From an uncultured virus (IMG/VR IMGVR_UViG_3300027749_003369) (lineage: Duplodnaviria > Heunggongvirae > Uroviricota > Caudoviricetes), in IMG/VR virus record IMGVR_UViG_3300027749_003369: a stretch of DNA of 58,769 nucleotides. One strand, 5' to 3'. This document shows positions 1 through 58,769 of this stretch, one piece after another. A model generated the notes under the pieces. It was not told the origin of the DNA, did not search any database, and was given only the letters and a program-made list of their open reading frames with translations. Numbering within the stretch: position 1 is the stretch's first letter; each line of letters opens with the position of its first letter. The translations under genes and the position numbers were made by a program.

Positions 1-1
1 A

Positions 2-61
2 TGGAAAAGTCCAGCAATAATGCCAGACTGGTATAAAAAAGGAATTGAAAATGCAAGATAA
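2..61 (+). CDS. 3' end of an upstream gene (partial), WKSPAIMPDWYKKGIENAR*; possibly a DenV-like glycosylase family protein
   Basis: Open frame from the window edge to TAA at 59-61; the W-K..P-x-W ending resembles that family but the fragment is very short. Confidence 0.3.
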   Translation, partial: WKSPAIMPDWYKKGIENAR

Positions 62-305
62 TGATTCTAAAGAATTAAAAGAAGTTTACAATACTGTATT
101 TCAGGAAGTTGCTAGACTTATATTGGTAGAAAAAAGACAAACACAGATAGTTGCCGCAACCTTATTAGCACAAGCATTAAGATTATACAAATCATCTTTA
201 AATGATGCTGATTTTTTAAGAATGTTAAAATCAATACCTGAATCGGTTGATAATATAAGACCTTATGACGAATTTGAACCTAAAGATAAACAAACAATAA
301 ATTAA
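51..305 (+). CDS. hypothetical protein
   Basis: ORF track 45..305; ATG at 51 follows AAGGA and overlaps the upstream stop. Confidence 0.7.
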   Translation: MQDNDSKELKEVYNTVFQEVARLILVEKRQTQIVAATLLAQALRLYKSSLNDADFLRMLKSIPESVDNIRPYDEFEPKDKQTIN

Positions 306-511
306 TGAAAATAACAAGAAAAAGAAGTTTTGTAAAAGCACTAATATATAGAATTTGGATATTCACATGTACCTTTGTAATGTTATTATTAACAGGACAA
401 AAATTTAAAGATGCGATATGGACAACAATAGGTTTTAATTTTGTTTTAACTTTTACATATTATAGTTATGATAGATTATGGCAGCATATTAAATGGGGTA
501 TAGAGAAATGA
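305..511 (+). CDS. small membrane protein, DUF2061-like
   Basis: RSFVKALIYR...YYSYDRLWQHIKWG pattern with two hydrophobic segments. Confidence 0.65.
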   Translation: MKITRKRSFVKALIYRIWIFTCTFVMLLLTGQKFKDAIWTTIGFNFVLTFTYYSYDRLWQHIKWGIEK

Positions 512-906
512 AAAAAATATTTTTAATTATTTTATTTTTTATAGAAAATGCTTATGGTAATAATACTTCTACAACTATGACGGTAAATGTTAAAGTAATT
601 GAAAATTACGAAAAAAATAAAATTATTAATGCTAATTATTTAATAAATGAAAATAAAATAACTATTACTAATAATCAACCAATAGTTTTATTTTCTGAAA
701 AAAATGGTACAACCACAACAAATATAATAAGAGAAATTGATTATAATTGTTGTTATTGTACACAAAAATATAGTGATGGCACCTATATAGATGAAGAAAA
801 AAATTCTTACTTATTTGATAAAAGAACAAACAAGATAGCTATAAATTATTTAAATCAGAATACTGGTAAAGTTATATTTTGTCCAAAGATAAATATTAAG
901 AAATAA
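508..906 (+). CDS. secreted hypothetical protein with CCYC motif (paralog of 18290..18670)
   Basis: Signal peptide MKKIFLIILFF...; shares CCYCTxKYSxGxYIDEExNSYLFD with the 18.3 kb gene. Confidence 0.7.
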   Translation: MKKIFLIILFFIENAYGNNTSTTMTVNVKVIENYEKNKIINANYLINENKITITNNQPIVLFSEKNGTTTTNIIREIDYNCCYCTQKYSDGTYIDEEKNSYLFDKRTNKIAINYLNQNTGKVIFCPKINIKK

Positions 907-907
907 T

Positions 908-1234
908 ATGCCAATATATAGCTTTGAAAATATTAAAACAGGTAAAGAATATACAGAACACTTGTCAATGTCTGAATTAGATGCCTATTTAAAAAAAAAT
1001 AAAAATATAAGACAAATATTTACATCTCTAAATATTGTTGGTGGAGTATCTGGTTTAACTCATAAAACAGATAGTGGTTGGCAAGACAATCTACAACGTA
1101 TTGCTGAAGCTCATCCTTCTTCTCCATTAGGTCAAAGATTTAAGAAAAAAGGTATTAAAGAAATTAGAACACAACAAGTTTTAGAAAAACATAAAAAAAG
1201 ACAAAAGGATTTAAAAAAGAATGGCAAACGATAA
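908..1234 (+). CDS. FmdB-like conserved T4-like phage protein
   Basis: MPIYSFENIKTGKEY... N-terminus typical of this family. Confidence 0.6.
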   Translation: MPIYSFENIKTGKEYTEHLSMSELDAYLKKNKNIRQIFTSLNIVGGVSGLTHKTDSGWQDNLQRIAEAHPSSPLGQRFKKKGIKEIRTQQVLEKHKKRQKDLKKNGKR

Positions 1235-1619
1235 AATACCAGATTACATGAAGGGGTTTGACCTTGCTCAAGATGATTGGGGATTTGAAACCACACCTAC
1301 AGCAACTACAATACAACAACCTACTATAGATCCTAAAGTTATAGAAACCAGTGGTGCAGATATTACAAATATTAAAAAAGATATAACTTCAATTAATTTA
1401 ATGATCAACGAGATCATGGATATATTAAATGAAGAAAACGCAAACAAAAATAAAGACGTTGATGTTGATGTACAACAAAGATTCAAAGATATAGAAAAAA
1501 TTATATTACCTTTCTTATACAATTTAAGTAAGAGTAATGAACCATATATACATTGGCCAAATAGGGGTCCAATTATTAAAGCTCAGATAGAAAAAATATT
1601 AAAATTAACTAGAGGATAA
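1221..1619 (+). CDS. hypothetical coiled-coil protein
   Basis: ORF coupled to neighbours; C-terminal ILPFLYNL...YIHWPNR. Confidence 0.7.
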   Translation: MANDKIPDYMKGFDLAQDDWGFETTPTATTIQQPTIDPKVIETSGADITNIKKDITSINLMINEIMDILNEENANKNKDVDVDVQQRFKDIEKIILPFLYNLSKSNEPYIHWPNRGPIIKAQIEKILKLTRG

Positions 1620-1622
1620 TAA

Positions 1623-2066
1623 ATGAACATAGTACAATTAAGAGAACAATTAAAAATTGATGAAGGTGTTAAATATGAAATTTATAAAGACCATTTAGGT
1701 TACGATACATTTGGTATTGGTCATTTAGTAGTTAAAGAAGATGAAGAATTTGGTAAACCAGTTGGAACAAAAGTTAGTGAAGATAGAGTAAATGCGGTAT
1801 TTACTAGAGACGTATTAAAAATGATATCAGAAGCAAAATTATTATTTCCAAAATTTGATACTCTACCAGAAGAAGCTCAACAAGTTATAACTAACATGAT
1901 TTTTAATATGGGTAGACCAAGATTATCTAACTTTAAGAAGTTTATAACATATATTAACGAAAGTAAGTGGTTAGAAGCATCAAATGAAATGTTAAATAGT
2001 GCATGGGCCAAACAAGTTGGTAAAAGAGCACAGAGATTGAGTGATAGAATAAAGTCTATAAAATAG
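1623..2066 (+). CDS. T4-type lysozyme (GH24), probable endolysin
   Basis: DEG...YKDHLGYDTFGIGH with E-x8-D-x5-T triad; NMIFNMG; SAWAKQVGKRA. Confidence 0.92.
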   Translation: MNIVQLREQLKIDEGVKYEIYKDHLGYDTFGIGHLVVKEDEEFGKPVGTKVSEDRVNAVFTRDVLKMISEAKLLFPKFDTLPEEAQQVITNMIFNMGRPRLSNFKKFITYINESKWLEASNEMLNSAWAKQVGKRAQRLSDRIKSIK

Positions 2067-2069
2067 TAC

Positions 2070-2098
2070 TTGACATCTAGTCTATATTATGTTATATT
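2070..2098 (+). promoter_or_regulatory. sigma70-type promoter
   Basis: TTGACA-17-TATATT with TGn extension; ATG 8 nt downstream. Confidence 0.75.
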
Positions 2099-2106
2099 AT
2101 TAAGAT

Positions 2107-2754
2107 ATGGTTAAAATAAATGATACGGCACCAAACTTTGTAGCTCACACTTCACAAGGTTTGATTGATTTTTATAGTTACACAAATAATAGTTGGGCAA
2201 TACTATTCTCACATCCAAAAAACTTTACACCAGTATGTACTACTGAACTAGGTACATTACAAAAACTTTTACCTGAATTTGTAAAAAGAGATGTTAAAGT
2301 TATAGGTCTATCAGTTGATGCAATAGGCAATCACGAACAATGGTTAAATGACATACAAGAAACACAAGGCCAAAAACCAGAATACCCATTAATTGCAGAC
2401 GAAGATAAAAAAGTATCAAGACTTTATGATATGATACACGAGAATGCTAGTGATACAATGACAGTTAGATCAGTATTCATTGTTGGGCCAGATAAAAAGA
2501 TTAAATTGAAGTTAGAATACCCAGCAAGTGCAGGTAGAAATTTTAATGAAATTTTAAGAGTTATTGATTCGTTACAATTAACATTTAAACATAAAGTTGC
2601 AACACCAGCTAATTGGGTGCAAGGTGAAGATGTTATACTAACGGCAGCAGTAACCAATGAAGAAGCAAATCAAAAGTTTCCAGGTTTTAAAACACACAAA
2701 CCTTATTTAAGAACTACAAATGCTTCTTTTGCAACATGTAATGTAAAGGATTAA
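2107..2754 (+). CDS. 1-Cys peroxiredoxin (Prx6 family)
   Basis: FSHPKNFTPVCTTELG, YPASAGRNFNEILRVIDSLQL, VATPANW. Confidence 0.95.
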   Translation: MVKINDTAPNFVAHTSQGLIDFYSYTNNSWAILFSHPKNFTPVCTTELGTLQKLLPEFVKRDVKVIGLSVDAIGNHEQWLNDIQETQGQKPEYPLIADEDKKVSRLYDMIHENASDTMTVRSVFIVGPDKKIKLKLEYPASAGRNFNEILRVIDSLQLTFKHKVATPANWVQGEDVILTAAVTNEEANQKFPGFKTHKPYLRTTNASFATCNVKD

Positions 2755-3449
2755 TGGTTAGAGAATTTAAATTTATAGATTTGAACAAGAGTATATTACC
2801 AAAAACAGCAGGTAAAAATATAGATGGTATACGATTTTACGAAATAGATGGTAAATCTTATCCATCAGTAACTTCTGTATTATCACTATTAAAGAAAGAT
2901 TCATTAAAAGAATGGCGCGATAAAGTTGGTGAATCTGTTGCTAATTGGGAAATGGGTAGAGCGGCTAGACGTGGTAAAGCAATGCACACATTGGTAGAAC
3001 AGTATTTACAGAATGAAACTCCATCTATTAGAGACGTGTTACCATTAGGACTTTTTAAGTTAATTAGACCTTATGTAGATCAAATAGATAATATTAGATT
3101 ATTAGAATCAATCATGTATAGTAAAAAACTTACTATTGCAGGACAAGTAGATTGTGTTGCAGAATACAACGGTAAGTTATCAGTAATAGACTTTAAATCT
3201 GCCAATAAGAGTAGAGAAGAAGGTTGGATTGAAAACTACTTCTTACAAACTACTGCTTATTCAATGATGTATGAAGAAACGTTTGGTGAAAAGATTGAAC
3301 AGATTGTAATCATATTGGCCTGTGAAGATGGTGTTGCTCAAACTTTTATTAAAAATACGGCAGACTATAAACAGAAGTTGATAGAATCTATAGATAATTT
3401 TTATAAACAATTTAATAATAAACAAAATTTAACGTTGAAAAATAGTTAA
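2754..3449 (+). CDS. PD-(D/E)XK exonuclease (Cas4/RecB-like phage exonuclease)
   Basis: YPSVTSVL, RGKAMH, AGQVDC, IDFKS, YFLQTTAYS motifs. Confidence 0.88.
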   Translation: MVREFKFIDLNKSILPKTAGKNIDGIRFYEIDGKSYPSVTSVLSLLKKDSLKEWRDKVGESVANWEMGRAARRGKAMHTLVEQYLQNETPSIRDVLPLGLFKLIRPYVDQIDNIRLLESIMYSKKLTIAGQVDCVAEYNGKLSVIDFKSANKSREEGWIENYFLQTTAYSMMYEETFGEKIEQIVIILACEDGVAQTFIKNTADYKQKLIESIDNFYKQFNNKQNLTLKNS

Positions 3450-3664
3450 TAATTAGTTAGGACCAGGGGGCGGTACCCTGCCACTCCACCATTTATATAA
3501 TGAAATATAAGGGGTGGAAACTAGAATCGACTACTAAGTAAACCTATTTGGAGTTAAATCGCTGATATCGTTCTATCAAATTATAGACGCTAACGAAAGT
3601 TATGCTCTTGCTGCCTAGTAATAGGTAACGGCGTTGGCCTACACGTGGCAACAGAAGTAGGCCG
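3438..3664 (+). ncRNA. ssrA: circularly permuted two-piece tmRNA
   Basis: Acceptor piece GGACCAGGGGGCGGTACCCTGCCACTCCACCA ends at 3491; 19-nt AT-rich spacer; coding piece starts GGGGTGGAAA at 3511 (7-bp acceptor stem with G3:U); tag ANESYALAA* at 3589-3618; terminal GGCCTAC..GGCAACAGAA..GTAGGCC. Outer ends approximate. Confidence 0.95.
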
Positions 3665-3665
3665 C

Positions 3666-3694
3666 TTGACAAATCAATCAAATTAGTATATAAT
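3666..3694 (+). promoter_or_regulatory. perfect sigma70 consensus promoter
   Basis: TTGACA-17-TATAAT. Confidence 0.88.
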
Positions 3695-3725
3695 ATAATA
3701 TACATTAACTAGAAAAGGAATAAAC

Positions 3726-3875
3726 ATGTTTACGTATAGAAATATAGCAATTGCTGTAGTAGCACTATTTGTTTTAATAGTAGGATTTTATACATTAGTA
3801 AAACCTTCTAAAAAAGTAGATGTAACACCAGTAAAACCTGCTGTTACGCAGCCAGTTGCACCAGTAAAAAAGTAA
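3726..3875 (+). CDS. 49-aa membrane-anchored protein (not in ORF track)
   Basis: AAAGGA RBS; MFTYRNIAIAVVALFVLIVGFYTLVKPSKK...PVKK*; directly after a promoter. Confidence 0.7.
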   Translation: MFTYRNIAIAVVALFVLIVGFYTLVKPSKKVDVTPVKPAVTQPVAPVKK

Positions 3876-3918
3876 TTAAAAAATTTATATAGACTAGATA
3901 CAATAGGGTGTTTAGTCT

Positions 3919-3926
3919 TATAAATA
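3919..3926 (+). promoter_or_regulatory. T4-type late promoter
   Basis: TATAAATA upstream of the AAGGAG RBS of the next gene. Confidence 0.75.
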
Positions 3927-3959
3927 GAAGTGCTATTAACACACACAAAGGAGAAAACA

Positions 3960-4298
3960 ATGGCAACAACATCAAAAAACGGATATGAAATCCGATCAGA
4001 CTTATTAGGATTAGCGAAAGATATCGTTGATTTTAATTTTCAAGCTCAAGTAAAAGAGTATGAATACTCAATCAAAAAAGACGGCGATCAAATAGTGCAA
4101 GAGTTTAAAGCACCAACTGTTACACCAACAGATATTATTGAAATTGCAAAACAATTCAATGAATTTGTTACTAACGGTGATGTTATTAAACAAACGCAAG
4201 AGAACATACAAAAGGCTCAAGAATGGGTAAAACCTTATGCTGAAGTATATCAAAATACAGTAAAAGCATTTTATCCAAATCTAAAGAACGGTAAGTAA
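3960..4298 (+). CDS. conserved hypothetical T4-like phage protein
   Basis: ORF track 3930..4298; ATG at 3960 follows AAGGAG. Confidence 0.75.
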   Translation: MATTSKNGYEIRSDLLGLAKDIVDFNFQAQVKEYEYSIKKDGDQIVQEFKAPTVTPTDIIEIAKQFNEFVTNGDVIKQTQENIQKAQEWVKPYAEVYQNTVKAFYPNLKNGK

Positions 4299-4299
4299 T

Positions 4300-4503
4300 A
4301 TGTTTCCATATAACCCTTGTGAAAATAAATGGTTATCTGATACTAAAAAAGGTGGTCAAGTTGATAAGAAACCTGGCCATCTTTTATCAGGTCAATCTTT
4401 TATAGATTATTTAAAAGATAAACTGAATATTAATAAGAATATTGACTTTGGTTTTGGTTACACAGAAAAACACGATATATTAGTTAGAAAAGACGAGATA
4501 TAA
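4300..4503 (+). CDS. hypothetical protein
   Basis: Tightly packed ORF. Confidence 0.6.
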   Translation: MFPYNPCENKWLSDTKKGGQVDKKPGHLLSGQSFIDYLKDKLNINKNIDFGFGYTEKHDILVRKDEI

Positions 4504-4704
4504 ATGATAAGAACAATTATTATTACAACTATATTAATACTATTAGCATTATCAATTATAGGTGTTATACGTTCAGATAATACACAATTTACATTATTAA
4601 AAGCATCACCTGAAATTGATCGTAAAGAAAATATAGCATTTAAATTTATGTTAATAATGATAATACTTTTTGTTTTATTAGGAATCACATCTTTATTTAA
4701 ATAA
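4504..4704 (+). CDS. small two-TM membrane protein
   Basis: Two hydrophobic stretches. Confidence 0.6.
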   Translation: MIRTIIITTILILLALSIIGVIRSDNTQFTLLKASPEIDRKENIAFKFMLIMIILFVLLGITSLFK

Positions 4705-4707
4705 TAC

Positions 4708-4736
4708 TTGACATCTTTCATAATATATGATATAAT
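4708..4736 (+). promoter_or_regulatory. perfect sigma70 promoter with extended -10
   Basis: TTGACA-17-TATAAT with TG; ATG 5 nt downstream. Confidence 0.88.
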
Positions 4737-4741
4737 ATATT

Positions 4742-4954
4742 ATGAACTCAAAAGAATTTTCTTTACAAATAGAACAGATAGTAAAAGAGAGAAAAGGTAT
4801 CTCTCACATGGATGCCGTACTTTTATATTGTGAACAAAATGATATAGATCCTTCAACAGTTGCACCTCTATTAACAAAGACTCTAAAAGATAAGATTGCT
4901 ATAGAAGCACAAAACTTAAATTATCTTCCAAAAACTGGCCAGTTGCCGGTATGA
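4742..4954 (+). CDS. gp33: late transcription coactivator gp33
   Basis: FSLQIEQIV...MDAVLLYCEQNDID...LKDKIAIEAQNLNYL; adjacent to gp59 as in T4. Confidence 0.88.
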   Translation: MNSKEFSLQIEQIVKERKGISHMDAVLLYCEQNDIDPSTVAPLLTKTLKDKIAIEAQNLNYLPKTGQLPV

Positions 4955-4957
4955 TAT

Positions 4958-5566
4958 ATGGTAAATGGATTTGATGTATATAAAATATATTTGGCAGTTA
5001 AACTACATTTTACCACAGATAGTTATGACTATCATAAATATGAAGGGAAAGTTAACTGTAAACTAGAAACATTTACTAAAAACAATGCTAGATATTTTTT
5101 TCACAAGCTTGGAACCAAATACAATAAAGATGATATATTGGACTTTTTTGTTTCTAATTTTCTTACTGATAGTAATAAATGGGTAGGAGATTTAACTAGA
5201 AATGATGGCACGGATATTTACCTTGATTGGAGAAAACGTAATGACGCTTTTGAATACCATTTTAGAAGTGATTGTGTGTATATTGCTAATGACTTCAATG
5301 TTAAGCGCCTTTCTTTTGATGATGGTTTTAACTCTTTTGGTGGACAGCATCCTAGGTTTTTTCAATTGGTTCTATCAAAAAATATATCTTACGAAAGTGC
5401 GGTTGTATTTAACGAAATTTTATCATATAGTAAACGTTGGGATAAAGAAATTACTGAAAAAGTAGTTTGGCCAATACATTCAAAAAGAATAAAGAAATAT
5501 ACACAGTTTGTTAAATATAATCCAACGACAGCGAAATTAATATTGAAAGAAGTATTTGTAAAATGA
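4958..5566 (+). CDS. gp59: helicase loader gp59
   Basis: GFDVYKIYLAVKLHFT..YDYHKYEGK; 33-59-32 synteny. Confidence 0.92.
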   Translation: MVNGFDVYKIYLAVKLHFTTDSYDYHKYEGKVNCKLETFTKNNARYFFHKLGTKYNKDDILDFFVSNFLTDSNKWVGDLTRNDGTDIYLDWRKRNDAFEYHFRSDCVYIANDFNVKRLSFDDGFNSFGGQHPRFFQLVLSKNISYESAVVFNEILSYSKRWDKEITEKVVWPIHSKRIKKYTQFVKYNPTTAKLILKEVFVK

Positions 5567-5787
5567 TTAGATGGATTGCTTGTTTACTTGGTATGATAGC
5601 TGCTACTATACATGCTAGTGCTATAATTTCATTGCAGTGGTTGGGGTGGATAATATGTTTATTTTCAATATCAACATGGTTATATATTGCAATACAAGAC
5701 AAAGATAAAGCTCGTTCACTTCAACAATCATATTTTTTACTATTAGCACTGATAGCAATTTACAATTGGCTAAAACATGTCATCTAA
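5563..5787 (+). CDS. small membrane protein
   Basis: Three hydrophobic segments. Confidence 0.65.
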   Translation: MIRWIACLLGMIAATIHASAIISLQWLGWIICLFSISTWLYIAIQDKDKARSLQQSYFLLLALIAIYNWLKHVI

Positions 5788-6610
5788 TGTATTTCTAATA
5801 GGTAATGGTGAAAGTAGAAAAGGTTTTGATCTTAACAAGTTAAAACCTTATGGTAAAGTATATGGTTGTAATGCAATCTATAGAGATTTTGTACCAGATG
5901 TATTAGTATCAGTAGATCATGGTATTATGCACGAGATATATCATAGTGGTTATTGTTATGATAATGAAACATGGTTTAGAGATTGGACTAAATGTCCTGA
6001 TTTTATGTATGAAGATTTGGTTTATGCAGGCCTATCAAAAATTGATATAGATGAATTAAACAAATGGCACGTTAAAACAGAAAATAAAAGAATTGATGAA
6101 AAAGAATTTGTTATGCACGGTGCCAATTTATCTGGCTTAGTAAAAATTTTACATAAAGACAAAAGAATAGAAGAAAAGAATATTAATTCAAATCAACTAG
6201 CTGTTAGTTGGGTAAAAGATAATGATAAGGCACATAATATAAACGAAATTATGCCTAATAATATAGATATTGGTTGGGCCGCTGGTCCTACTTCAGGCTA
6301 TATTGCAACTAAACAAGATAAACCTAAAAATGTTTATCTAATAGGACATGATTTAATAAGTGATAATTCATTTGTTAATAACATATACAAGAATACTAAA
6401 CATTATGTTATATCTGAACATTCAGCAACACCAGCAGAAAATTGGATATTACAATGGAAGATATTGTTTGAAGAAAACCCTAACATTAATTTCTATAAAG
6501 TAAATGAAAGTATTAATAATAAAGCAACGAATAAACCATTATATGTTTGGAAATCAATAAATAACTTAACATATATAGATTATAAAACACTTGACAATAT
6601 TTTAAAATAA
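5777..6610 (+). CDS. conserved phage protein, possible sialyltransferase/Maf-like transferase fold
   Basis: VFLIGNGESR...YGCNAIYRD..PDVLVSVD and VYLIGHD motifs; function not certain. Confidence 0.55.
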   Translation: MSSNVFLIGNGESRKGFDLNKLKPYGKVYGCNAIYRDFVPDVLVSVDHGIMHEIYHSGYCYDNETWFRDWTKCPDFMYEDLVYAGLSKIDIDELNKWHVKTENKRIDEKEFVMHGANLSGLVKILHKDKRIEEKNINSNQLAVSWVKDNDKAHNINEIMPNNIDIGWAAGPTSGYIATKQDKPKNVYLIGHDLISDNSFVNNIYKNTKHYVISEHSATPAENWILQWKILFEENPNINFYKVNESINNKATNKPLYVWKSINNLTYIDYKTLDNILK

Positions 6611-6619
6611 TGATATATT
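6591..6619 (+). promoter_or_regulatory. sigma70-type promoter
   Basis: TTGACA-17-TATATT with TGn; ATG 7 nt downstream. Confidence 0.75.
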
Positions 6620-6626
6620 ATAAGAC

Positions 6627-7400
6627 ATGATTAAAAATATATTAATAACATTATGGTTGTTAACAAGTGTGGTGTTGGCCAATCCTATAGACGACAAATG
6701 CCCACAACACGCTTACAAAGGCGCACCAGTGAGTGCCATTAAATCAGATGACCAGTATCTATGTAAAACTAATTATGCAATACATTATAGATATGACACA
6801 AGAACAGCAGAATATGTTGTTGAACATGTAACAAAACAATCTGTATCTGGTCATGCAAAAAGACAAGATGATTTTAGACCAGATCCTGAAATCAAAAAAG
6901 AACATCAATCATTATTATCTGATTATAAAGGCCACCCTTATGATAGAGGTCATTTAGCACCTGCAGGTAATAATACTCAAAACGATAAGATTATGAGTGA
7001 AAGTTTTTTTCTTTCTAATATGGTGCCACAAGAACCAAACAATAACAGAGGTATTTGGAAACAATTAGAAACTTTTATTAGAGAATGGTCATTAAAAGGA
7101 ATGGACATCTATGTTGTAAGTGGAACTATTTACAGTAGAAATAGTAAAACAATAGGTGATAATAAAGTAGGTGTACCTGATAAAATATGGAAAGTTATTA
7201 TAGATAAGAATACAGGTGAATCTATTGCATTTATATTCCCCAATACAGCATTGCCTGTTGTTGACTTATTGAAGTATTCAACTAGTGTAAAAGCAGTAGA
7301 AGATGCTACAGCAATTAAATTCATGCCTGCATTGACAGATGAAAAGAGTAAGAACTCATTTAATATAGATCATTGGCCTGAATTACATTTAATGAAATAA
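6627..7400 (+). CDS. secreted DNA/RNA non-specific endonuclease (NucA/EndoG family)
   Basis: Signal peptide; YDRGHLAPA; SFFLSNMVPQEPNNNRGIW. Confidence 0.93.
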   Translation: MIKNILITLWLLTSVVLANPIDDKCPQHAYKGAPVSAIKSDDQYLCKTNYAIHYRYDTRTAEYVVEHVTKQSVSGHAKRQDDFRPDPEIKKEHQSLLSDYKGHPYDRGHLAPAGNNTQNDKIMSESFFLSNMVPQEPNNNRGIWKQLETFIREWSLKGMDIYVVSGTIYSRNSKTIGDNKVGVPDKIWKVIIDKNTGESIAFIFPNTALPVVDLLKYSTSVKAVEDATAIKFMPALTDEKSKNSFNIDHWPELHLMK

Positions 7401-7491
7401 TATGATAATAGAAACATTAATAACTTTTAGTTTTATAATTTTACTCATTGCTTTCTGGGTAATTATAATAAAAGATATTTTTAAATAGTAC

Positions 7492-7520
7492 TTGACATCA
7501 CATTAAAATTGTGATATATT
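7492..7520 (+). promoter_or_regulatory. sigma70-type promoter
   Basis: TTGACA-17-TATATT with TGn; ATG 6 nt downstream. Confidence 0.75.
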
Positions 7521-7526
7521 TGAAAT

Positions 7527-7655
7527 ATGTATATCAGAATATTAAATTATTTAATTGGTAAATTGATCAATTTAAGAGATAAAGCAAGAACGCCAAACCT
7601 TAAAGGTATGACTGTTAAGGAATGGGCAACTAAAAAGAAAAAGTCATATAAATAA
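7527..7655 (+). CDS. 42-aa basic protein (not in ORF track)
   Basis: MYIRILNYLIGKLINLRDKARTPNLKGMTVKEWATKKKKSYK*, leaderless after a promoter. Confidence 0.55.
   Translation: MYIRILNYLIGKLINLRDKARTPNLKGMTVKEWATKKKKSYK
7647..7654 (+). promoter_or_regulatory. T4-type late promoter upstream of gp32
   Basis: TATAAATA. Confidence 0.7.
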
Positions 7656-7706
7656 TAATGATAGCGATTATACAGCTAACACAAATACAAACATACGGAG
7701 AATACA

Positions 7707-8603
7707 ATGGACTTTAATACATTAAAAACTAGTCATTCTAACTTTGATAAACTTACCAAAGCATTAGAAGCTAACCTCAATCCTGAGGATATTAATAAAT
7801 CAAAAGACAAATATACAGACGACAGAATATGGAAACCTGAACTAGATAAAACTGGTAGTGGTTATGCCGTTATTCGTTTTCTACCTGCTTCTGAAAAAGA
7901 AGAAATGCCATGGGTAAGAGTTTGGTCTCATGCCTTTCAAGATAAAGGTGGTTGGTATATTGAGAACTCATTAACAACTCTTAATCATAAAGATCCTGTT
8001 AGTGAAGAAAATACTAGACTATGGAATTCAGGTGTTGAATCTGATAAAGAAATAGCAAGAAAAAGAAAAAGAAAATTATCTTATTTCTCTAACATATTAG
8101 TTGTTAGTGATCCTGCTTATCCAGCAAACGAAGGTAAAGTATTCATATTCAAATTCGGTAAAAAGATATTTGATAAGATTACAGAAGCAATGCAACCAGC
8201 ATTTGAAGATGAACAACCAATTAACCCATTTGATTTTTGGAAAGGTGCAAACTTTAAACTGAAAATTAGAAAAGTTGATGGTTATTGGAACTATGACAAA
8301 TCTGAATTTGAGCCTGTTAAGGCAATTGCTGATACTGATGAAAGCATCAAAGCAATTTGGTCTAAACAGTACCCTCTAACGCCTTTCTTGGCCCCTAGTA
8401 ATTTTAAGACCTATGATGAACTCAAAGAGAAACTGAATAGGGTAATTACGGGAACTAGAAATACCGAAACAGTTGAAAGTGCTGATCTCTCTAAGGCAAA
8501 AACAAATGGTTCAGTAAAAAGTAATGGTAAAACCACTACTCAATCTGCTAGTGATGATGACGATACGTTGTCTTACTTTAGTAAATTGGCAGATGACGAG
8601 TAG
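7707..8603 (+). CDS. gp32: single-stranded DNA-binding protein gp32
   Basis: DDRIWK..DKTGSGYAVIRFLP, GWYIENS, FGKKIFDKI, GANFKLK, NYDKSEF; acidic tail. Confidence 0.97.
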   Translation: MDFNTLKTSHSNFDKLTKALEANLNPEDINKSKDKYTDDRIWKPELDKTGSGYAVIRFLPASEKEEMPWVRVWSHAFQDKGGWYIENSLTTLNHKDPVSEENTRLWNSGVESDKEIARKRKRKLSYFSNILVVSDPAYPANEGKVFIFKFGKKIFDKITEAMQPAFEDEQPINPFDFWKGANFKLKIRKVDGYWNYDKSEFEPVKAIADTDESIKAIWSKQYPLTPFLAPSNFKTYDELKEKLNRVITGTRNTETVESADLSKAKTNGSVKSNGKTTTQSASDDDDTLSYFSKLADDE

Positions 8604-8626
8604 AATCTCTCTCTACTAGTACTTTA

Positions 8627-8650
8627 ATGGTGGCCAGAAATGGCCACCAT
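8627..8650. terminator. terminator hairpin between convergent genes
   Basis: ATGGTGGCCA-GAAA-TGGCCACCAT, perfect 10-bp stem with GNRA loop. Confidence 0.85.
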
Positions 8651-8652
8651 AT

Positions 8653-10287
8653 TTAAATTGCTATAGCAGGTGCATTTAAATTAATAAAAGAACGATCTTG
8701 ATTTATAGGTGGCATACCCATCACAGTAGATTGATTAGTATTATTGACCACGTTATTAGGTGCAAGAACAACATTATTATTATCTCCTGCTTCTTTACCA
8801 CTCATATTATCAACACTTAATTTATTTAAATCAACATTTTGTTTAGGTTTAGGTAAACCTTTTTTATCAGACAAAGGTTTTATAGTTTCAGGATTTGCAA
8901 GTAATGTGCCCATTGCAAGATCGCCATCCATTGCACCAGTCATACTAAAACCAGTTTGTTGGGTTTCTTCATTTACTTGATTTGCTAATTTCTTACCTTC
9001 TTCTGTTTTAGCAACGCCTGTAGCAGCAACAGTTGCAGCTGCACCTCCTACAGCAACACCACCTGCAACCGCTGTTCCTGCACCTGCAGCTCCAACAGCA
9101 GTTTCTCCTGCACCAAATAACATTCTACCAATACTACCACCAATTCTACCTATTGCGCCCATTATACTTGATACAGCACTTATTATAGTTGATATTAAAC
9201 TCATTATCATAGAACCCAAAAATGCTAAAATAGGAATAATAGTTACTTTCATAATATTACCAAAAATACCTGTACTTTTACCAGAACTTTCCGTTGTTTT
9301 TGTAAAAGAAGATAAACTAGAACCTAAACTTTTAAAACTACTACCAATACTACCTACAAATCCAAAAGCAGATTTACCTACTCCAATTATACTTTTACCA
9401 AATCCAAATATCTCTTTACCCATTAAACGGAATTGATTATATGCGGCACCTATTGTTTGAGCAAAAGGCCCCTGTTCATTATCTCTGCCTGACAACATGC
9501 CAGCTTTTTCTTTTCTATCTTGTAATTTCTTTTGATCTTCTGTAAGTTGTTTTTCTTTATTAATAAGTCTTTCTTGTGTTGTATCATGTATGAAATCTTT
9601 TCCTTTTGCTTCTTTTATTTCTCTATTTAATTGTTTTTCTTCTAATTTTAATCTTTTTTCTTCTGCTAATATTTGTAATTTTTCTATTCTTTCTTGTTCA
9701 AATGTTTTAATTTCTAATTTTTGATTTTTTTCATCAAGATAAGTATTGATACCACGTTCTCTTAATATATCTCTTTCTATTAGTAATTCTTTTTTCTTAT
9801 TTTCTTTATCAATTTTATTTTTGTTATATAATTCTGATAGTCTATCAATACTTGAACTTAATTCTTCACTGAAAGATTTGATATCCAAACCAACAGATTT
9901 CATAGCTTCAAGTTTTTCCATTCCTTTATCTTTATTTTCATCATCACTAGATTGTAATAGACTTATTATATTTTTTAATTCAGATTCAATAGGTAAAAAT
10001 TCTTTAAAAGCCGCTTGAGTTATATTGTTTATTTCACCAGTAACTGCTTTTAACATAGATTTACCTAAATCAACTATTTCTTTTGTACCAATATTTTTAT
10101 TTTGAGATTCAGCAAGTTTTTTAATTCCTTGGACAACTTCAAGATTATATTTTGGTAATGTTTGTTTTACTTCAACAACATCTTGTTGTGTAGCTTCTTG
10201 TTTGGCCTGCATTTTGTCAATCTTTTTAACAAATGTAGAACCTAATGCACCAACCAGTTTATTTGAATCGTCTAAGAAATCGGCCAT
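8653..10287 (-). CDS. probable tape measure / baseplate hub protein (gp29-like)
   Basis: Long coiled-coil followed by Gly/Ala/Ser-rich hydrophobic region; lies downstream of gp26/gp51. Confidence 0.65.
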   Translation of the reverse strand: MADFLDDSNKLVGALGSTFVKKIDKMQAKQEATQQDVVEVKQTLPKYNLEVVQGIKKLAESQNKNIGTKEIVDLGKSMLKAVTGEINNITQAAFKEFLPIESELKNIISLLQSSDDENKDKGMEKLEAMKSVGLDIKSFSEELSSSIDRLSELYNKNKIDKENKKKELLIERDILRERGINTYLDEKNQKLEIKTFEQERIEKLQILAEEKRLKLEEKQLNREIKEAKGKDFIHDTTQERLINKEKQLTEDQKKLQDRKEKAGMLSGRDNEQGPFAQTIGAAYNQFRLMGKEIFGFGKSIIGVGKSAFGFVGSIGSSFKSLGSSLSSFTKTTESSGKSTGIFGNIMKVTIIPILAFLGSMIMSLISTIISAVSSIMGAIGRIGGSIGRMLFGAGETAVGAAGAGTAVAGGVAVGGAAATVAATGVAKTEEGKKLANQVNEETQQTGFSMTGAMDGDLAMGTLLANPETIKPLSDKKGLPKPKQNVDLNKLSVDNMSGKEAGDNNNVVLAPNNVVNNTNQSTVMGMPPINQDRSFINLNAPAIAI

Positions 10288-10291
10288 TTAA

Positions 10292-10579
10292 TTATTTTGT
10301 TTCTTCTGTTAATGATTGACTATTTTCAGTATTAATCTTTTCTTTAGTACGACCGTACGAAGTAATACCTAATACAGCACCCATAGCAATATGAAAGAAA
10401 CCCGCACCTTGTAATGTTAAAGGTGCCCATTGAGTAAATACTATATGTTTTAAATAAGTTGCTTGTGCTACATTCCATAAAATAGGAAACAACACAAAAT
10501 CACATAAACAAACAAATAGATACAACCAACCCATAAGTGGTCGCCATAATCCTTTTATATCTTCTTTATATTTACTCAT
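10292..10579 (-). CDS. holin-like membrane protein (GTA 3TM holin type)
   Basis: WRPLMGWLYLFVC...MGAVLGITSYGRTKEKI. Confidence 0.65.
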   Translation of the reverse strand: MSKYKEDIKGLWRPLMGWLYLFVCLCDFVLFPILWNVAQATYLKHIVFTQWAPLTLQGAGFFHIAMGAVLGITSYGRTKEKINTENSQSLTEETK

Positions 10580-10582
10580 TAC

Positions 10583-10764
10583 TTATTTCTCCCTTTGTTT
10601 TCTATCGTTTTCTTCTTTAATATAATTAACCAACAACGCAACATATATATCACGTTCCCATGGCAACATATTTTCAATCTCAGTTAATGAATATTTATGA
10701 TGTTGCATCAGCGCAAAATTGGTTTCAAAGTAGGCCTCTAGCGTATTGTGGGCGAGGCCAATTC
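10583..10764 (-). CDS. gp51: gp51-like baseplate hub assembly protein (not in ORF track); possibly read as a -1 frameshift extension of gp26
   Basis: Frame reads RIGLAHNTLEAYFETNFALMQHHKYSLTEIENMLPWERDIYVALLVNYIKEEN..; first ATG only at 10708. Confidence 0.85.
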
Positions 10765-11475
10765 GAAAAAATCTGCTATTCCTGATAAAGTAACTTTATT
10801 TGTTACATTTGTTTTAGGGTTGATTACTTCAACATCATGTTTCAATTTAGGCATAGTTTCAAAGAATTTTTTAATTTTATTAAATGATTCTGGTGGTAAA
10901 GAATCAATAAATTCTTTTAATTCAGTTTTTGTGCTATCTTTTGCAGGATATATCTTTTCTCCTTCAAAAATATGATCAATACAATCTATTAAGATAGTAA
11001 ATACTTTATCAATTTCTAATGTTTCTATACCTTTACCCACATCATAATTATTTAACGTAGGATATCTTAATACTAAACCCAAGTTTCTTTTTTCATCAAC
11101 TATTATTTTATTAGTATGATCATCATCAACTTGAACTTCAACTTTAGTTAAATCAACTTCAGCTTCAGCATAAGTTTTACCATCATCAGGACATATAGTT
11201 TTAAATCTAGCAATCTCTGATACAGATTTTGCACGAATATTTAAAAAGATATACTCAACATCAAATATTGGTAATTGTTCTATTTTTAATATATCAAATG
11301 TACAAGCATTAATAACTTCTTTTAAAGCATTAACCATTTGTTTATTATCACCTGTTTCAAGTGCTATAAACAGTATTTTTTCTTCTTTAACAAGAAATGG
11401 TCTGTATTTGATTTTTTTATCTTCTGATGGTAACGTCAATTCATACGTTGGCACATCAACTCTTGGTAACGCCAT
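10738..11475 (-). CDS. gp26: baseplate hub assembly chaperone gp26
   Basis: MALPRVDVPTYELTLPS...YRPFLVKEEKIL, FDVEYIFLNIRAKSV, FFETMPKL. Confidence 0.92.
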   Translation of the reverse strand: MALPRVDVPTYELTLPSEDKKIKYRPFLVKEEKILFIALETGDNKQMVNALKEVINACTFDILKIEQLPIFDVEYIFLNIRAKSVSEIARFKTICPDDGKTYAEAEVDLTKVEVQVDDDHTNKIIVDEKRNLGLVLRYPTLNNYDVGKGIETLEIDKVFTILIDCIDHIFEGEKIYPAKDSTKTELKEFIDSLPPESFNKIKKFFETMPKLKHDVEVINPKTNVTNKVTLSGIADFFELASPTIR

Positions 11476-11492
11476 AATTAACTCCTTTTATA

Positions 11493-12494
11493 TTATAAAT
11501 TAAGTGGTGGTAAACTGCCGAATGGAGGGAATACTCTACCACCTGTAATACCCCCAATTGGAATACGTCTTTTTAATCCTTCTAATACATCTATACCAGC
11601 ACGTCTTAATTCTGGTGGTAGATTATTTAGAATGCCTCCAAAAGCACCATATCCACTTTTAACCGAAACATCTCTAAATGCTGGATTGCCTACAGTAATT
11701 TCACCTGCTTTATCTAAGAAGTAATTAATCCAATATCTAAATGTAAATGTAACTGTAAATGTTTGAACAGCATTTGCTTCGTAATTGTATTCAACCGGTC
11801 CAATAATTTTAGGAAATACATCATACAATTGAACAGCATAAGTTATATCATCTCTTTCATTACGACTTGCAAATTGCCCTAGTTGATAAATGTTAACATC
11901 AGATACATAATTATCATAAAAATTATAATTGTTAGATTGATTACTATAGATAGCCGATTGCCATAATTCAAAATAAGATCTTTCTCTTAAAAACTTATCA
12001 CAATAGAATGTTGCTTGAATATCTGCTGATTTGTGGTCAAATGCAATCTTATATGCTGGCCCATGATGTCTAATTTCTTTTGTTTGTATGTCTCTATCAG
12101 GCATAGCAATAGCAGAACAGAATGCTCTCACTCTACGACCATTTGTTGTTTGTACGGAATTCATTGTTGATGAATTTTTAAATGTAAGTTCTGATTCTTG
12201 TGTTGAATTTGAAATACCAACCTGACTTAAATCATCTATGCCTTGCAAACTACCCAATAAACCACCTGAATTTCCTTTTGGTAAATTAAATTCAACATAA
12301 AATCTGGCTTTACGAGCAAATCCTTCTGCCTCATTAACATAAGATAGAAAACGGCCAATAGTAGTTTCTGGATTGGCACCTGCCTGGTGTCTAAAACGTG
12401 GATCTGATTCAACGTTGTCTAATGATCTATCTCTAGGAATACCTAATCTGATATCAAAACCACCAATACGAACACCGCCTCTTAATATTGCCAT
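11493..12494 (-). CDS. baseplate tail-tube initiator (gp54-like, tail-tube fold)
   Basis: ERSYFELWQ...YDNYVSDVNIYQL...LYDVFPKIIGPVEY...FTVTFTFRYW; position between gp2 and gp26. Confidence 0.75.
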   Translation of the reverse strand: MAILRGGVRIGGFDIRLGIPRDRSLDNVESDPRFRHQAGANPETTIGRFLSYVNEAEGFARKARFYVEFNLPKGNSGGLLGSLQGIDDLSQVGISNSTQESELTFKNSSTMNSVQTTNGRRVRAFCSAIAMPDRDIQTKEIRHHGPAYKIAFDHKSADIQATFYCDKFLRERSYFELWQSAIYSNQSNNYNFYDNYVSDVNIYQLGQFASRNERDDITYAVQLYDVFPKIIGPVEYNYEANAVQTFTVTFTFRYWINYFLDKAGEITVGNPAFRDVSVKSGYGAFGGILNNLPPELRRAGIDVLEGLKRRIPIGGITGGRVFPPFGSLPPLNL

Positions 12495-13048
12495 TAAATC
12501 ATACTCCTAGATGCACGATAAACTCCTGTATCGGATGCACCAACAAATCTTTGAACTGGTAAATAACATGCAATAGCTGCTGCTTGAGCATCAATCTTTA
12601 AAAAGTTTGATCGAACATGTTTATACAAATATTTTTTGATAGTCGGCTTAACTAATGGAATAGTTTTAACTCTACGCCAACTAACGTCAAATTTTGTAGT
12701 CGAATCTAATTTATTGTTTGTAGCCCAACGTTGCATATTTTCTAATAACCTTAATCTCAGTACAGGTGGTAAATAGTGAAAGTTTAATCCACTGAAGCCT
12801 CCTGGTATTACTTCTAATGGTAATACTAATGGAAAAGTATCATAATAAGGTAAAGTTTTTTTATATTTTGGATCATAAAAAAACATATTCAATGAACCAA
12901 CATTCGGTCTTGGTGTCAATTTACCTTGTGCCATCAACTTGTTAGCACTAATTTTATCAGCAATAGATGCAATAGAATTTTTATACCATGCAGCTGATTT
13001 TGTAGTGTCGCCTTGTTTACTAACCAGTTTATCTAAAATACTAACCAT
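12494..13048 (-). CDS. gp2: DNA end protector protein gp2
   Basis: FFYDPKYKKTLPYYDTFPLV, GLNFHYLPP. Confidence 0.92.
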   Translation of the reverse strand: MVSILDKLVSKQGDTTKSAAWYKNSIASIADKISANKLMAQGKLTPRPNVGSLNMFFYDPKYKKTLPYYDTFPLVLPLEVIPGGFSGLNFHYLPPVLRLRLLENMQRWATNNKLDSTTKFDVSWRRVKTIPLVKPTIKKYLYKHVRSNFLKIDAQAAAIACYLPVQRFVGASDTGVYRASRSMI

Positions 13049-13063
13049 TTACTATATTTATGT

Positions 13064-13498
13064 CTAATTATAGACACCTATATCTTTTTCAGTGAAGATT
13101 TTAAATTCTAAATCATTACCTTCACAATAGGTTTTGGCCGCTGTCCATTTAGCTTGATTTTTAATATATTCTAATTGTTCTTTTAGAAAGTAGTTTGTTT
13201 TTTTCTTAGGTGTTTTTGGTGGAAAACATTGTTTATAAGGTTTAATCTCAACCATATATTTTTTACCAGTTTTTAACTTGAAAATAAAATCAGGAAAATA
13301 TCTATGAATACGATAATCAATAGGTGAACGATAAACAATAGGTACTTCTTCACTTGCCCAAAATTCAATTTGATCATTTTTATCTAAATAAACCATCATT
13401 CTGCGTTCAAGCATGGAACGATAGACTATTCTATTTGGATCTCCAATATATTTTTTAGGGTTGATTGGTTTGTATATTCCTTTATAACTCTTTACCAT
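13064..13498 (-). CDS. gp4: head completion nuclease gp4
   Basis: YKGIYKPINPKKYIGD, WASEE, HRYFPDF, EIKP, NQAKW. Confidence 0.93.
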   Translation of the reverse strand: MVKSYKGIYKPINPKKYIGDPNRIVYRSMLERRMMVYLDKNDQIEFWASEEVPIVYRSPIDYRIHRYFPDFIFKLKTGKKYMVEIKPYKQCFPPKTPKKKTNYFLKEQLEYIKNQAKWTAAKTYCEGNDLEFKIFTEKDIGVYN

Positions 13499-13504
13499 AT
13501 CACA

Positions 13505-13512
13505 TATAAATA
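13505..13512 (+). promoter_or_regulatory. T4-type late promoter in the divergent gp4/gp48 gap
   Basis: TATAAATA; a GATAAATA variant lies on the minus strand near 13532-13539. Confidence 0.75.
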
Positions 13513-13543
13513 TTACTATTAATCATAAAGGTATTTATCAACT

Positions 13544-14689
13544 ATGGGTATATCAGATATAGTACAAAAAAACTTAGGCAATCTTACAGGAGGCGGATTA
13601 GTAGGTATAGCAGGTGGTATTGCTGGTAGTTTATTTGATAAAGCAAAAAATGGTATGGCACAAAATGCTGCTGCTGCCAAGATATTAAACAAATCACCAT
13701 TAGAAATAGCAAATGATACAAGTCCTGTTTCTCACATGAAATCCAATCCTTATGAATATGGAACGGCATGGTATCCTGAAAATGTACAAAATTTAGGCAC
13801 AGGTCATTATATGATATTTGATATATTAGAAACTGATACAGCTTATGGTCAAATTTTTAATAGTATGAAAAAAGGTGCTAATGCAATTGCAAAATCTTTA
13901 GGTAAAGATCCCGTAGCAGATCCTGCAGGTTTATTAGAAAATAAAATGGGGACATATAAGAATACTAGAAGTAAGGAAGCTGCTCAAGCACGAGTAGTTA
14001 AAGCATCATCAGGTATTAATGCTGGTTATGTAGGCGATAGACACAGTAGAGTTTGTGATACATTAATTTTATATACGCCGCCAGGATTAAAAACAAGTTA
14101 TAATGTTTCACATGAAGGAGTAGAAGGAGGATTTTTAGCTGATCTTGCAGGAATAGGATCATTATCAGATTTAATGAGAATACCAAATGTAGCTGGTAAA
14201 CTCGGAATGGAATTAGCAAGTATGGCTCTTGCGATAGTACCGGGTGCAGGAGATTTAAAGGCAGTAGTACAAAAGGTAACAGGTAGAGCAATTAATCCTA
14301 ATTTAGAAATGGTGTTCAAAGGTGTACCAATGAGAGAATTTGATTACACATTCGAATTTGCACCAAAGAATAAAAAAGAATTAGAAAGCGCACAAAAGAT
14401 AATACAGAAATTTAAATATCACATGCACCCAGAAATTGGTGCAGGTAATGATTTTATAGTGCCATCACAATTTCAAATAACTTATATGTATATGGAAAAT
14501 AGAAACTCATATATTCCTAAAATTAGTAAGTGTGTATTGAAATCTATGGACTTACAACATGGAGATGAAGGAGTATTCAGTACTTTTGCTTCTGATGCTT
14601 TTGGTGCTGCCCCAATTTATACTAAAATGACTTTAAAATTTGCTGAGACAGAGATTATGACTAAACAAACAATAAACTCAGGATTCTAA
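13544..14689 (+). CDS. gp48: baseplate tail-tube cap gp48
   Basis: AINPNLEMVFKGVPMREFDYTFEFAPKNKKE; C-terminal LKFAETEIMTK. Confidence 0.88.
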   Translation: MGISDIVQKNLGNLTGGGLVGIAGGIAGSLFDKAKNGMAQNAAAAKILNKSPLEIANDTSPVSHMKSNPYEYGTAWYPENVQNLGTGHYMIFDILETDTAYGQIFNSMKKGANAIAKSLGKDPVADPAGLLENKMGTYKNTRSKEAAQARVVKASSGINAGYVGDRHSRVCDTLILYTPPGLKTSYNVSHEGVEGGFLADLAGIGSLSDLMRIPNVAGKLGMELASMALAIVPGAGDLKAVVQKVTGRAINPNLEMVFKGVPMREFDYTFEFAPKNKKELESAQKIIQKFKYHMHPEIGAGNDFIVPSQFQITYMYMENRNSYIPKISKCVLKSMDLQHGDEGVFSTFASDAFGAAPIYTKMTLKFAETEIMTKQTINSGF

Positions 14690-14690
14690 T

Positions 14691-15224
14691 ATGTATTTTA
14701 CATATTTTCCAAAAGGTTTATATGATCTAAAAGGTGATGGTAATGAAAAACTAGTTACTAACTTAATGCGTAGAGTTAAAGTCAGATCAAAGATTTTAGA
14801 TCAAGCAAGTTTATATGATCTATATGATGTACCAGAAGGAGAAACACCAGAGATAACATCATTAAAACATTTTGGTAGTTCTTATTATCATTGGGTAATT
14901 TTAATGACAAATAATATTACAGATAGATATTATGGATGGCCATTAACAACTTATGAATTTGAACAATATGTAAATGACAAATATAATAATCCAGATGCAA
15001 TACATCATTATGAAATTGATCAATCAAGTGGTAACATATCAAGTAATGGGCCTAGTGATTATTCACATAAGATAGAAGTTAATGAGGGCACACCTTTTGC
15101 AGTATCAGTATCTAATAGAGAATACGAACAAAGAATACAAGATCAAAAGAGACAAATCAAATTATTAAATCCAGCATACTTAACTATATTATTGGAAGAA
15201 TTTGAAAACTTGATGGCAGAATAA
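14691..15224 (+). CDS. gp53: baseplate wedge protein gp53
   Basis: MYFTYFPK, GETPE, HWVILMTNNI, WPL, IHHYE, KRQIKLL. Confidence 0.92.
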   Translation: MYFTYFPKGLYDLKGDGNEKLVTNLMRRVKVRSKILDQASLYDLYDVPEGETPEITSLKHFGSSYYHWVILMTNNITDRYYGWPLTTYEFEQYVNDKYNNPDAIHHYEIDQSSGNISSNGPSDYSHKIEVNEGTPFAVSVSNREYEQRIQDQKRQIKLLNPAYLTILLEEFENLMAE

Positions 15225-15225
15225 A

Positions 15226-16725
15226 ATGAGTATATATAATACACTTGATGCCAGTTCAATAAAAAAACCTGGTGCATATTATCTTTCAGATGTAAGATTA
15301 ATTTCATATCGTAGTAAACAAGGTGATAGTGAACCTGATTCTATAGGTATTGATACAATGGTTGTAGATTTAAACATTTATGAAAGTATATTTAATAAAA
15401 CATTATCAGGCAGTATATTAGTTGTAGATGCAAACAACGTAATAGGTAAATTGCCGTTAACAGGTAATGAACGCCTAGAGTTTAAATTCTTTACACCATC
15501 ACTATCAAAAGGTTACGATTTCACATCTAAATCAGGCAACCCAATGTACATTTACAAAATAGAAAATAGAGCAAATATTACACCAAGAGCGCAGGCATAT
15601 CTATTACATTTTTGTAGTAAAGAAATGATGACAAACGAATTAGTTGTAGTAAGTAATGCACAAACAGAATCTTATTCAAATATGGTCGCTAATATAACTA
15701 AAAATGAAGATTTCTTGGCGTCAGTAAAAGATTTTTATTTTGAACCATCATGGGGATTACATAAACACGTATTTCCTAGAATAAGACCTTTTGATGCTAT
15801 TGATACATTGTCTTTACAAACACGAAGTACAAAATTTGAAGGTGCAGGTTATTACTTCTATGAAACATCATCAGGTTTTAATTACAGATCATTAGAATCA
15901 ATGATGGCAATAGAAGGCAATACGGCACGACCTGCCTTAGCAAGATTTAGACCTAAACCGGCCAATGTAAATCAAGGCGGTGAAAAAGACATTAAGAACG
16001 AAATGCAAATCGCAATAGAATATAGAATAGTAAATCAATTTGATACATTGAAGAATTTAAGAAATGGTATATTTGCATCTAAACTCATTACACATGATCA
16101 ACTTAACAAAACATACGAAGAAACTGATTTTAGTTATCATGATGAATACGCCAATTTATTTCATTTAGAAACAGGCAAAGATGGAGTAAGAACAAACAAT
16201 CAAGGTATCTTGCCGTTTTATATAAGAGAAGGACAAACATTATCTGATTATCCTGAATCCACATTATATCTATGGTCGCAAACATCAGACACACATTACT
16301 CAGGTGATAAACCTTTATACAATCCTGATATGAAAGAGATATTACAAAAACGATTATCTCAAAGACTGGCATTACATTCATTTAAACTAGAATTGACTGT
16401 GCCAGGATTTACAGGTTTACAAGCAGGCGACATCATTAACTTTGATATGCCTTCTTACGAACCGGCAGGTGGTTCAGAACCATTAGATCACGACCCATAT
16501 CTATCAGGACGATATCTGGTTACGTCTATCCGCCACCAATTAAATCGTAAACAAAACAAACACTTCATGGTCTTAGAGTGCATGAAAGATAGCGTTAAAC
16601 GACCTTATCCTGAAGAATCCATAGATACTTTTATTAATAGGGAAAAGGCTAATTCAGGTATCGTAGATATATACGAAGTTGATAAATTGGTTACAGACGT
16701 TTCAAGTGGTATATTCAGTATCTAA
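15226..16725 (+). CDS. baseplate hub protein (gp27-like)
   Basis: Between gp53 and gp5; NIYESIF..LSG, YYFYETSSGF, LSGRYLVTSIRH. Confidence 0.65.
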   Translation: MSIYNTLDASSIKKPGAYYLSDVRLISYRSKQGDSEPDSIGIDTMVVDLNIYESIFNKTLSGSILVVDANNVIGKLPLTGNERLEFKFFTPSLSKGYDFTSKSGNPMYIYKIENRANITPRAQAYLLHFCSKEMMTNELVVVSNAQTESYSNMVANITKNEDFLASVKDFYFEPSWGLHKHVFPRIRPFDAIDTLSLQTRSTKFEGAGYYFYETSSGFNYRSLESMMAIEGNTARPALARFRPKPANVNQGGEKDIKNEMQIAIEYRIVNQFDTLKNLRNGIFASKLITHDQLNKTYEETDFSYHDEYANLFHLETGKDGVRTNNQGILPFYIREGQTLSDYPESTLYLWSQTSDTHYSGDKPLYNPDMKEILQKRLSQRLALHSFKLELTVPGFTGLQAGDIINFDMPSYEPAGGSEPLDHDPYLSGRYLVTSIRHQLNRKQNKHFMVLECMKDSVKRPYPEESIDTFINREKANSGIVDIYEVDKLVTDVSSGIFSI

Positions 16726-16882
16726 AACCTACTGAAAGAATCTCAGAGTCCGACCGCTCCGAGGGTTTTTGAGACCGCAATTTTTTAGGGCTATGTAGAT
16801 AACGACTATTTGGCTGGCCGATATTACAGGTACCGAGAGAATGGCCTTCTAAATATTAGAGAGAAACTAAGGAAATGAAACT

Positions 16883-16996
16883 ATGATATACAACATATTA
16901 AAGACACCATTAAGAACACTGCAAGGCATATTCTCACTAAGGGTATGTAAGTGTAAAGGTTGTAAGTGTAAACCAGGCATTTTAAGAAGAAAGTAA
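16883..16996 (+). CDS. possible 37-aa Cys/Lys-rich peptide
   Basis: AAGGA upstream; MIYNILKTPLRTLQGIFSLRVCKCKGCKCKPGILRRK*. Confidence 0.35.
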   Translation: MIYNILKTPLRTLQGIFSLRVCKCKGCKCKPGILRRK

Positions 16997-17188
16997 ACTA
17001 TGAGCGGCCATGTAGATATATTTGTAGATAAAGTCATGCTAGCGCATGCCTGGCTCATGAATAATATAGAAATGGTAAGTATTTTGGTATTTACTGGTGC
17101 GGCCAGCTGGCCTGCGTAGAAAAAAGGAAATGATTACAAATGACGTATGTTGAAGTGTTATTATCAGGCCATATAACGAAAGGCCGAA

Positions 17189-18064
17189 ATGAATAACGAT
17201 AATTATATGGGCCTAGGAGGTTTTTACTGGTTCACTGGTGTTGTTGAGGATAGAAACGATCCTCTCAAAGTCGGCCGTGTAAAGGTAAGAATCATCGGAG
17301 CACACACATCCGATAAAACAATTCTGCCAACTGAAGATTTATTCTGGTCGTCTGTAATGTTACCAATTACGGCCAGTGGTATATCTGGGATTGGCCAGTC
17401 GGCGACCGGACTACTCGAAGGAAGTTGGGTGTTTGGTTTCTTTCGTGATGGCCAAAGAAGTCAAGATGCGGTTATATTAGGTAGTTTACCAGGAAGGCCA
17501 ACACAGGGAGCAAATAGCTCACAGGGCTTTTTTGATCCTAATGGAGTTTATCCTCGTTATATAAATGAACCAGATACCAATCGTCTGGCCGTTAACAATG
17601 GTGAGAAACCACATCCAAGTCTAGCCACAGATGCGGCTTCTAGGGTTACAGGAATACAGGCCTATAATTCACAGTGGTCTCAGCCGGCCAGTACCTACGG
17701 AGCAATCTATCCATACAATCAAGTATATGAATCAGAGTCGGGTCATATAGTCGAGTTTGATGACACTACAGATCACGAGAGAATACACATCCGCCATAGG
17801 TCTGGTACTCGCCTTGAAATCACGGCCAATGGCGACCAACTGGCCATTACCAAAGGCGACAACTATATAATCATAGATGGTAATAACAAGGTCTATATAG
17901 CAGGTTCATCCGATATCACAGTAAATGGCAATGCAAACATAAGAGCGGCCGGTGATGTAGGTGTGCTGGCCAGTAATATAGACATAACGGCCACAGGCGA
18001 TATCAACATGAACGCAGGCGGTGATGTAACCATTCAAGGTAACAGAATTGATCTAAACCCTTAG
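17189..18064 (+). CDS. gp5: baseplate central spike gp5 (OB fold plus short beta-helix, no lysozyme domain)
   Basis: WFTGVVEDRNDPLKVGRVKVR, GSWVFGFFRDG, YPYNQVYESESGHIVEFDDT, ends IDLNP. Confidence 0.93.
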   Translation: MNNDNYMGLGGFYWFTGVVEDRNDPLKVGRVKVRIIGAHTSDKTILPTEDLFWSSVMLPITASGISGIGQSATGLLEGSWVFGFFRDGQRSQDAVILGSLPGRPTQGANSSQGFFDPNGVYPRYINEPDTNRLAVNNGEKPHPSLATDAASRVTGIQAYNSQWSQPASTYGAIYPYNQVYESESGHIVEFDDTTDHERIHIRHRSGTRLEITANGDQLAITKGDNYIIIDGNNKVYIAGSSDITVNGNANIRAAGDVGVLASNIDITATGDINMNAGGDVTIQGNRIDLNP

Positions 18065-18253
18065 TGATAGAAGATGGCCAGGCAGTACTGGAGAACTTTT
18101 GCTAATCTATAAAGACTCACCTATGGTTACTACAACTAAGACAGGCCGTTAATCTGGTGTAAACCCTTATGTTATTCCTATAGGAAACCTCGGAGGTTCC
18201 AGGATCTGTTAAAATGTTGGTGTATCTTTAGTGTCAAAAAATTCCCTGGTATA

Positions 18254-18282
18254 TTGACATTGTTCCAGGTTTGATATATAAT
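18254..18282 (+). promoter_or_regulatory. perfect sigma70 promoter
   Basis: TTGACA-17-TATAAT; ATG at 18290, 7 nt downstream. Confidence 0.88.
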
Positions 18283-18289
18283 GGTGGTT

Positions 18290-18670
18290 ATGAGATGTCT
18301 TATTATACTCTTATTATTATGTTCTAATGCTATGGCTGGTTCATCAACTGCAACTATGACGGTCACGGTTACAGTACCAGAACCAAACTCTACTCCTCTT
18401 CCAAAGAAAGAACCAAGAAATATAGACGTAAAGGATGTTAAAATTGTTGTAAACGATTCTGCTAATCAAAATTTAAAGGTTATAGAAAATACGACTATGG
18501 ACTGTTGTTATTGTACAAAGAAATACAGTAATGGTTCTTATATTGATGAAGAAAGAAATTCTTATCTATTTGATAGACAAACAGGCACCTTTGCAATTAA
18601 TCGTTTGAATAAAGATAATAGATATGCTATAAGATGTCCTACTTCTGATTGGGGTAAGCCTAAAAATTAA
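18290..18670 (+). CDS. secreted hypothetical protein with CCYC motif (paralog of 508..906)
   Basis: Signal peptide MRCLIILLLLCSNAMA; shared C-terminal domain. Confidence 0.75.
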   Translation: MRCLIILLLLCSNAMAGSSTATMTVTVTVPEPNSTPLPKKEPRNIDVKDVKIVVNDSANQNLKVIENTTMDCCYCTKKYSNGSYIDEERNSYLFDRQTGTFAINRLNKDNRYAIRCPTSDWGKPKN

Positions 18671-18674
18671 AGAC

Positions 18675-18703
18675 TTGACATTGTATTGAATTTGGTATAT
18701 AAT
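18675..18703 (+). promoter_or_regulatory. perfect sigma70 promoter
   Basis: TTGACA-17-TATAAT. Confidence 0.85.
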
Positions 18704-18717
18704 GAATAAATAAGCTT

Positions 18718-18879
18718 ATGTACAAATATCTATGGTTGTTATGTCTCATAACGGCCTGTACAACGGTTGAAAATACAAGTAACAGTATTGGACCTAATTT
18801 AAGTTCATTCAAACAACCTACGGATAATATTTTTAGTACACCATCTCCGCCTTATAAAAATCATACGAAAATAAGATAA
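18718..18879 (+). CDS. 53-aa putative lipoprotein (not in ORF track)
   Basis: MYKYLWLLCLITAC lipobox; TAATG overlap with the next gene. Confidence 0.65.
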   Translation: MYKYLWLLCLITACTTVENTSNSIGPNLSSFKQPTDNIFSTPSPPYKNHTKIR

Positions 18880-19121
18880 TGAATAAATGGTACTCTATTG
18901 TTCTGTTGCTTTGTTGTACCTCTTGTGTAGGTTTAACAAGCACTAATTTAATCAGTACTCTTTTCACACCAACAAATGTGGTCTCAACTATAACGGATTT
19001 GGGTATAGAACAAGAGACCGGAAAAAAGGTATCGGAGCATACTCTTTCAGCAGTAACGGCGAAAGACTGCAAGATCAATCTTTCGGATATGACGTTGTGT
19101 AAAGATATAACTAAATATTGA
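18879..19121 (+). CDS. putative lipoprotein
   Basis: MNKWYSIVLLLCCTSC; TGKKVSEHTLSAVTAKDC. Confidence 0.7.
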   Translation: MNKWYSIVLLLCCTSCVGLTSTNLISTLFTPTNVVSTITDLGIEQETGKKVSEHTLSAVTAKDCKINLSDMTLCKDITKY

Positions 19122-19122
19122 T

Positions 19123-19455
19123 ATGTCCGATATCATTACATTAACAGAAAAAGCAAAGGCACATTTAATTACACAGATGGCCATTCACAGAAAGAGTCAT
19201 GTTTTTTTACAAGCTAAAGGTGGTGGTTGTGCCGGGTTTAAATATGATTGGTCTTTTCCTGATACAGTTGATTTAGACAGTAAAGATACTTACATTGTTT
19301 TAGATGAGAATTATAATTTAGTAATAGATCGTTATAGTGCGTTTAAATTAATAGGTATGAATATTGATTATATTGAAAATATATCTGGTTCTACTTTAGA
19401 GATCAGTAATCCAAACGCTACATCTACATGTGGATGTGGTGAATCTTTTAGTTAA
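19123..19455 (+). CDS. iscA: A-type Fe-S cluster carrier (IscA/ErpA/HesB family)
   Basis: ITLTEKA, GGGCAGFKY, NPNATSTCGCGESF. Confidence 0.95.
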   Translation: MSDIITLTEKAKAHLITQMAIHRKSHVFLQAKGGGCAGFKYDWSFPDTVDLDSKDTYIVLDENYNLVIDRYSAFKLIGMNIDYIENISGSTLEISNPNATSTCGCGESFS

Positions 19456-19456
19456 T

Positions 19457-19648
19457 ATGTTAAGACAATATCTTTATATTATTATATTATTGTTTTGTTT
19501 AGTAGGTTGTTCTAATGTAAGAATGGCCTGTACTGTTGATAATAATTTAAAGGCGATTAAAGATAATAAAGAGACCACACCTACAATCTCTGATAAAGCA
19601 AAAGATTGTGTTAATAATCCAACTGTAATTGTATTTAAAGAGTTTTAA
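19457..19648 (+). CDS. putative lipoprotein
   Basis: MLRQYLYIIILLFCLVGC lipobox; ORF track 19430..19648. Confidence 0.65.
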   Translation: MLRQYLYIIILLFCLVGCSNVRMACTVDNNLKAIKDNKETTPTISDKAKDCVNNPTVIVFKEF

Positions 19649-20226
19649 GGATTGTTTGCTGACATAGGCACATCAAAGATAAAAGCAATACGTTCTGCTG
19701 GCCCTATATTTTCAGCCATGTGATTCTTCTTATTATCAAACCAAAAGAATACTCCTGGTTCTACTGTAATAATTTCTTTAGTGGTATCGTCATCGCCATC
19801 GTCCCAAACTGTATAACGATATAGGCCTTTAATTGATAAATGATAACGATCTTTAGTTGAATAATAATTACCTTGATCAATATGTTTACCTGTAATTTTA
19901 CCTGCAGGTGTATTTAAAAAAGCACAACGGCCTACTTTTAATGATTTAGATGCTAACCATTGTTGAATTGCAATATGTCTTTTAGTTGCATCTGTTGGTA
20001 CACAAATTTCTGTATCACCAATAAATTCTTCTGGTTTAGAAATACCACCCATAACTAATTGAAGTACATCTGCTGTTACAAGTTTACTATGAGGGTCTTG
20101 ACGATCAACACCTTTTAAGCGACTAGCATTACCCCAATCTTCTGGGTATTGTTCTAACTGTTCACGTATTTTAGATACGTCTATATTTTTTTCAATAATA
20201 CGAATATTCTTCATGTATAGTTCCAT
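19645..20226 (-). CDS. Asp/Asn beta-hydroxylase-like 2OG-Fe(II) oxygenase
   Basis: HID, RYHL, FWFDNKKNH.AEN...RIAFIFD. Confidence 0.85.
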   Translation of the reverse strand: MELYMKNIRIIEKNIDVSKIREQLEQYPEDWGNASRLKGVDRQDPHSKLVTADVLQLVMGGISKPEEFIGDTEICVPTDATKRHIAIQQWLASKSLKVGRCAFLNTPAGKITGKHIDQGNYYSTKDRYHLSIKGLYRYTVWDDGDDDTTKEIITVEPGVFFWFDNKKNHMAENIGPAERIAFIFDVPMSANNP

Positions 20227-20249
20227 AATATACTTATTTGTTCATATTG

Positions 20250-20786
20250 TCAAGCTGTTTTATCTAATGATGGTACGTTATAATCAAATGTCATTACACG
20301 TCTATTTACATTATCAGTATTAATATTACCTTTATGCTTAAACGCATCACTTACATTTAACATGAACAAATCACCTTTCTTAGGAAATAGATTAAATTCT
20401 TCTGTTGCAGTTTTAATATCAAAACCGTTATTATGTTCTTTAGTATCATCTAGGTATAAATTAAAAACTAAAGATATATTTAAAAATGCCCAAGTATCTC
20501 TATCATCATGCCATTTGCGAGCTTTAACATGACAACCATTTACGGCCAATTTACGTAGATTTGTATAATTAGAACCAAAAAAACTTACATATCGTTGTTC
20601 TATCAATAAACGAAATTCGTCTATTATAGGAAGTATTCTTACATCATTATTATAAACATAATCATCTGGTTGATTGTCAGCCTTAATGAAGTTATAATTA
20701 TCGTAATTATATTTAAATGCTTCTGTAAATGGCAGTATAATATAACCATTAATATAAAAATTATTTAAATCTTTAGTTGTCAACAT
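20250..20786 (-). CDS. 2OG-Fe(II) oxygenase
   Basis: WHDD...LYLDD...FKHKG...RRVMTFD (HxD..H..R). Confidence 0.75.
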   Translation of the reverse strand: MLTTKDLNNFYINGYIILPFTEAFKYNYDNYNFIKADNQPDDYVYNNDVRILPIIDEFRLLIEQRYVSFFGSNYTNLRKLAVNGCHVKARKWHDDRDTWAFLNISLVFNLYLDDTKEHNNGFDIKTATEEFNLFPKKGDLFMLNVSDAFKHKGNINTDNVNRRVMTFDYNVPSLDKTA

Positions 20787-20793
20787 ATACTAT

Positions 20794-20805
20794 TATTTAT
20801 AAATA
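20794..20805. promoter_or_regulatory. palindromic bidirectional late promoter
   Basis: TATTTATAAATA gives TATAAATA on both strands between divergent genes. Confidence 0.75.
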
Positions 20806-20832
20806 CTATTACCAATTAACCAAGGAGTTATA

Positions 20833-21006
20833 ATGGGCAGAAAAAAAACAAAGACTCCTGAAGATATAATTGAAGCTATAAAAGAAAAACAATCTGAAAT
20901 TGACGATTTATTGTGGGACTTAGAGGACACTATAAGTGTTTCTTCTGATTCAGATATTTCCGACTTTGATGAGGACGAGGAAATAGATGAGACAGACGAA
21001 GAATAA
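20833..21006 (+). CDS. 57-aa highly acidic protein (not in ORF track)
   Basis: AAGGAG RBS; MGRKKTKTPEDIIEAIKEKQSEIDDLLWDLEDTISVSSDSDISDFDEDEEIDETDEE*. Confidence 0.78.
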   Translation: MGRKKTKTPEDIIEAIKEKQSEIDDLLWDLEDTISVSSDSDISDFDEDEEIDETDEE

Positions 21007-21020
21007 TAATCTATATTTCA

Positions 21021-21046
21021 GGTGCCTAGGTAACTAGGCACCCTTT
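21021..21046 (+). terminator. intrinsic terminator
   Basis: GGTGCCTAG-GTAA-CTAGGCACC followed by CTTT. Confidence 0.7.
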
Positions 21047-21064
21047 GACACAACAAAGGGTTAA

Positions 21065-21223
21065 ATGTTTAACAAATACGCAGGCCTAATCATACTTGGC
21101 GTTATATTTTCATTTCTAGCGTGGTTGTATATTTCAATCTATTGTCAATCTAAACGTTATAATAAAAAAATGAAAAGATTAAAACTACTATCAAAAAGAA
21201 TAAGGAGAGGTCGTGTTAGGTAA
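21065..21223 (+). CDS. small TM protein with basic tail (not in ORF track)
   Basis: MFNKYAGLIILGVIFSFLAWLYISIYC...RRGRVR*. Confidence 0.5.
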   Translation: MFNKYAGLIILGVIFSFLAWLYISIYCQSKRYNKKMKRLKLLSKRIRRGRVR

Positions 21224-21464
21224 TTTATTTAAAAAAAGAAAACCAAGTTTAAAAAAATTAAAGAAAAAAGCACCAAAGATACCAGACTTTACTTGTCCTG
21301 ATATAGATCATATTATCGAATACGTGGAAAAAACTGATAAATTAAATCGTATTCAATTATCATACTTTAAAAGACGTATGGAAAAATTAAGAACATCTAA
21401 TGACAAATTGCGAGATAGTGGTGTCTATTGGTATGATGTTGTAAAAGATTTACTAAACAAATAG
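21213..21464 (+). CDS. hypothetical basic protein
   Basis: GTG start after AGGAGAGG; KAPKIPDFTCPDID. Confidence 0.65.
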   Translation: MLGNLFKKRKPSLKKLKKKAPKIPDFTCPDIDHIIEYVEKTDKLNRIQLSYFKRRMEKLRTSNDKLRDSGVYWYDVVKDLLNK

Positions 21465-21688
21465 ATGGAAATATTAGATATTATTATTATTATTTGGTAT
21501 GGTCTTATGATAGGTTATTTATTTTTAAATAAAGATAAATAGTATTATGTACACACACAGACAGAACGAGCCTCAGTATAATGCAGGCAATTTCCAAGAA
21601 TATGATTACGAATTAGAATGGATTGAATGTTCTTGGAATATCACATATAAACAAATTGAATTAGTAACTGCTTTTTTTTATCCTTGGA

Positions 21689-23428
21689 TTAGAAATTCTG
21701 TCTAAATCCTATTAGAAAATTTCTACCCAATTGAGAATAACCATCGGGTCTTTGATAAGTTTTATCGGTAATATTATTTAATTTACCATAAAGAATTGTA
21801 TTACCTAAAGTGTAATCAGCACTTAAATCAAATGTACTTACAGCAGGCATAATTTTATTATTATAAGTTACGCTATCAACATCTATATGAGAACCATAAT
21901 AATTCCAATTTGCTTTTAAAGATGTATTTTGAATTTTATTATATGATGCTTCTAAATTGTTTACCCATTTAGGACGTCTTGTTAATTCATTACCTGAACT
22001 ATCTTCAGCAATTAAAAATGTATTTGAGTTTTTAAAATCTATAACAGATATATTATAATTTAATTTTGTTTCAATACCTTTTCTTGTACTTATTCCAGTA
22101 TCATTTACATAGGTGTTGTTTTTATAAACAAATAAATGTTTTATATCACTTTGAAATAGTGCAATGTCTATAATTTTGTTTTTGTAACCTACTTCGTATG
22201 TATTACTTTCTTCTGGTATCAATTTTGAATTACCTAAAAATCCATAATTGTCTTTACCGTACATTTCATACAACGTAGGCATTTTATAACCTGTTGATAC
22301 ACTTGTTCTAAATCCATTATAGTATGCACCAACTCTTTCAGTTAATTGATTATCAAAATTACTAGGCATATCATAACGGCCCCCTGCTGTTACAAAAAAA
22401 TCATCAGATAAAAATTTGATTGCATTAGTATAATAGGCATGATTTTCTCTTTTTTTATCTACTGAAGAAACATAATCATCTATGTTAGTATCAAATTTAC
22501 CATGAGTGAATGTATGTTCTGAACCTACACTAATATCAGCAAACGTATGAATAGTTGTTTTGGTTAATAATGTTTTGTTATTACTATCGTAAGTATCTTT
22601 AACACCATTTTTATTATAATCTCTATTATGATCGGTATTATTAATCGTTAATTCATTATCTTTATTTTGTAATGATAGATATTGATTTGAAAATTTATAT
22701 AAACCTGTATAGTTACGAGTATCTTCTCCTAAGCCATCTAAATTAGTATGATTAGTTTGATTAATAAAATTTGATTTTAAATTGTAACCGCTATCTAATA
22801 GTGATTGAGTTTGAAATGTATAGTTTCTAAAATGATATGGATCTTTTTCAGAACCATTAGGATAAACACTTATATTTTTACTACTTTCATTTTCACCTTG
22901 AAAATCTATTATAGTTTTGCCTATTGTTTGTCCTAATTTAATTTTTTCATTCCATGTATTGTTAGAACCGTAAGATAGATCAATCCAATTTTTATCATTT
23001 GGTTGTGTTACCATATTAACAACTCCACCAATTGCATCTGGTCCGTAGATACTACTCATTGGACCTTTTATAATTTCTAATGATGAAACTCCAGAAAAAC
23101 TATGTTGAGTTAGATCATCGCTGCCCGTAGGTGTACTAGCATCTTTAATAGGAATACCGTTTAAAGTAAATAATGTATGATTAGAATTTGTACCACGAGT
23201 AAAGGTACTACTAAATTGTTGTTTAGGTCCGCTTTGAATTATATTTAAACTTGATGATGATTTTATATCATTTGGTTCTATAACGTCATAAGAATATGTT
23301 AATGGAAGATGTTCCTCCGCCGTTCTAAATGCTTGTATTGTAATTTGTGGAATATTTTCGTAAGTGTATTGTGAATACGAAGTATTAGTTACTAATATGA
23401 ATAATAGTAATTTAATGAATAAGCGCAT
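21689..23428 (-). CDS. TonB-dependent outer-membrane receptor, BtuB-like
   Basis: Signal peptide; TonB-box-like ITIQAFRT; plug SSTFTRGTNSNHTL, LEIIKGPMSSIYGPDAIGGVVN; GYKMPTLYEMYG, LIPEES, LTRRP; terminal Phe. Confidence 0.9.
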   Translation of the reverse strand: MRLFIKLLLFILVTNTSYSQYTYENIPQITIQAFRTAEEHLPLTYSYDVIEPNDIKSSSSLNIIQSGPKQQFSSTFTRGTNSNHTLFTLNGIPIKDASTPTGSDDLTQHSFSGVSSLEIIKGPMSSIYGPDAIGGVVNMVTQPNDKNWIDLSYGSNNTWNEKIKLGQTIGKTIIDFQGENESSKNISVYPNGSEKDPYHFRNYTFQTQSLLDSGYNLKSNFINQTNHTNLDGLGEDTRNYTGLYKFSNQYLSLQNKDNELTINNTDHNRDYNKNGVKDTYDSNNKTLLTKTTIHTFADISVGSEHTFTHGKFDTNIDDYVSSVDKKRENHAYYTNAIKFLSDDFFVTAGGRYDMPSNFDNQLTERVGAYYNGFRTSVSTGYKMPTLYEMYGKDNYGFLGNSKLIPEESNTYEVGYKNKIIDIALFQSDIKHLFVYKNNTYVNDTGISTRKGIETKLNYNISVIDFKNSNTFLIAEDSSGNELTRRPKWVNNLEASYNKIQNTSLKANWNYYGSHIDVDSVTYNNKIMPAVSTFDLSADYTLGNTILYGKLNNITDKTYQRPDGYSQLGRNFLIGFRQNF

Positions 23429-23522
23429 AGGCCAAACACCATAACTCTAGGCCTAATTTGTATAATAAAAATGCAATTACAGGCGCTAATAATAAACTCA
23501 AATAAAGATATTTTTCTTCCAT
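23412..23522 (-). CDS. 36-aa hydrophobic peptide overlapping the receptor start
   Basis: MEEKYLYLSLLLAPVIAFLLYKLGLELWCLAYALIH*, 10 nt after a -10 box. Confidence 0.5.
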   Translation of the reverse strand: MEEKYLYLSLLLAPVIAFLLYKLGLELWCLAYALIH

Positions 23523-23532
23523 ATCTTTATTT

Positions 23533-23561
23533 ATTCTATCAGGAATTGTTTAAATTGTCAA
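23533..23561 (-). promoter_or_regulatory. sigma70-type promoter for the receptor operon
   Basis: Minus strand TTGACA-17-TAGAAT with TG. Confidence 0.8.
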
Positions 23562-23685
23562 CCTCTTTACACCAATCTTTTATGTCCTCTTTTAATATTA
23601 CGTTAGAAAAACCTTTATACTTGACAAGGTAACATTTACCAAATACACCAACATAGTTGATGTCAATAATTTCTGGTTTATCCAT
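23539..23685 (-). CDS. 48-aa hypothetical protein (not in ORF track)
   Basis: MDKPEIIDINYVGVFGKCYLVKYKGFSNVILKEDIKDWCKEVDNLNNS*; overlaps the upstream stop. Confidence 0.5.
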   Translation of the reverse strand: MDKPEIIDINYVGVFGKCYLVKYKGFSNVILKEDIKDWCKEVDNLNNS

Positions 23686-23902
23686 AGATATGATATAACA
23701 ATGCAACAGAACTTACAATCACTAATGCTCCGTTTGTAATAATTAATGCTGATTCTTTCCACATAAAACTTACTATTAACCAAATAGCACTTCCTGTAAT
23801 AAGAACAATAGGTCCTGCTGGGTAATAACCTAAAGAATTTACAACACTACCTATGATCAATATTACAGTAGCAATCCATTTTAGTATTATATCCGATTTC
23901 AT
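23678..23902 (-). CDS. small three-TM membrane protein
   Basis: LKWIATVILIIG...WKESALIITNG. Confidence 0.7.
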   Translation of the reverse strand: MKSDIILKWIATVILIIGSVVNSLGYYPAGPIVLITGSAIWLIVSFMWKESALIITNGALVIVSSVALLYHIYG

Positions 23903-24027
23903 ATTTTAAATTGTTCGTAGATTCCTAACCATTTGGAGAAATAATAGAAACCATATATTGAACCATAAGCAGCTGCAATAAAAATACCAGCGTAAACTAG
24001 AGCTTTTATATCATCTTTTGTAAACAT
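23899..24027 (-). CDS. 42-aa membrane peptide (not in ORF track)
   Basis: AAAGGAG RBS; ATGA overlap with the next gene. Confidence 0.6.
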   Translation of the reverse strand: MFTKDDIKALVYAGIFIAAAYGSIYGFYYFSKWLGIYEQFKI

Positions 24028-24290
24028 TTAGTTAACTCCTTTCACATACATTAAGTGTTCAATACCATTTTCTTTTTTAATCAATTGAATATAGTTTTTT
24101 CCGTCTTTTGACTTCAAAAACTTCTTGGTATCTGCTTTTACCATTTTTATTAGTTGTTTTATTTTCATATAGGTATAATATACACTGTATTTTTACTTAA
24201 AACAAGCGAAAAAGGCATTTTTTTAAAGAAATAAGGCAACAAAATCAGTAACTTAAATCAATGTTGTAAAAATACAACAACAAAAATCGG

Positions 24291-24298
24291 TATAAATA
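24291..24298 (+). promoter_or_regulatory. T4-type late promoter at the start of the baseplate operon
   Basis: TATAAATA. Confidence 0.78.
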
Positions 24299-24388
24299 GT
24301 AAATATATGATTGATTTTGACAAAATTGATGATTTATCGTTTATGATTGATGATATTGATTCGAAAAAACTAAAAAAGGCAAAAAATT

Positions 24389-24538
24389 ATGGCAAGAAAA
24401 GTAGCAGGAAACACAAACGCATCAAAAAAAGTAAGTAAACCAAAAAGAACAAGCATTGGCCGTGGATTCCACAGTAAATGTATGATGAACAAACATAAAA
24501 GAAGAAGTTTTAAGAAGTATAGAGGCCAAGGAAGATAA
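24389..24538 (+). CDS. 49-aa basic peptide ending KKYRGQGR (not in ORF track)
   Basis: The YRGQGR ending is familiar from marine T4-like phages near PAAR/gp25. Confidence 0.72.
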   Translation: MARKVAGNTNASKKVSKPKRTSIGRGFHSKCMMNKHKRRSFKKYRGQGR

Positions 24539-24545
24539 AAAACAA

Positions 24546-24836
24546 ATGCCGGGAATTGTTAGAGTAGAATTAGACAAACATATCGGGCATGCTAAGGCAA
24601 AAGTTCCATATCATCAGACTCCTTACAAAATAGGATCAGAAAATGTATTTGTAAATGGAAAATCTGCTGTTAGAATTGGTGATTTATGTGCTTGTAAAGA
24701 TCCTGCGTCAGAAGGAAGTGAAACTGTGTTTATAAATGGCATAGGTGTTCATAGAGAAGGCGATGCAACTGCTGGTCACGAAGGATATGCACCAACTAAA
24801 GCATCTACAGGTTCAACAAACGTATTTGCAGGATAA
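24546..24836 (+). CDS. PAAR spike-tip protein (gp5.4-like)
   Basis: GSENVFVNGKSAVRIGD, GSETVFING..HREGD, GSTNVFAG; His/Cys ligands. Confidence 0.92.
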   Translation: MPGIVRVELDKHIGHAKAKVPYHQTPYKIGSENVFVNGKSAVRIGDLCACKDPASEGSETVFINGIGVHREGDATAGHEGYAPTKASTGSTNVFAG

Positions 24837-24837
24837 T

Positions 24838-25014
24838 ATGGCACAATTAGATACATCAGGTTATACTTTTACATCTCAACCAACAAAAGCAGAAACTGAA
24901 CGTTTTGAATATGCTGCTTTTGGTTATTTTGATCAAAATCCAGGCATAGTTGGTAACGCTTTTAAAAGTTATATTGGCATTTACTATAATGATAATGGAG
25001 ATAATACGGAATGA
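24838..25014 (+). CDS. small hypothetical virion protein
   Basis: MAQLDTSGY...; ATG 1 nt after the PAAR stop. Confidence 0.6.
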   Translation: MAQLDTSGYTFTSQPTKAETERFEYAAFGYFDQNPGIVGNAFKSYIGIYYNDNGDNTE

Positions 25015-25577
25015 CAATAGTCAAAAGAAATATAAAAGGTACAGCTTTAACTTATGATGAAATGGATGAAAATATCCGTGATTTATATCAAGACACAACA
25101 ATTGATAGAGTTTTAGGAAATGGTAATACAACTACAAAAAATTTAAATGTAAATACATTAAATGCTAATTTGATAACGATTAATAATCAATCAGCATTTA
25201 GTTCTCCTCCTGTAATTGGAGATATTACACCAAATACAATTGTAGGAACTACTATAACTGATAATAAAGGAGAAGTTAGATTAATACCAATAAATGTTCA
25301 AGCATCAACATATACATTACAATTATCAGATCATGGTAAATTTATATCTACTGCATCAGGAGTTACTATTCCTGCTAATATTTTTTCAATAGGACATAAT
25401 ATAACTATTTACAATAGTTCGACTTCAGATATAACTATAACACAAGGTTCGGGAGTAACAATGTATCAAATTGGTACAAACACTACAGGAAATAGAACAT
25501 TAGCTCAAAAAGGTTTGGCCACTATTCTTTGTGTTGCAACAAACACTTTTGTTATAGCGGGCGGAGGGTTATCTTAA
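25011..25577 (+). CDS. tail fibre/virion structural protein
   Basis: KGTALTYDEMDEN N-terminus; C-terminal RTLAQKGLATILCV...FVIAGGGLS fibre-type domain. Confidence 0.65.
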   Translation: MTIVKRNIKGTALTYDEMDENIRDLYQDTTIDRVLGNGNTTTKNLNVNTLNANLITINNQSAFSSPPVIGDITPNTIVGTTITDNKGEVRLIPINVQASTYTLQLSDHGKFISTASGVTIPANIFSIGHNITIYNSSTSDITITQGSGVTMYQIGTNTTGNRTLAQKGLATILCVATNTFVIAGGGLS

Positions 25578-25583
25578 TGAATT

Positions 25584-26990
25584 ATGAGTATCTATAATTT
25601 ATTACCTTCTGTTACATCATCAAATTCTTTTTTAAAAGTAATAGATCAATATATAAATTTAAATGATTATGAAAATCTTCCATTTGATAAGGAAGTTTTT
25701 TATCAAGGATACACATTAATACCATATCCTCATTTAGGAGTTGTCAGTTATGACGGATCAGTTACATATGATGTGGGTTATGGAACACTTAAAGGAAATT
25801 ATACTATATATAATATATCTCCTTATATTGAATTATATGACGATAAAGGCAATTTAATACTTTCTAAAAAATTTCCTGTAATTGTTGATACAACATTAGG
25901 TGTTACTTCAAATTTTTATCCTTTTTTTCAAATATATGATAATTTTATATTGGCTATATATTATTGTTTGATACCAAACTCTGGATCTCCAACATATAGA
26001 TCACGTTATATAAAAGCTTTTGATTTTTCAGGAAATTTATTATACACTTTAGAACCAGACAATCCTGATACTAGGTCTTTAACGTATGGTAGAAGAATTG
26101 TTACTCCAAATAAAGAAAATTTTGGATTTACAGGAGGAATAGGTAATAATAAAATAATATTATATAGAAATGATCCAGAACTTGAAACACCTTCATTGTA
26201 TTTTTATAATATAAATGGCAGTTTAATAAAAAAAGTAACTATATCTTCTTTTGATGGACCTTTATTTTTATGGACAGGATATCCATCTCAAACTTGGAAT
26301 AATAATATAATTATAAAAAATAATTGTATTTTGATGAGTGAATCAAGCTCGACATATGGAAGACAAAATAATAATGGAAGTTATGGAAAAGTTTTTGTAT
26401 TTGATGAAAATTTAAATTATAGATTTACTATAACAAATCCAGTTTCTGCTCCTGATTTTCCAATCTTTAGTGAAACTATTTATTGTAATAATAATTATAT
26501 ATATATTAGTTTTCGTAATTACAATACTACCGTAGGTGGCTTTTTTATATATGATTTAAATGGAAATTTAATAAATACATTTTATCTTCCACTCGCAGGA
26601 ACATTTAGTTATAATTCAAGTACTTACGACATTCACTTTGATTCTTTTTTATTCACAGACAATTATTTGATAGCATCTGCATCATCCCTAATTGCATCAT
26701 CCATAATTGATGTTAAGGATCTCTTATTTGATACAATAAAAATTTATGATTTAACGGGAAATTTTATAAAAAATGTAAATATTAAGTTAAAAAATAATAT
26801 TGTTCGTCCGGACCCTAATCAAATATATGTTAGCAATTCTGAGATTACAGGTAGTTTGTATTCAAATTATCAACAGTTTCAAACTATAGATAGTAATATT
26901 GTTGGTGGAGTAAAACTTTTAGGATTTCGTAATAATAAGCTTTATTTAAAATCTGGTAATTTAAGATGCTTTATTATTAAATCTATATAA
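25584..26990 (+). CDS. beta-propeller-like protein, putative receptor-binding
   Basis: Six repeats: YDDKGNL, FDFSGNL, YNINGSL, FDENLNY, YDLNGNL, YDLTGNF. Confidence 0.55.
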   Translation: MSIYNLLPSVTSSNSFLKVIDQYINLNDYENLPFDKEVFYQGYTLIPYPHLGVVSYDGSVTYDVGYGTLKGNYTIYNISPYIELYDDKGNLILSKKFPVIVDTTLGVTSNFYPFFQIYDNFILAIYYCLIPNSGSPTYRSRYIKAFDFSGNLLYTLEPDNPDTRSLTYGRRIVTPNKENFGFTGGIGNNKIILYRNDPELETPSLYFYNINGSLIKKVTISSFDGPLFLWTGYPSQTWNNNIIIKNNCILMSESSSTYGRQNNNGSYGKVFVFDENLNYRFTITNPVSAPDFPIFSETIYCNNNYIYISFRNYNTTVGGFFIYDLNGNLINTFYLPLAGTFSYNSSTYDIHFDSFLFTDNYLIASASSLIASSIIDVKDLLFDTIKIYDLTGNFIKNVNIKLKNNIVRPDPNQIYVSNSEITGSLYSNYQQFQTIDSNIVGGVKLLGFRNNKLYLKSGNLRCFIIKSI

Positions 26991-26996
26991 AACCAT

Positions 26997-27004
26997 TATA
27001 AATA
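26997..27004 (+). promoter_or_regulatory. T4-type late promoter
   Basis: TATAAATA 9 nt before the gp25 ATG. Confidence 0.8.
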
Positions 27005-27013
27005 TTAACACTT

Positions 27014-27439
27014 ATGCCAAATTACGATGCCTCTAGTACTAATAATAGCAAACGTGCTAATGTAAATTATAAAGATTTGGACTTAGATTTTGGTCGTAAT
27101 GTGATAACTAATGATGTTAATAAGTTAACAAATATAGAAGCCGTTAAAAGAAGTGTTAGAAATTTAATTAATACATCTCACTTTGAAAGGCCTTTTCATC
27201 CTGAAATAGGTTCTGATGTTAGAGCTCTGTTATTTGAAAACATGACACCTTTAACTGCTTTAAATTTGCAAAGAAAAGTACAAGAAGTATTGGTTAATTT
27301 TGAACCAAGAATTAGACTAGTACAAATATATGCAACGCCTAATTACGATGGAAATTCATATCAATTAACTGTTTATTTTTATGTTATAGGTACTACTGAG
27401 TTAGTAACAGTACAAACTTTTTTAGAAAGACTAAGATAA
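27014..27439 (+). CDS. gp25: baseplate wedge subunit gp25
   Basis: YKDLDLDF, AVKRSVRNL, ERPFHPEIGS, FEPRI. Confidence 0.95.
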   Translation: MPNYDASSTNNSKRANVNYKDLDLDFGRNVITNDVNKLTNIEAVKRSVRNLINTSHFERPFHPEIGSDVRALLFENMTPLTALNLQRKVQEVLVNFEPRIRLVQIYATPNYDGNSYQLTVYFYVIGTTELVTVQTFLERLR

Positions 27440-27440
27440 C

Positions 27441-29321
27441 ATGGCAAGTAATAAATTAGAAGTATCAGATTTTGATTTTGATAATATAAAACTCAATCTT
27501 AAAAAATTTTTACAAAGCCAATCAGAATTTTCAGATTATAACTTTGAAGGTTCGGGTTTTGCAATTCTTTTAGATATTTTAGCTTACAACACACACTATC
27601 TAGGTTTTAATGCTAACATGTTAGCGAATGAAATGTATTTGGATAGTGCTGATATAAGAAAAAATATTGTCTCTATAGCAAAGATGTTGGGTTATACACC
27701 ATCATCTGTTCGTTCTCCAACAGCAAATATATCAGTTCAAGTAAATGATGCAACAGGTTCTATTTTAACATTGCCTAGAGGAACGGTTTTTTCTACTTCA
27801 ATATCAGGAACATCATATCAATTTTTAACTTTACAAGATTACACAATTACACCTACAAATGGTGTTTATCTTTTTACTGATGTGGATATTTACGAAGGAA
27901 CTCTTGTTACTTTTAGATATGTGGTTGATTCTACCGATACAGATCAAAAATTTATTATACCAAGTTCTAATGCTGATGTTTCAACGTTAGCAGTAGCAAT
28001 TCAAAATAGTGCAACAGATACAACCACAACAGTTTTCAATTTATTAGATATCGTAGTTGAAAATGATACTATACATCCTCAAGTATCTGGTGGTTCTTCA
28101 GTTTATTTAATACAAGAAGGTGATGAAGGAAAATTTGAAGTTTATTTTGGAGACGGAACTATAGGTAAAAAATTGGATGATGGCAATATAGTTATACTTC
28201 AATATGTTGTAACAAATAATACAGCCGCTAATGGTGCTTCTAGTTTTAATTTAACTAGTACTGTTGGAGGATTTTCTAATTTTACTATAACAACAAATTC
28301 AACAGCACAAGGCGGTTCATTAGCAGAATCAAAAGAATCAATACGCTACAATGCTCCATTATTTTATAATGCACAAAATAGAGCTGTTACTACAACAGAC
28401 TACGAAGTATTAACAAGAGATATTTACCCTAATGCTTTAGCAGTAAGAGCTTGGGGTGGAGAAGAAGATGAAAATCCTGTTTATGGCACCGTTAAGATTG
28501 CTATTAAAGCGGCCAGTGGTTCAACATTAACTACAAAAACTAAAGCCGATATTGTTAAAGGTTTAAAACCTTACAATGTTGCTTCTGTAAGACCTATAAT
28601 TGTTGATCCTGAAATAACTTATATATTATTAACAAGTAATGTTAAATTTGATTCTCGTTTAACTTCTAAATCTTCTGATACATTACAATCCGATATTATT
28701 AGTTTGATATCAAATTATAATGATACAACATTACAAAGATTTGATGGTATTTTCAGATATTCGAAAATTGTAAATTTAATTGATAGTACGGATAAGAGTA
28801 TTTTAGGCAATATTACAAAGTTAAAAATTAAAAAAACATTTAAACCTACAATAAACACATCTGCAAAATATAATATATATTTTAGAAATTCTTTATTTAA
28901 TCCTGTTACAGGTTATAATTCGGTTAATGGGGGTATATTGGAATCATCAGGTTTTAAAATAAACGGAGATACAACTAATGTTTATTACTTAGATGATGAT
29001 GGTAATGGAAATATTAGAAGATATAGAATATCAGGTACAGGTTTAAGATCGTATGTTAATAATACTCAAGGTAAAATATATTATTCAACAGGTGAAATTA
29101 TATTAAATTCTTTAAATATAACAAACATACAAGATATTCGTGGAGAAGCATCTGAAGTAATAGAAATCATTGTTAAACCAAAATCTAATGATATTATTCC
29201 TGTGAGAGATCAAATTATAGAAATAGATATTGCTAATTCAAATATAACAGCTGAAATAGATAATTTTGTAAACGGTACGTCAAACTCTGAAACAGGTTAT
29301 AATACAACTTCTAGCTATTAA
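27441..29321 (+). CDS. gp6: baseplate wedge subunit gp6
   Basis: DFDNIK..L..FL..QSEFSDYNFEGS, LAYNTHY, FEVYFGDG, AQNRAVTTTDY. Confidence 0.96.
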   Translation: MASNKLEVSDFDFDNIKLNLKKFLQSQSEFSDYNFEGSGFAILLDILAYNTHYLGFNANMLANEMYLDSADIRKNIVSIAKMLGYTPSSVRSPTANISVQVNDATGSILTLPRGTVFSTSISGTSYQFLTLQDYTITPTNGVYLFTDVDIYEGTLVTFRYVVDSTDTDQKFIIPSSNADVSTLAVAIQNSATDTTTTVFNLLDIVVENDTIHPQVSGGSSVYLIQEGDEGKFEVYFGDGTIGKKLDDGNIVILQYVVTNNTAANGASSFNLTSTVGGFSNFTITTNSTAQGGSLAESKESIRYNAPLFYNAQNRAVTTTDYEVLTRDIYPNALAVRAWGGEEDENPVYGTVKIAIKAASGSTLTTKTKADIVKGLKPYNVASVRPIIVDPEITYILLTSNVKFDSRLTSKSSDTLQSDIISLISNYNDTTLQRFDGIFRYSKIVNLIDSTDKSILGNITKLKIKKTFKPTINTSAKYNIYFRNSLFNPVTGYNSVNGGILESSGFKINGDTTNVYYLDDDGNGNIRRYRISGTGLRSYVNNTQGKIYYSTGEIILNSLNITNIQDIRGEASEVIEIIVKPKSNDIIPVRDQIIEIDIANSNITAEIDNFVNGTSNSETGYNTTSSY

Positions 29322-29324
29322 CAT

Positions 29325-31835
29325 ATGGCTAATTTTAAAAATAAGATATCAAATCTTGTAAATTCTCAGGTTCCTGAATTTGTATTACAAGATCATCCTA
29401 AATTTGTTGAATTTTTAAAAACATATTACATCTTTATGGAATCTGCCTTGTTAGAAGTAACAAGTGTTGAAACAACAGATGGAATACAATTAGAATCTCA
29501 AACAGGTCAAACTAATCTTTTATTATTAAATGGTACAGGAATATCTTCCGATATTACTATATCAAATGATGGAGATAAAATAATTTTAGAAAGTTCTGCT
29601 TTTGGTAAATTTACTAGAGGAGAAATAGTAGTAGGACAAACTTCAAAAGCAACTTCTACTATACTTGCTGAAGATTTAAATAATAATAGATTATTTATCA
29701 CATCACAAGATAAATTTATTACTGGCGAAACAATACTTGGTCAATCATCAAACGCTAGTGCTGTTGTTAACAATTACAAACCAAATCCAGTATCTTCTAT
29801 ACAAGATTTATTAAATTTTAGAGATCCTGATAAAGTCATAGATAATTTCTTTTCTCATTTTAAATATGAATTTTTATCAACCATTCCTGATGAATTACAT
29901 TCAACAATAGACAAAAGAAGTTTAGTTAAAAACATTAAATATTTTTACGGATTAAAAGGCACTAAAGAAGGACACAATTTATTATTTAGAGCATTGTTTA
30001 ATGAAAAAGCAGAAACGATTTATCCAAGAGAACAACTTTTAAGAGTATCCGATGGTAAATGGAATACAAATAAAATATTAAAAACAATAAATTCTTTAAG
30101 CGATAATGTAGATACACATGATTTAATAGGAAGAACAATTACTGGTTCTGTTTCAGGCGCAACAGCTATAGTAGAAAATGTATTTGTTTCTATTGTTAAT
30201 GATATTTCTATTTCGGAATTTGTTTTAAATGTTGAAAGTATTTCGGGTACTTTTTTAGTAGATGAAGAAATTTACGGAACAAAAACTGATGAAGATGATA
30301 TTTTATTAATGTCGACCGTAACTGGTATACCAACTTCTTTCGTTATTACGGATGGAGGTTCTTTATATAATAGTCAACAATCTGTAAAAATTTCAGGCGG
30401 AGGCACTGATTGTATAATACAAACAAAAACGATTAGTTCCGGAAAGATTTCAAATGTAATAATAGATAATCCTGGTTTAGGTTATTCAATTGGAGATGAA
30501 TTAGTATTTGATAATACAAATACAAATGGAGGCGGAGCCGCAGGATTTGTTAAAATTGTGAATGGAGGATTATTAACTGAAGATGAAGATCGTATAGTAT
30601 TAGAAGATTATACAACAACAGGAGATCCTTATACAGGAAATGTTATCGTGCAAGAAATAGGAACAGGTGTTTCTGAAATTACAGATGTGTATCTTTATAA
30701 TCGTGGTTCAAATTATACAAGTTTACCTACTGTAACTGTCAAGAGTAATACTGGAACAAATTCTATTTTAAAACTTTGGAGCGACAGTATTGGAAAAATA
30801 ATTGATTTAAAAATTGTAGAACCAGGTATTGAATATCAAAATTTACCATCACCAACTCTTACATTTTATGAAAATTTAATTTTAACAAATTTGACTAGCG
30901 TATTTGTGATAGGTGAAAATGTAAGTAATAATTCAACTTTAGCAACTGTTGTAAGTTTTGATTCTGATACTGGTTTATTAATTTTAAAAAACGCTACTGG
31001 ATCTTTTACTTTTAATTCAACAATATCGGGCAATTTATCAGGCGCATCAGGAACAATAAGAAAGATAGCACAAGCAACGGCAGATATTGTAGTTGGTTCA
31101 GTTTTGGATATGGATGGATCGTACATAAATCAAGATGGATTATTAGATGAACAAACAATGAAAATTCAAGATAGTTTATACTATCAAGATTTTTCTTATG
31201 TTATAAAAGTTGGCAGATCAATAAAAGAATGGAGAGAAGATTTTAAAAGAACTGTGCATACAGCTGGATTTTATTTTAGAGGTCAGGTTGATATTTCTTC
31301 AAAATTGAATGTCAAAGTTAAAACTCCTATTATAGGCCAAATATCGGAAGTTGTAAAAGATCCTATTTTCTTAATATTGAATACATTGTTCACAACAGTA
31401 TTTGGAAGAAGATTGGGAACCGTAGATGATGGTACTACTTTAAGAACTAATCCATCATTAGGTTCAGGAGAAGATTTTGATACATCAACTTTGTCTCCTT
31501 TTTCTAATACAACTAGAGATGTTACTTTATATAGACAAGGTTTAAAAATTGATTATCTATCAAGAAAAAGAGAGAATGTTGGTGATGTTACTATAGTAAA
31601 AGGATTTGTTTATGCTGGACCTAGATATGAAACTATCAATAGAGAAATATTTAGAACTTTTGCTAAAACAACGGATACTAATTATTCTATTGCAGAATTA
31701 AGTAAAAATGTAACTTTTGGTACGAATACTTCTTATGATGGTCAAGATAATACACTATATTTTTGTTCATCTCCTATAACCAGAGGTATAAAAACAAAAT
31801 TAACTATGCCAGCTGAAATAACAATTACATCATAA
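29325..31835 (+). CDS. gp7: baseplate wedge initiator gp7
   Basis: QVPEFV...KFVEFLKTYY, KGT..LLFRALF, IQDSLYYQDFSYVIK; between gp6 and gp8. Confidence 0.85.
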   Translation: MANFKNKISNLVNSQVPEFVLQDHPKFVEFLKTYYIFMESALLEVTSVETTDGIQLESQTGQTNLLLLNGTGISSDITISNDGDKIILESSAFGKFTRGEIVVGQTSKATSTILAEDLNNNRLFITSQDKFITGETILGQSSNASAVVNNYKPNPVSSIQDLLNFRDPDKVIDNFFSHFKYEFLSTIPDELHSTIDKRSLVKNIKYFYGLKGTKEGHNLLFRALFNEKAETIYPREQLLRVSDGKWNTNKILKTINSLSDNVDTHDLIGRTITGSVSGATAIVENVFVSIVNDISISEFVLNVESISGTFLVDEEIYGTKTDEDDILLMSTVTGIPTSFVITDGGSLYNSQQSVKISGGGTDCIIQTKTISSGKISNVIIDNPGLGYSIGDELVFDNTNTNGGGAAGFVKIVNGGLLTEDEDRIVLEDYTTTGDPYTGNVIVQEIGTGVSEITDVYLYNRGSNYTSLPTVTVKSNTGTNSILKLWSDSIGKIIDLKIVEPGIEYQNLPSPTLTFYENLILTNLTSVFVIGENVSNNSTLATVVSFDSDTGLLILKNATGSFTFNSTISGNLSGASGTIRKIAQATADIVVGSVLDMDGSYINQDGLLDEQTMKIQDSLYYQDFSYVIKVGRSIKEWREDFKRTVHTAGFYFRGQVDISSKLNVKVKTPIIGQISEVVKDPIFLILNTLFTTVFGRRLGTVDDGTTLRTNPSLGSGEDFDTSTLSPFSNTTRDVTLYRQGLKIDYLSRKRENVGDVTIVKGFVYAGPRYETINREIFRTFAKTTDTNYSIAELSKNVTFGTNTSYDGQDNTLYFCSSPITRGIKTKLTMPAEITITS

Positions 31836-31839
31836 TGAG

Positions 31840-31860
31840 TATAAATATCTTGTATAAATA
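31840..31860 (+). promoter_or_regulatory. tandem T4-type late promoters
   Basis: TATAAATA at 31840 and 31853. Confidence 0.75.
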
Positions 31861-31881
31861 TAACTAAAGAAACTAGAAATT

Positions 31882-33351
31882 ATGCCAGCAATTATAACAA
31901 ATAAGTTTAGAATACACAATAGTGAACAATTTGCGGAATCTTTTTCAGAAGCTTCACCAACAGTTTATTATCTAGGAATTGGTAGACCTCAACCATTTGA
32001 CACATCTACAAGAGGAGATTTGAGAACAGAAAACGAAGGAACAGATACAACAGCTATAACTCCTTCAGACAGTGTTTATGAAGAATTTAATACTTTTCAA
32101 GATTTACTTGCTGTTAAAAAAATAGTGAGTTCTGGTGTTTCTTATTGTATACCAAGAAGAAATTGGATTACAGGAACGGTTTATGATTATTATAGACATG
32201 ATTATGGAAATTACATTCCTAATTCAACAACTCCAAGAACAGCTAATAGTGGAGCAACAACTTTATTTGATTCAAAATTTTATATTTTAAATTCAGAAAA
32301 CAACGTTTACAAATGTTTAGATAATAATAATAATTCAGCATCAACTTCAGAACCAACAGGAACATCAACTTCAATAATTCAAACAGGAGATAATTACAAG
32401 TGGAAATATATGTACACATTATCTTCAACACAATTATTGAATTTTTTATCAACAGATTTTATGGCTGTTTCTACAAATTCAACAGTTTCATCAGTAGCTG
32501 TTGATGGAACAATTAATATTATAAAAATTGTAGATGGAGGTTCTTCAGGAACAAACGGAACATATACAGGAATTCCTATCAGAGGTAATGGTACTGGAGG
32601 AACAGTTACAGTAGGTGTTTCAGGTAATGCCGTTTCTTCTATAACAATAACAAATGTTGGATCAGGTTACACTTATGCTTATATAAAAAATTCTGATATA
32701 GTTTCCGCAGGTTCAACAGGATTAACTGGATCTAAATTAGATTGTATTATTGGACCTAAAGGCGGCCATGGTTTTGATGCTGTAAAAGAATTGGGTGGAT
32801 TCTTTGTAATGTTAAATGTAAGTTTAGAAGGAAAAGAAACATCAAACACAGGAGATTTTACTTCTGTAAATGATTTTAGAAGAATAGTATTAATAAGAGA
32901 TCCTAAATCTAATGGATCTGCCGCATCTTCAACAACTTTAAGAGCAACTAAAGCTGTTCATTTTGCCGCATCTCCTACTCCAGGAACATTTTTAGTAGAT
33001 GAAACAATCACTCAAGCAACAACGGGCGCTACAGGAAAAGTAGTTGAATGGGATTCTACAAATAAAATATTATATTATATTCAAACAAGATTTAACAATG
33101 CAGGTTTAAATAGTAATGGTAATTTGGTTGCATTTAGTGGAGTAAATATAATAACAGGTTCAACTTCAAGTGCTACAGGAACTCCAAGTTCTGTTGCAAG
33201 TGAAATTGTAAATCAAGTTACGTTTACAAATGGATATGTTATTTCGGAAATTGACGCAAATAGTGGTGATGTATTATATATTGAAAATAGAGCACCAATA
33301 AACAGAGCTGCGGATCAAACTGAGAATATTAAATTAGTAATTGAGTTTTAG
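31882..33351 (+). CDS. gp8: baseplate wedge subunit gp8
   Basis: MPAIITNKFRIHN, VYKCLDNN, YKWKYMY, GGHG.DA..ELG, YIENR..I.RA.DQTENIKLVIEF. Confidence 0.93.
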   Translation: MPAIITNKFRIHNSEQFAESFSEASPTVYYLGIGRPQPFDTSTRGDLRTENEGTDTTAITPSDSVYEEFNTFQDLLAVKKIVSSGVSYCIPRRNWITGTVYDYYRHDYGNYIPNSTTPRTANSGATTLFDSKFYILNSENNVYKCLDNNNNSASTSEPTGTSTSIIQTGDNYKWKYMYTLSSTQLLNFLSTDFMAVSTNSTVSSVAVDGTINIIKIVDGGSSGTNGTYTGIPIRGNGTGGTVTVGVSGNAVSSITITNVGSGYTYAYIKNSDIVSAGSTGLTGSKLDCIIGPKGGHGFDAVKELGGFFVMLNVSLEGKETSNTGDFTSVNDFRRIVLIRDPKSNGSAASSTTLRATKAVHFAASPTPGTFLVDETITQATTGATGKVVEWDSTNKILYYIQTRFNNAGLNSNGNLVAFSGVNIITGSTSSATGTPSSVASEIVNQVTFTNGYVISEIDANSGDVLYIENRAPINRAADQTENIKLVIEF

Positions 33352-33359
33352 GTAGAAAT

Positions 33360-36300
33360 ATGCCAAGTCCAACAGACTTTAACCAATCACCTTATTTTGA
33401 TGATTATAATCAGGATAAAAAGTTTCATAGAGTACTATTTCGTCCAGGTTATGCTGTACAAGCAAGAGAATTAACACAGTCTCAATCGATACTTCAAAAT
33501 CAAGTAGAAAGAATATCCGACCATCTTTTCCAAAAAGGTGCAATGATAATTCCAGGTGAAATTGGATTTGATCTAAATTACTATGCTGTTAAATTAACAT
33601 CTAAAACATATTCAGATATATCTTCATATGTTGGTAAAAAATTAACAGGAGTATCTTCAGGTGTTGTTGCTACATGTATCAATGCAGTTGCAACGGACGG
33701 AACAGATCCTGATACTTTATATGTAAAATATAGTTCTACAGGTACTAATAATTCTTCTATTGTTTTTTCTAATGACGAAACTATAAACGCCACAGAAATA
33801 GATGGTGTAACAACTTTAGCTACTGCTGTTGTAAATACTACTGCTACTGGTTCTGCTGCTAATATTGCTGCTGGTGTTTATTATATTAATGGATTTCACG
33901 TATCGGTTTTAGAACAAACAATTATTTTAAACAAATATACAAATACGCCAAGTTATAGAATTGGTTTAGAAATTGAAGATAGTGTTGTAACTCCCAATGA
34001 TGATTCTTCTTTAAATGATAACGCTCAAGGTTCTTCAAATTTCAATGCACCTGGTGCTTGGAGATTTAAAATAGATTTAATATTATCAAAAAGAACATTA
34101 GCTTCAACAGAAGATGCTAACTTTGTAGAATTATTAAGATTATCTAACGGTATTAGACAAAATCAAGTTACATCTACAGCGTATAATGTGCTGGAAGATA
34201 CTTTAGCGAGAAGAACTTATGATGAATCTGGAGATTATACGGTAAAAGATTTTGATATAGATATGAGAGAACATCTATTAACAGGTAATAATAGAGGTAT
34301 TTACACCTCACCTACAGGAGATGCAAATCTTTTAGCAGCTGGACTTTCTCCAGGAAAAGCGTATGTAAAAGGTTACGAAATAGAAAAAATTGGAACAACT
34401 TATGTTGAAATAGATAAAGCTAGAGATTATGCTACGGAAAACAATTTTAAAACAAGATTTAATTTACAAAATTATGTAAATGTTACAAATGTATATGGTA
34501 CACCTGATATTGGTTATTTTTCTGGTGATGTGGAAGCATTTAAAAATGTAAATCTATTTGATACTGCGACTTCTGCAAGAGGAACTCAACAATCTACTAC
34601 TGGTGCAAAAGTGCCTCAAATTGGTAGAGCTAAATCAAAAGGTTTTGAATTAAATAACGGAACTGCCTCATCATTTATTTTTGCAAGTTCTAGTTTAACA
34701 AGTGCTGTTTATAAACAATATCTATTTGATATAGAAATGTTTACACATTTAAACGTAACTACTGCACCGTCATTTACAGATGGAGAAAAAATTACAGGAA
34801 GCACTTCTGGCGCTTATGGTTATAAACAATCTATTACATCTACTAAATCAGCAACAATTTCAGCAGTTACAAAAGCAAATCCTGGTGTTGTAACAGCAAC
34901 TGCACACACATTTAAAGAAGGACAACAAGTTACAATTTCAAGTGTTGGTGGTATGACACAATTAAATGGTAATGTTTATACTGTAAGAAATCCTGCAACT
35001 GATACTTTTGAACTTTATTCAACAGACGGTACAACTAAAGTTGATACGTCTGGTTACACAACTTATACATCAGGTGGTACAGCAACCCATGGTGTTATAG
35101 TTCTTAATAACGTAACAGGAACATTCATAGCTGGAGAAACTATTACAGGTGCTACATCTTCAGTTACAGCAGTTATTCAATCAAACGCAGTTAATTTTAA
35201 AGGTGTACAGAAATTTGATTTTTCGCAAGTAAAACAAATTGGTATGGCCGGTTCTCCTACATTTACAGCCGACACATCTACGGATGCAACTTATGGAGAA
35301 TCTTATCAATTATATGGAAATTTTTCAATAGCTAATAGTGGAACAACAGTTACTGGATTTGGTACACTATTTACTACAGAACTAAGAATAGGAGATTCTG
35401 TTACATTTACTAATGATGCAGGTTCTTCAGTTACTCGTATAGTAGAATCTATTACATCTAATACAAATTTAGAATTTTCTGTTGCGGTTGGTGGAAGTGA
35501 TGTATCAACTAAAACAACTGGATTCAGAAAAAGAACTTTATTACAAGGTTCAAATTTAAATACTTCTATTTTTAAATTACCATACAAAAGAATTAAAACT
35601 TTAAAAACAACTTCTAATAATGGTTCTTCAGATACAAGTTTATATATAAGACGTCATTTTACAGCAACATTATCTTCGGGATCAGCTACAATTAATTCTG
35701 GAACAAACGAAACATTTGTTAGTCTAACAGAAAAAGATTTTTCAGTATCAGTAATGACTGGTGCAGGTTCTGGAACTACAGGAGATGTATTAAGTTTATC
35801 TGGTAATAATGGAAATGGTAATCCTATATTTACACTAGGTGGTTCTCCAACAGGAAAAACATTAACATTAGATTTTGGTTCAGCATATTCAAATTCTAAA
35901 ATTAAAATACTTGCAACAGTTTCAAGATCAGTTACTAATGAAAAATCTAAAACATTAAATGCTGGAGTTACTACTGCAATTTCTAATCAAACTACAATTC
36001 AATCAGGAGTTATAGGTTTAGGTAAAGCAGACATTTATAAAATAAACAGTATTTACATGTCTCCAGATTTTAGTACACCTGCTACTACAAGTCATACTGA
36101 TGTTACTTCAAGATTTAATTTAGATAATGGACAAAGAGATAATTTTTATGACATTGGTAGAATAAAATTAAAAACAGGTGCAATAACTCCAACAGGAAGA
36201 TTATTAATTAATTTTGATTATTTTTCTCATGGTTCAGGAGATTATTTTAGCGTAGATTCTTATTCGAGTGTAATAGATTATACAAATATACAAAGTTATA

Positions 36301-39300
36301 CTTCTGATACTACTGGCACGGTTTATGATCTTAGAGATTGTTTAGATTTTAGACCAAGAGTTGATGATGCTTCTACTGTAACAAGTGCTACACAAGATAG
36401 ACAATATAGCGGATTAGGAGCTTCTATAATAGATGTAGTTCAATTTAATTCAGATGTAACTGCGGATTTTGAATATTATTTACCTAGAGTTGATAAAATA
36501 TTTTTAGATAAAGATGGAAATTTCAAAGTTTCACAAGGTTCAAGTTCTTTAAATCCACAATTACCTAAAAATATAGACAATGCTATGCAAATAGCAACTG
36601 TGTTTTTAAATGCTTATACTTTAAGTATTACAGATTTATCTATACAAAAAGTTGATAACAAACGTTACACTATGAGAGACATAGGTCGTTTAGAAAGTAG
36701 AATTGCAAATGTAGAATATTACACTCAATTATCTTTATTAGAATCTAATGCACAATCTTTACAAATACAAGATGCTGAAGGATTTGATAGATTCAAAAAT
36801 GGATTTATCGTAGATAACTTTACCGGTCACGGTGTAGGTGATGTAACAAATTTGGATTATAAAGTTGCTATGGATATGGCCAATGGTTTGATGAGACCAA
36901 CATACAATTCAGATTCTGTTAAATTTATTGAAGCTGCAAGTGATGGAACAACAATAACAGAACAAAAAAGAACATTAAACAATTATCAAAAAACAGGCGA
37001 TTTAATTACATTACCTTATACAGAAGTTACTACAATAGAACAACCTTATGCAAGTCGTTATATTAATGTAAATCCATTTAACGTATTTACGTGGGCAGGT
37101 TCTGTCAATCTTGATCCTTCTAGTGATGAATGGAAAGAAACTAACAGAGTTCCTGATTTAGTAATTAATCAACAAGGTTCTTTTGATACAATGGTTGCTA
37201 ATTTAGGCAATCCTAACTTAAAAGATATAGAGGTTAGCACAGTATGGAATGAATGGCAAGATTTTTGGGCAGGAACACCTGTAGAAACCACAAGTGCTGG
37301 AGATGCTTACAGAGGAAGAAATGCAGAAGCTGGAAACGGCAGAGGTGCCGGCGGATGGACAGTTTTAGCTAGAGATATTACAACAACAACAACACAACAA
37401 ATTTCTCAAACAAGAACAGGTATTAGAACAGCTATAGTTCCTCAAATAGTTCAAACATCATTAGGCGATAGAGTTTTAAGTGTTGCTTTTATTCCTTTTA
37501 TTAGAAGTAGAACAATTAATTTTACTGCAACAAGATTAAAACCTAATACTAGAGTTTATCCTTATTTTGATAATGTTTCTATTTCATCTTATATAACACC
37601 AACAGGTGGTTCTTTAGGAGGAAATTTAATAACAGATTCTAATGGTGCTGTTTCTGGAACATTTACAATACCAGATCCTACTAACGATTCAAATCCAAGA
37701 TGGAGAACTGGAACTAGAGTATTCCGTTTAACAAGTTCTTCTACAAATGATATGACTGAAGTAGAAACTTCAGCAGAATCTAATTATGTAGCACAAGGTT
37801 CTTTAGAAACTGTACAAGGCAGTGTAATATCTACAAGAAATGCTCAAACTGTTAGACAAACGGTTACAGATACACAAAATATTGTAAGAGCTTCTACAAG
37901 AACAACACAAGAAATTATACAATGGATTGATCCTATTGCACAAACTTTTTTGATTGATGATACAGGTGGAGTATTCATTACTTCTATAGAAACATATTTC
38001 AAATCAAAAGATGCAAATATACCTGTTACAATGCAAATAAGAGAAGTTGTAAATGGATATCCATCAAGAACACTTGTACCATTTGGTGAAGTTGTTTTAA
38101 ATCCTAGTCAAGTAAATATCAGTGATGATGCAACGGTTGCTACAAAATTTACTTTCCCTTCTCCTGTTTATTTACAAGAAAAAACGGAATATTCTTTTTG
38201 TTTATTAAGTAACTGTAACAGTTATAATGCCTTTGTTGCAGGTATTGGAGAAACACAAATAGGTTCTGATAGAACAATATCTGAAAATCCTTATGCAGGT
38301 GTTTTATTTAAATCTCAAAACGGTTCTACATGGACAGCAGATCAAACAACAGATATAAAATTTAAAATTAATAGAGCAGAATTTAATAATGATATTGGTA
38401 CAGTTACACTAGTAAATAATACTTTACCTACAAAAATTTTACCAAACAATTCATTAAGAACAACAAGCAGTTCAGGAGTAATTAGAGTATTCCACAGAAA
38501 TCATGGTATGCACGGAACAGGAAATAGTGTTACTATTTCTGGTGTTGCTGCTGGAACTTATAATGGTATTGCACATACAGCGATTAATGGAACATATACA
38601 AGTATTTCAAATGTAACTTTAGATAGTTACGATATTACAACTGCTGGCACGGCTACTGCATCTGGTGATGTTGGTGGTACAACAGTTCAAGTAACTCAAA
38701 ATAGATTATTTGATGTTGCAAATTTAAATATTCAAACTTTAACAGTTCCTGGCACATCTATAATTTATGGTATGCAAACCACATCTGGTAAATCTATACA
38801 TGGTTCTGAAACAGAATTTAATTTAACAACTTTATCTAATGCTTTAAGTATAATTCCAGGAAGCAATATATATTTTACAGCACCTCAAATGGTGGCTAGT
38901 CAAATTAATGAAACTAATCATATGAGTGGTTCTAAATCATTATTTGTCAATCTTTCTTTATATACTGATAATACAAAAGTTTCTCCTGTAATTGATACAT
39001 CAAGAATGAGTATGGTTGTAGTACAAAACAGACTAAATTCGCCAACATCTGGTAATACACCTAATTTTATTGATGCGACAGCTCCTTCAGGATCTTCATC
39101 AGCTGCAATTTATGTAACACGACCTGTTATTTTAGAAAATACTTCTACAGCTTTTGATGTTAGACTTACTGCAAACGTAAGATCATCTTCTACCATAAAA
39201 GTTTATTATAGAGTTACAGGTGCATCTGAAGTTAGAAATATAACAGATTTATCTTGGACACCATTTAATACAGATGGTTCTGAAGATATTGCTGTAACTC

Positions 39301-39455
39301 CAGCATTGAACGATAATACATTTAATGAATACAAATATACAGCAAGTAATATTACAGGATTTACAGCATTTCAAATTAAAATAGTATTAAAAGGAACTAA
39401 TTCATCATATCCTCCAATTGTAAAAGATTTAAGAGGAATTGCATTAGCACTGTAG
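33360..39455 (+). CDS. large baseplate-associated virion protein (VrlC/DUF4815-like)
   Basis: PYFDDY...VLFRPG.AVQARELTQ.QS, GKAYVKGYE, RYTMRDIG.LE.RI, RFKNGFIVDNF, DPIAQTF. Confidence 0.85.
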   Translation: MPSPTDFNQSPYFDDYNQDKKFHRVLFRPGYAVQARELTQSQSILQNQVERISDHLFQKGAMIIPGEIGFDLNYYAVKLTSKTYSDISSYVGKKLTGVSSGVVATCINAVATDGTDPDTLYVKYSSTGTNNSSIVFSNDETINATEIDGVTTLATAVVNTTATGSAANIAAGVYYINGFHVSVLEQTIILNKYTNTPSYRIGLEIEDSVVTPNDDSSLNDNAQGSSNFNAPGAWRFKIDLILSKRTLASTEDANFVELLRLSNGIRQNQVTSTAYNVLEDTLARRTYDESGDYTVKDFDIDMREHLLTGNNRGIYTSPTGDANLLAAGLSPGKAYVKGYEIEKIGTTYVEIDKARDYATENNFKTRFNLQNYVNVTNVYGTPDIGYFSGDVEAFKNVNLFDTATSARGTQQSTTGAKVPQIGRAKSKGFELNNGTASSFIFASSSLTSAVYKQYLFDIEMFTHLNVTTAPSFTDGEKITGSTSGAYGYKQSITSTKSATISAVTKANPGVVTATAHTFKEGQQVTISSVGGMTQLNGNVYTVRNPATDTFELYSTDGTTKVDTSGYTTYTSGGTATHGVIVLNNVTGTFIAGETITGATSSVTAVIQSNAVNFKGVQKFDFSQVKQIGMAGSPTFTADTSTDATYGESYQLYGNFSIANSGTTVTGFGTLFTTELRIGDSVTFTNDAGSSVTRIVESITSNTNLEFSVAVGGSDVSTKTTGFRKRTLLQGSNLNTSIFKLPYKRIKTLKTTSNNGSSDTSLYIRRHFTATLSSGSATINSGTNETFVSLTEKDFSVSVMTGAGSGTTGDVLSLSGNNGNGNPIFTLGGSPTGKTLTLDFGSAYSNSKIKILATVSRSVTNEKSKTLNAGVTTAISNQTTIQSGVIGLGKADIYKINSIYMSPDFSTPATTSHTDVTSRFNLDNGQRDNFYDIGRIKLKTGAITPTGRLLINFDYFSHGSGDYFSVDSYSSVIDYTNIQSYTSDTTGTVYDLRDCLDFRPRVDDASTVTSATQDRQYSGLGASIIDVVQFNSDVTADFEYYLPRVDKIFLDKDGNFKVSQGSSSLNPQLPKNIDNAMQIATVFLNAYTLSITDLSIQKVDNKRYTMRDIGRLESRIANVEYYTQLSLLESNAQSLQIQDAEGFDRFKNGFIVDNFTGHGVGDVTNLDYKVAMDMANGLMRPTYNSDSVKFIEAASDGTTITEQKRTLNNYQKTGDLITLPYTEVTTIEQPYASRYINVNPFNVFTWAGSVNLDPSSDEWKETNRVPDLVINQQGSFDTMVANLGNPNLKDIEVSTVWNEWQDFWAGTPVETTSAGDAYRGRNAEAGNGRGAGGWTVLARDITTTTTQQISQTRTGIRTAIVPQIVQTSLGDRVLSVAFIPFIRSRTINFTATRLKPNTRVYPYFDNVSISSYITPTGGSLGGNLITDSNGAVSGTFTIPDPTNDSNPRWRTGTRVFRLTSSSTNDMTEVETSAESNYVAQGSLETVQGSVISTRNAQTVRQTVTDTQNIVRASTRTTQEIIQWIDPIAQTFLIDDTGGVFITSIETYFKSKDANIPVTMQIREVVNGYPSRTLVPFGEVVLNPSQVNISDDATVATKFTFPSPVYLQEKTEYSFCLLSNCNSYNAFVAGIGETQIGSDRTISENPYAGVLFKSQNGSTWTADQTTDIKFKINRAEFNNDIGTVTLVNNTLPTKILPNNSLRTTSSSGVIRVFHRNHGMHGTGNSVTISGVAAGTYNGIAHTAINGTYTSISNVTLDSYDITTAGTATASGDVGGTTVQVTQNRLFDVANLNIQTLTVPGTSIIYGMQTTSGKSIHGSETEFNLTTLSNALSIIPGSNIYFTAPQMVASQINETNHMSGSKSLFVNLSLYTDNTKVSPVIDTSRMSMVVVQNRLNSPTSGNTPNFIDATAPSGSSSAAIYVTRPVILENTSTAFDVRLTANVRSSSTIKVYYRVTGASEVRNITDLSWTPFNTDGSEDIAVTPALNDNTFNEYKYTASNITGFTAFQIKIVLKGTNSSYPPIVKDLRGIALAL

Positions 39456-39461
39456 GAATTT

Positions 39462-39680
39462 ATGAGATTAAAAGTAGAAGGTCATGATTCATTAGTTAGA
39501 GATGTTAGTTCTAATGCTATTATAAACACATCTAAAGCTGATTATGAACTTTATTTAAAAAGAGTTAAATCAAGAGAACAACAAAGTGATGAAATAAGAA
39601 ATGCGGTTAAAGAAATAAATACTTTAAAGACAGAGTTAGAAGAAATTAAAGTTTTATTGAAAGAGGTTTTAAAAAAATAA
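39462..39680 (+). CDS. small coiled-coil protein
   Basis: KVEGHDSLVRD..SNAIIN; typical after the VrlC-like gene. Confidence 0.75.
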   Translation: MRLKVEGHDSLVRDVSSNAIINTSKADYELYLKRVKSREQQSDEIRNAVKEINTLKTELEEIKVLLKEVLKK

Positions 39681-39683
39681 CAA

Positions 39684-41102
39684 ATGGCATATACAATAAT
39701 TAATACTACAGATACACTAGAACAAATGCGAGTTAAGCTAAACAACTTGACTACAAATGATTTTGGCAATCCTGCTTTATTGGCGCCAGCTGGTATTGCA
39801 TCAACTTCTATTGTTGGAGCTGTTGTTGAATTAGCAGCAATTGCTTATTCAGCTGCAGGTTGGACGATTAAAGATTCTGTAAATACTACACAAGGTATTG
39901 GTTCTGGAGAAACATTAACCGTATTAGGTACTACAAATCAAATTAATGCTGTTGTAAGTGCAACGGATACTTTAACTTTAAGTTTACCTACAAATGTAGT
40001 TATATCAGGTTATTTTCAAGGCAGTAACTTTTCAACAAATTCAGGAAACATAACAGCAAATGGAACACTACACACTTTAGGTGATATAGAAATTTCTAAT
40101 GCAACAATTAGATCAATTGCAACTAGTTTGGTCACTATTAATGATTCTTTGACAGTATCGGGAACTACTCTTACAGCAAGCAATTATGTATCTTCAGGAA
40201 ACATAACTATCAATACAGATAAATTTGTAGTTACAGGTTCAAATGGTAATACTTCTATTAAAGGAACTTTAGGTGTAACTGGATTAACTACAAGTTCTGG
40301 ATTATATCTTTCTTCTGGTGCTATTGATTTTGAAGGTGCGACCAGTAATGCTTTTAAAACAACTTTGACGGTTGTTGATCCAACAGCAAATAGAACTCTT
40401 ACATTACCAAACGTAACAGGTACTATTGTTACTACAGGCGATGTTGGAACGGTTACAGGCACTATGATTGCTGATAGTACAATTATAAATGCTGATATTG
40501 CCGATAATACGATTAGAGGTGCAAAATTAAATGTATCTTCTGATAATGTAACATTTGGAACAGTTACAGCTTCTACATTTACTGGAACGGCATCTATTGC
40601 ATCCACTATTTCTTTGACCGCTGATAATAGTTCAAACACGACAAATTATTTAACTTTTTCTTCTACTGCTACAGGAAACCAAAGTTTAAAAACAGATACG
40701 GATTTAAATTATAATCCTTCTACTAATGTTTTAAATACCACGGCTACTGCAGCAAGATATGCCGATTTAGCCGAGATTTATGAAACGGATGAAGAATATG
40801 AAGTTGGTACTGTTATAATGATTGGTGGAGAAAAAGAAGTTACAAAATCTTTTGTTGGTTGTAGAGCAATTGGTGTTATATCAGAAAGACCTGCTTTTTT
40901 GATGAACGCAGAAGGAAAAGGTCAACCAGTTGCATTAAAAGGTCGTGTTAAAGTAAAAGTTTCAGGTCCTGTTAAAAAAGGAGATGAATTGGTTGCTGGT
41001 AATGACGGTTATGCTGCTACTATTAGTGAAGAATTTACAAAAGTATTTGCGATAGCATTAGAAGATAATGACAAAGGCTTAATCGAGGCAATTATACTAT
41101 AA
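39684..41102 (+). CDS. tail fibre with C-terminal intramolecular chaperone (peptidase G2/IMC-like)
   Basis: Thr/Ser/Gly-rich beta repeats; ARYADLAEIY, PAFLMN, VALKGRVKVKV.GPVKKGD. Confidence 0.82.
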   Translation: MAYTIINTTDTLEQMRVKLNNLTTNDFGNPALLAPAGIASTSIVGAVVELAAIAYSAAGWTIKDSVNTTQGIGSGETLTVLGTTNQINAVVSATDTLTLSLPTNVVISGYFQGSNFSTNSGNITANGTLHTLGDIEISNATIRSIATSLVTINDSLTVSGTTLTASNYVSSGNITINTDKFVVTGSNGNTSIKGTLGVTGLTTSSGLYLSSGAIDFEGATSNAFKTTLTVVDPTANRTLTLPNVTGTIVTTGDVGTVTGTMIADSTIINADIADNTIRGAKLNVSSDNVTFGTVTASTFTGTASIASTISLTADNSSNTTNYLTFSSTATGNQSLKTDTDLNYNPSTNVLNTTATAARYADLAEIYETDEEYEVGTVIMIGGEKEVTKSFVGCRAIGVISERPAFLMNAEGKGQPVALKGRVKVKVSGPVKKGDELVAGNDGYAATISEEFTKVFAIALEDNDKGLIEAIIL

Positions 41103-41112
41103 TTTAATCGTA

Positions 41113-41119
41113 CTAAATA
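41113..41119 (+). promoter_or_regulatory. possible late promoter variant heading the radical SAM cluster
   Basis: CTAAATA 7 nt before ATG 41127; the same variant precedes iscA (19111). Confidence 0.45.
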
Positions 41120-41126
41120 TTACAGT

Positions 41127-41576
41127 ATGATTGATGCTTTAACTGATGAAATTATGTCTTTTTCAAGATACGAAAACAATCAAATAATTTATATAGATAA
41201 AGAAGGTAAAGACTATAAAGTTAAAGAAGAAATAACTTATGGTACTTGGATCAAAACTTACAAAGATATTTCTCATATAAAAGTTGAAGGTTTAGAAGAT
41301 AAATCATTTCATTTAAAAATATTAAAAGATTTTAAATTAAATCATAAAGTAAATAGTGTTCATTTGTTTTACAATCAATATGGTGGATTTTCTTTTCCTG
41401 AACATGCAGATGACACAAACGTTCTTTTATATGTTGTAAAAGGTTCTAAAAAAGTATATGTAGATAATCATCCAATTATGTTAAAAGAGGAACAAATGAT
41501 TTTTATACCAAAAGGTGTAAAACATAAAGTTGATAGTTCCGAAAACACTTGGGCATTAAGTATAGGATTTAATTAA
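41127..41576 (+). CDS. JmjC/cupin-type oxygenase
   Basis: SFPEHAD...GSKK...FIPKGVKHKV (HxD..H). Confidence 0.8.
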   Translation: MIDALTDEIMSFSRYENNQIIYIDKEGKDYKVKEEITYGTWIKTYKDISHIKVEGLEDKSFHLKILKDFKLNHKVNSVHLFYNQYGGFSFPEHADDTNVLLYVVKGSKKVYVDNHPIMLKEEQMIFIPKGVKHKVDSSENTWALSIGFN

Positions 41577-42613
41577 TGAATTGGATGTTTTATTTAAAGA
41601 CGACTGAAACTTGTCAACTAAATTGCAAACACTGTTTTACTAGTGGTATAAATGGTAAAAAGATTTACTTTGATCATTTCAAAACAATAGATTTTATAAA
41701 AAGATTTAGACAATATTTTAATAAAGATACAGATTCAATTCATTTAGATTTTCATGGGGGTGAACCTTTTTTGGCACCAGTATCTCATATGAATAAAGTA
41801 TATGAAGAATGTAAAGATTTGTGGCCTAATATGTCATGGGGCATAACTTCAAATCTTGTTTTAAAATTAAAAGAAGAGCACTACCAATTTATAAAAGGTC
41901 CATTAAACAATAGAATAGGAACTAGTTGGGATCCTAAAATACGTTTTGAAAATGATACTCAATACAATTTGTGGGAAAAAAACGTAAAAGATTTATTAAA
42001 TAAAGGTGCCACAATTAAATTGTTTATTAGTGTAACTAAAGATACTATTGCTATGGAACCTATTGAATTATTAAAATGGATTAAAGAATTGGGTGTACAA
42101 GAAATATCATTTGAACGATTAACGGGTAATGGTAACGCAAAATTACATCCTGAGATATTTCCCAACAATATAGAACAAGATAAGTGGTTTCTAAAAATGC
42201 ACCATCAATCCAAAGAGTTTAATTGTAGGAGTTGGTTTGATAATGATACTTTAGAAATTATATACAGTAAATTTGAAAAAGGATTTTTAAAAGGAGGTAC
42301 GTTTTGCCGAGATTGCGAACAAAAAATATTCACAATAAATGCCGATGGAACAATATCAGGGTGCCCCAATTCTGCACCAGAGTTCTCTTATGGTACAATA
42401 AATGATGATATACAAACCATTATAAATAGTCCAGTTAGAATAGAAAACATTGCTTGTGAAACGGCAAGAAATCCAATATGTTTTTCTTGTGAAGTTTTTG
42501 AGTTTTGTGGAGGTGATTGCCACCAACTTGCTTGGCAAGATGATATATGTGGTGCACCTAAAAGTCTAATGAAGGAACTAAAAGGCAATATAAAATATGA
42601 CAACATTAACTAA
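41576..42613 (+). CDS. radical SAM/SPASM protein
   Basis: CQLNCKHC, FHGGEP, C-terminal CFSCEVFEFCGGDC. Confidence 0.93.
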   Translation: MNWMFYLKTTETCQLNCKHCFTSGINGKKIYFDHFKTIDFIKRFRQYFNKDTDSIHLDFHGGEPFLAPVSHMNKVYEECKDLWPNMSWGITSNLVLKLKEEHYQFIKGPLNNRIGTSWDPKIRFENDTQYNLWEKNVKDLLNKGATIKLFISVTKDTIAMEPIELLKWIKELGVQEISFERLTGNGNAKLHPEIFPNNIEQDKWFLKMHHQSKEFNCRSWFDNDTLEIIYSKFEKGFLKGGTFCRDCEQKIFTINADGTISGCPNSAPEFSYGTINDDIQTIINSPVRIENIACETARNPICFSCEVFEFCGGDCHQLAWQDDICGAPKSLMKELKGNIKYDNIN

Positions 42614-43169
42614 TCCAATAACACCACAAAATATAGTGGATAGATTTAAAGATTTTGTAACTGATACGGCAAATTCGACTATTATTTGGGGAACAAATAA
42701 TAAACCTTTTTCTCAAATGCCTGATGCCACGTTTGCAGGTACAACTGATGGAACTACGATAACAGCTACAGGTTCTTCTATAGGTTCTACAGGAAACACC
42801 ATTACAGCTTCTAATATTGTAAATGCTTTACTTACAGAAACAGCTCTTTATACTAACATAAGAAATTTAAGAGCAGTATTAAATGTGGTTCTTAGTTATT
42901 ATGGTGGTAATTATCCTGGTGGTGGTGGAGTAATTTATGATCAAACTGCAAAAGCATATTTAAATACTGATTATAGACAAACGTTAAATACTGTTGCCTC
43001 TACAAATGTGGAATCAGAGAAAATAATATCAGCAACAAATTTAGAAACATTTTTTACAAATTTACAAACGGAGTATAGTACACAATCGGTTAATACTGCA
43101 ACAATACAGGTGGACGTATGTCATGCGAGTTGTCATGGAAATTGCCACAGCAACAGAGGAAGAAGATAA
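42597..43169 (+). CDS. Thr-rich virion-like protein with C-terminal (CHxx)3 tail; candidate modification substrate
   Basis: Ends VDVCHASCHGNCHSNRGRR; no Cys or His elsewhere in the protein. Confidence 0.75.
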   Translation: MTTLTNPITPQNIVDRFKDFVTDTANSTIIWGTNNKPFSQMPDATFAGTTDGTTITATGSSIGSTGNTITASNIVNALLTETALYTNIRNLRAVLNVVLSYYGGNYPGGGGVIYDQTAKAYLNTDYRQTLNTVASTNVESEKIISATNLETFFTNLQTEYSTQSVNTATIQVDVCHASCHGNCHSNRGRR

Positions 43170-43861
43170 TGCAAACAATTGAAACAACAGCACCAATATC
43201 GATAGAAAATTTAAAAAAGTATTTTACAAATAAAGATACTTTTTATGTTATAGATTACACTAAGAGTGAAATGAAAGGTTCTAAATTGTTAACATATCTA
43301 AGTAATTTAGATTTACCTGTAGATATAAAAGAACCGGATTTAGAATTAATAAAAGATTATTTTAATAGTATTTCATTAGTAAATATTAATTCATTAGAAA
43401 ATATTACAATTAATGTTTTGTTACAGTACAAAGGTTTAGTTAAAGAAGATAATTATAAAAATTTCATTCAAGAAAATAAAGAAATAATTTCTAAATGGTC
43501 TGATAAGTTGGATAGTTTAACAATATTCAATGCGTATATGGTAAATTCTGATTTACTAAAAAATTATGCACAAACTTTTCCTAAAGATGAAACAAAAGAT
43601 TTAACAGGTGTAAATTTTTTAAGTTTATTAAAACATGAAAGATTTTATTCATTTTATAATGTATTAAATAAAAATTTAAAATTTTATACTCATTATTTTA
43701 CTGATTATATGTTTAGAGGTAGAAATTTGTTTAGTTTTTGGGGCAATCCAAACAATCCAATGTTTTTATTAACACTAGCAATATCTCAAGGTAAAAATAA
43801 AGATTATATAACAGCAAAACAACAAGATAAGGAAATAATAAAAAATGTTGCATCTATTTAG
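43169..43861 (+). CDS. hypothetical protein of the radical SAM cluster
   Basis: MQTIETTAPI..., TAATG-coupled to the previous gene (ORF track 43118..43861). Confidence 0.75.
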   Translation: MQTIETTAPISIENLKKYFTNKDTFYVIDYTKSEMKGSKLLTYLSNLDLPVDIKEPDLELIKDYFNSISLVNINSLENITINVLLQYKGLVKEDNYKNFIQENKEIISKWSDKLDSLTIFNAYMVNSDLLKNYAQTFPKDETKDLTGVNFLSLLKHERFYSFYNVLNKNLKFYTHYFTDYMFRGRNLFSFWGNPNNPMFLLTLAISQGKNKDYITAKQQDKEIIKNVASI

Positions 43862-45002
43862 AAAAATTTATTTAGAACACGATATTAATATAGATTTGGA
43901 TAAAGATAGAATAGTTGTTTCTGAACAATGTGGCGTGCCTAATTGGAATGTATTAGATACAATTGGACTTGGACAACTTATATTTTATGGTAAAAATTTG
44001 GATAATTTAAATACTCCGGTTTCTTTTCTTGAATTGCTTAATATACTCAATGAAAGAACAAAAGAAAATAATAAACCTATTTACATATATGCTGATAAAA
44101 ATAATTATTATAAAATATTAAGTCTTTGGTATAAAATTATATTACCTAATGCCACGGTTAATGATGTTATAAGTTTTGTAAAACTATTTTTTGATTATAA
44201 AAATTTTTGGAAAATATCAAGATTTTATAATTTCAAAAAAATTTGGTCTACATCGCCTGATTGGTTATTTGATAGAAATAAATTAGAAACTGAATATAAT
44301 TCTTTAATAATTAATCGTGATGATTATGAAACTTTTATTAATGAAAATGTTGGAAAATTTAATATAGAATTATTATTAGCTTCTTATTTATATAATGGTT
44401 CGAGAAAAGAAGAATTGAAAGCAATTATGATTCCTCTGTTAAGAGAAGAACTTTCAAAATCTTTATATGGAATAAGAGAACATTTTACTTACTGCTTACT
44501 TAATAAAAAATTTTTAGAAAAACTGGGAATTGTACATACTATTGATATTAATAATATTTTAGATATTCTTGAATACGATAATCCTATAATTAAAACATTT
44601 TATCAAAATAATTCTGTTTGGAAATTAAATTTTTTATCTCACGCTGCTTATGACATTATGAATAATTGGGGGTCTGATTCTATGATTTCTTTCGAAAATA
44701 TTACAGATGAAGATATTTTTAATATTAAACAATTTTTAATAAATATTGGAATTTCAGAAACAGATTCGGCTGGTATGGAATGGCGTTATTTGTTAGATCT
44801 TATTCCTCTTGTTAAGTCTAATACAATAACTGATGAACAATTAGATCAATTAATAAATCATCAAGAATCACAAGAAAGCTTAGTTACCACTGGTACTTTT
44901 TATAGCATAAGTTTTCCTACAGTTAATACTTACTTTGTGCAACATATTTTTAATCAATTTAATGAAGATAATACAGAAATTTTGGCTCCATATGTTATAT
45001 AA
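43845..45002 (+). CDS. hypothetical protein of the radical SAM cluster
   Basis: 385-aa ORF, coupled; no motif recognised. Confidence 0.75.
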   Translation: MLHLFRKIYLEHDINIDLDKDRIVVSEQCGVPNWNVLDTIGLGQLIFYGKNLDNLNTPVSFLELLNILNERTKENNKPIYIYADKNNYYKILSLWYKIILPNATVNDVISFVKLFFDYKNFWKISRFYNFKKIWSTSPDWLFDRNKLETEYNSLIINRDDYETFINENVGKFNIELLLASYLYNGSRKEELKAIMIPLLREELSKSLYGIREHFTYCLLNKKFLEKLGIVHTIDINNILDILEYDNPIIKTFYQNNSVWKLNFLSHAAYDIMNNWGSDSMISFENITDEDIFNIKQFLINIGISETDSAGMEWRYLLDLIPLVKSNTITDEQLDQLINHQESQESLVTTGTFYSISFPTVNTYFVQHIFNQFNEDNTEILAPYVI

Positions 45003-45004
45003 AG

Positions 45005-46039
45005 GTGAAAATGCAAGAAGATATATCATTCTACAAATTAATAGATAATAAAGTTATAGACTGGTCTGAAATTGTTTTATGTTTATTTGAACATTGCAAT
45101 TTATCATGTGCTTTTTGCCCACAAGATCATTCAAGTATATTGGGTGCCTCAGAAGAAGAAATCTTAAATAAAGTTCCAACAATAACCCGTTACATTGAAC
45201 GAAACGATAGATCAAAACATTTCATAATAAACACTATGGGTGGTGAACTGTTACAAGATACATGGACAGATAAAGGCTTCTTAGATATATATTCTAAATT
45301 TGTAAAACAAGTTAGAGAAAAAGTTTCTTCTGATAAAACTGTTGTATTTAATTTTGTTACCAATCTTGTATTTGATAAAACAGATTTAATCGTAGATTTT
45401 ATTAAAAAAAATAATATCATATTATCAGTTTCTTATGACATTGTAGGTAGATTTAATACACCTGCATTAGAAACTTTTAAAAAAAATATAGATATTCTTA
45501 AATCACATATTAAAATGATAAGTTGTGTTTTGACAAAACAGAACATTGAAAAAATAGTTGCTGGTGATGAATACTTTGATTATCTATATAATAATTTTGA
45601 AATACATTTTGATTCATTATTACCAAGTGTAACTAGAAAAACAAATGTCTTTATGATGCCTGCTGAATCAGAAACATTTAAATTCTATAAACTATGTGTT
45701 GACAAATATCCTAAAATGTTAAACATAGAACCATTCTTAAATGGCAAAACAAATAATAGGATGGGTTGCACTAAAGGCAACAGTTTAACAGTAATGCCTG
45801 ATGGTAGTATACCAAAAGGCTGTTCTGGTGCAGTGTTATTACAAGATTCAAATACAAAAGATTTGAGTGGTACTAAAATTATTGAAAACTTTATGAAAAA
45901 ATATAATTGTTTTGAATGTGAGTTTTTTCAAAGATGTCCTTTTACCTGCTTTATAAAACAAGATTTTAAATTTATTGAACATGATATGAACGAATGTGTG
46001 TTTAAGGAAACATTTAGGTATGCTGATTCAAAAAAATAA
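45005..46039 (+). CDS. radical SAM protein with C-terminal Cys cluster
   Basis: CNLSCAFC, MGGE, CFECEFFQRCPFTC. Confidence 0.9.
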   Translation: MKMQEDISFYKLIDNKVIDWSEIVLCLFEHCNLSCAFCPQDHSSILGASEEEILNKVPTITRYIERNDRSKHFIINTMGGELLQDTWTDKGFLDIYSKFVKQVREKVSSDKTVVFNFVTNLVFDKTDLIVDFIKKNNIILSVSYDIVGRFNTPALETFKKNIDILKSHIKMISCVLTKQNIEKIVAGDEYFDYLYNNFEIHFDSLLPSVTRKTNVFMMPAESETFKFYKLCVDKYPKMLNIEPFLNGKTNNRMGCTKGNSLTVMPDGSIPKGCSGAVLLQDSNTKDLSGTKIIENFMKKYNCFECEFFQRCPFTCFIKQDFKFIEHDMNECVFKETFRYADSKK

Positions 46040-47720
46040 AATAGCATTTATAAATCCACCACATACTGATTGGAGTTTAGCAAATAATTTAACTTATTTG
46101 CTGATACAAAGTCATTATAGAAGATTTGGTAAATATTATGATAAATTTGAATGGTTAGAAGCTCCTTATAAATTTAATAAGTACAAAGATATAAAAGATA
46201 TATACAATGAAATTCCTAATGCAGACATTTATTTAATTAGTAGTTATGTATGGAATTATGATATATGTGATTTGTTTGCTCAACATGTTAAAAAAATAAA
46301 CAAAAATGCTTTATGTATATTAGGCGGTCCACATATAGGTACAAATGAACCTGAGTTTTTAAAATCAAGAAAATTTTATGATTTTATATGTCAACCTACA
46401 AAACCTGGTGAAGTTTTTATAGAAGATTTTCTAAATTCTTATATAGACAATAACGGCAAAGTTAATAAAGAAGATATCAGTTGGGAAATGAATAGTACAA
46501 AACAAACTAAATGTGGCCTGCCTGATTATTCAATATATGAAGAACATTTTGATTATGTAAAAAAAATATGCAATTATTCAAAAGAACATAAAATGGAAGC
46601 ATTTATTGTATTAGAAACTACAAGAGGTTGTCCATACAAATGTGTGTATTGTGAATGGGGTGGCGGATTAGATACTAAAATTATAAAGAAAAAAGTAGAT
46701 ATTGCTAAGAGAGATATTTCTGCTATGAAGCGTGCTGGTTATACAAGTGCATTTTTAACAGATGCAAATTTTGGAGCTTTTGAAGAAAGAGATTTAGAAA
46801 TATTTAAATTCGCATGGCAACAAGGAGTGCATTTAACAGATATATCTACAATGAAATCTAAAGATTTAAATAGAAGAAAAAAGTTAGTTGATTGTTGGTT
46901 TGAAATAGTAGGACCTAGAGTTGAACCTAAAAATTCTAAACAAAGTAAAAATTTTGAATATTGGAACTTAAATGAGGTTGATAATTATATTTCTATTGTT
47001 CCTACTGTTTCAATTCAAAGTATATCTGATGAAGCAATGAAAGTTGCTAAAAGAGTTGATTTATCATCTAAAGATAAAATAGAACTGAGTAAACATATAG
47101 AAAAACAATGTAGAGAAAAAGGTTATCCTGTACCATCACTAGAATTAATATTAGGAATGCCTGGTTCAACATTAAAAGATTTTTATGATGAAATGGAAAT
47201 TATATGGAATTTTAAAGCACTTAGTAATAACAGACACGATTATATATTATTGCCAGATAGTTATATAAGCAAAAAAGAATATTTGGAACAATATAAAATT
47301 CAACCTGTAAAAGTATATACTGATTTGGTAGATGATTCTGGTGTAGACAATGTACATAGTTTATATAAACAAAAACAAAATTATTTCTATACAATACAAA
47401 GTTGTTATAGTTTTACCAAAGAAGAAATGTACGAAATGTTTTTTATGAATCAAGCTTGTAATAAATTATTAGAATTGATATATCCAATGTTTGAAGAAAA
47501 ATTAACACCTGGTAATTTTTGTAAAGAATGTTTTGCTATAATAAAAGAATTACCTGAGTATAGTAAAATAAATAATTATATTATAGATTTATACGATATT
47601 AATACTCCTCCAAAAAGTATTAAAAAAATAAATGGAAGATTTAGAACTGAAATTATTGATGAAATGGTTTTAAATAATAAACATATTATAATAAGTGAGA
47701 TGTTTAAAAAATGGATTTAA
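46020..47720 (+). CDS. cobalamin-binding-domain radical SAM enzyme (class B-like)
   Basis: N-terminal SSYVWN...ILGGPH; ETTRGCPYKCVYCEWG; DANFG; ELILGMPG. Confidence 0.88.
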   Translation: MLIQKNKIAFINPPHTDWSLANNLTYLLIQSHYRRFGKYYDKFEWLEAPYKFNKYKDIKDIYNEIPNADIYLISSYVWNYDICDLFAQHVKKINKNALCILGGPHIGTNEPEFLKSRKFYDFICQPTKPGEVFIEDFLNSYIDNNGKVNKEDISWEMNSTKQTKCGLPDYSIYEEHFDYVKKICNYSKEHKMEAFIVLETTRGCPYKCVYCEWGGGLDTKIIKKKVDIAKRDISAMKRAGYTSAFLTDANFGAFEERDLEIFKFAWQQGVHLTDISTMKSKDLNRRKKLVDCWFEIVGPRVEPKNSKQSKNFEYWNLNEVDNYISIVPTVSIQSISDEAMKVAKRVDLSSKDKIELSKHIEKQCREKGYPVPSLELILGMPGSTLKDFYDEMEIIWNFKALSNNRHDYILLPDSYISKKEYLEQYKIQPVKVYTDLVDDSGVDNVHSLYKQKQNYFYTIQSCYSFTKEEMYEMFFMNQACNKLLELIYPMFEEKLTPGNFCKECFAIIKELPEYSKINNYIIDLYDINTPPKSIKKINGRFRTEIIDEMVLNNKHIIISEMFKKWI

Positions 47721-48802
47721 TAATTAAACCTACTGAGTTATGTAACTTTAAATGTACTTTTTGTTCTAGTACAAAGATATCCGAACATAGAAAAGATGAA
47801 TTATCACATGAACAAATAATTACATTTTTAAAAAGATTTCCTCAAACGAGAACAATTATAGTTAATGGTGGGGATCCTTTAATGATGGAACCAGAATATT
47901 ATTGGAAAATTATTAAATGGTTAGATAAAAATAATTATAAAACAACACTTGCATTAACAACCAATTTGTGGCCATTTTACAAAAAACCAGAGAAATGGAA
48001 AGACTTATTTAATAATGAAAGAGTGGGTGTAACTACTTCGTTTCAATATGGAGGTGGCCGCCTTAAAGGAGATTATTCAGAATTTACAGAAGAAGATTTT
48101 TGGAAATGTTCAGATACAATGTTAGAGCACTGTGGTTATAGGCCAGATTTTATATCTGTTATAGTACCTGAAAATGAAAAAGTTGCAATTAAAAATGTAG
48201 AACTTGCAAAACGTATGAGTGAAGATGTTGTACCTGATGGTACATTACACAACTTTACACGTTATAGTAAAACCGGCGTAGAATGTAAATTAAACTATGC
48301 AATGGCCAGCGGTGAACAAGGTAAACCTTATTTACTGAGTAAAATATATCAAATCTATGTAGAGATATGGAAACGTGGTCTTGCGCCTTGGGAATTTAAT
48401 ACAAAACAAATGATGCAACGATTAACTGGTGGTAGAACATCATGTCCTCAAAATCGTAAATGTGATAGTGGTATTCGTGCATTAAATCCTAGTGGTGATT
48501 ATTATTCTTGTGGTTCGTTTGGTGATGATAAAGATAAATCAATAGATTTTAATAAAGAAATGAAGGGTGAGTTTTTTACGCCATTACAAGATGATGTTAA
48601 TCTTATTAGTATGAAGAAGGCCTGTTTTACTTGTCCTATGTTTGAGATATGTAATGGTTGTAGAAAAACAATTAAAGATTTAAAACAACATAATATGGTA
48701 GAAGAACATTGTAAATTAATGAAATCTATTGCACCAGATATACTTAAATCTAACAAACTAAATATAGAAGTAACACCTTATATAAATGAAAGTATACTAT
48801 GA
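47711..48802 (+). CDS. radical SAM/SPASM protein
   Basis: KPTELCNFKCTFC, NGGDP, GDYYSC, CFTCPMFEICNGC. Confidence 0.93.
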   Translation: MDLIIKPTELCNFKCTFCSSTKISEHRKDELSHEQIITFLKRFPQTRTIIVNGGDPLMMEPEYYWKIIKWLDKNNYKTTLALTTNLWPFYKKPEKWKDLFNNERVGVTTSFQYGGGRLKGDYSEFTEEDFWKCSDTMLEHCGYRPDFISVIVPENEKVAIKNVELAKRMSEDVVPDGTLHNFTRYSKTGVECKLNYAMASGEQGKPYLLSKIYQIYVEIWKRGLAPWEFNTKQMMQRLTGGRTSCPQNRKCDSGIRALNPSGDYYSCGSFGDDKDKSIDFNKEMKGEFFTPLQDDVNLISMKKACFTCPMFEICNGCRKTIKDLKQHNMVEEHCKLMKSIAPDILKSNKLNIEVTPYINESIL

Positions 48803-49548
48803 GAGATTTATTAATAACTTCTTCGTATCAAATACAAGTAGAATATAATAACAAATATATTCAAGAGCAAAAATATTTAATAGATCAAAAAAAATTAATA
48901 TCTGAAAATGAAGTATTAAATTATAAACACAAAGATGGTAGAATATATGCTTCTGATTCTGACAAAGGAGGTGATCTTTATTTAGCAGTAAGTGTTAGTC
49001 CTTACCATCCTAAGTTTGAAGAACAGGTTGAAGATGGTATTAAAGATATGGTTTTTGCGTTTTTAAATAAAAATTATATGACTGTTAGTAGTTGCGAAGG
49101 ACATTATAAAAATTTTAATTCTTCTAATGTTGTATTGGCGTTTCCTTATTCTGAAGATAGAGACATTGTTGTTGAAAAATTAAAAAATATTCCATTTGTA
49201 ACTTTTGAATTTTTGGACAGAATAGCTAATGTAGAAAGTTATAAAGATAAAGATGGTATTATGAAAATTAAAAGACTAAAAATAGAAAATCATTCTTATG
49301 AAGCTGAAGCTGAAAGCATTAATAAATTGTTTTTTAAAAAATATAAAAGATATTATTTTTTAGAAATTAGATTTTTTAAATACAAGTATGAACATATAGA
49401 GTGGCCTTATAGTTATCATTTTTTTAATTTTTTAATACCATTAAATGCTTTGTTTGTTAATTATTTAAGAAAAAAATATGAAAAACAAATTAAAAATATA
49501 GTTATAAATATAATTAATAGTAAAGAGTTTTTAGCTTATGACAAATAA
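48799..49548 (+). CDS. hypothetical protein with TVSSCEGH motif
   Basis: ORF coupled to neighbours; motif reminiscent of the TYW3-like TxSSCxG. Confidence 0.65.
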   Translation: MRDLLITSSYQIQVEYNNKYIQEQKYLIDQKKLISENEVLNYKHKDGRIYASDSDKGGDLYLAVSVSPYHPKFEEQVEDGIKDMVFAFLNKNYMTVSSCEGHYKNFNSSNVVLAFPYSEDRDIVVEKLKNIPFVTFEFLDRIANVESYKDKDGIMKIKRLKIENHSYEAEAESINKLFFKKYKRYYFLEIRFFKYKYEHIEWPYSYHFFNFLIPLNALFVNYLRKKYEKQIKNIVINIINSKEFLAYDK

Positions 49549-50122
49549 TATGAATGAAGGTATGAATTATTGTTGGCCAACGACTATATTGAAAGACACC
49601 ATTGTTGATAAAAAAATATTAGATGGTGTTGTAAATCATATTTTCTCTAATTATGATTCAGAACAATTTAAAGAATCTTTAGATATGAAAGACGGAAATT
49701 TATTTAATGATAAATATTTTATTACATTTAAAGAAAAAATTGTTATACCTTCTTTTAAAAAATATTTAAAATTACAAAATCTTAATATTGAAAAAAATTT
49801 TCACACAAAAGCTTGGATAACAGGTAGCAAATCTTCTTATTCTATGCCCACACATAATCATTCCGGTTCTCATTTGAGTGCTGTATTTTATTTATTGTGT
49901 GAAGATCAAAATCAAGGAGGTGGATTAATATTACATGATCCTAGGCATAACGCAAATAGAGGATATATTTCTGAATTAAAAGATTGGTTTAAGCCAATAA
50001 AATTTTATCCCAAGTCTGGAGATATAATTATTTTTCCAAGTTTTTTATATCATAATGTAGAACCTTTTTTTGGAAAAATAAGACTTGCTATGCCTATAGA
50101 TTTATTTTTAATAGATGAATAA
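49538..50122 (+). CDS. 2OG-Fe(II) oxygenase (TIGR02466-like)
   Basis: HNHSGSHLSAVFY, DPR, GDIIIFPSFLYHNV. Confidence 0.88.
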   Translation: MTNNMNEGMNYCWPTTILKDTIVDKKILDGVVNHIFSNYDSEQFKESLDMKDGNLFNDKYFITFKEKIVIPSFKKYLKLQNLNIEKNFHTKAWITGSKSSYSMPTHNHSGSHLSAVFYLLCEDQNQGGGLILHDPRHNANRGYISELKDWFKPIKFYPKSGDIIIFPSFLYHNVEPFFGKIRLAMPIDLFLIDE

Positions 50123-50624
50123 TATTGAACAACATAAATCTAATTTTCTTACAAAAGGATTTACTGTATTTAAAGGTAACAAATATACTGATCTTGTAAA
50201 TCTTGATACTATTGAATGGAATTTTCCTGGTACAGATAACGACTATCATCCTACTGGAGATACTAAACAATTAGATAAGGCCTTAATGGCCATACATTTT
50301 AATATTTCAGATAAAATAGTGCAACCCATGTTTGGCGAACATGTTATGGGAGATCGTCAGATGTGGGAAGGCATTTATACAAAAGCAAGTGAATGGCATA
50401 ATGATATAGAAGAATGTGATTTCTTTTTTATACTATATTTTTCAGAAATGAAAAAATATAAACAAGGAGAAATACAATTTAAAACAGATAAAGAAATGTG
50501 GACATTTTATCCAAGTGTTGGTTCTTTGGTGTTAGTTAATAATGATACAAAATTTAAACACAGGGCAGGTAAAACAGATAAACAGAGAATACAAGCATCT
50601 TTTTACTTTAATTTAAACAAATGA
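50115..50624 (+). CDS. 2OG-Fe(II) oxygenase
   Basis: WHND...FKHRA...RIQASF. Confidence 0.8.
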   Translation: MNNIEQHKSNFLTKGFTVFKGNKYTDLVNLDTIEWNFPGTDNDYHPTGDTKQLDKALMAIHFNISDKIVQPMFGEHVMGDRQMWEGIYTKASEWHNDIEECDFFFILYFSEMKKYKQGEIQFKTDKEMWTFYPSVGSLVLVNNDTKFKHRAGKTDKQRIQASFYFNLNK

Positions 50625-51547
50625 AATCAATAACAGTATCAATCAATCCTAGTTATTTTTGCAACTTTAGATGCAACTTTTGTTATCTTACACCTGAACA
50701 ATTGGGAGATCAAAAAAAAATACCACTAGCAATACTTGATCAAAGACTTAAAGAAATTAGTAGAGTAAGAAAGATTGATTGGGTAGATTTATATGGTGGA
50801 GAAATAGGTGCTTTAAAGAAAGATTATTTTTATGGATTAAAAGATGTTATAAGAAAATACTATAAAGATAAAATCAATATTATAACAAATCTTTCAATGT
50901 TACATGAAGGTTTTTTTGAAGATGATTTTTATTTGGGGGTAAGTTATGATTTTGAAGCAAGAGAAAAGTCTGATTTGGTTTATAATAACATGTTTCATAG
51001 TCCTGTGCCTATTGCGGTATTAATACTTGCGAGTCAAAAGGTTTTAGAAATGGATGTAGATGATATGATACAAAAAATGAATTTATGTTCTAGTATAGAA
51101 AGTGTAGAGATTAAACCGTATTCAATAAATCAAGCCAATTCTCAACCTGTTACTCATAAAGATTTTGAATTATTTGTTAAAAAATGGATTGAAAGTCCTA
51201 TTAAAAAAAGATTTGATTTTATAAATGAAGGTAATATAATTAGGAGTTTAAAAAAAGAATATAACGCATTTTCAAACAATCATGTTTATATAACACCTAA
51301 TGGAAATTTTGCTGTGTTAGAATTTGATGAAAATGACAAAGAATACTTTTTAGAGTTAAATTCAATTAAAGAATATGTAAAATGGGCTGAACAAGAACCT
51401 ATCAACAATGTTTCAGATATATGTAGAAAGTGTAAATATTATGGCCATTGTTTAACGGAACATTATCGTTATGTAAAAGATTTAGATAATGGTTGCAATG
51501 GATATAAAGGACTATTGGATTACTATGCACAAAGAATGGAAAATTAG
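50621..51547 (+). CDS. radical SAM protein with C-terminal Cys cluster
   Basis: CNFRCNFC, LYGGE, CRKCKYYGHC. Confidence 0.9.
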   Translation: MKSITVSINPSYFCNFRCNFCYLTPEQLGDQKKIPLAILDQRLKEISRVRKIDWVDLYGGEIGALKKDYFYGLKDVIRKYYKDKINIITNLSMLHEGFFEDDFYLGVSYDFEAREKSDLVYNNMFHSPVPIAVLILASQKVLEMDVDDMIQKMNLCSSIESVEIKPYSINQANSQPVTHKDFELFVKKWIESPIKKRFDFINEGNIIRSLKKEYNAFSNNHVYITPNGNFAVLEFDENDKEYFLELNSIKEYVKWAEQEPINNVSDICRKCKYYGHCLTEHYRYVKDLDNGCNGYKGLLDYYAQRMEN

Positions 51548-51929
51548 ACAAGAATTATATCATAGAATGGTAACAGATCATGGTGATGATCTTAATAAAT
51601 TACCAGTAGAATTTTCTAATGATATAGTTGAAAATGCTGTAAGATATTTTTACAATAAAGATATGCCTTTTATATATCCTTCTAAAAGTTATGTTGTGGC
51701 TATATGTTATGCTTATTGGTTATCAAAAGATTTTGATGAAGATTTTTATGAATTATTAAATGATGGTGATTTGTTGTATCGTAATGATTCATATTTTAAG
51801 ACTTATGATGCAGATATAAATACTTATGATAGTATATTAAATAAAATTATGCCTTTAGATGAAACTAAAGGTATTGTTCCGGACATAAAAGAATATTATA
51901 AGAAAGAGTTTTTAATAGATGAATCTTAA
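51525..51929 (+). CDS. hypothetical protein of the radical SAM cluster
   Basis: MHKEWKIRQELY...IYPSKSYVVAICYA; ORF track 51489..51929. Confidence 0.72.
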   Translation: MHKEWKIRQELYHRMVTDHGDDLNKLPVEFSNDIVENAVRYFYNKDMPFIYPSKSYVVAICYAYWLSKDFDEDFYELLNDGDLLYRNDSYFKTYDADINTYDSILNKIMPLDETKGIVPDIKEYYKKEFLIDES

Positions 51930-52599
51930 TTTTGATTATCAGTTTGATGTGCATAAATTTCACGAAATAGGATTTAATGTAGGAATATTGCCTTCTGAAT
52001 TTGTACAAGAAGCAAAAAGAATAGTTAGTAATACAAAATTTAACACAGATGCGCCTGCACCTCATTCAGCAACTTGGATGCAAATACCTAAAGGTTTAAA
52101 TTTAGAAAAACATGGACTTGGTGAATTTGGATATGAAGAAAATTTAAAAGATTTATATTGTTACAATAATGCACCGCATCATCTTAAAAATTTAGCAAAC
52201 GAAATAGTATCTTTAAAATTTTTTGAGCCATTAAAAAAAAGTTTAGTAAAAGATCAACATAAAGATACATCTTGGTTGCGTTCAATAAGACCATTTACTT
52301 ATGGTTTATGGAATAATACAGAAACTTTAGCATGGCATAATGATAATTATGATAGTAGTTATATGGTTATGTTAATGTACTTTAATGATTATCCTGAATG
52401 GAAACCTGAATGGAAAGGTCAAGTTTGTTTTGGTAAAGAAAACGAAGAAGGAATTATAACAGAAATACATCAACATTTTCCTAGTGATGGAACATTTGTT
52501 TGTATTAATAATTATAATCCTTTATTTAAACATAGAGTTGAACAAAACGATTTAACTAAAAACAGATTTACTTTTAACTTTAAATTTAAAATACACTAA
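51919..52599 (+). CDS. 2OG-Fe(II) oxygenase (prolyl-hydroxylase-like), paralog A
   Basis: WHND, EWKPEWKG, FKHRV, RFTF. Confidence 0.85.
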   Translation: MNLNFDYQFDVHKFHEIGFNVGILPSEFVQEAKRIVSNTKFNTDAPAPHSATWMQIPKGLNLEKHGLGEFGYEENLKDLYCYNNAPHHLKNLANEIVSLKFFEPLKKSLVKDQHKDTSWLRSIRPFTYGLWNNTETLAWHNDNYDSSYMVMLMYFNDYPEWKPEWKGQVCFGKENEEGIITEIHQHFPSDGTFVCINNYNPLFKHRVEQNDLTKNRFTFNFKFKIH

Positions 52600-52600
52600 C

Positions 52601-53368
52601 ATGAACCTTAATTTTGATTATCAATTTGACGTATATAAATTCTTTGAAGTAGGATTTAACATTGGCATATTACCTAATGATTTGACTGAAGATGCAAAAC
52701 AAATAATAGCAGAAACTAAATTTGAAAATTTTATTGAAGAAAATCAAAAGACAATAGAAAATAAAACAAATTCAAATCTTACCGAGGCAGATATTAAAAA
52801 AGGTCCTATTGCAGCAACATGGTCTCAAATGCCATTAGATACTTTAACTAATATTATATCTCCTAATAATAAAAAAATTTATACTATAAATGATTTCCCC
52901 TATGAAGAACAATTAAGAGATTTATACTGTTACAATAATGCACCTGATAGTGTAAAAGAATTAGCAATTAAAGTTTTAGAAATGCCATTTTTTGATCCGT
53001 TAAGATTAAGTTTAGTAAAAGATGGTATGACACAGAATACTTGGTTAAGAACTATTAAATCTTTTACTTATGGTTTATGGAATGGTACAGAAGATTTACC
53101 TTGGCATAATGATTCCGATGATTGTTGTAATATGATTGTATTGATGTACTTTAATGATTATCCTGAATGGAAACCAGAATGGAATGGACAAATATGTTTT
53201 GGTAAAGAACAAGAAGATGGAAGTATTAAAGAAATACATCATCATTATCCAGTTGATGGAACATTTGTTTGTATTAATAACTATAATCCTTTAATGAGAC
53301 ATAGTACAATAGCAAACGATTATACTAAAAATAGATATACTTTTAATTTTAAATTTAAATTTGAATAG
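52601..53368 (+). CDS. 2OG-Fe(II) oxygenase, paralog B
   Basis: Same MNLNFDYQFDV start; WHND, EWKPEWNG, MRHS, RYTF. Confidence 0.85.
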   Translation: MNLNFDYQFDVYKFFEVGFNIGILPNDLTEDAKQIIAETKFENFIEENQKTIENKTNSNLTEADIKKGPIAATWSQMPLDTLTNIISPNNKKIYTINDFPYEEQLRDLYCYNNAPDSVKELAIKVLEMPFFDPLRLSLVKDGMTQNTWLRTIKSFTYGLWNGTEDLPWHNDSDDCCNMIVLMYFNDYPEWKPEWNGQICFGKEQEDGSIKEIHHHYPVDGTFVCINNYNPLMRHSTIANDYTKNRYTFNFKFKFE

Positions 53369-53404
53369 TGTATAAATGTTACGTAACAACATAAAACAAA
53401 TAAT

Positions 53405-53980
53405 ATGATAAATGTTTGCTGTGTTTTTTATAATAATAGAGAAGATATCTATAAAGTTGAAAATTTGCATGACATGGTAAAAAAACATTTAACTTTACCT
53501 TTTAAATTTTATTGTTTTATAGATCAATCAGACTTTGTTTATGAGAATAAAAATGATATAATATTTAAAACATTGCCAAGAAAAGATTTATTAGGATGGT
53601 GGAATAAATTGCAATTATTCAATTATGAAATAGAATTAGAAGGAATAAATATTTTTTTAGATTTAAATGTAAAAATTACAAAAAACATTAATAATTTTGC
53701 TACATATCATAACAATTATTCTTTTAATATAACAGAAAATTTTGAATCAAACATAATAAAATGGAACAATAAAACAGCATCTTTTATATGGAAAGAATAT
53801 ATTACTAAATATTTTTCAATATTACATATAAAGTTTAATGATGAAATAGCTTCTATTATATTTGAAGAATATAAAAAAAAGAAGAAAGATATTTATTTTT
53901 TTAATGAACAACAAGTTTTAAAAAATATAATGTATAATAATAAATTATTAAAATTTTTTCCTAAAGACTGGAGTTTATAA
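53405..53980 (+). CDS. GT-A-like glycosyltransferase, possibly degenerate
   Basis: MVKKHLTLPFKFYCF, GWWNKLQLF; DxD position reads DLN. Confidence 0.6.
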   Translation: MINVCCVFYNNREDIYKVENLHDMVKKHLTLPFKFYCFIDQSDFVYENKNDIIFKTLPRKDLLGWWNKLQLFNYEIELEGINIFLDLNVKITKNINNFATYHNNYSFNITENFESNIIKWNNKTASFIWKEYITKYFSILHIKFNDEIASIIFEEYKKKKKDIYFFNEQQVLKNIMYNNKLLKFFPKDWSL

Positions 53981-54086
53981 TAAAGATATATGGTTTATTT
54001 ACCTTCTAAAAGTTGTGCCATTTAATGAAAATAAAGGTATAGTACCTGACATAAAGAATTATTATATGGCTGAATTTTTTTTATAA
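53976..54086 (+). pseudogene. internally deleted remnant of a homolog of 51525..51929
   Basis: YNKDIWFIY plus CCTTCTAAAAGTT joined directly to PFNENKGIVPDIKNYYMAEFFL*. Confidence 0.8.
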
Positions 54087-54089
54087 ATA
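54082..54089 (+). promoter_or_regulatory. T4-type late promoter
   Basis: TATAAATA. Confidence 0.75.
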
Positions 54090-54108
54090 GTAATATAACA
54101 ACATAAAG

Positions 54109-54330
54109 GTGAATGATATGACAATTAATATAAACGGTAAAGAATATGACGAAACTAAGTTTGACGACATATTAAAAAATTACATTATAGCTAGACAAGA
54201 AATACAAAATAGTAGAATTAGAATAGTTATGGAACTTGAAAAAATTGATGTTCTTACAAACTATTATAATTCTAAAATTAATGAAGAATTAAAAAAATTA
54301 GAAGAACCAAAAGAAAATAATAAAGAATAA
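54109..54330 (+). CDS. small coiled-coil hypothetical protein
   Basis: MTININGKEYD...; start 54109 or 54118. Confidence 0.7.
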   Translation: MNDMTININGKEYDETKFDDILKNYIIARQEIQNSRIRIVMELEKIDVLTNYYNSKINEELKKLEEPKENNKE

Positions 54331-54333
54331 AAA

Positions 54334-54681
54334 ATGGCAGGTATAGCAAACTTATCAATAGACGCTGGCGCTACATTTACAAGTGATGTATTGGTACAAA
54401 ATGATGATGGTACAGCTTTTAACTTAGCGGGTTATACAGCTCAAGGCAAAATGTCAAAGGGGTATTCTGTTACTTACGATAGAGTATATTTTGATATTAC
54501 TGTCTATGAAGCTGACGGAATTGTAACTATAAAATTGGATCCAGCTACAACTGCTTTGTTAGAAGATGGACGTTGGGTATATGATGTTGAAATAACAAAC
54601 ACAGCTGACAGCACTGTAACTCGTGTGGTTGAAGGTATTATTACTGTTTATCCTGGCGTAGTTTCTACTTACACTGTATAA
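54334..54681 (+). CDS. virion protein, BppU-N-like fibre attachment domain
   Basis: ANLSIDAGATF...FNLAGYTA...GRWVYDVEI...TRVVEGIITVYPGV. Confidence 0.7.
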   Translation: MAGIANLSIDAGATFTSDVLVQNDDGTAFNLAGYTAQGKMSKGYSVTYDRVYFDITVYEADGIVTIKLDPATTALLEDGRWVYDVEITNTADSTVTRVVEGIITVYPGVVSTYTV

Positions 54682-56009
54682 TTAAAAAATTTGTTTGTAG
54701 GTAATTTTATTTCGGTATTGTTTTTTGAAAAATGATAATCTCCATCTGGGCCATTATCACAAAAAGGTCCTGAAATTAATCTAAAACCTAAATTCTCAAC
54801 ATATTTAATTACTTCATCTCTTAGAGGTGCGCCTTTATTATATTCTACTATTTGTAATTCTAATATTAAATCTTTACAATGTTTTAAAGCTTCTTTAGAT
54901 CCTTTTAGTACATCTAATTCAGCACCTTGTACATCTATTTTTATCAAGTCCGGCATAGGTAGATTTCTTGAACTTATGATACCATCTAAAGTTTTAGTTT
55001 TATATAATTTTTTATTACTTTCATTATACAATTTATTAGATTCAGAACTGATTTGTTCGTTTTCTTTATAATAACTATTTCCACCAGGATGATAAGTGTT
55101 TTTATAAAAATTAACTTCTTTATCATTTACATCACTTAATACACCTATATGATATTGTAAATTATTTTCTTTATATAAAAATTCACACTCAGACATAGCT
55201 TCAAAAACAACATACTCAGCATTTGGCCATATTGTTTTAGCTTCACTTGTCCAATGTAAAACACAAGCACCTATATCGTAAATTACTTTAGGTGATATGT
55301 TTAAGCTTTTTAAATAATCTACATGTATTTGAGGTAGTAATCTTTTAGTTGATAATTCTTTTAATCTATCAGGTATATTAAGTTCATCTTTTTTTAAAGT
55401 TGGTGTATTAGTTGTACTTTCTACTTTAAAAATTGTATTACCTATATGTTCACAATGTACTGTTGTATCGGCAAATATTCCAAAACCTTTTGATTTAACT
55501 TTTCTACAAAAATCAACATCTTCCGATATTGTGTTTTTATGATCTATTGCTGAATGATAAACAAAATGAGGATAAGATATTGATCTAAAAACATCTCCTT
55601 TAATTAATACACAGCCCATACCACATGCTACTAATTCCACTAATGGAATATCTTTTATTTTTTCAAATGGTATATTTGAACATCCGCCTTTTTCATTAGG
55701 TTCATAAACTTCTAATATATGTTCGTTTTGTTTTCTTTGTATATACAGACCTGACACCATATCTTTATTATGACTTAAAAGTTTTTTAAGTGTATCTGGT
55801 GAAAAAGAAATATCACTATCTACCGAAAACAAATAATCATAATGAGTTGACCAATGTGCTATTAAATTTCTTATTTGATCTATTTGATAACCAAAGAAAA
55901 ATTGTAATTCTGTAGTATAACCTTCAGGAACTTCAAGATCGTAGATGGCCTTCATTGTTTTTGTTTCAACGTATTTGTTTGTTGGTATAGCAATTAATAT
56001 CTTTTTCAT
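54669..56009 (-). CDS. GT-A glycosyltransferase fused to FkbM-family methyltransferase
   Basis: YLFSVDSD, CGMGCVLI, SEDVDFC; then YDIGA, DLIKIDVQGAELDVLKG. Confidence 0.88.
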   Translation of the reverse strand: MKKILIAIPTNKYVETKTMKAIYDLEVPEGYTTELQFFFGYQIDQIRNLIAHWSTHYDYLFSVDSDISFSPDTLKKLLSHNKDMVSGLYIQRKQNEHILEVYEPNEKGGCSNIPFEKIKDIPLVELVACGMGCVLIKGDVFRSISYPHFVYHSAIDHKNTISEDVDFCRKVKSKGFGIFADTTVHCEHIGNTIFKVESTTNTPTLKKDELNIPDRLKELSTKRLLPQIHVDYLKSLNISPKVIYDIGACVLHWTSEAKTIWPNAEYVVFEAMSECEFLYKENNLQYHIGVLSDVNDKEVNFYKNTYHPGGNSYYKENEQISSESNKLYNESNKKLYKTKTLDGIISSRNLPMPDLIKIDVQGAELDVLKGSKEALKHCKDLILELQIVEYNKGAPLRDEVIKYVENLGFRLISGPFCDNGPDGDYHFSKNNTEIKLPTNKFFNYTV

Positions 56010-58033
56010 TGAGTTAATATCCTGTTTGCGTTTTTAGTTTGTTCTTCAGAGTTTACTTTATAATCATTTAAAGGGTGTGTATCATTATAATTATAAACAA
56101 TGTCTTGTACTACTTTAATACTTTCGGGTTGACATTTTTCTATTAGAGAATAAAAAATAGAACCATCTCCTCCTGCTTTATACCATTTTCCATTTTCATC
56201 TTTAAACATATTTTCATCAACATTTTCTAAAAGATATGCCTTAAATGTTCTTAAATGAGTGTAAGGCATGTTCCAATTAAATTTATATTGTCTATATTTC
56301 TTTTCTTTTTTAATTTGTTCTGGATAAGGTTGAGATACTAAAGGTATATTATCTACCATCGACCAACATGAACCATAACTAAACTCAGTTGTACCATCAT
56401 AAAGATTATTGTAAAAATGAAATATTTGATTATCGTTTACTAAAGAATCATCTCCATCTAAAAACATTACAATATCATCACGTTCACAAAATTTGTTTAT
56501 TGATTCTATTTGATTTCTTACAGCACCTTTATTTTCTGTGTTTCGTATCACTTTAATCTTATCACTTTTATATTTTTTAGCTAACTCATAAGTATTATCT
56601 GTAGAACAATCATCAATAACAATCATTAAATAATTATCATAGTCTTGTGTAATAACTGATTTAATACATTTCTCAATATATTTAGAAGCATTATAAGTAG
56701 GCGTAATCAAAACAATTCTTTGTTGTGTATTTCTTGGTAAATAATTTTCTTCGTAATTGCTAAATCTTCTACCAAATACTTTTTTAACCCTAGAATTGAT
56801 ATGACTTACTTTTTTATATTCTTCTTTTGAAAGATATTCACCTAATTTTTTATAGATATGTTGTTTCCATTGTAATGCTACAGAATCCCAACCTACAATG
56901 TCTTTTATAATATTGCATGAATACATTTTTTGTTGATGTAAATATCTATTATCATTGGTCTGTAAAACCATATTTACAAATTTATTTTCTTGTTCTTTTT
57001 TATCAATAAATCTAAAAAGACTATTTGGTTCTATTGCGTAATCAATTAAGTAACAGGCCTGTTCAACAGCTGTTTCTTCTAAAGCTCCAAAACGAGTTGT
57101 AATTAAAGGAGTGTTATATGCTAAAGATTCTAAAGTTGAAATACCAAATGTTTCAGGAAAAGCACCAGGAAATAACATGAAACTGGCTTTTGCCATTAAT
57201 TCTGCTATTTCGGATTGTTTAATGATACCTGTAAATTCTACATCTAATTTTTTATATTTTTCATCAACAACTAATTCTCTCCATTTTTTTTCTTGTTCAT
57301 CAGGAGCAGCATTTTCTCTAAATCTATAATAACCACCAATTACTTTTAATTTAGCTTCAGGTATTTGTTGTTTAATTCTTTCCCACATATTCTCAACTAA
57401 AGGTAACATACCTTTTGTAACAGAAGCATTATAAACATATAAATGAGGATCTTTTTGTCTTATATCTATTTCATCTTTGTAAAGTACAATGCCATTACGT
57501 GTCATAAACATATGAGATTTCAGTACTTCAAAATTTCTTCTTTTGCCATGATCGCATGTAGTTACATAAGAAGTATGAAAATCTGAAAGAGTAAACATTT
57601 CATCTATATCTTTATGAACAATCATATCTTCTAATAAATGATCACCTTTAGCAAAAGTATCGTGCATCCACATTGCTTTAAATTTAGCATTTTGTTTTAT
57701 TTTAGAATATCTTTGAGGTTTAAAATTTTCGAATTGATTATATAAATGTGGAGGTAAAAATGGTATTACCGTTCTGGAAGATATAACCACATCAAAATTA
57801 AAATCGTTTTTATAATCTAATATAGTATGATCTATATATTGAACATTATCAAATGTTCCTTCTTTTGATTCTTTATCTATACAATTATTAAATACTGTTA
57901 CTTTGAAATTCTTTTTGGCTAGTTCTTTTGCAAGTAAAATAACAGCGGATTCAGATCCACCTAAACCTCTTTTGTTTAAAGTATCACCATCGTAAGTCAA
58001 TCCAATGATGTCAATAATTGCTATAGAAATCAT
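56006..58033 (-). CDS. GT4-like plus GT2 bifunctional glycosyltransferase
   Basis: GLGGSESA, FPETFGISTLES; then TPTYNASKYIEKCIKSV, IDDCSTD, FLDGDD. Confidence 0.9.
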   Translation of the reverse strand: MISIAIIDIIGLTYDGDTLNKRGLGGSESAVILLAKELAKKNFKVTVFNNCIDKESKEGTFDNVQYIDHTILDYKNDFNFDVVISSRTVIPFLPPHLYNQFENFKPQRYSKIKQNAKFKAMWMHDTFAKGDHLLEDMIVHKDIDEMFTLSDFHTSYVTTCDHGKRRNFEVLKSHMFMTRNGIVLYKDEIDIRQKDPHLYVYNASVTKGMLPLVENMWERIKQQIPEAKLKVIGGYYRFRENAAPDEQEKKWRELVVDEKYKKLDVEFTGIIKQSEIAELMAKASFMLFPGAFPETFGISTLESLAYNTPLITTRFGALEETAVEQACYLIDYAIEPNSLFRFIDKKEQENKFVNMVLQTNDNRYLHQQKMYSCNIIKDIVGWDSVALQWKQHIYKKLGEYLSKEEYKKVSHINSRVKKVFGRRFSNYEENYLPRNTQQRIVLITPTYNASKYIEKCIKSVITQDYDNYLMIVIDDCSTDNTYELAKKYKSDKIKVIRNTENKGAVRNQIESINKFCERDDIVMFLDGDDSLVNDNQIFHFYNNLYDGTTEFSYGSCWSMVDNIPLVSQPYPEQIKKEKKYRQYKFNWNMPYTHLRTFKAYLLENVDENMFKDENGKWYKAGGDGSIFYSLIEKCQPESIKVVQDIVYNYNDTHPLNDYKVNSEEQTKNANRILTQ

Positions 58034-58061
58034 TTAAAATACATTCATATAAAGTTAAGAT

Positions 58062-58073
58062 TATTTATAAATA
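58062..58073. promoter_or_regulatory. palindromic bidirectional late promoter
   Basis: TATTTATAAATA between the divergent GT and fibre genes. Confidence 0.75.
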
Positions 58074-58074
58074 T

Positions 58075-58103
58075 ACTATAACATAATATGGTTGGTTTGT
58101 CAA
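58075..58103 (-). promoter_or_regulatory. sigma70-type promoter for the glycosyltransferase operon
   Basis: Minus strand TTGACA-17-TATAGT with TG. Confidence 0.78.
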
Positions 58104-58124
58104 TCTAAAGAATTAAAAAAATAA

Positions 58125-58769
58125 ATGCCAGTAATTAAAGGTCCTACACAACAAGTAAGAGTTACACTACCATCCAGAGGTGGGCCAGGCTACACAGGTT
58201 CTAAAGGAGATCCTGGTGGTTATACTGGTTCACAAGGAAATACAGGTTATACAGGTTCTCAAGGTATTGGCTATACAGGTTCTAAAGGAGATGCCGGTGG
58301 ATATACAGGTTCACGAGGTGATATAGGTTATACTGGAAGTTCGGGCACTATAGGATATACAGGATCTGCCGGTGCTGGTTATACAGGTTCAACAGGATTT
58401 ACTGGATCGGCAGGAGTTGGTTACACAGGATCTTCTGGAGTAGGATATACAGGATCAGCAGGTTCTGGTTACACAGGTTCTCAAGGAAGTTTAGGGTACA
58501 CAGGATCAAAAGGTACTGATGGAACAATTGGTAGAGATGGTTATACAGGTTCAACAGGATTTACCGGATCAGCAGGTGCTGGTTACACAGGATCAAAAGG
58601 AGATTTAGGATATTCAGGTAGTTTAGGTTATACAGGATCAAAAGGCACTGATGGAACAATTGGTAGAGATGGTTATACAGGTTCAACAGGATTTACCGGA
58701 TCAGCAGGTGCTGGTTATACGGGTTCTGCCGGCTCAACAGGATTTACCGGATCAGCAGGTGCTGGTTAT
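58125..58769 (+). CDS. Gly-rich collagen-like fibre protein with GYTGS repeats (partial, runs off window)
   Basis: MPVIKGPTQQVRVTLPSRGGPGYTGSKGDPGGYTGSQGNTGYTGS...; open to the window end. Confidence 0.85.
   Translation, partial: MPVIKGPTQQVRVTLPSRGGPGYTGSKGDPGGYTGSQGNTGYTGSQGIGYTGSKGDAGGYTGSRGDIGYTGSSGTIGYTGSAGAGYTGSTGFTGSAGVGYTGSSGVGYTGSAGSGYTGSQGSLGYTGSKGTDGTIGRDGYTGSTGFTGSAGAGYTGSKGDLGYSGSLGYTGSKGTDGTIGRDGYTGSTGFTGSAGAGYTGSAGSTGFTGSAGAGY
58488..58721 (+). repeat. near-identical duplication with 132-nt period inside the fibre gene
   Basis: SLGYTGSKGTDGTIGRDGYTGSTGFTGSAGAGY encoded at 58488 and again at 58620. Confidence 0.85.

Follow-up and report, generated by a model that had tools for sequence, protein, structure and literature searches.

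A conserved cassette of radical SAM enzymes and oxygenases beside phage fibre genes, and the Cys-His-tailed protein that it may modify

The window, a 58,769-nt stretch of DNA from a T4-like phage, contains 15 ORFs that fill positions 41127-53368 directly after a tail-fibre gene. All features described here lie on the plus strand. As the first-pass annotation had it, the genes are co-oriented and mostly overlapping: 12 of the 14 junctions overlap and the remaining two are gaps of 1-2 nt. The set comprises five radical SAM proteins, four bearing clusters of Cys near the C-terminus and one of B12 type, together with four 2OG-like oxygenases, a JmjC-like cupin and five unknowns, and this previously listed enzyme inventory was upheld by Pfam, PHROG and NCBIfam matches, some of them sub-threshold. 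Searches of Pfam, PHROGs and NCBIfam found neither a protease nor an exporter in the cassette, again in line with the earlier claim, and family and fold searches detected no RRE/PqqD-like recognition domain among its proteins. The preceding fibre-like protein (39684..41102) matches phrog_19602 (tail fibre, 1.4e-9), and its C-terminal domain weakly resembles the self-cleaving Peptidase_G2 chaperone (IMC) domain (PF11962, 21.4 bits, below the 25-bit cut-off), a family matched by 12 of the 27 members of this fibre family (best E 8.6e-6). Judged from gene order, u73 and a tail-fibre-assembly-like gene (54109..54681; phrog_3304 / phrog_1084) end the cassette in most relatives. FkbM methyltransferase and glycosyltransferase genes lie just 3' of the cassette in the window.

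The four core radical SAM proteins share phrog_1802 (E-values from 2.5e-68 to 8.4e-32), a CxxxCxxC motif and conserved C-terminal Cys residues, which form a 7-Cys SPASM pattern in rA and rB and number eight in rC and four in rD. rA (41576..42613; phrog_1802 2.5e-68) matches the SPASM domain above the cut-off (PF13186, 23.8 bits) and has invariant Cys at C13, C17, C20, C247, C263, C302, C305, C311, C315 and C325; the solved structures nearest to it are ChlB (9gm3, 6e-9), CteB (5wgg) and anSME (4k37). rB, also a radical SAM/SPASM protein (45005..46039; phrog_1802 2.7e-34), has invariant C31, C35, C38, C255, C273, C302, C305, C311, C315 and C331. The SPASM-like rC (47711..48802; Radical_SAM 37.6 bits) is the most conserved of the four, with 56-63% identity to its orthologues in phages Atu_ph07 and RSL2, invariant C11, C15 and C18 preceding its C-terminal cluster, and a match to anSME over the full length (3e-6). 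rD (50621..51547; phrog_1802 8.4e-32) retains C14, C18, C21, C268, C271, C277 and C292. The families nearest to rA and rB are peptide or protein maturases, namely PapB, anSME, CXXX-repeat maturase, DynA, ChlB and CteB. The radical SAM enzymes of the cassette are closest to peptide- and protein-modifying SPASM enzymes, as had been supposed, and not to nucleoside or cofactor enzymes. None of the four reached a curated-family cut-off in an NCBIfam-type search, so the chemistry of rA-rD is a guess.

The JmjC-like cupin, an Fe(II)/2OG oxygenase (41127..41576), scores above the cut-offs for both Cupin_2 (34.9 bits) and JmjC_2 (24.1 bits). Its H93, D95, K108 and H133 are invariant among 57 sequences, and orthologues occur in Atu_ph07 and RSL2. 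The B12 enzyme and most of the 2OG oxygenases are accessory, not core. The former, a B12-binding, class B-like radical SAM protein (45996..47720), has a KedN5-like N-terminus (1.8e-23) and weak B12-binding and Radical_SAM Pfam matches just under the cut-offs; it is found in 29 of 82 loci, with an unknown protein, c15, in its place in other loci. The first 2OG-Fe(II) oxygenase (49538..50122) belongs to Oxy_5 (PF13759, 50.5 bits, 2.9e-13; phrog_81, 2.5e-23), and the copy number of this type varies between loci. The second (50115..50624) has an HxD...H pattern and a PF13640 match below the cut-off (21.6 bits). The remaining pair are 2OG-like paralogues: the protein from 51919..52599 matches PF13661 below the cut-off (22.3 bits), and that from 52601..53368, for which a Pfam search gave no match, is 54.5% identical to it.

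The gene for rA overlaps by 17 nt that for CH (42597..43169), the candidate substrate and virion protein, whose 190 residues comprise a folded domain and a C-terminal tail. The AF2 model of CH (pLDDT 87.1, pTM 0.80) shows a confident globular domain and a low-confidence tail. This tail, residues 175-190 (16 codons, 43119..43166), reads (Cys-His-x-Ser)x3-Arg-x-Arg-Arg and is followed by the stop codon. In an alignment of 44 sequences C175, H176, C179, H180, C183, H184, R187, R189 and R190 are invariant, as is the Ser at position 4 of the repeat, and the body diverges while the tail does not change (mean column identity 33%); a conserved N-terminus is also present in the body. The motif stands at the end of 138 of the best 150 of 848 CH family representatives. 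Since synonymous codons are freely mixed within the tail sequence, selection acts on the tail as protein. We infer that the tail is the substrate of the cassette enzymes, and the earlier choice of this ORF as candidate substrate holds up, given its invariant repeats and a homologue found in a virion (below).

Directly 3' of CH in 71 of 87 CH genes is u247 (43169..43861; phrog_20767, 2e-59; AF2 pLDDT 88.5), for which a fold search returned no match. Its ORF opens at 43118, and the likely start at 43169 creates a TAATG stop/start overlap with CH; the Atlas entry begins at residue 18. u247 is translationally coupled to CH. A second core unknown, u146 (51489..51929; phrog_20737, 1.3e-44), is found in 44/44 long loci and yielded no lead from the PDB or the Atlas. 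Searches of Pfam, PHROGs and NCBIfam gave no family match for the frequent u385 (43845..45002; 39 of the 44 long loci; invariant Y9, D13, D84, E175 and N361) or for the accessory u249 (48799..49548; 20 of 82 loci).

We compared the cassette with related loci. Its core consists of eight genes, cupin, rA, CH, u247, rB, rC, rD and u146, which have one-to-one orthologues in the same order in Atu_ph07, RSL2 and IMG/VR loci; the suggested neighbourhood search in phage genomes showed that the core recurs. It is distributed over marine T4-like phages, the jumbo phages Atu_ph07 and RSL2, and chromosomes of MAGs labelled Bdellovibrionota by their records, where the gene order is shuffled. The cluster is not due to chance, because rC relatives are encoded in 304 of 318 pattern-matched IMG/VR stretches and the gene order recurs among 80 retained loci. 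A degenerate DNA pattern of the tail alone found 22 stretches in prokaryote assemblies, where these enzymes are present again with their order and orientation shuffled; around the ten tails flanked on either side by 9 kb or more, rA, u247 and rB were present in 10/10 and rC, rD and u146 in 9/10. In the 44 loci that span 18 kb or more, HMMs found rA, rB, u247 and u146 in all 44, rC and rD in 43 and the cupin in 40, counts that are partly circular since 80 of the 102 loci were selected via rC and the HMMs were built on those loci. Gene order and HMM counts across loci bear out the view that the cluster is a single conserved functional unit. The RSL2 cassette also contains a dihydrofolate reductase gene.

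That gene, together with the FkbM methyltransferase and glycosyltransferase genes that closely follow the cassette in the window, could be read as a sign of a pathway that modifies nucleosides, DNA bases or glycans and whose position among fibre genes is incidental, and phage radical SAM enzymes do act in thymidine hypermodification (PMC5889632 and PMC8989533). However, the full-length matches of the cassette enzymes are SPASM maturases, with MoaA, QueE and viperin covering the N-terminal SAM-binding part only, and nucleotide and sugar-nucleotide enzymes are absent from the conserved core. Of 82 loci only 10-11 have the glycosyltransferase genes, and the invariant CH tail would be left unexplained. 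We regard such a pathway as very improbable.

Virion data come from another phage, Atu_ph07, whose gp170 matches the CH protein of the window over only 71 residues (38% identity). ESI-MS/MS of the virion identified gp170 with 8 unique peptides and 35% coverage (PMC6102473, Supplementary Table S5), and its mass of 31.89 kDa confirmed that it is the CH homologue. The proposal that the substrate is a virion protein has an experimental counterpart here. Among the gel bands gp170 is most abundant in band 1 (top), where proteins of 75-140 kDa peak, and it is listed in bands 1-9, as many other proteins in the table are in several bands (PMC6102473); its top-band position may be smearing. The virion also contains the fibre gp176 (PMC6102473), which shares 49% identity with the 39684..41102 protein over 79 aa of its C-terminus, whereas gp165-169, gp171 and gp172 are absent from the protein list, so that none of the enzymes appears (PMC6102473). 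Fibre genes of the self-cleaving-chaperone type lie near the cassette in 66 of 102 loci, and CH is probably fibre-associated on the particle.

The tail could instead be a metal or iron-sulfur site. CH would then either carry metal as a structural protein or supply clusters to the four Fe-S enzymes, and the enzymes would have a different target, such as the neighbouring fibre, some other protein of the virion or a component of the host envelope. Six invariant potential ligands (three Cys and three His) in a flexible tail, the cluster requirement of four Fe-S enzymes, a Mrp/NUBPL-type Fe-S carrier gene flanking the cassette in one locus (L090) and the nearly constant presence of a fibre gene speak for this, and T4 is known to have metal sites along the axis of trimeric fibres. 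Yet metal binding does not explain the invariant Ser or the Arg-x-Arg-Arg end, the overlap of rA with CH is a layout typical of maturase/precursor pairs, and no known scaffold family matched CH in family and fold searches. Virions contain the CH homologue without the enzymes; therefore CH is not a cofactor that remains with them. We consider a metal site rather unlikely.

By analogy with PQQ, mycofactocin and methanobactin, the tail could also be modified and then cut off as the core of a small product, such as a cofactor, metallophore or toxin used in infection or predation, the CH body being a mere carrier. Some peptide-derived cofactors have a conserved core at the C-terminus, as CH does at its extreme end, and the pathway has many oxidative steps; one MAG locus (L095) has a clostripain-like protease near the cassette, and clostripain cleaves after Arg. 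Against release, the cassette lacks a conserved protease or exporter and is embedded among fibre genes in phages and Bdellovibrionota-labelled MAGs alike, the body of 170 residues is a conserved domain that is modelled with confidence and has a conserved N-terminus of its own, and the homologue detected at 35% coverage is a virion protein. A released product is, in our judgement, distinctly improbable.

Comparison with known systems shows likenesses of parts. A literature search found no description of such a Cys-His-tail radical SAM cassette. In the HXS antiphage system (HxsA/B/C/D), as described in PMC13128918, two radical SAM enzymes and a small partner mature a folded His-x-Ser-repeat protein, with the modification mapped to an S-H-R-S-S motif. 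CH likewise would be a folded-protein substrate with His-x-Ser in each repeat and a basic tail. However, rA scores only 35.1 bits against HxsB (cut-off 370) and rC only 32.5 bits against HxsC (cut-off 268), and relative to that description the cassette has a cupin in addition to four radical SAM enzymes, invariant Cys, repeats at the extreme C-terminus and no peptidoglycan-binding domain; it is carried by phages or predator-labelled MAGs, and where HXS has a bacterial defence effector, the CH homologue is a virion protein. SPASM maturases (PapB, CteB, anSME, TIGR04115, ChlB, YhhB, FxsB and DynA) share CxxxCxxC, the 7-Cys SPASM pattern and a gene adjoining a Cys-rich repeat substrate; ChlB, YhhB and FxsB are cyclophane synthases, TIGR04115 is a CXXX-repeat maturase, and these maturases are the best database neighbours of the cassette enzymes. 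Scores are nevertheless far under the family cut-offs (PapB 50 vs 340, TIGR04115 39.5 vs 350), searches found no RRE, leader peptidase or exporter, four distinct enzymes are conserved together, and the substrate would be a protein of 125-326 aa. The first-pass label "RiPP-like" fits only loosely: the substrate would be a folded protein, with neither leader protease nor exporter. In the QhpD/QhpC maturation of quinohaemoprotein amine dehydrogenase, a SPASM radical SAM enzyme makes several Cys thioether cross-links in a subunit that is kept in a larger assembly. rB matches TIGR03906 weakly (1e-4; 21 bits vs a cut-off of 453), although substrate and context are unrelated and the cassette has no quinone cofactor logic. 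Self-cleaving-chaperone fibres, known from phage tailspikes and fibres and from the MAT fibres of Bdellovibrio, are of the kind that the cassette adjoins in phages and in Bdellovibrionota-labelled MAGs. Passages on the MAT fibres in PMC10769870 mention neither radical SAM enzymes nor a partner with a Cys-His tail. A literature search found no paper joining Bdellovibrio, radical SAM and fibre.

Our preferred reading, to which we give a probability of roughly 60%, is that CH is a fibre-associated virion protein whose tail the enzymes cross-link and hydroxylate. Cross-linking, methylation and hydroxylation would all fall to the cassette enzymes, and the 15 genes would form one maturation cassette for CH. 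Inside the infected cell, rA, rB, rC, rD and the cupin would modify the tail, probably with the help of u247 and u146, which have no known fold, and the chemistry is likely to be iterative, one repeat after another. The steps may include thioether or other Cys cross-links, cyclophane-type links from His to Ser, and the hydroxylation of Arg or His. Extras found only in some lineages, in this phage the B12 methylase and the four 2OG oxygenases, would add further decorations. On the particle the product may serve as a receptor ligand or a metal site, as the first-pass annotation suggested. We propose that finished CH is built into the virion in the tail-fibre apparatus, where it would be placed beside a fibre that sheds its C-terminal chaperone domain by self-cleavage.

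The window is part of a T4-like myophage of low GC content (25–32%). Baseplate hub, wedge, tube and gp5-like genes, a 2031-aa DUF4815 structural protein and the fibre-like gene 39684–41102 lie 5' of a cassette of 15 + strand ORFs (41127–53368), which overlap at 12 of the 14 junctions and are separated by 1–2 nt at the other two. The first-pass annotation had read these genes as radical SAM enzymes, oxygenases, unknowns and one candidate substrate, and this inventory was borne out by family scans (Pfam, PHROGs, NCBIfam). Four radical SAM enzymes of phrog_1802, rA (41576–42613), rB (45005–46039), rC (47711–48802) and rD (50621–51547), are accompanied by a B12-type radical SAM gene (45996–47720) and a cupin (41127–41576), all on the + strand. 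One 2OG oxygenase gene is clear in Pfam and two are sub-threshold, and a fourth, without a Pfam match, shares 54.5% identity with one of the two sub-threshold genes. Five ORFs matched nothing in Pfam or NCBIfam and none of them received a functional name. Megablast with the cluster found no match among isolate phages, and the nearest assembly record, G001, is a 31-kb fragment of the same cassette. Just after the cassette, on the opposite strand, lie a glycosyltransferase-FkbM methyltransferase fusion (54669–56009) and a 675-aa glycosyltransferase-like protein (56006–58033); such genes occur in only 10–11 of 82 related loci.

The candidate substrate, CH (42597–43169, 190 aa), is encoded by a gene that overlaps the 3' end of rA by 17 nt and ends Cys-His-Ala-Ser-Cys-His-Gly-Asn-Cys-His-Ser-Asn-Arg-Gly-Arg-Arg-stop. 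The same end pattern is found in the positional counterparts from the jumbo phages Atu_ph07 (gp170, 296 aa) and RSL2 (ORF068, 186 aa), the bodies of which can barely be aligned. Across 44 aligned CH sequences, with a mean column identity of 33%, the only invariant columns are C175, H176, C179, H180, C183, H184, R187, R189 and R190, while S178 and S186 are nearly invariant. A profile search covering 1.84 billion representatives returned 848 CH representatives at 50% identity (E ≤ 0.001), 611 of them at E ≤ 1e-10, and the database names met were all 'hypothetical protein'. Among the best 150 of the 848, 138 end in the canonical tail, with three repeats in 137 and four in one; eight of the other 12 have three Cys-His units and a non-canonical ending, and four lack three such units. 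The family tail repeat is Cys-His-x-Ser, three times over, with Ser present at the three positions in 127, 110 and 127 of the 138 tails.

Synonymous codons are mixed at every conserved residue in 173 distinct DNA instances of the tail (Cys TGT about as often as TGC, His CAT and CAC, Ser from both codon families, Arg AGR and CGN), so conservation acts on the protein and a DNA-level cause can be ruled out. Apparent tandem stop codons 3' of the tail (72 of 173) have a simpler origin: in 66 the next codon is TGA and the stops are mostly TAA, so that TAATGA contains the overlapping ATG of the next gene, u247. The stop/start overlap in the window likewise reads TAATG, which places the u247 start at 43169.

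AlphaFold2 predicted CH to be a confident globular α/β domain (pLDDT 87.1, pTM 0.80), in which the last 15 residues have low confidence. Foldseek found nothing in the PDB at E ≤ 0.001, and VIA-align in wide mode gave no solved relative (best Z 3.8). The six proteins matched in BFVD (E ≤ 0.001), Atu_ph07 gp170 among them, are viral and either uncharacterised or unnamed, and CH matched none of the NCBIfam precursor models.

We compared the cassette with related loci in isolate phages and IMG/VR. A tblastn search with rA among isolate phages found 15 records only, all jumbo phages of Ralstonia, Burkholderia, Agrobacterium, Sinorhizobium and Pseudomonas. Cupin, rA, CH, u247, rB, rC, rD and u146 each have one orthologue in Atu_ph07 and in RSL2, in the same order as in the window and adjoining virion structural genes; the exception is u146 of Atu_ph07, encoded on the other strand some 5 kb beyond the rest. 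These eight genes are the core. Relatives of rC are encoded in 304 of 318 pattern-matched IMG/VR stretches, from which 80 loci were kept. Their 5' part reads DUF4815-like gene, 72-aa virion protein and fibre, then cupin, rA, CH, u247, u385 and rB; after rB come the B12 gene or an unknown (c15), rC, rD, u146, u73, a fibre-assembly-like gene and further fibre genes. The 2OG oxygenases and a few unknowns vary in presence, and we count the 2OG genes as accessory together with the B12 enzyme (29 of 82 loci) and u249 (20 of 82). The gene for u247 lies directly 3' of 71 of 87 CH genes, and the same enzyme set accompanies three or four tail repeats and one or two CH genes per locus. HMMs detected rA, rB, u247 and u146 in all 44 loci of at least 18 kb, rC and rD in 43, the cupin in 40 and all seven in 40, counts that are partly circular since the 80 loci were picked via rC and the HMMs were built from the same loci.

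Further genes were observed around some of these cassettes. A fifth, SPASM-less radical SAM-like gene (cluster c25) lies within the cassette at L055:8932–9999 and in nine other loci. In L022, L023 and L025 the cassette is followed by tryptophan-halogenase-like genes (PF04820, 1.1e-72), which in two of the three loci also precede it. Within the window, a 277-aa protein (5777–6610, +) matches phrog_30607 at 1.4e-60, as does an unknown (c24) found between rD and u146 in 16 related loci; a cassette-associated gene may thus lie about 35 kb from the cassette in the window phage.

An independent test of the association between enzymes and tail is a search of prokaryote assemblies with a degenerate DNA pattern of the 16-residue tail alone, which found 22 stretches. 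Retained viral gene order and fibre genes clearly mark some of these as phage contigs that were binned into MAGs. Many others lie on large contigs (1.29 Mb, 382 kb, 299 kb and 223 kb) of MAGs labelled Bdellovibrionota in their records, where the tail gene is surrounded by the same enzymes, rearranged in order and encoded on either strand. Where the tail is flanked by at least 9 kb on each side, tblastn detected rA, u247 and rB in 10 of 10, rC, rD and u146 in nine and the cupin in only three, since it is too diverged for the threshold. In IMG/VR the DNA pattern of the tail was found in at least 121 stretches, many with two tandem CH genes; in many of the matches two tails lie about 383 bp apart. 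A tail that only binds metal, with the enzymes acting elsewhere, would also give invariant Cys and His residues; we regard this reading as rather unlikely.

Three of the MAG loci are flanked by serine dehydratase, Mrp/NUBPL ATPase, ABC transporter and 3-hydroxyacyl-CoA dehydrogenase genes. A prophage origin was rejected for L090, L095 and L097, in which the Pfam-matched ORFs (housekeeping, oxygenase, fibre and a few other non-phage genes, among many ORFs without a match) include no phage head or tail genes besides fibres. The cassette is sporadic in the phylum, as CH was matched in 10 of 301 sampled Bdellovibrionota genomes. At one locus only, in a Halobacteriovoraceae MAG, a clostripain-family protease and a transglutaminase-elicitor-like protein adjoin the cassette (L095:2138–4952, −).

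Fibre genes accompany the cassette in both settings. The self-cleaving Peptidase_G2 chaperone domain is matched by 12 of 27 members of the upstream fibre family (best E 8.6e-6); the window fibre protein scores below the cut-off (21.4 bits), and it and its profile found only a weak PDB match, to a tailspike chaperone domain (E 0.097). Proteins ending in Peptidase_S74 lie within a few kb of the MAG loci, one with a pilin-like N-terminus, and blastp detected a fibre protein ending in a chaperone domain in 66 of 102 loci. The S74-ended 'MAT' fibres are described as prey-recognition fibres of Bdellovibrio (PMC10769870). Three contigs of one bin encode a fibre of 1945–2859 aa followed directly by two CH genes; such tandem short CH proteins (125–140 aa) after a giant fibre are at L088:6062–6879, L093:6016–6776 and L103:1846–2681, with the enzymes about 5 kb further on. 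In one protein, P0029 (453 aa, from a cluster of 12 members), a Gly-rich region matching the tail-fibre-assembly family phrog_863 (1.7e-6) is fused to a CH domain complete with its tail.

Published ESI-MS/MS of Atu_ph07 virions (PMC6102473, Supplementary Table S5), given as coverage rather than as peptides, places the CH homologue in the particle. Gp170 (31.89 kDa, eight unique peptides, 35% coverage) was found in bands 1–9 and was most abundant in band 1; Gp176 (66.07 kDa, 14 peptides) peaked in band 4, Gp177 is present too, and gp165–169, gp171 and gp172 are absent from that table (PMC6102473). Computed RefSeq masses (31.89, 66.07 and 21.66 kDa) match exactly, hence the numbering is the same and gp170 is the CH homologue and gp176 the fibre homologue. 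Band 1 is where proteins of 75–140 kDa peak (Table S5, PMC6102473), and for a 32-kDa protein a maximum in this band suggests a larger species that withstands SDS and heat, a reading that is suggestive only because gp170 occurs in nine bands and many other proteins also span many. The fibre gp176 peaks with 50–55 kDa proteins in band 4, with the 66.3-kDa portal protein in band 3 (PMC6102473); this would fit loss of its C-terminal chaperone domain.

CH also resembles a RiPP-type precursor with a conserved core beside a maturase, in its invariant 16-residue tail, the rA–CH gene overlap and the co-occurrence counts. That a small product is cut off CH and released we consider improbable, given a homologue found in virions and a cassette in which no leader or follower peptidase or exporter was found among the 15 genes (Pfam, PHROGs, NCBIfam) or the conserved neighbours. 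The first-pass annotation had likewise recognised no protease or exporter.

In the phage and MAG alignments, CxxxCxxC and the seven cysteines of the SPASM pattern are invariant in rA (35 sequences) and rB (31 sequences). Family alignments show rC to be a SPASM variant with eight conserved C-terminal cysteines and rD to have four only, in a twitch-like arrangement; SPASM PF13186 is above cut-off for rA only. No radical SAM enzyme of the cassette reaches the curated cut-off of any NCBIfam family, and the best partial matches (PapB, anSME, CXXX-repeat maturase, DynA, HxsB/C and cyclophane synthases) are all peptide or protein maturases. Searched against the PDB, the rA profile found ChlB (9gm3, 6e-9), 8vpo, CteB and anSME, and that of rC found anSME over its full length and MoaA at the N-terminus only. 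The first-pass annotation had named a grouping with nucleoside or cofactor pathways as evidence against its proposal; the radical SAM enzymes lie nearer to the peptide and protein maturases. A pathway that modifies a nucleoside or a glycan appears very improbable.

The cupin scores above the cut-offs of Cupin_2 (34.9 vs 27.2) and JmjC_2 (24.1 vs 22) and has the His-x-Asp...His iron triad of Fe(II)/2OG oxygenases; H93, D95, K108 and H133, invariant in 57 sequences, correspond to the residues with which JmjC-type hydroxylases bind iron and 2-oxoglutarate. Hydroxylases of Arg and His in ribosomal proteins belong to the JmjC_2 family, and His and Arg are among the invariant side chains of the CH tail. 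The B12-type gene is below cut-off for PF02310 (20.0 bits vs 32.1) and PF04055 (29.0 vs 29.5) and matches the KedN5 subfamily over its N-terminal part only (82.6 vs 700). No RRE/PqqD-like recognition element was matched in the cassette by Pfam or NCBIfam. The u247 model gave no Foldseek match and no clear fold match in VIA (best Z 5.0 over 55 residues). Against PDB sequences the u247 profile found nothing and that of u146 one chance-level match, and neither protein had a usable match in the ESM Atlas.

Comparison with known maturases places the cassette outside the described families. Scores fall far below the cut-offs for CXXX-repeat peptide maturases (TIGR04115, 39.5 bits vs 350), anaerobic sulfatase-maturating enzymes (40.9 and 38.7 vs 349) and the triceptide synthases YhhB (32.7 vs 445), FxsB (26.7 vs 370), XyeB (19.8 vs 450) and AmcB (22.6 vs 425). 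The substrate motif of anaerobic sulfatase-maturating enzymes is Cys/Ser-x-Pro/Ala-x-Arg, whereas the Cys-His-x-Ser of the CH tail is without the Pro/Ala-x-Arg spacing; like the substrates of three-residue cyclophane formation, the tail does contain an aromatic-x-x motif (His-x-Ser). The nearest described system is the bacterial HXS defence, in which a protein with His-x-Ser repeats is matured by two radical SAM enzymes, HxsB and HxsC, together with HxsD (PMC13128918). The CH tail shares His-x-Ser repeats with it, but the enzyme set is larger than in HXS, the substrate is a virion-type protein, and the NCBIfam models TIGR03978 and TIGR03977 give only 35.1 bits vs 370 and 32.5 vs 267.9. Papers on FLC6, S13 and RP12/RP31 list cupin and radical SAM genes, with 2OG genes also in FLC6 and S13, without function; 12 radical SAM genes have been noted in one T4-like genome from the environment (PMC5332604), and the many such genes in some T4-like and jumbo phages have been remarked on without explanation (PMC5332604, PMC8066314, PMC11898562). 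We found no description of the Cys-His tail or of the cassette as a unit in the openly accessible literature searched.

We propose, with a probability of roughly 60%, that the enzymes act on the CH tail repeat by repeat, introducing cross-links and hydroxylation, and that matured CH joins the fibre apparatus. This reading is based on the conserved eight-gene core, the exposed tail that stays invariant while the rest of the folded protein diverges, the SPASM-type enzymes, the active-looking JmjC cupin, and the presence of the CH homologue in virions from which the enzymes are absent. Thioether or related cross-links at Cys and cyclophane-type links from His to Ser would be the likely tail chemistry, and the cupin would probably hydroxylate a tail His or Arg, with methylation and further hydroxylation as probable lineage-specific extras, before matured CH would join the fibre apparatus.

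A bolder and distinctly more tentative idea is that phages and predatory bacteria share a way of finishing the attack apparatus, in which the four radical SAM enzymes and the JmjC oxygenase make the tail polycyclic, so that it may bind metal or cross-link subunits into a covalently locked trimer; three gp170 subunits of 31.9 kDa would add up to about 96 kDa, in keeping with the maximum of gp170 in the uppermost gel band. If true, it would be the first case of a virus particle bearing a natural-product-type structure installed by enzymes, and could be the phage-side counterpart of bacterial HXS defence, where radical SAM-matured His-x-Ser repeats are used at the DNA-entry step (PMC13128918).

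Radical SAM/SPASM enzymes are known to make peptide antibiotics and cofactors. In this cassette four of them, constantly accompanied by an oxygenase, appear to serve a virion structural protein, and MAGs whose labels place them with predatory bacteria (Bdellovibrionota) carry the same kit beside fibre genes. If the proposed maturation of CH holds, it would represent a new class of post-translational chemistry in virion assembly and host recognition, open up to enzymology four radical SAM families that are as yet uncharacterised, together with a defined substrate of 16 residues, and account for the abundant radical SAM genes in some T4-like and jumbo phages.

What the first reader, a model, noticed from the sequence alone, without database searches (positions are those of the whole stretch)
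42597..43169. Candidate substrate: virion-like protein ending in CHAS-CHGN-CHSN-RGRR
Seen: all Cys and His of this 190-aa Thr/Asn-rich protein are in the last 16 residues (43119-43169), as a period-4 repeat; the gene overlaps the first radical SAM gene. Established: Cys-x3-Cys spacing occurs in SCIFF/ranthipeptide cores, and His-Xaa-Ser-type triplets are cyclophane (triceptide) substrates of SPASM enzymes. Here HAS, HGN and HSN fit the latter. Inference: a RiPP-like core fused to a structural carrier, or a Cys3His3 metal site; an iron-bearing tip would fit the 'Ferrojan horse' idea of siderophore-receptor mimicry.
Basis: partly seen in the sequence, partly recalled or inferred. Interest (0 to 1): 0.85.

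Follow-up and report, generated by a model that had tools for sequence, protein, structure and literature searches.

The report
Phage virion protein with radical-SAM target tail
This small phage protein ends in an almost invariant Cys-His-x-Ser repeat, is always encoded beside radical SAM enzymes, and belongs to a large unnamed family; its relative in one cultured phage is part of the virus particle, so it probably marks an unstudied way of chemically finishing a structural protein.

Summary
ORF 42597-43169 encodes 190 aa, and its only Cys and His residues are C175/H176, C179/H180 and C183/H184, followed by RGRR and the stop.

This is not a chance feature. It is the signature of a large unnamed family: 894 cluster representatives, and 135 of the top 150 end in the exact motif. 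The consensus tail is (C-H-x-S)3-R-G-R-R. The family occurs in T4-like marine phages, in jumbo phages (Atu_ph07, Phosso, the RSL2 group, pPa_SNUABM_DT01) and in Bdellovibrionota chromosomes.

All 115 loci with at least 3 kb of flank carry radical-SAM-like genes, usually 4-5. The common order is cupin, rSAM/SPASM, tail protein, phrog_20767.

Published proteomics place the Atu_ph07 ortholog (gp170, 31.89 kDa) in the virion. It peaks in the top gel fragment, and the neighbouring enzymes are not listed.

The body folds confidently (pLDDT 89.6) and matches no solved structure. The tail is flexible.

My best reading (about 0.6) is a virion protein whose tail is the substrate of the cassette. The chemistry is unknown. 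The triceptide/SCIFF assignments are untested and the iron-tip idea has no support.

The scan met this family before on two other genomes. No paper found describes it.

The parts
33360..39455 (+). 2031-aa VrlC-like baseplate protein (context: start of the host-recognition region)
   Evidence: phrog_358 E=0. Pfam DUF4815 9.4e-62. Homologs precede the cassette in 23 of 85 well-flanked loci. VrlC and the host recognition cluster are described in PMC7029224 (passages).
39684..41102 (+). 472-aa fibre-like protein with a C-terminal intramolecular-chaperone-like region
   Evidence: phrog_19602 tail fiber 1.4e-9 and phrog_22593. Pfam Peptidase_G2 IMC domain 1.9e-4, below cut-off. Homolog present in 42 of 85 loci and directly upstream of the tail gene in 11.
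41127..41576 (+). 149-aa cupin (JmjC-like), probable Fe-dependent oxygenase
   Evidence: Pfam Cupin_2 1.3e-8 and JmjC_2 2.7e-5. Present in 47 of 85 loci.
41576..42613 (+). rSAM/SPASM enzyme 1, translationally coupled to the tail gene
   Evidence: Pfam SPASM 23.8 bits (cut-off 21.5). TIGR04085 SPASM 34.4 bits (cut-off 27). Invariant C13/C17/C20 plus C247, C263, C302, C305, C311, C315 and C325 in 37 homologs. The profile's best full-length PDB match is anSME 4k36/4k37. Directly upstream of the tail gene in 50 of 85 loci.
42597..43169 (+). The finding: 190-aa CH-tail protein (globular body 1-174, tail 175-190)
43119..43166 (+). Tail core C-H-A-S-C-H-G-N-C-H-S-N-R-G-R-R
   Evidence: Invariant C, H and R columns in A1. 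pLDDT 77 then 55 over the last two 10-residue blocks. Single pattern match in the window.
43169..43861 (+). 230-aa phrog_20767 protein, unknown function, constant downstream neighbour
   Evidence: phrog_20767 2e-59. Directly downstream of the tail gene in 52 of 85 loci and present in 68. AF2 pLDDT 90.8. No clear PDB match.
43845..45002 (+). 385-aa unknown cassette protein
   Evidence: No Pfam, NCBIfam or PHROG hit. Homolog in 31 of 85 loci.
45005..46039 (+). rSAM enzyme 2 (SPASM-like C-terminus)
   Evidence: phrog_1802 2.7e-34. CxxxCxxC visible in the translation. Present in 72 of 85 loci.
45996..47720 (+). B12-binding rSAM, probable methyltransferase
   Evidence: NF033712 KedN5-type 1.8e-23 (82.6 bits, far below cut-off 700). 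Pfam B12-binding and Radical_SAM, both weak. Present in 21 of 85 loci.
47711..48802 (+). rSAM/SPASM enzyme 3
   Evidence: Pfam Radical_SAM 37.6 bits (cut-off 29.5). phrog_1802 4.1e-57. anSME 4k36 2e-6 over the N-terminal 80 residues. Present in 65 of 85 loci.
48799..49548 (+). 249-aa unknown cassette protein
   Evidence: No family hit. Present in 7 of 85 loci.
49538..50122 (+). 2OG-Fe(II) oxygenase
   Evidence: Pfam 2OG-FeII_Oxy_5 2.9e-13. phrog_81 2.5e-23.
50115..50624 (+). 169-aa 2OG-oxygenase-like protein (weak)
   Evidence: Pfam 2OG-FeII_Oxy_3 4.5e-4, below cut-off. Present in 25 of 85 loci.
50621..51547 (+). rSAM enzyme 5
   Evidence: phrog_1802 8.4e-32. Pfam Radical_SAM 27.7 bits, just below cut-off. 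Present in 41 of 85 loci.
51489..51929 (+). 146-aa phrog_20737 protein, unknown, recurrent cassette member
   Evidence: phrog_20737 1.3e-44. Present in 19 of 85 loci, including Bdellovibrionota loci.
51919..52599 (+). 226-aa 2OG-oxygenase-like protein (weak); probable end of the cassette
   Evidence: Pfam 2OG-FeII_Oxy_4 1.9e-4, below cut-off.

Best explanation
ORF 42597-43169 belongs to a large, unnamed family of phage and predatory-bacterium proteins. Each member has a folded body, about 175 aa here, and a flexible C-terminal tail (C-H-x-S)3-R-G-R-R. In phages it is a structural protein of the baseplate/fibre ('host recognition') module. It is also the dedicated protein substrate of the cassette around it: here one cupin, five radical SAM enzymes (three SPASM-type, one B12-type), about three 2OG oxygenases and several unknown proteins. 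The enzymes act on the exposed tail in the infected cell and are not packaged.

Shown: the family, the invariance of the tail, the obligatory linkage to rSAM genes, and virion residence of the Atu_ph07 ortholog.

Inferred: that the tail is the modified site, and what the chemistry is. The chemistry is most likely Cys-centred, as in SPASM enzymes that work on whole proteins or Cys-rich cores: a thioether cross-link or oxidation of Cys to formylglycine. A His-Ser bridge of the HXS type, hydroxylation and methylation may be added. The likely result is a covalently stapled, reactive or metal-binding end that fixes or arms the protein in the particle.
For: (1) The tail is conserved far beyond the body. 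119 of the 120 listed homologs end in CH..CH..CH..R.RR. So do 135 of the top 150 of 894 representatives, and most of the other 15 are close variants or truncated ends. Columns C175, H176, C179, H180, C183, H184, R187, R189 and R190 are invariant in a 92-sequence alignment whose mean column identity is 18%. Ser sits at the unconstrained 4th position in 144, 130 and 141 of 164 tails, and Gly in RGRR in 143 of 164.
(2) The linkage is obligatory. All 115 loci with a tail ORF and at least 3 kb of flank hold rSAM-like ORFs, 101 by phmmer to the window's rSAMs, with a mode of 4-5 per locus. rSAM1 lies directly upstream in 50 of 85 loci and phrog_20767 directly downstream in 52 of 85. In the window the three genes are coupled by overlaps.
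(3) The same order occurs in the jumbo phages Atu_ph07, RSL2, Phosso and pPa_SNUABM_DT01.
(4) Atu_ph07 gp170 is a virion protein: 31.89 kDa, 8 unique peptides, 35% coverage, gel fragments 1-9, most abundant in fragment 1 (PMC6102473, Table S5). I identified it as the ortholog by computed masses 31.89, 66.07 and 21.66 kDa for three neighbouring genes. No gp144-169, gp171 or gp172 is listed, so the enzymes are absent from the virion list.
(5) The AF2 body is confident and the tail is not.
(6) Two unrelated body types share only the last 56 residues, helix-strand-tail, at hhalign probability 99.3. There are fusions to a Gly-rich fibre-type domain and multi-core tails with 5 units.
(7) rSAM1 is a full SPASM enzyme with no extra N-terminal domain. 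Its best full-length solved relative is anSME, which modifies whole proteins.
(8) There is a precedent for an rSAM-matured whole protein with HxS repeats: HxsA (PMC13128918, section 9 read).
Against: No modification has been observed; the published proteome gives no peptide list for the tail. None of the window's rSAMs reaches the curated cut-off of any named maturase family, so the chemistry is open. In the 14 loci of the short tandem type, the rSAM call rests on an N-terminal CxxxCxxC motif and sub-threshold Pfam hits only. The enzymes could act on another neighbour, such as the fibre or the VrlC-like protein. Virion residence is shown for one distant ortholog (38% identity over the last 71 residues), not for this phage. 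Many proteins smear over gel fragments in that data set, so the top-fragment peak is suggestive only. The Bdellovibrionota copies sit in cellular contexts with no virion, so 'structural protein of a particle' cannot be the whole story.
Confidence: 0.6

Rival explanations
1. The tail is an unmodified Cys3His3 (or, in an oligomer, Cys9His9) metal site for Zn, Fe or Cu that stabilises or arms a fibre or baseplate protein. The neighbouring rSAM enzymes have another substrate.
For: There are six invariant metal-ligand residues at a flexible end. Phage fibres with His-coordinated metal ions are known (recalled: T4 gp37 and gp12). The protein is in the virion and runs high on SDS-PAGE.
Against: This does not explain why all 115 well-flanked loci carry rSAM-like genes, with rSAM1 translationally coupled to the tail gene. 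It does not explain the conserved Ser at every 4th position or the R-G-R-R end. It does not explain the cellular copies that keep the same enzymes.
Confidence: 0.13
2. It is a classical RiPP precursor. The 174-aa body is a long leader, and the 16-residue core is modified, cut off and released as a small peptide or metallophore.
For: The architecture is core-at-the-C-terminus with an adjacent SPASM enzyme. Multi-core variants with five tandem units resemble multi-core precursors. Long folded leaders are known (recalled: the NHLP and Nif11 types).
Against: The Atu_ph07 ortholog is found in virions with 35% coverage. The body is well folded and conserved, and is fused to fibre-type domains. No protease or exporter family was detected among the cassette proteins.
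Confidence: 0.08
3. The protein is an accessory factor of the enzymes, such as an Fe-S or metal carrier, an electron donor or an assembly scaffold, rather than their substrate.
For: It has a Cys/His-rich end and is strictly co-inherited with Fe-S enzymes.
Against: An accessory factor would not be expected in the virion when the enzymes are absent from it. Tandem paralog pairs and multi-core tails fit substrates better than carriers.
Confidence: 0.06

Closest known systems
HXS antiphage system (HxsA/HxsB/HxsC/HxsD; Li et al., Nat Commun 2026, PMC13128918; abstract and section 9 read)
   Same: A whole folded protein of about 200 aa, not a short peptide, carries short His-x-Ser repeats. It is matured by two rSAM enzymes plus a small partner, and the modification (+8 Da) maps to a His/Ser motif.
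   Different: HxsA is a bacterial, periplasmic defence effector with 5 HxS repeats and, as described, no Cys before each His. Here the repeats are C-H-x-S at the extreme C-terminus followed by RGRR, the protein is encoded by phages and sits in the virion, and the cassette has 3-7 rSAMs plus oxygenases. The window's rSAMs score 35.1 and 32.5 bits against HxsB and HxsC cut-offs of 370 and 267.9. No HxsA or HxsD model matches.
Anaerobic sulfatase-maturating enzyme (anSME) acting on sulfatases
   Same: This is an rSAM/SPASM enzyme of the same size, without an N-terminal peptide-recognition domain, that modifies a Cys or Ser in a protein. It is the best full-length solved relative of the rSAM1 profile (4k36/4k37, E 2e-8, positions 12-319 against 12-333). 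The third repeat, C-H-x-S-R, places Arg at +4 as in the sulfatase C/S-x-P/A-x-R motif (motif recalled, not from a call).
   Different: TIGR03942 scores 40.9 bits against a cut-off of 349. There is no sulfatase fold and no Pro/Ala rule at +2. There are three repeats and many further enzymes.
CXXX-repeat peptide modification system (NCBIfam TIGR04115 maturase; Pfam PF27846 target)
   Same: The target carries Cys at period 4 beside a SPASM maturase. The atlas feature search listed a PF27846 cluster at rank 28, score 0.80 (a lead only).
   Different: TIGR04115 scores 39.5 bits against a cut-off of 350. The target here is a folded protein with exactly three (rarely four) C-H-x-S units and a basic end. 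The CXXX system itself has no published chemistry that I could find.
SCIFF/ranthipeptide and sactipeptide maturases (CteB, PapB) and QhpD/QhpC
   Same: These are SPASM enzymes that make Cys thioether cross-links. PapB is the top NCBIfam hit of rSAM1 (50 bits), and QhpD modifies a protein subunit.
   Different: All scores are far below the cut-offs (PapB 340, QhpD 453). The profile matches CteB (5wgg) only over the N-terminal rSAM core. No Asp, Glu or Thr acceptor pattern is present.
Triceptides (three-residue cyclophanes; XyeB, YhhB, FxsB, HaaB/HtkB)
   Same: H-x-S fits the aromatic-x-x motif class. His-containing cyclophanes exist (PMC11499958, abstract in a search listing only).
   Different: XyeB scores 19.8 of 450, YhhB 32.7 of 445 and FxsB 26.7 of 370 bits. 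The invariant Cys before each His has no counterpart.

Membership tests
Radical SAM / SPASM superfamily (neighbour genes, not the finding itself) | CxxxCxxC cluster motif plus a C-terminal 7-8 Cys SPASM motif; Pfam/TIGR SPASM model at cut-off | tested here: met
   rSAM1: C13/C17/C20 and C247, C263, C302, C305, C311, C315, C325 are invariant in 37 of 37 sequences, and C244 in 31 of 37. PF13186 scores 23.8 (cut-off 21.5) and TIGR04085 34.4 (cut-off 27). rSAM3: PF04055 scores 37.6 (cut-off 29.5).
HXS system (HxsA substrate) | Match to the HxsA repeat-protein model; His-x-Ser repeats | tested here: not met
   No NCBIfam family at E<=0.01 for the tail protein or its multi-core variant. H-x-S repeats are present but always preceded by Cys.
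HXS system (HxsB/HxsC/HxsD enzymes) | Neighbour rSAMs reach the TIGR03978/TIGR03977 cut-offs; an HxsD partner is present | tested here: not met
   HxsB scores 35.1 against 370 and HxsC 32.5 against 267.9. No family was found for phrog_20767, phrog_20737 or the unknown cassette proteins.
anSME / sulfatase maturation | TIGR03942 at cut-off; substrate with a C/S-x-P/A-x-R motif in a sulfatase | tested here: not met
   40.9 bits against 349.45. The substrate has no sulfatase domain. There is similarity in architecture only.
CXXX-repeat target system | Maturase TIGR04115 at cut-off; target matches PF27846 | tested here: inconclusive
   The maturase scores 39.5 against 350. PF27846 did not appear for the tail protein even at E<=10, but it may be missing from the Pfam copy held. 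The atlas lead scores 0.80.
SCIFF / ranthipeptide (PapB, CteB-type) | Maturase family model at cut-off; short Cys-rich precursor | tested here: not met
   PapB NF047865 scores 50 against 340 and not_ScfB 20 against 855. The precursor is a 190-aa folded protein.
Triceptide (3-residue cyclophane) systems | Maturase XyeB/YhhB/FxsB/AmcB model at cut-off; a C-C cross-link between an aromatic residue and residue +2 | tested here: not met
   Scores are 19.8 to 32.7 bits against cut-offs of 362 to 450. The cross-link itself is not testable with these tools.
Virion structural protein | Detected in purified particles | tested here: inconclusive
   Met for the Atu_ph07 ortholog gp170 (Table S5 of PMC6102473). 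Not testable for the window's own phage.

The most novel reading that the evidence does not exclude
The cassette turns the (C-H-x-S)3 tail into a reactive or cross-linking end, for example aldehydes from Cys or inter-protein thioether or His-Ser bridges, or a built-in metal/redox centre. This end covalently staples the protein into the baseplate or fibre, or acts on the host envelope. On this reading it is a protein-chemistry device for breaching Gram-negative cells, shared by tailed phages and Bdellovibrio-like predators. It would be the first radical-SAM-built post-translational structure in a virus particle. The top-of-gel behaviour of the 32-kDa Atu_ph07 protein after boiling in SDS would then reflect covalent linkage.
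Probability: 0.2. Interest if true: 0.9.

Novelty: new variant of a known kind. Interest (0 to 1): 0.8.

Why it matters
Radical SAM maturation is known for small peptides and for a few cellular proteins. It is not known for components of a virus particle. Here a cassette of up to 15 genes (5 rSAMs in this window, 7 in one Pseudomonas phage) is kept in the host-recognition region of abundant marine T4-like phages, in soil jumbo phages and in predatory bacteria. It is built around one 16-residue tail that hardly varies across 894 sequence clusters. That degree of conservation and that gene cost imply an important function. The function is directly testable in cultured systems whose virion proteomes already exist. 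The result could reveal new protein chemistry, explain the 'radical SAM cassettes' that genome papers list without comment, and link phage and Bdellovibrio attack mechanisms.

Tried and rejected
Complex prediction of the tail protein with phrog_20767 gave 'no support' (score 0.00, after six queue refusals). This says nothing either way.

Fold searches of the body found nothing clear. PDB Foldseek gave no match at E<=1e-3. The VIA wide search gave a best Z of 4.1. BFVD returned only family members and three longer uncharacterised Myoviridae proteins. The phrog_20767 model likewise had no clear match (best Z 4.7 over 53 residues).

Single-sequence PDB searches found nothing for rSAM1 and only the N-terminal core of anSME for rSAM3.

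The atlas search returned nothing for phrog_20767. For the tail protein it returned viral unnamed clusters and one weak Cxxx-target lead.

Pfam, NCBIfam and PHROGs hold no named family for the tail protein. The only hit is phrog_35144 at 2e-4, unknown function.

Profile comparison of the divergent rSAM-like ORFs of the short tandem type against rSAM1 aligned only the cluster motif (probabilities 26% and 11%). Their rSAM identity therefore stays provisional.

The T4 late-promoter word TATAAATA is not enriched in the window (16 found, 22.7 expected).

The window's own assembly is not held. The nearest record, G001, is a 31-kb fragment with the identical protein.

Eight literature searches found no paper on this tail or its cassette. 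Phage genome papers only list the cupin, rSAM and 2OG genes (passages read). The RSL2/RSF1 virion study was not found in the library, and the supplementary virion table of the phiRP31 paper was not opened.

I considered and set aside three ideas. Haem-type CxxxCH sites: no cytochrome context. YcaO-type azole formation: no such gene in the cassette. The 'Ferrojan horse' iron tip: no evidence of any kind.
Full report
**Observation.** ORF 42597-43169 (+) gives a 190-aa protein ending VCHASCHGNCHSNRGRR. Its only Cys and His are C175/H176, C179/H180 and C183/H184. Thr (33) and Asn (20) dominate the rest. The start overlaps the stop of the upstream rSAM/SPASM gene (41576-42613) by 17 nt. Its stop overlaps the ATG of the next gene in TAATG. 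Given six Cys/His in 190 residues, the chance that all lie in the last 16 is 1.3e-7. The back-translated DNA pattern occurs once in the window, with none in 100 shuffles.

**Setting.** The window is a T4-like myovirus at 29% G+C. It carries gp5-, gp6-, gp8- and gp48-type baseplate genes, followed by a 2031-aa VrlC-like protein (phrog_358, DUF4815) and a fibre-like protein.
- The pelagimyophage study PMC7029224 (passages read) calls the region after VrlC the 'host recognition cluster'. [quoted passage not shown]
- The cassette in the window runs from about 41127 to 52599. It contains a cupin; rSAM/SPASM 1; the tail protein; phrog_20767; an unknown 385-aa protein; rSAM 2; a B12-type rSAM; rSAM/SPASM 3; an unknown protein; a 2OG oxygenase; a weak 2OG-like protein; rSAM 5; phrog_20737; and another weak 2OG-like protein.

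**The family.**
- A word-indexed search found 295 relatives at E<=0.01, none named. 119 of the 120 listed end in CH..CH..CH..R.RR; the exception is a read-through form.
- A full HMMER scan with a 92-sequence profile found 894 cluster representatives at E<=1e-3 and 702 at E<=1e-10. 135 of the top 150 carry the exact ending. The other 15 are close variants or truncated contig ends: an extra Gly before RxRR, one Cys displaced, two repeats, or other C-termini.
- In the alignment the three Cys, three His and three Arg are invariant, while mean column identity is 18%.
- At positions the search pattern did not impose, Ser fills the 4th place of each repeat in 144, 130 and 141 of 164 distinct tails, and Gly sits in RGRR in 143 of 164. 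160 tails have three repeats and 4 have four.
- The consensus is therefore (C-H-x-S)3-R-G-R-R. The window's HGN and HSN are minority states.

**Linkage to radical SAM genes.**
It also found 47 loci in prokaryotic genome records.
- Ten of those 47 are chance matches in G+C-rich genomes with no ORF. The other 37 are real, and all 37 have rSAM-like neighbours.
- Over both sets, 152 loci hold a tail ORF and 115 of them have at least 3 kb of flank on one side. All 115 hold at least one rSAM-like ORF, 101 by phmmer to the window's enzymes and 14 only by an N-terminal CxxxCxxC motif. The mode is 4-5 such ORFs per locus. In this count, three contigs are each represented by two overlapping loci.
- Among 85 loci with good flanks (duplicates removed), rSAM1 is present in 75, rSAM2 in 72, phrog_20767 in 68, rSAM3 in 65, the cupin in 47 and the fibre-like protein in 42. 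rSAM1 is directly upstream in 50 and phrog_20767 directly downstream in 52. These are lower bounds, because flanks end at 7 kb.
- A second architecture has two tandem tail proteins of about 127 aa right after a fibre gene, followed by 4-5 ORFs with the CxxxCxxC motif. The rSAM nature of those ORFs rests on the motif, sub-threshold Pfam hits and hhalign matches confined to the cluster motif. Canonical rSAM1/3/5 homologs do occur in some loci of this type.

**Cultured phages.** The same order, cupin - rSAM/SPASM - tail protein - phrog_20767 - more rSAMs, is found in four cultured lineages:
- Agrobacterium phage Atu_ph07
- Sinorhizobium phage Phosso
- the Ralstonia/Burkholderia RSL2 group (11 records)
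- Pseudomonas phage pPa_SNUABM_DT01, which has seven annotated rSAM genes

The tails are FCHSSCHASCHNSRSRR, YCHTSCHASCHSSRSRR, VCHSSCHTSCHGSRGRR and ICHTSCHTSCHSARGRR. Papers on these phages only list the enzymes as accessory genes (passages read).

**Virion evidence.**
- Table S5 of the Atu_ph07 paper (PMC6102473; supplement read) lists gp170, 'hypothetical', 31.89 kDa. It has 8 unique peptides and 35.16% coverage, in gel fragments 1-9, and is most abundant in fragment 1.
- The computed mass of the Atu_ph07 tail protein is 31.89 kDa. Its neighbours compute to 66.07 and 21.66 kDa, matching gp176 and gp177. So gp170 is the ortholog.
- Fragment 1 is where the 127-kDa and 139-kDa proteins were found. 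Other virion proteins of 29-32 kDa peak in fragments 7-8.
- No gp144-169, gp171 or gp172 is listed, so the rSAMs, the cupin and the phrog_20767 homolog are not in the particle list.
- The tail protein is thus structural in at least one member. It runs far above its monomer size after boiling in SDS. That is suggestive of covalent or very stable association, with the caution that many proteins smear in this data set.

**Structure.**
- AF2 with the 92-row alignment gives pLDDT 89.6 and pTM 0.82. Three long helices (10-27, 71-87, 146-164) pack on a three-stranded sheet (88-98, 111-122, 167-175).
- The first Cys ends the last strand, and the remaining tail is of low confidence.
- No solved structure matches. 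BFVD returns family members and three longer paralogs from one uncultured myovirus.
- The short tandem type shares only the last 56 residues (helix-strand-tail) with the long type, at hhalign probability 99.3.
- Larger members exist, up to 453 aa, one with an N-terminal Gly_rich_2 domain.
- Multi-core forms repeat the CHxSCHxSCHSN unit five times.
- The conserved unit is therefore a C-terminal module grafted onto different bodies. This suits a recognition element plus core.

**Enzymes.**
- rSAM1 homologs keep C13/C17/C20 and seven further invariant Cys in the SPASM pattern; an eighth, C244, is present in 31 of 37.
- The profile's best full-length solved match is anSME (4k36/4k37, E 2e-8). CteB and others match only the N-terminal core.
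- All NCBIfam maturase hits are generic and far below cut-off: PapB 50 of 340, anSME 40.9 of 349, CXXX-repeat 39.5 of 350, HxsB 35.1 of 370, triceptide enzymes 20-33 of 362-450.
- The chemistry cannot be assigned by homology. I favour Cys-centred SPASM chemistry on an exposed protein tail. Hydroxylation by the cupin/2OG enzymes and methylation by the B12 rSAM, where present, may be added. This is inference.

**Beyond phages.**
- 26 of the 37 genomic loci come from Bdellovibrionota records, including contigs of 1.29, 2.45 and 2.84 Mb.
- In the one locus I checked by Pfam (L171), the flanks encode matrixin-type peptidases, signal peptidase II and a metallophosphatase, not phage structural genes.
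- These proteins have no obvious signal peptide (by eye).
- The system is therefore not restricted to virions. I did not examine wider flanks.

**Known comparators.**
- The nearest described system in logic is the bacterial HXS defence. HxsA, a 214-aa protein with five HxS repeats, is matured by two rSAMs and HxsD with a +8 Da change on an SHRSS motif (PMC13128918; abstract and section 9 read).
- Membership in HXS, in anSME/sulfatase, in SCIFF/ranthipeptide and in triceptide systems was tested by the curated models and not met.
- The CXXX-repeat target system remains an open lead.
- Eight full-text searches found no paper on this tail or cassette.
- The scan's own notes show two earlier reports of the same family on other genomes with the same reading. 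They are not independent evidence. I re-derived the linkage, the distribution and the HXS comparison here, and added the virion proteome identification.

**Verdict.** The best explanation (about 0.6) is a virion protein whose invariant C-terminal tail is the substrate of a dedicated radical-SAM/oxygenase cassette. Rivals are an unmodified metal site (0.13), a released RiPP (0.08) and an accessory carrier (0.06). It is a new variant of a known kind, rSAM maturation of a whole protein, in an unprecedented place. It is widespread, and it is testable in cultured phages.

Noticed in passing
L156:3907-4266 (-) and protein P0244: Multi-core variants: five tandem CHxSCHxSCHSN units before the final RGRR, on an otherwise normal 227-aa body. 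One copy lies at the end of a Dysosmobacter segnis contig.
   Followed up: partly
L132-L173 (26 Bdellovibrionota loci, e.g. L171, L150, L148): Chromosomal copies of the tail protein with rSAM1/2/3/5, phrog_20767 and phrog_20737 homologs in predatory bacteria, on Mb-size contigs. L171 is flanked by matrixin peptidases and lspA, not phage genes.
   Followed up: partly
window 42421-42428: A T4-type late-promoter word, TATAAATA, lies inside the rSAM1 gene 169 nt before the tail gene start. It could give the structural protein its own late transcript, but the word is not enriched in this AT-rich window (16 found, 22.7 expected).
   Followed up: partly
window 54669-58033 (-): On the opposite strand just after the cassette lie an FkbM-type methyltransferase fused to a glycosyltransferase-like region, and a 675-aa double glycosyltransferase (GT1 + GT2). 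These are the LPS-type genes that the pelagimyophage paper reports in host recognition clusters.
   Followed up: no
BFVD hits A0A8S5USJ8, A0A8S5USJ7, A0A8S5USV2: Three paralogous proteins of 504-660 aa from one uncultured myovirus (ctijX18) contain the same predicted fold (prob 1.0). The body domain therefore also occurs inside much larger proteins.
   Followed up: no
window 33360-39455: The 2031-aa VrlC-like baseplate protein carries a region matching the ubiquitin-activating enzyme E1 FCCH domain (residues 507-577, 1.9e-9), besides DUF4815.
   Followed up: no
protein P0006: A 99%-identical metagenomic variant of the window's protein reads through the stop for 12 more residues after RGRR, on a 1.5-kb contig. 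It is either a sequencing error or a natural loss of the free C-terminus.
   Followed up: no
Literature: Campylobacter phages CP220/CPt10 (PMC2853527, passages): These phages carry 11-12 radical SAM genes in exchangeable modules. They were not hit by the window's rSAM1 at E<=1e-5, so whether they hold a related substrate is unknown.
   Followed up: no
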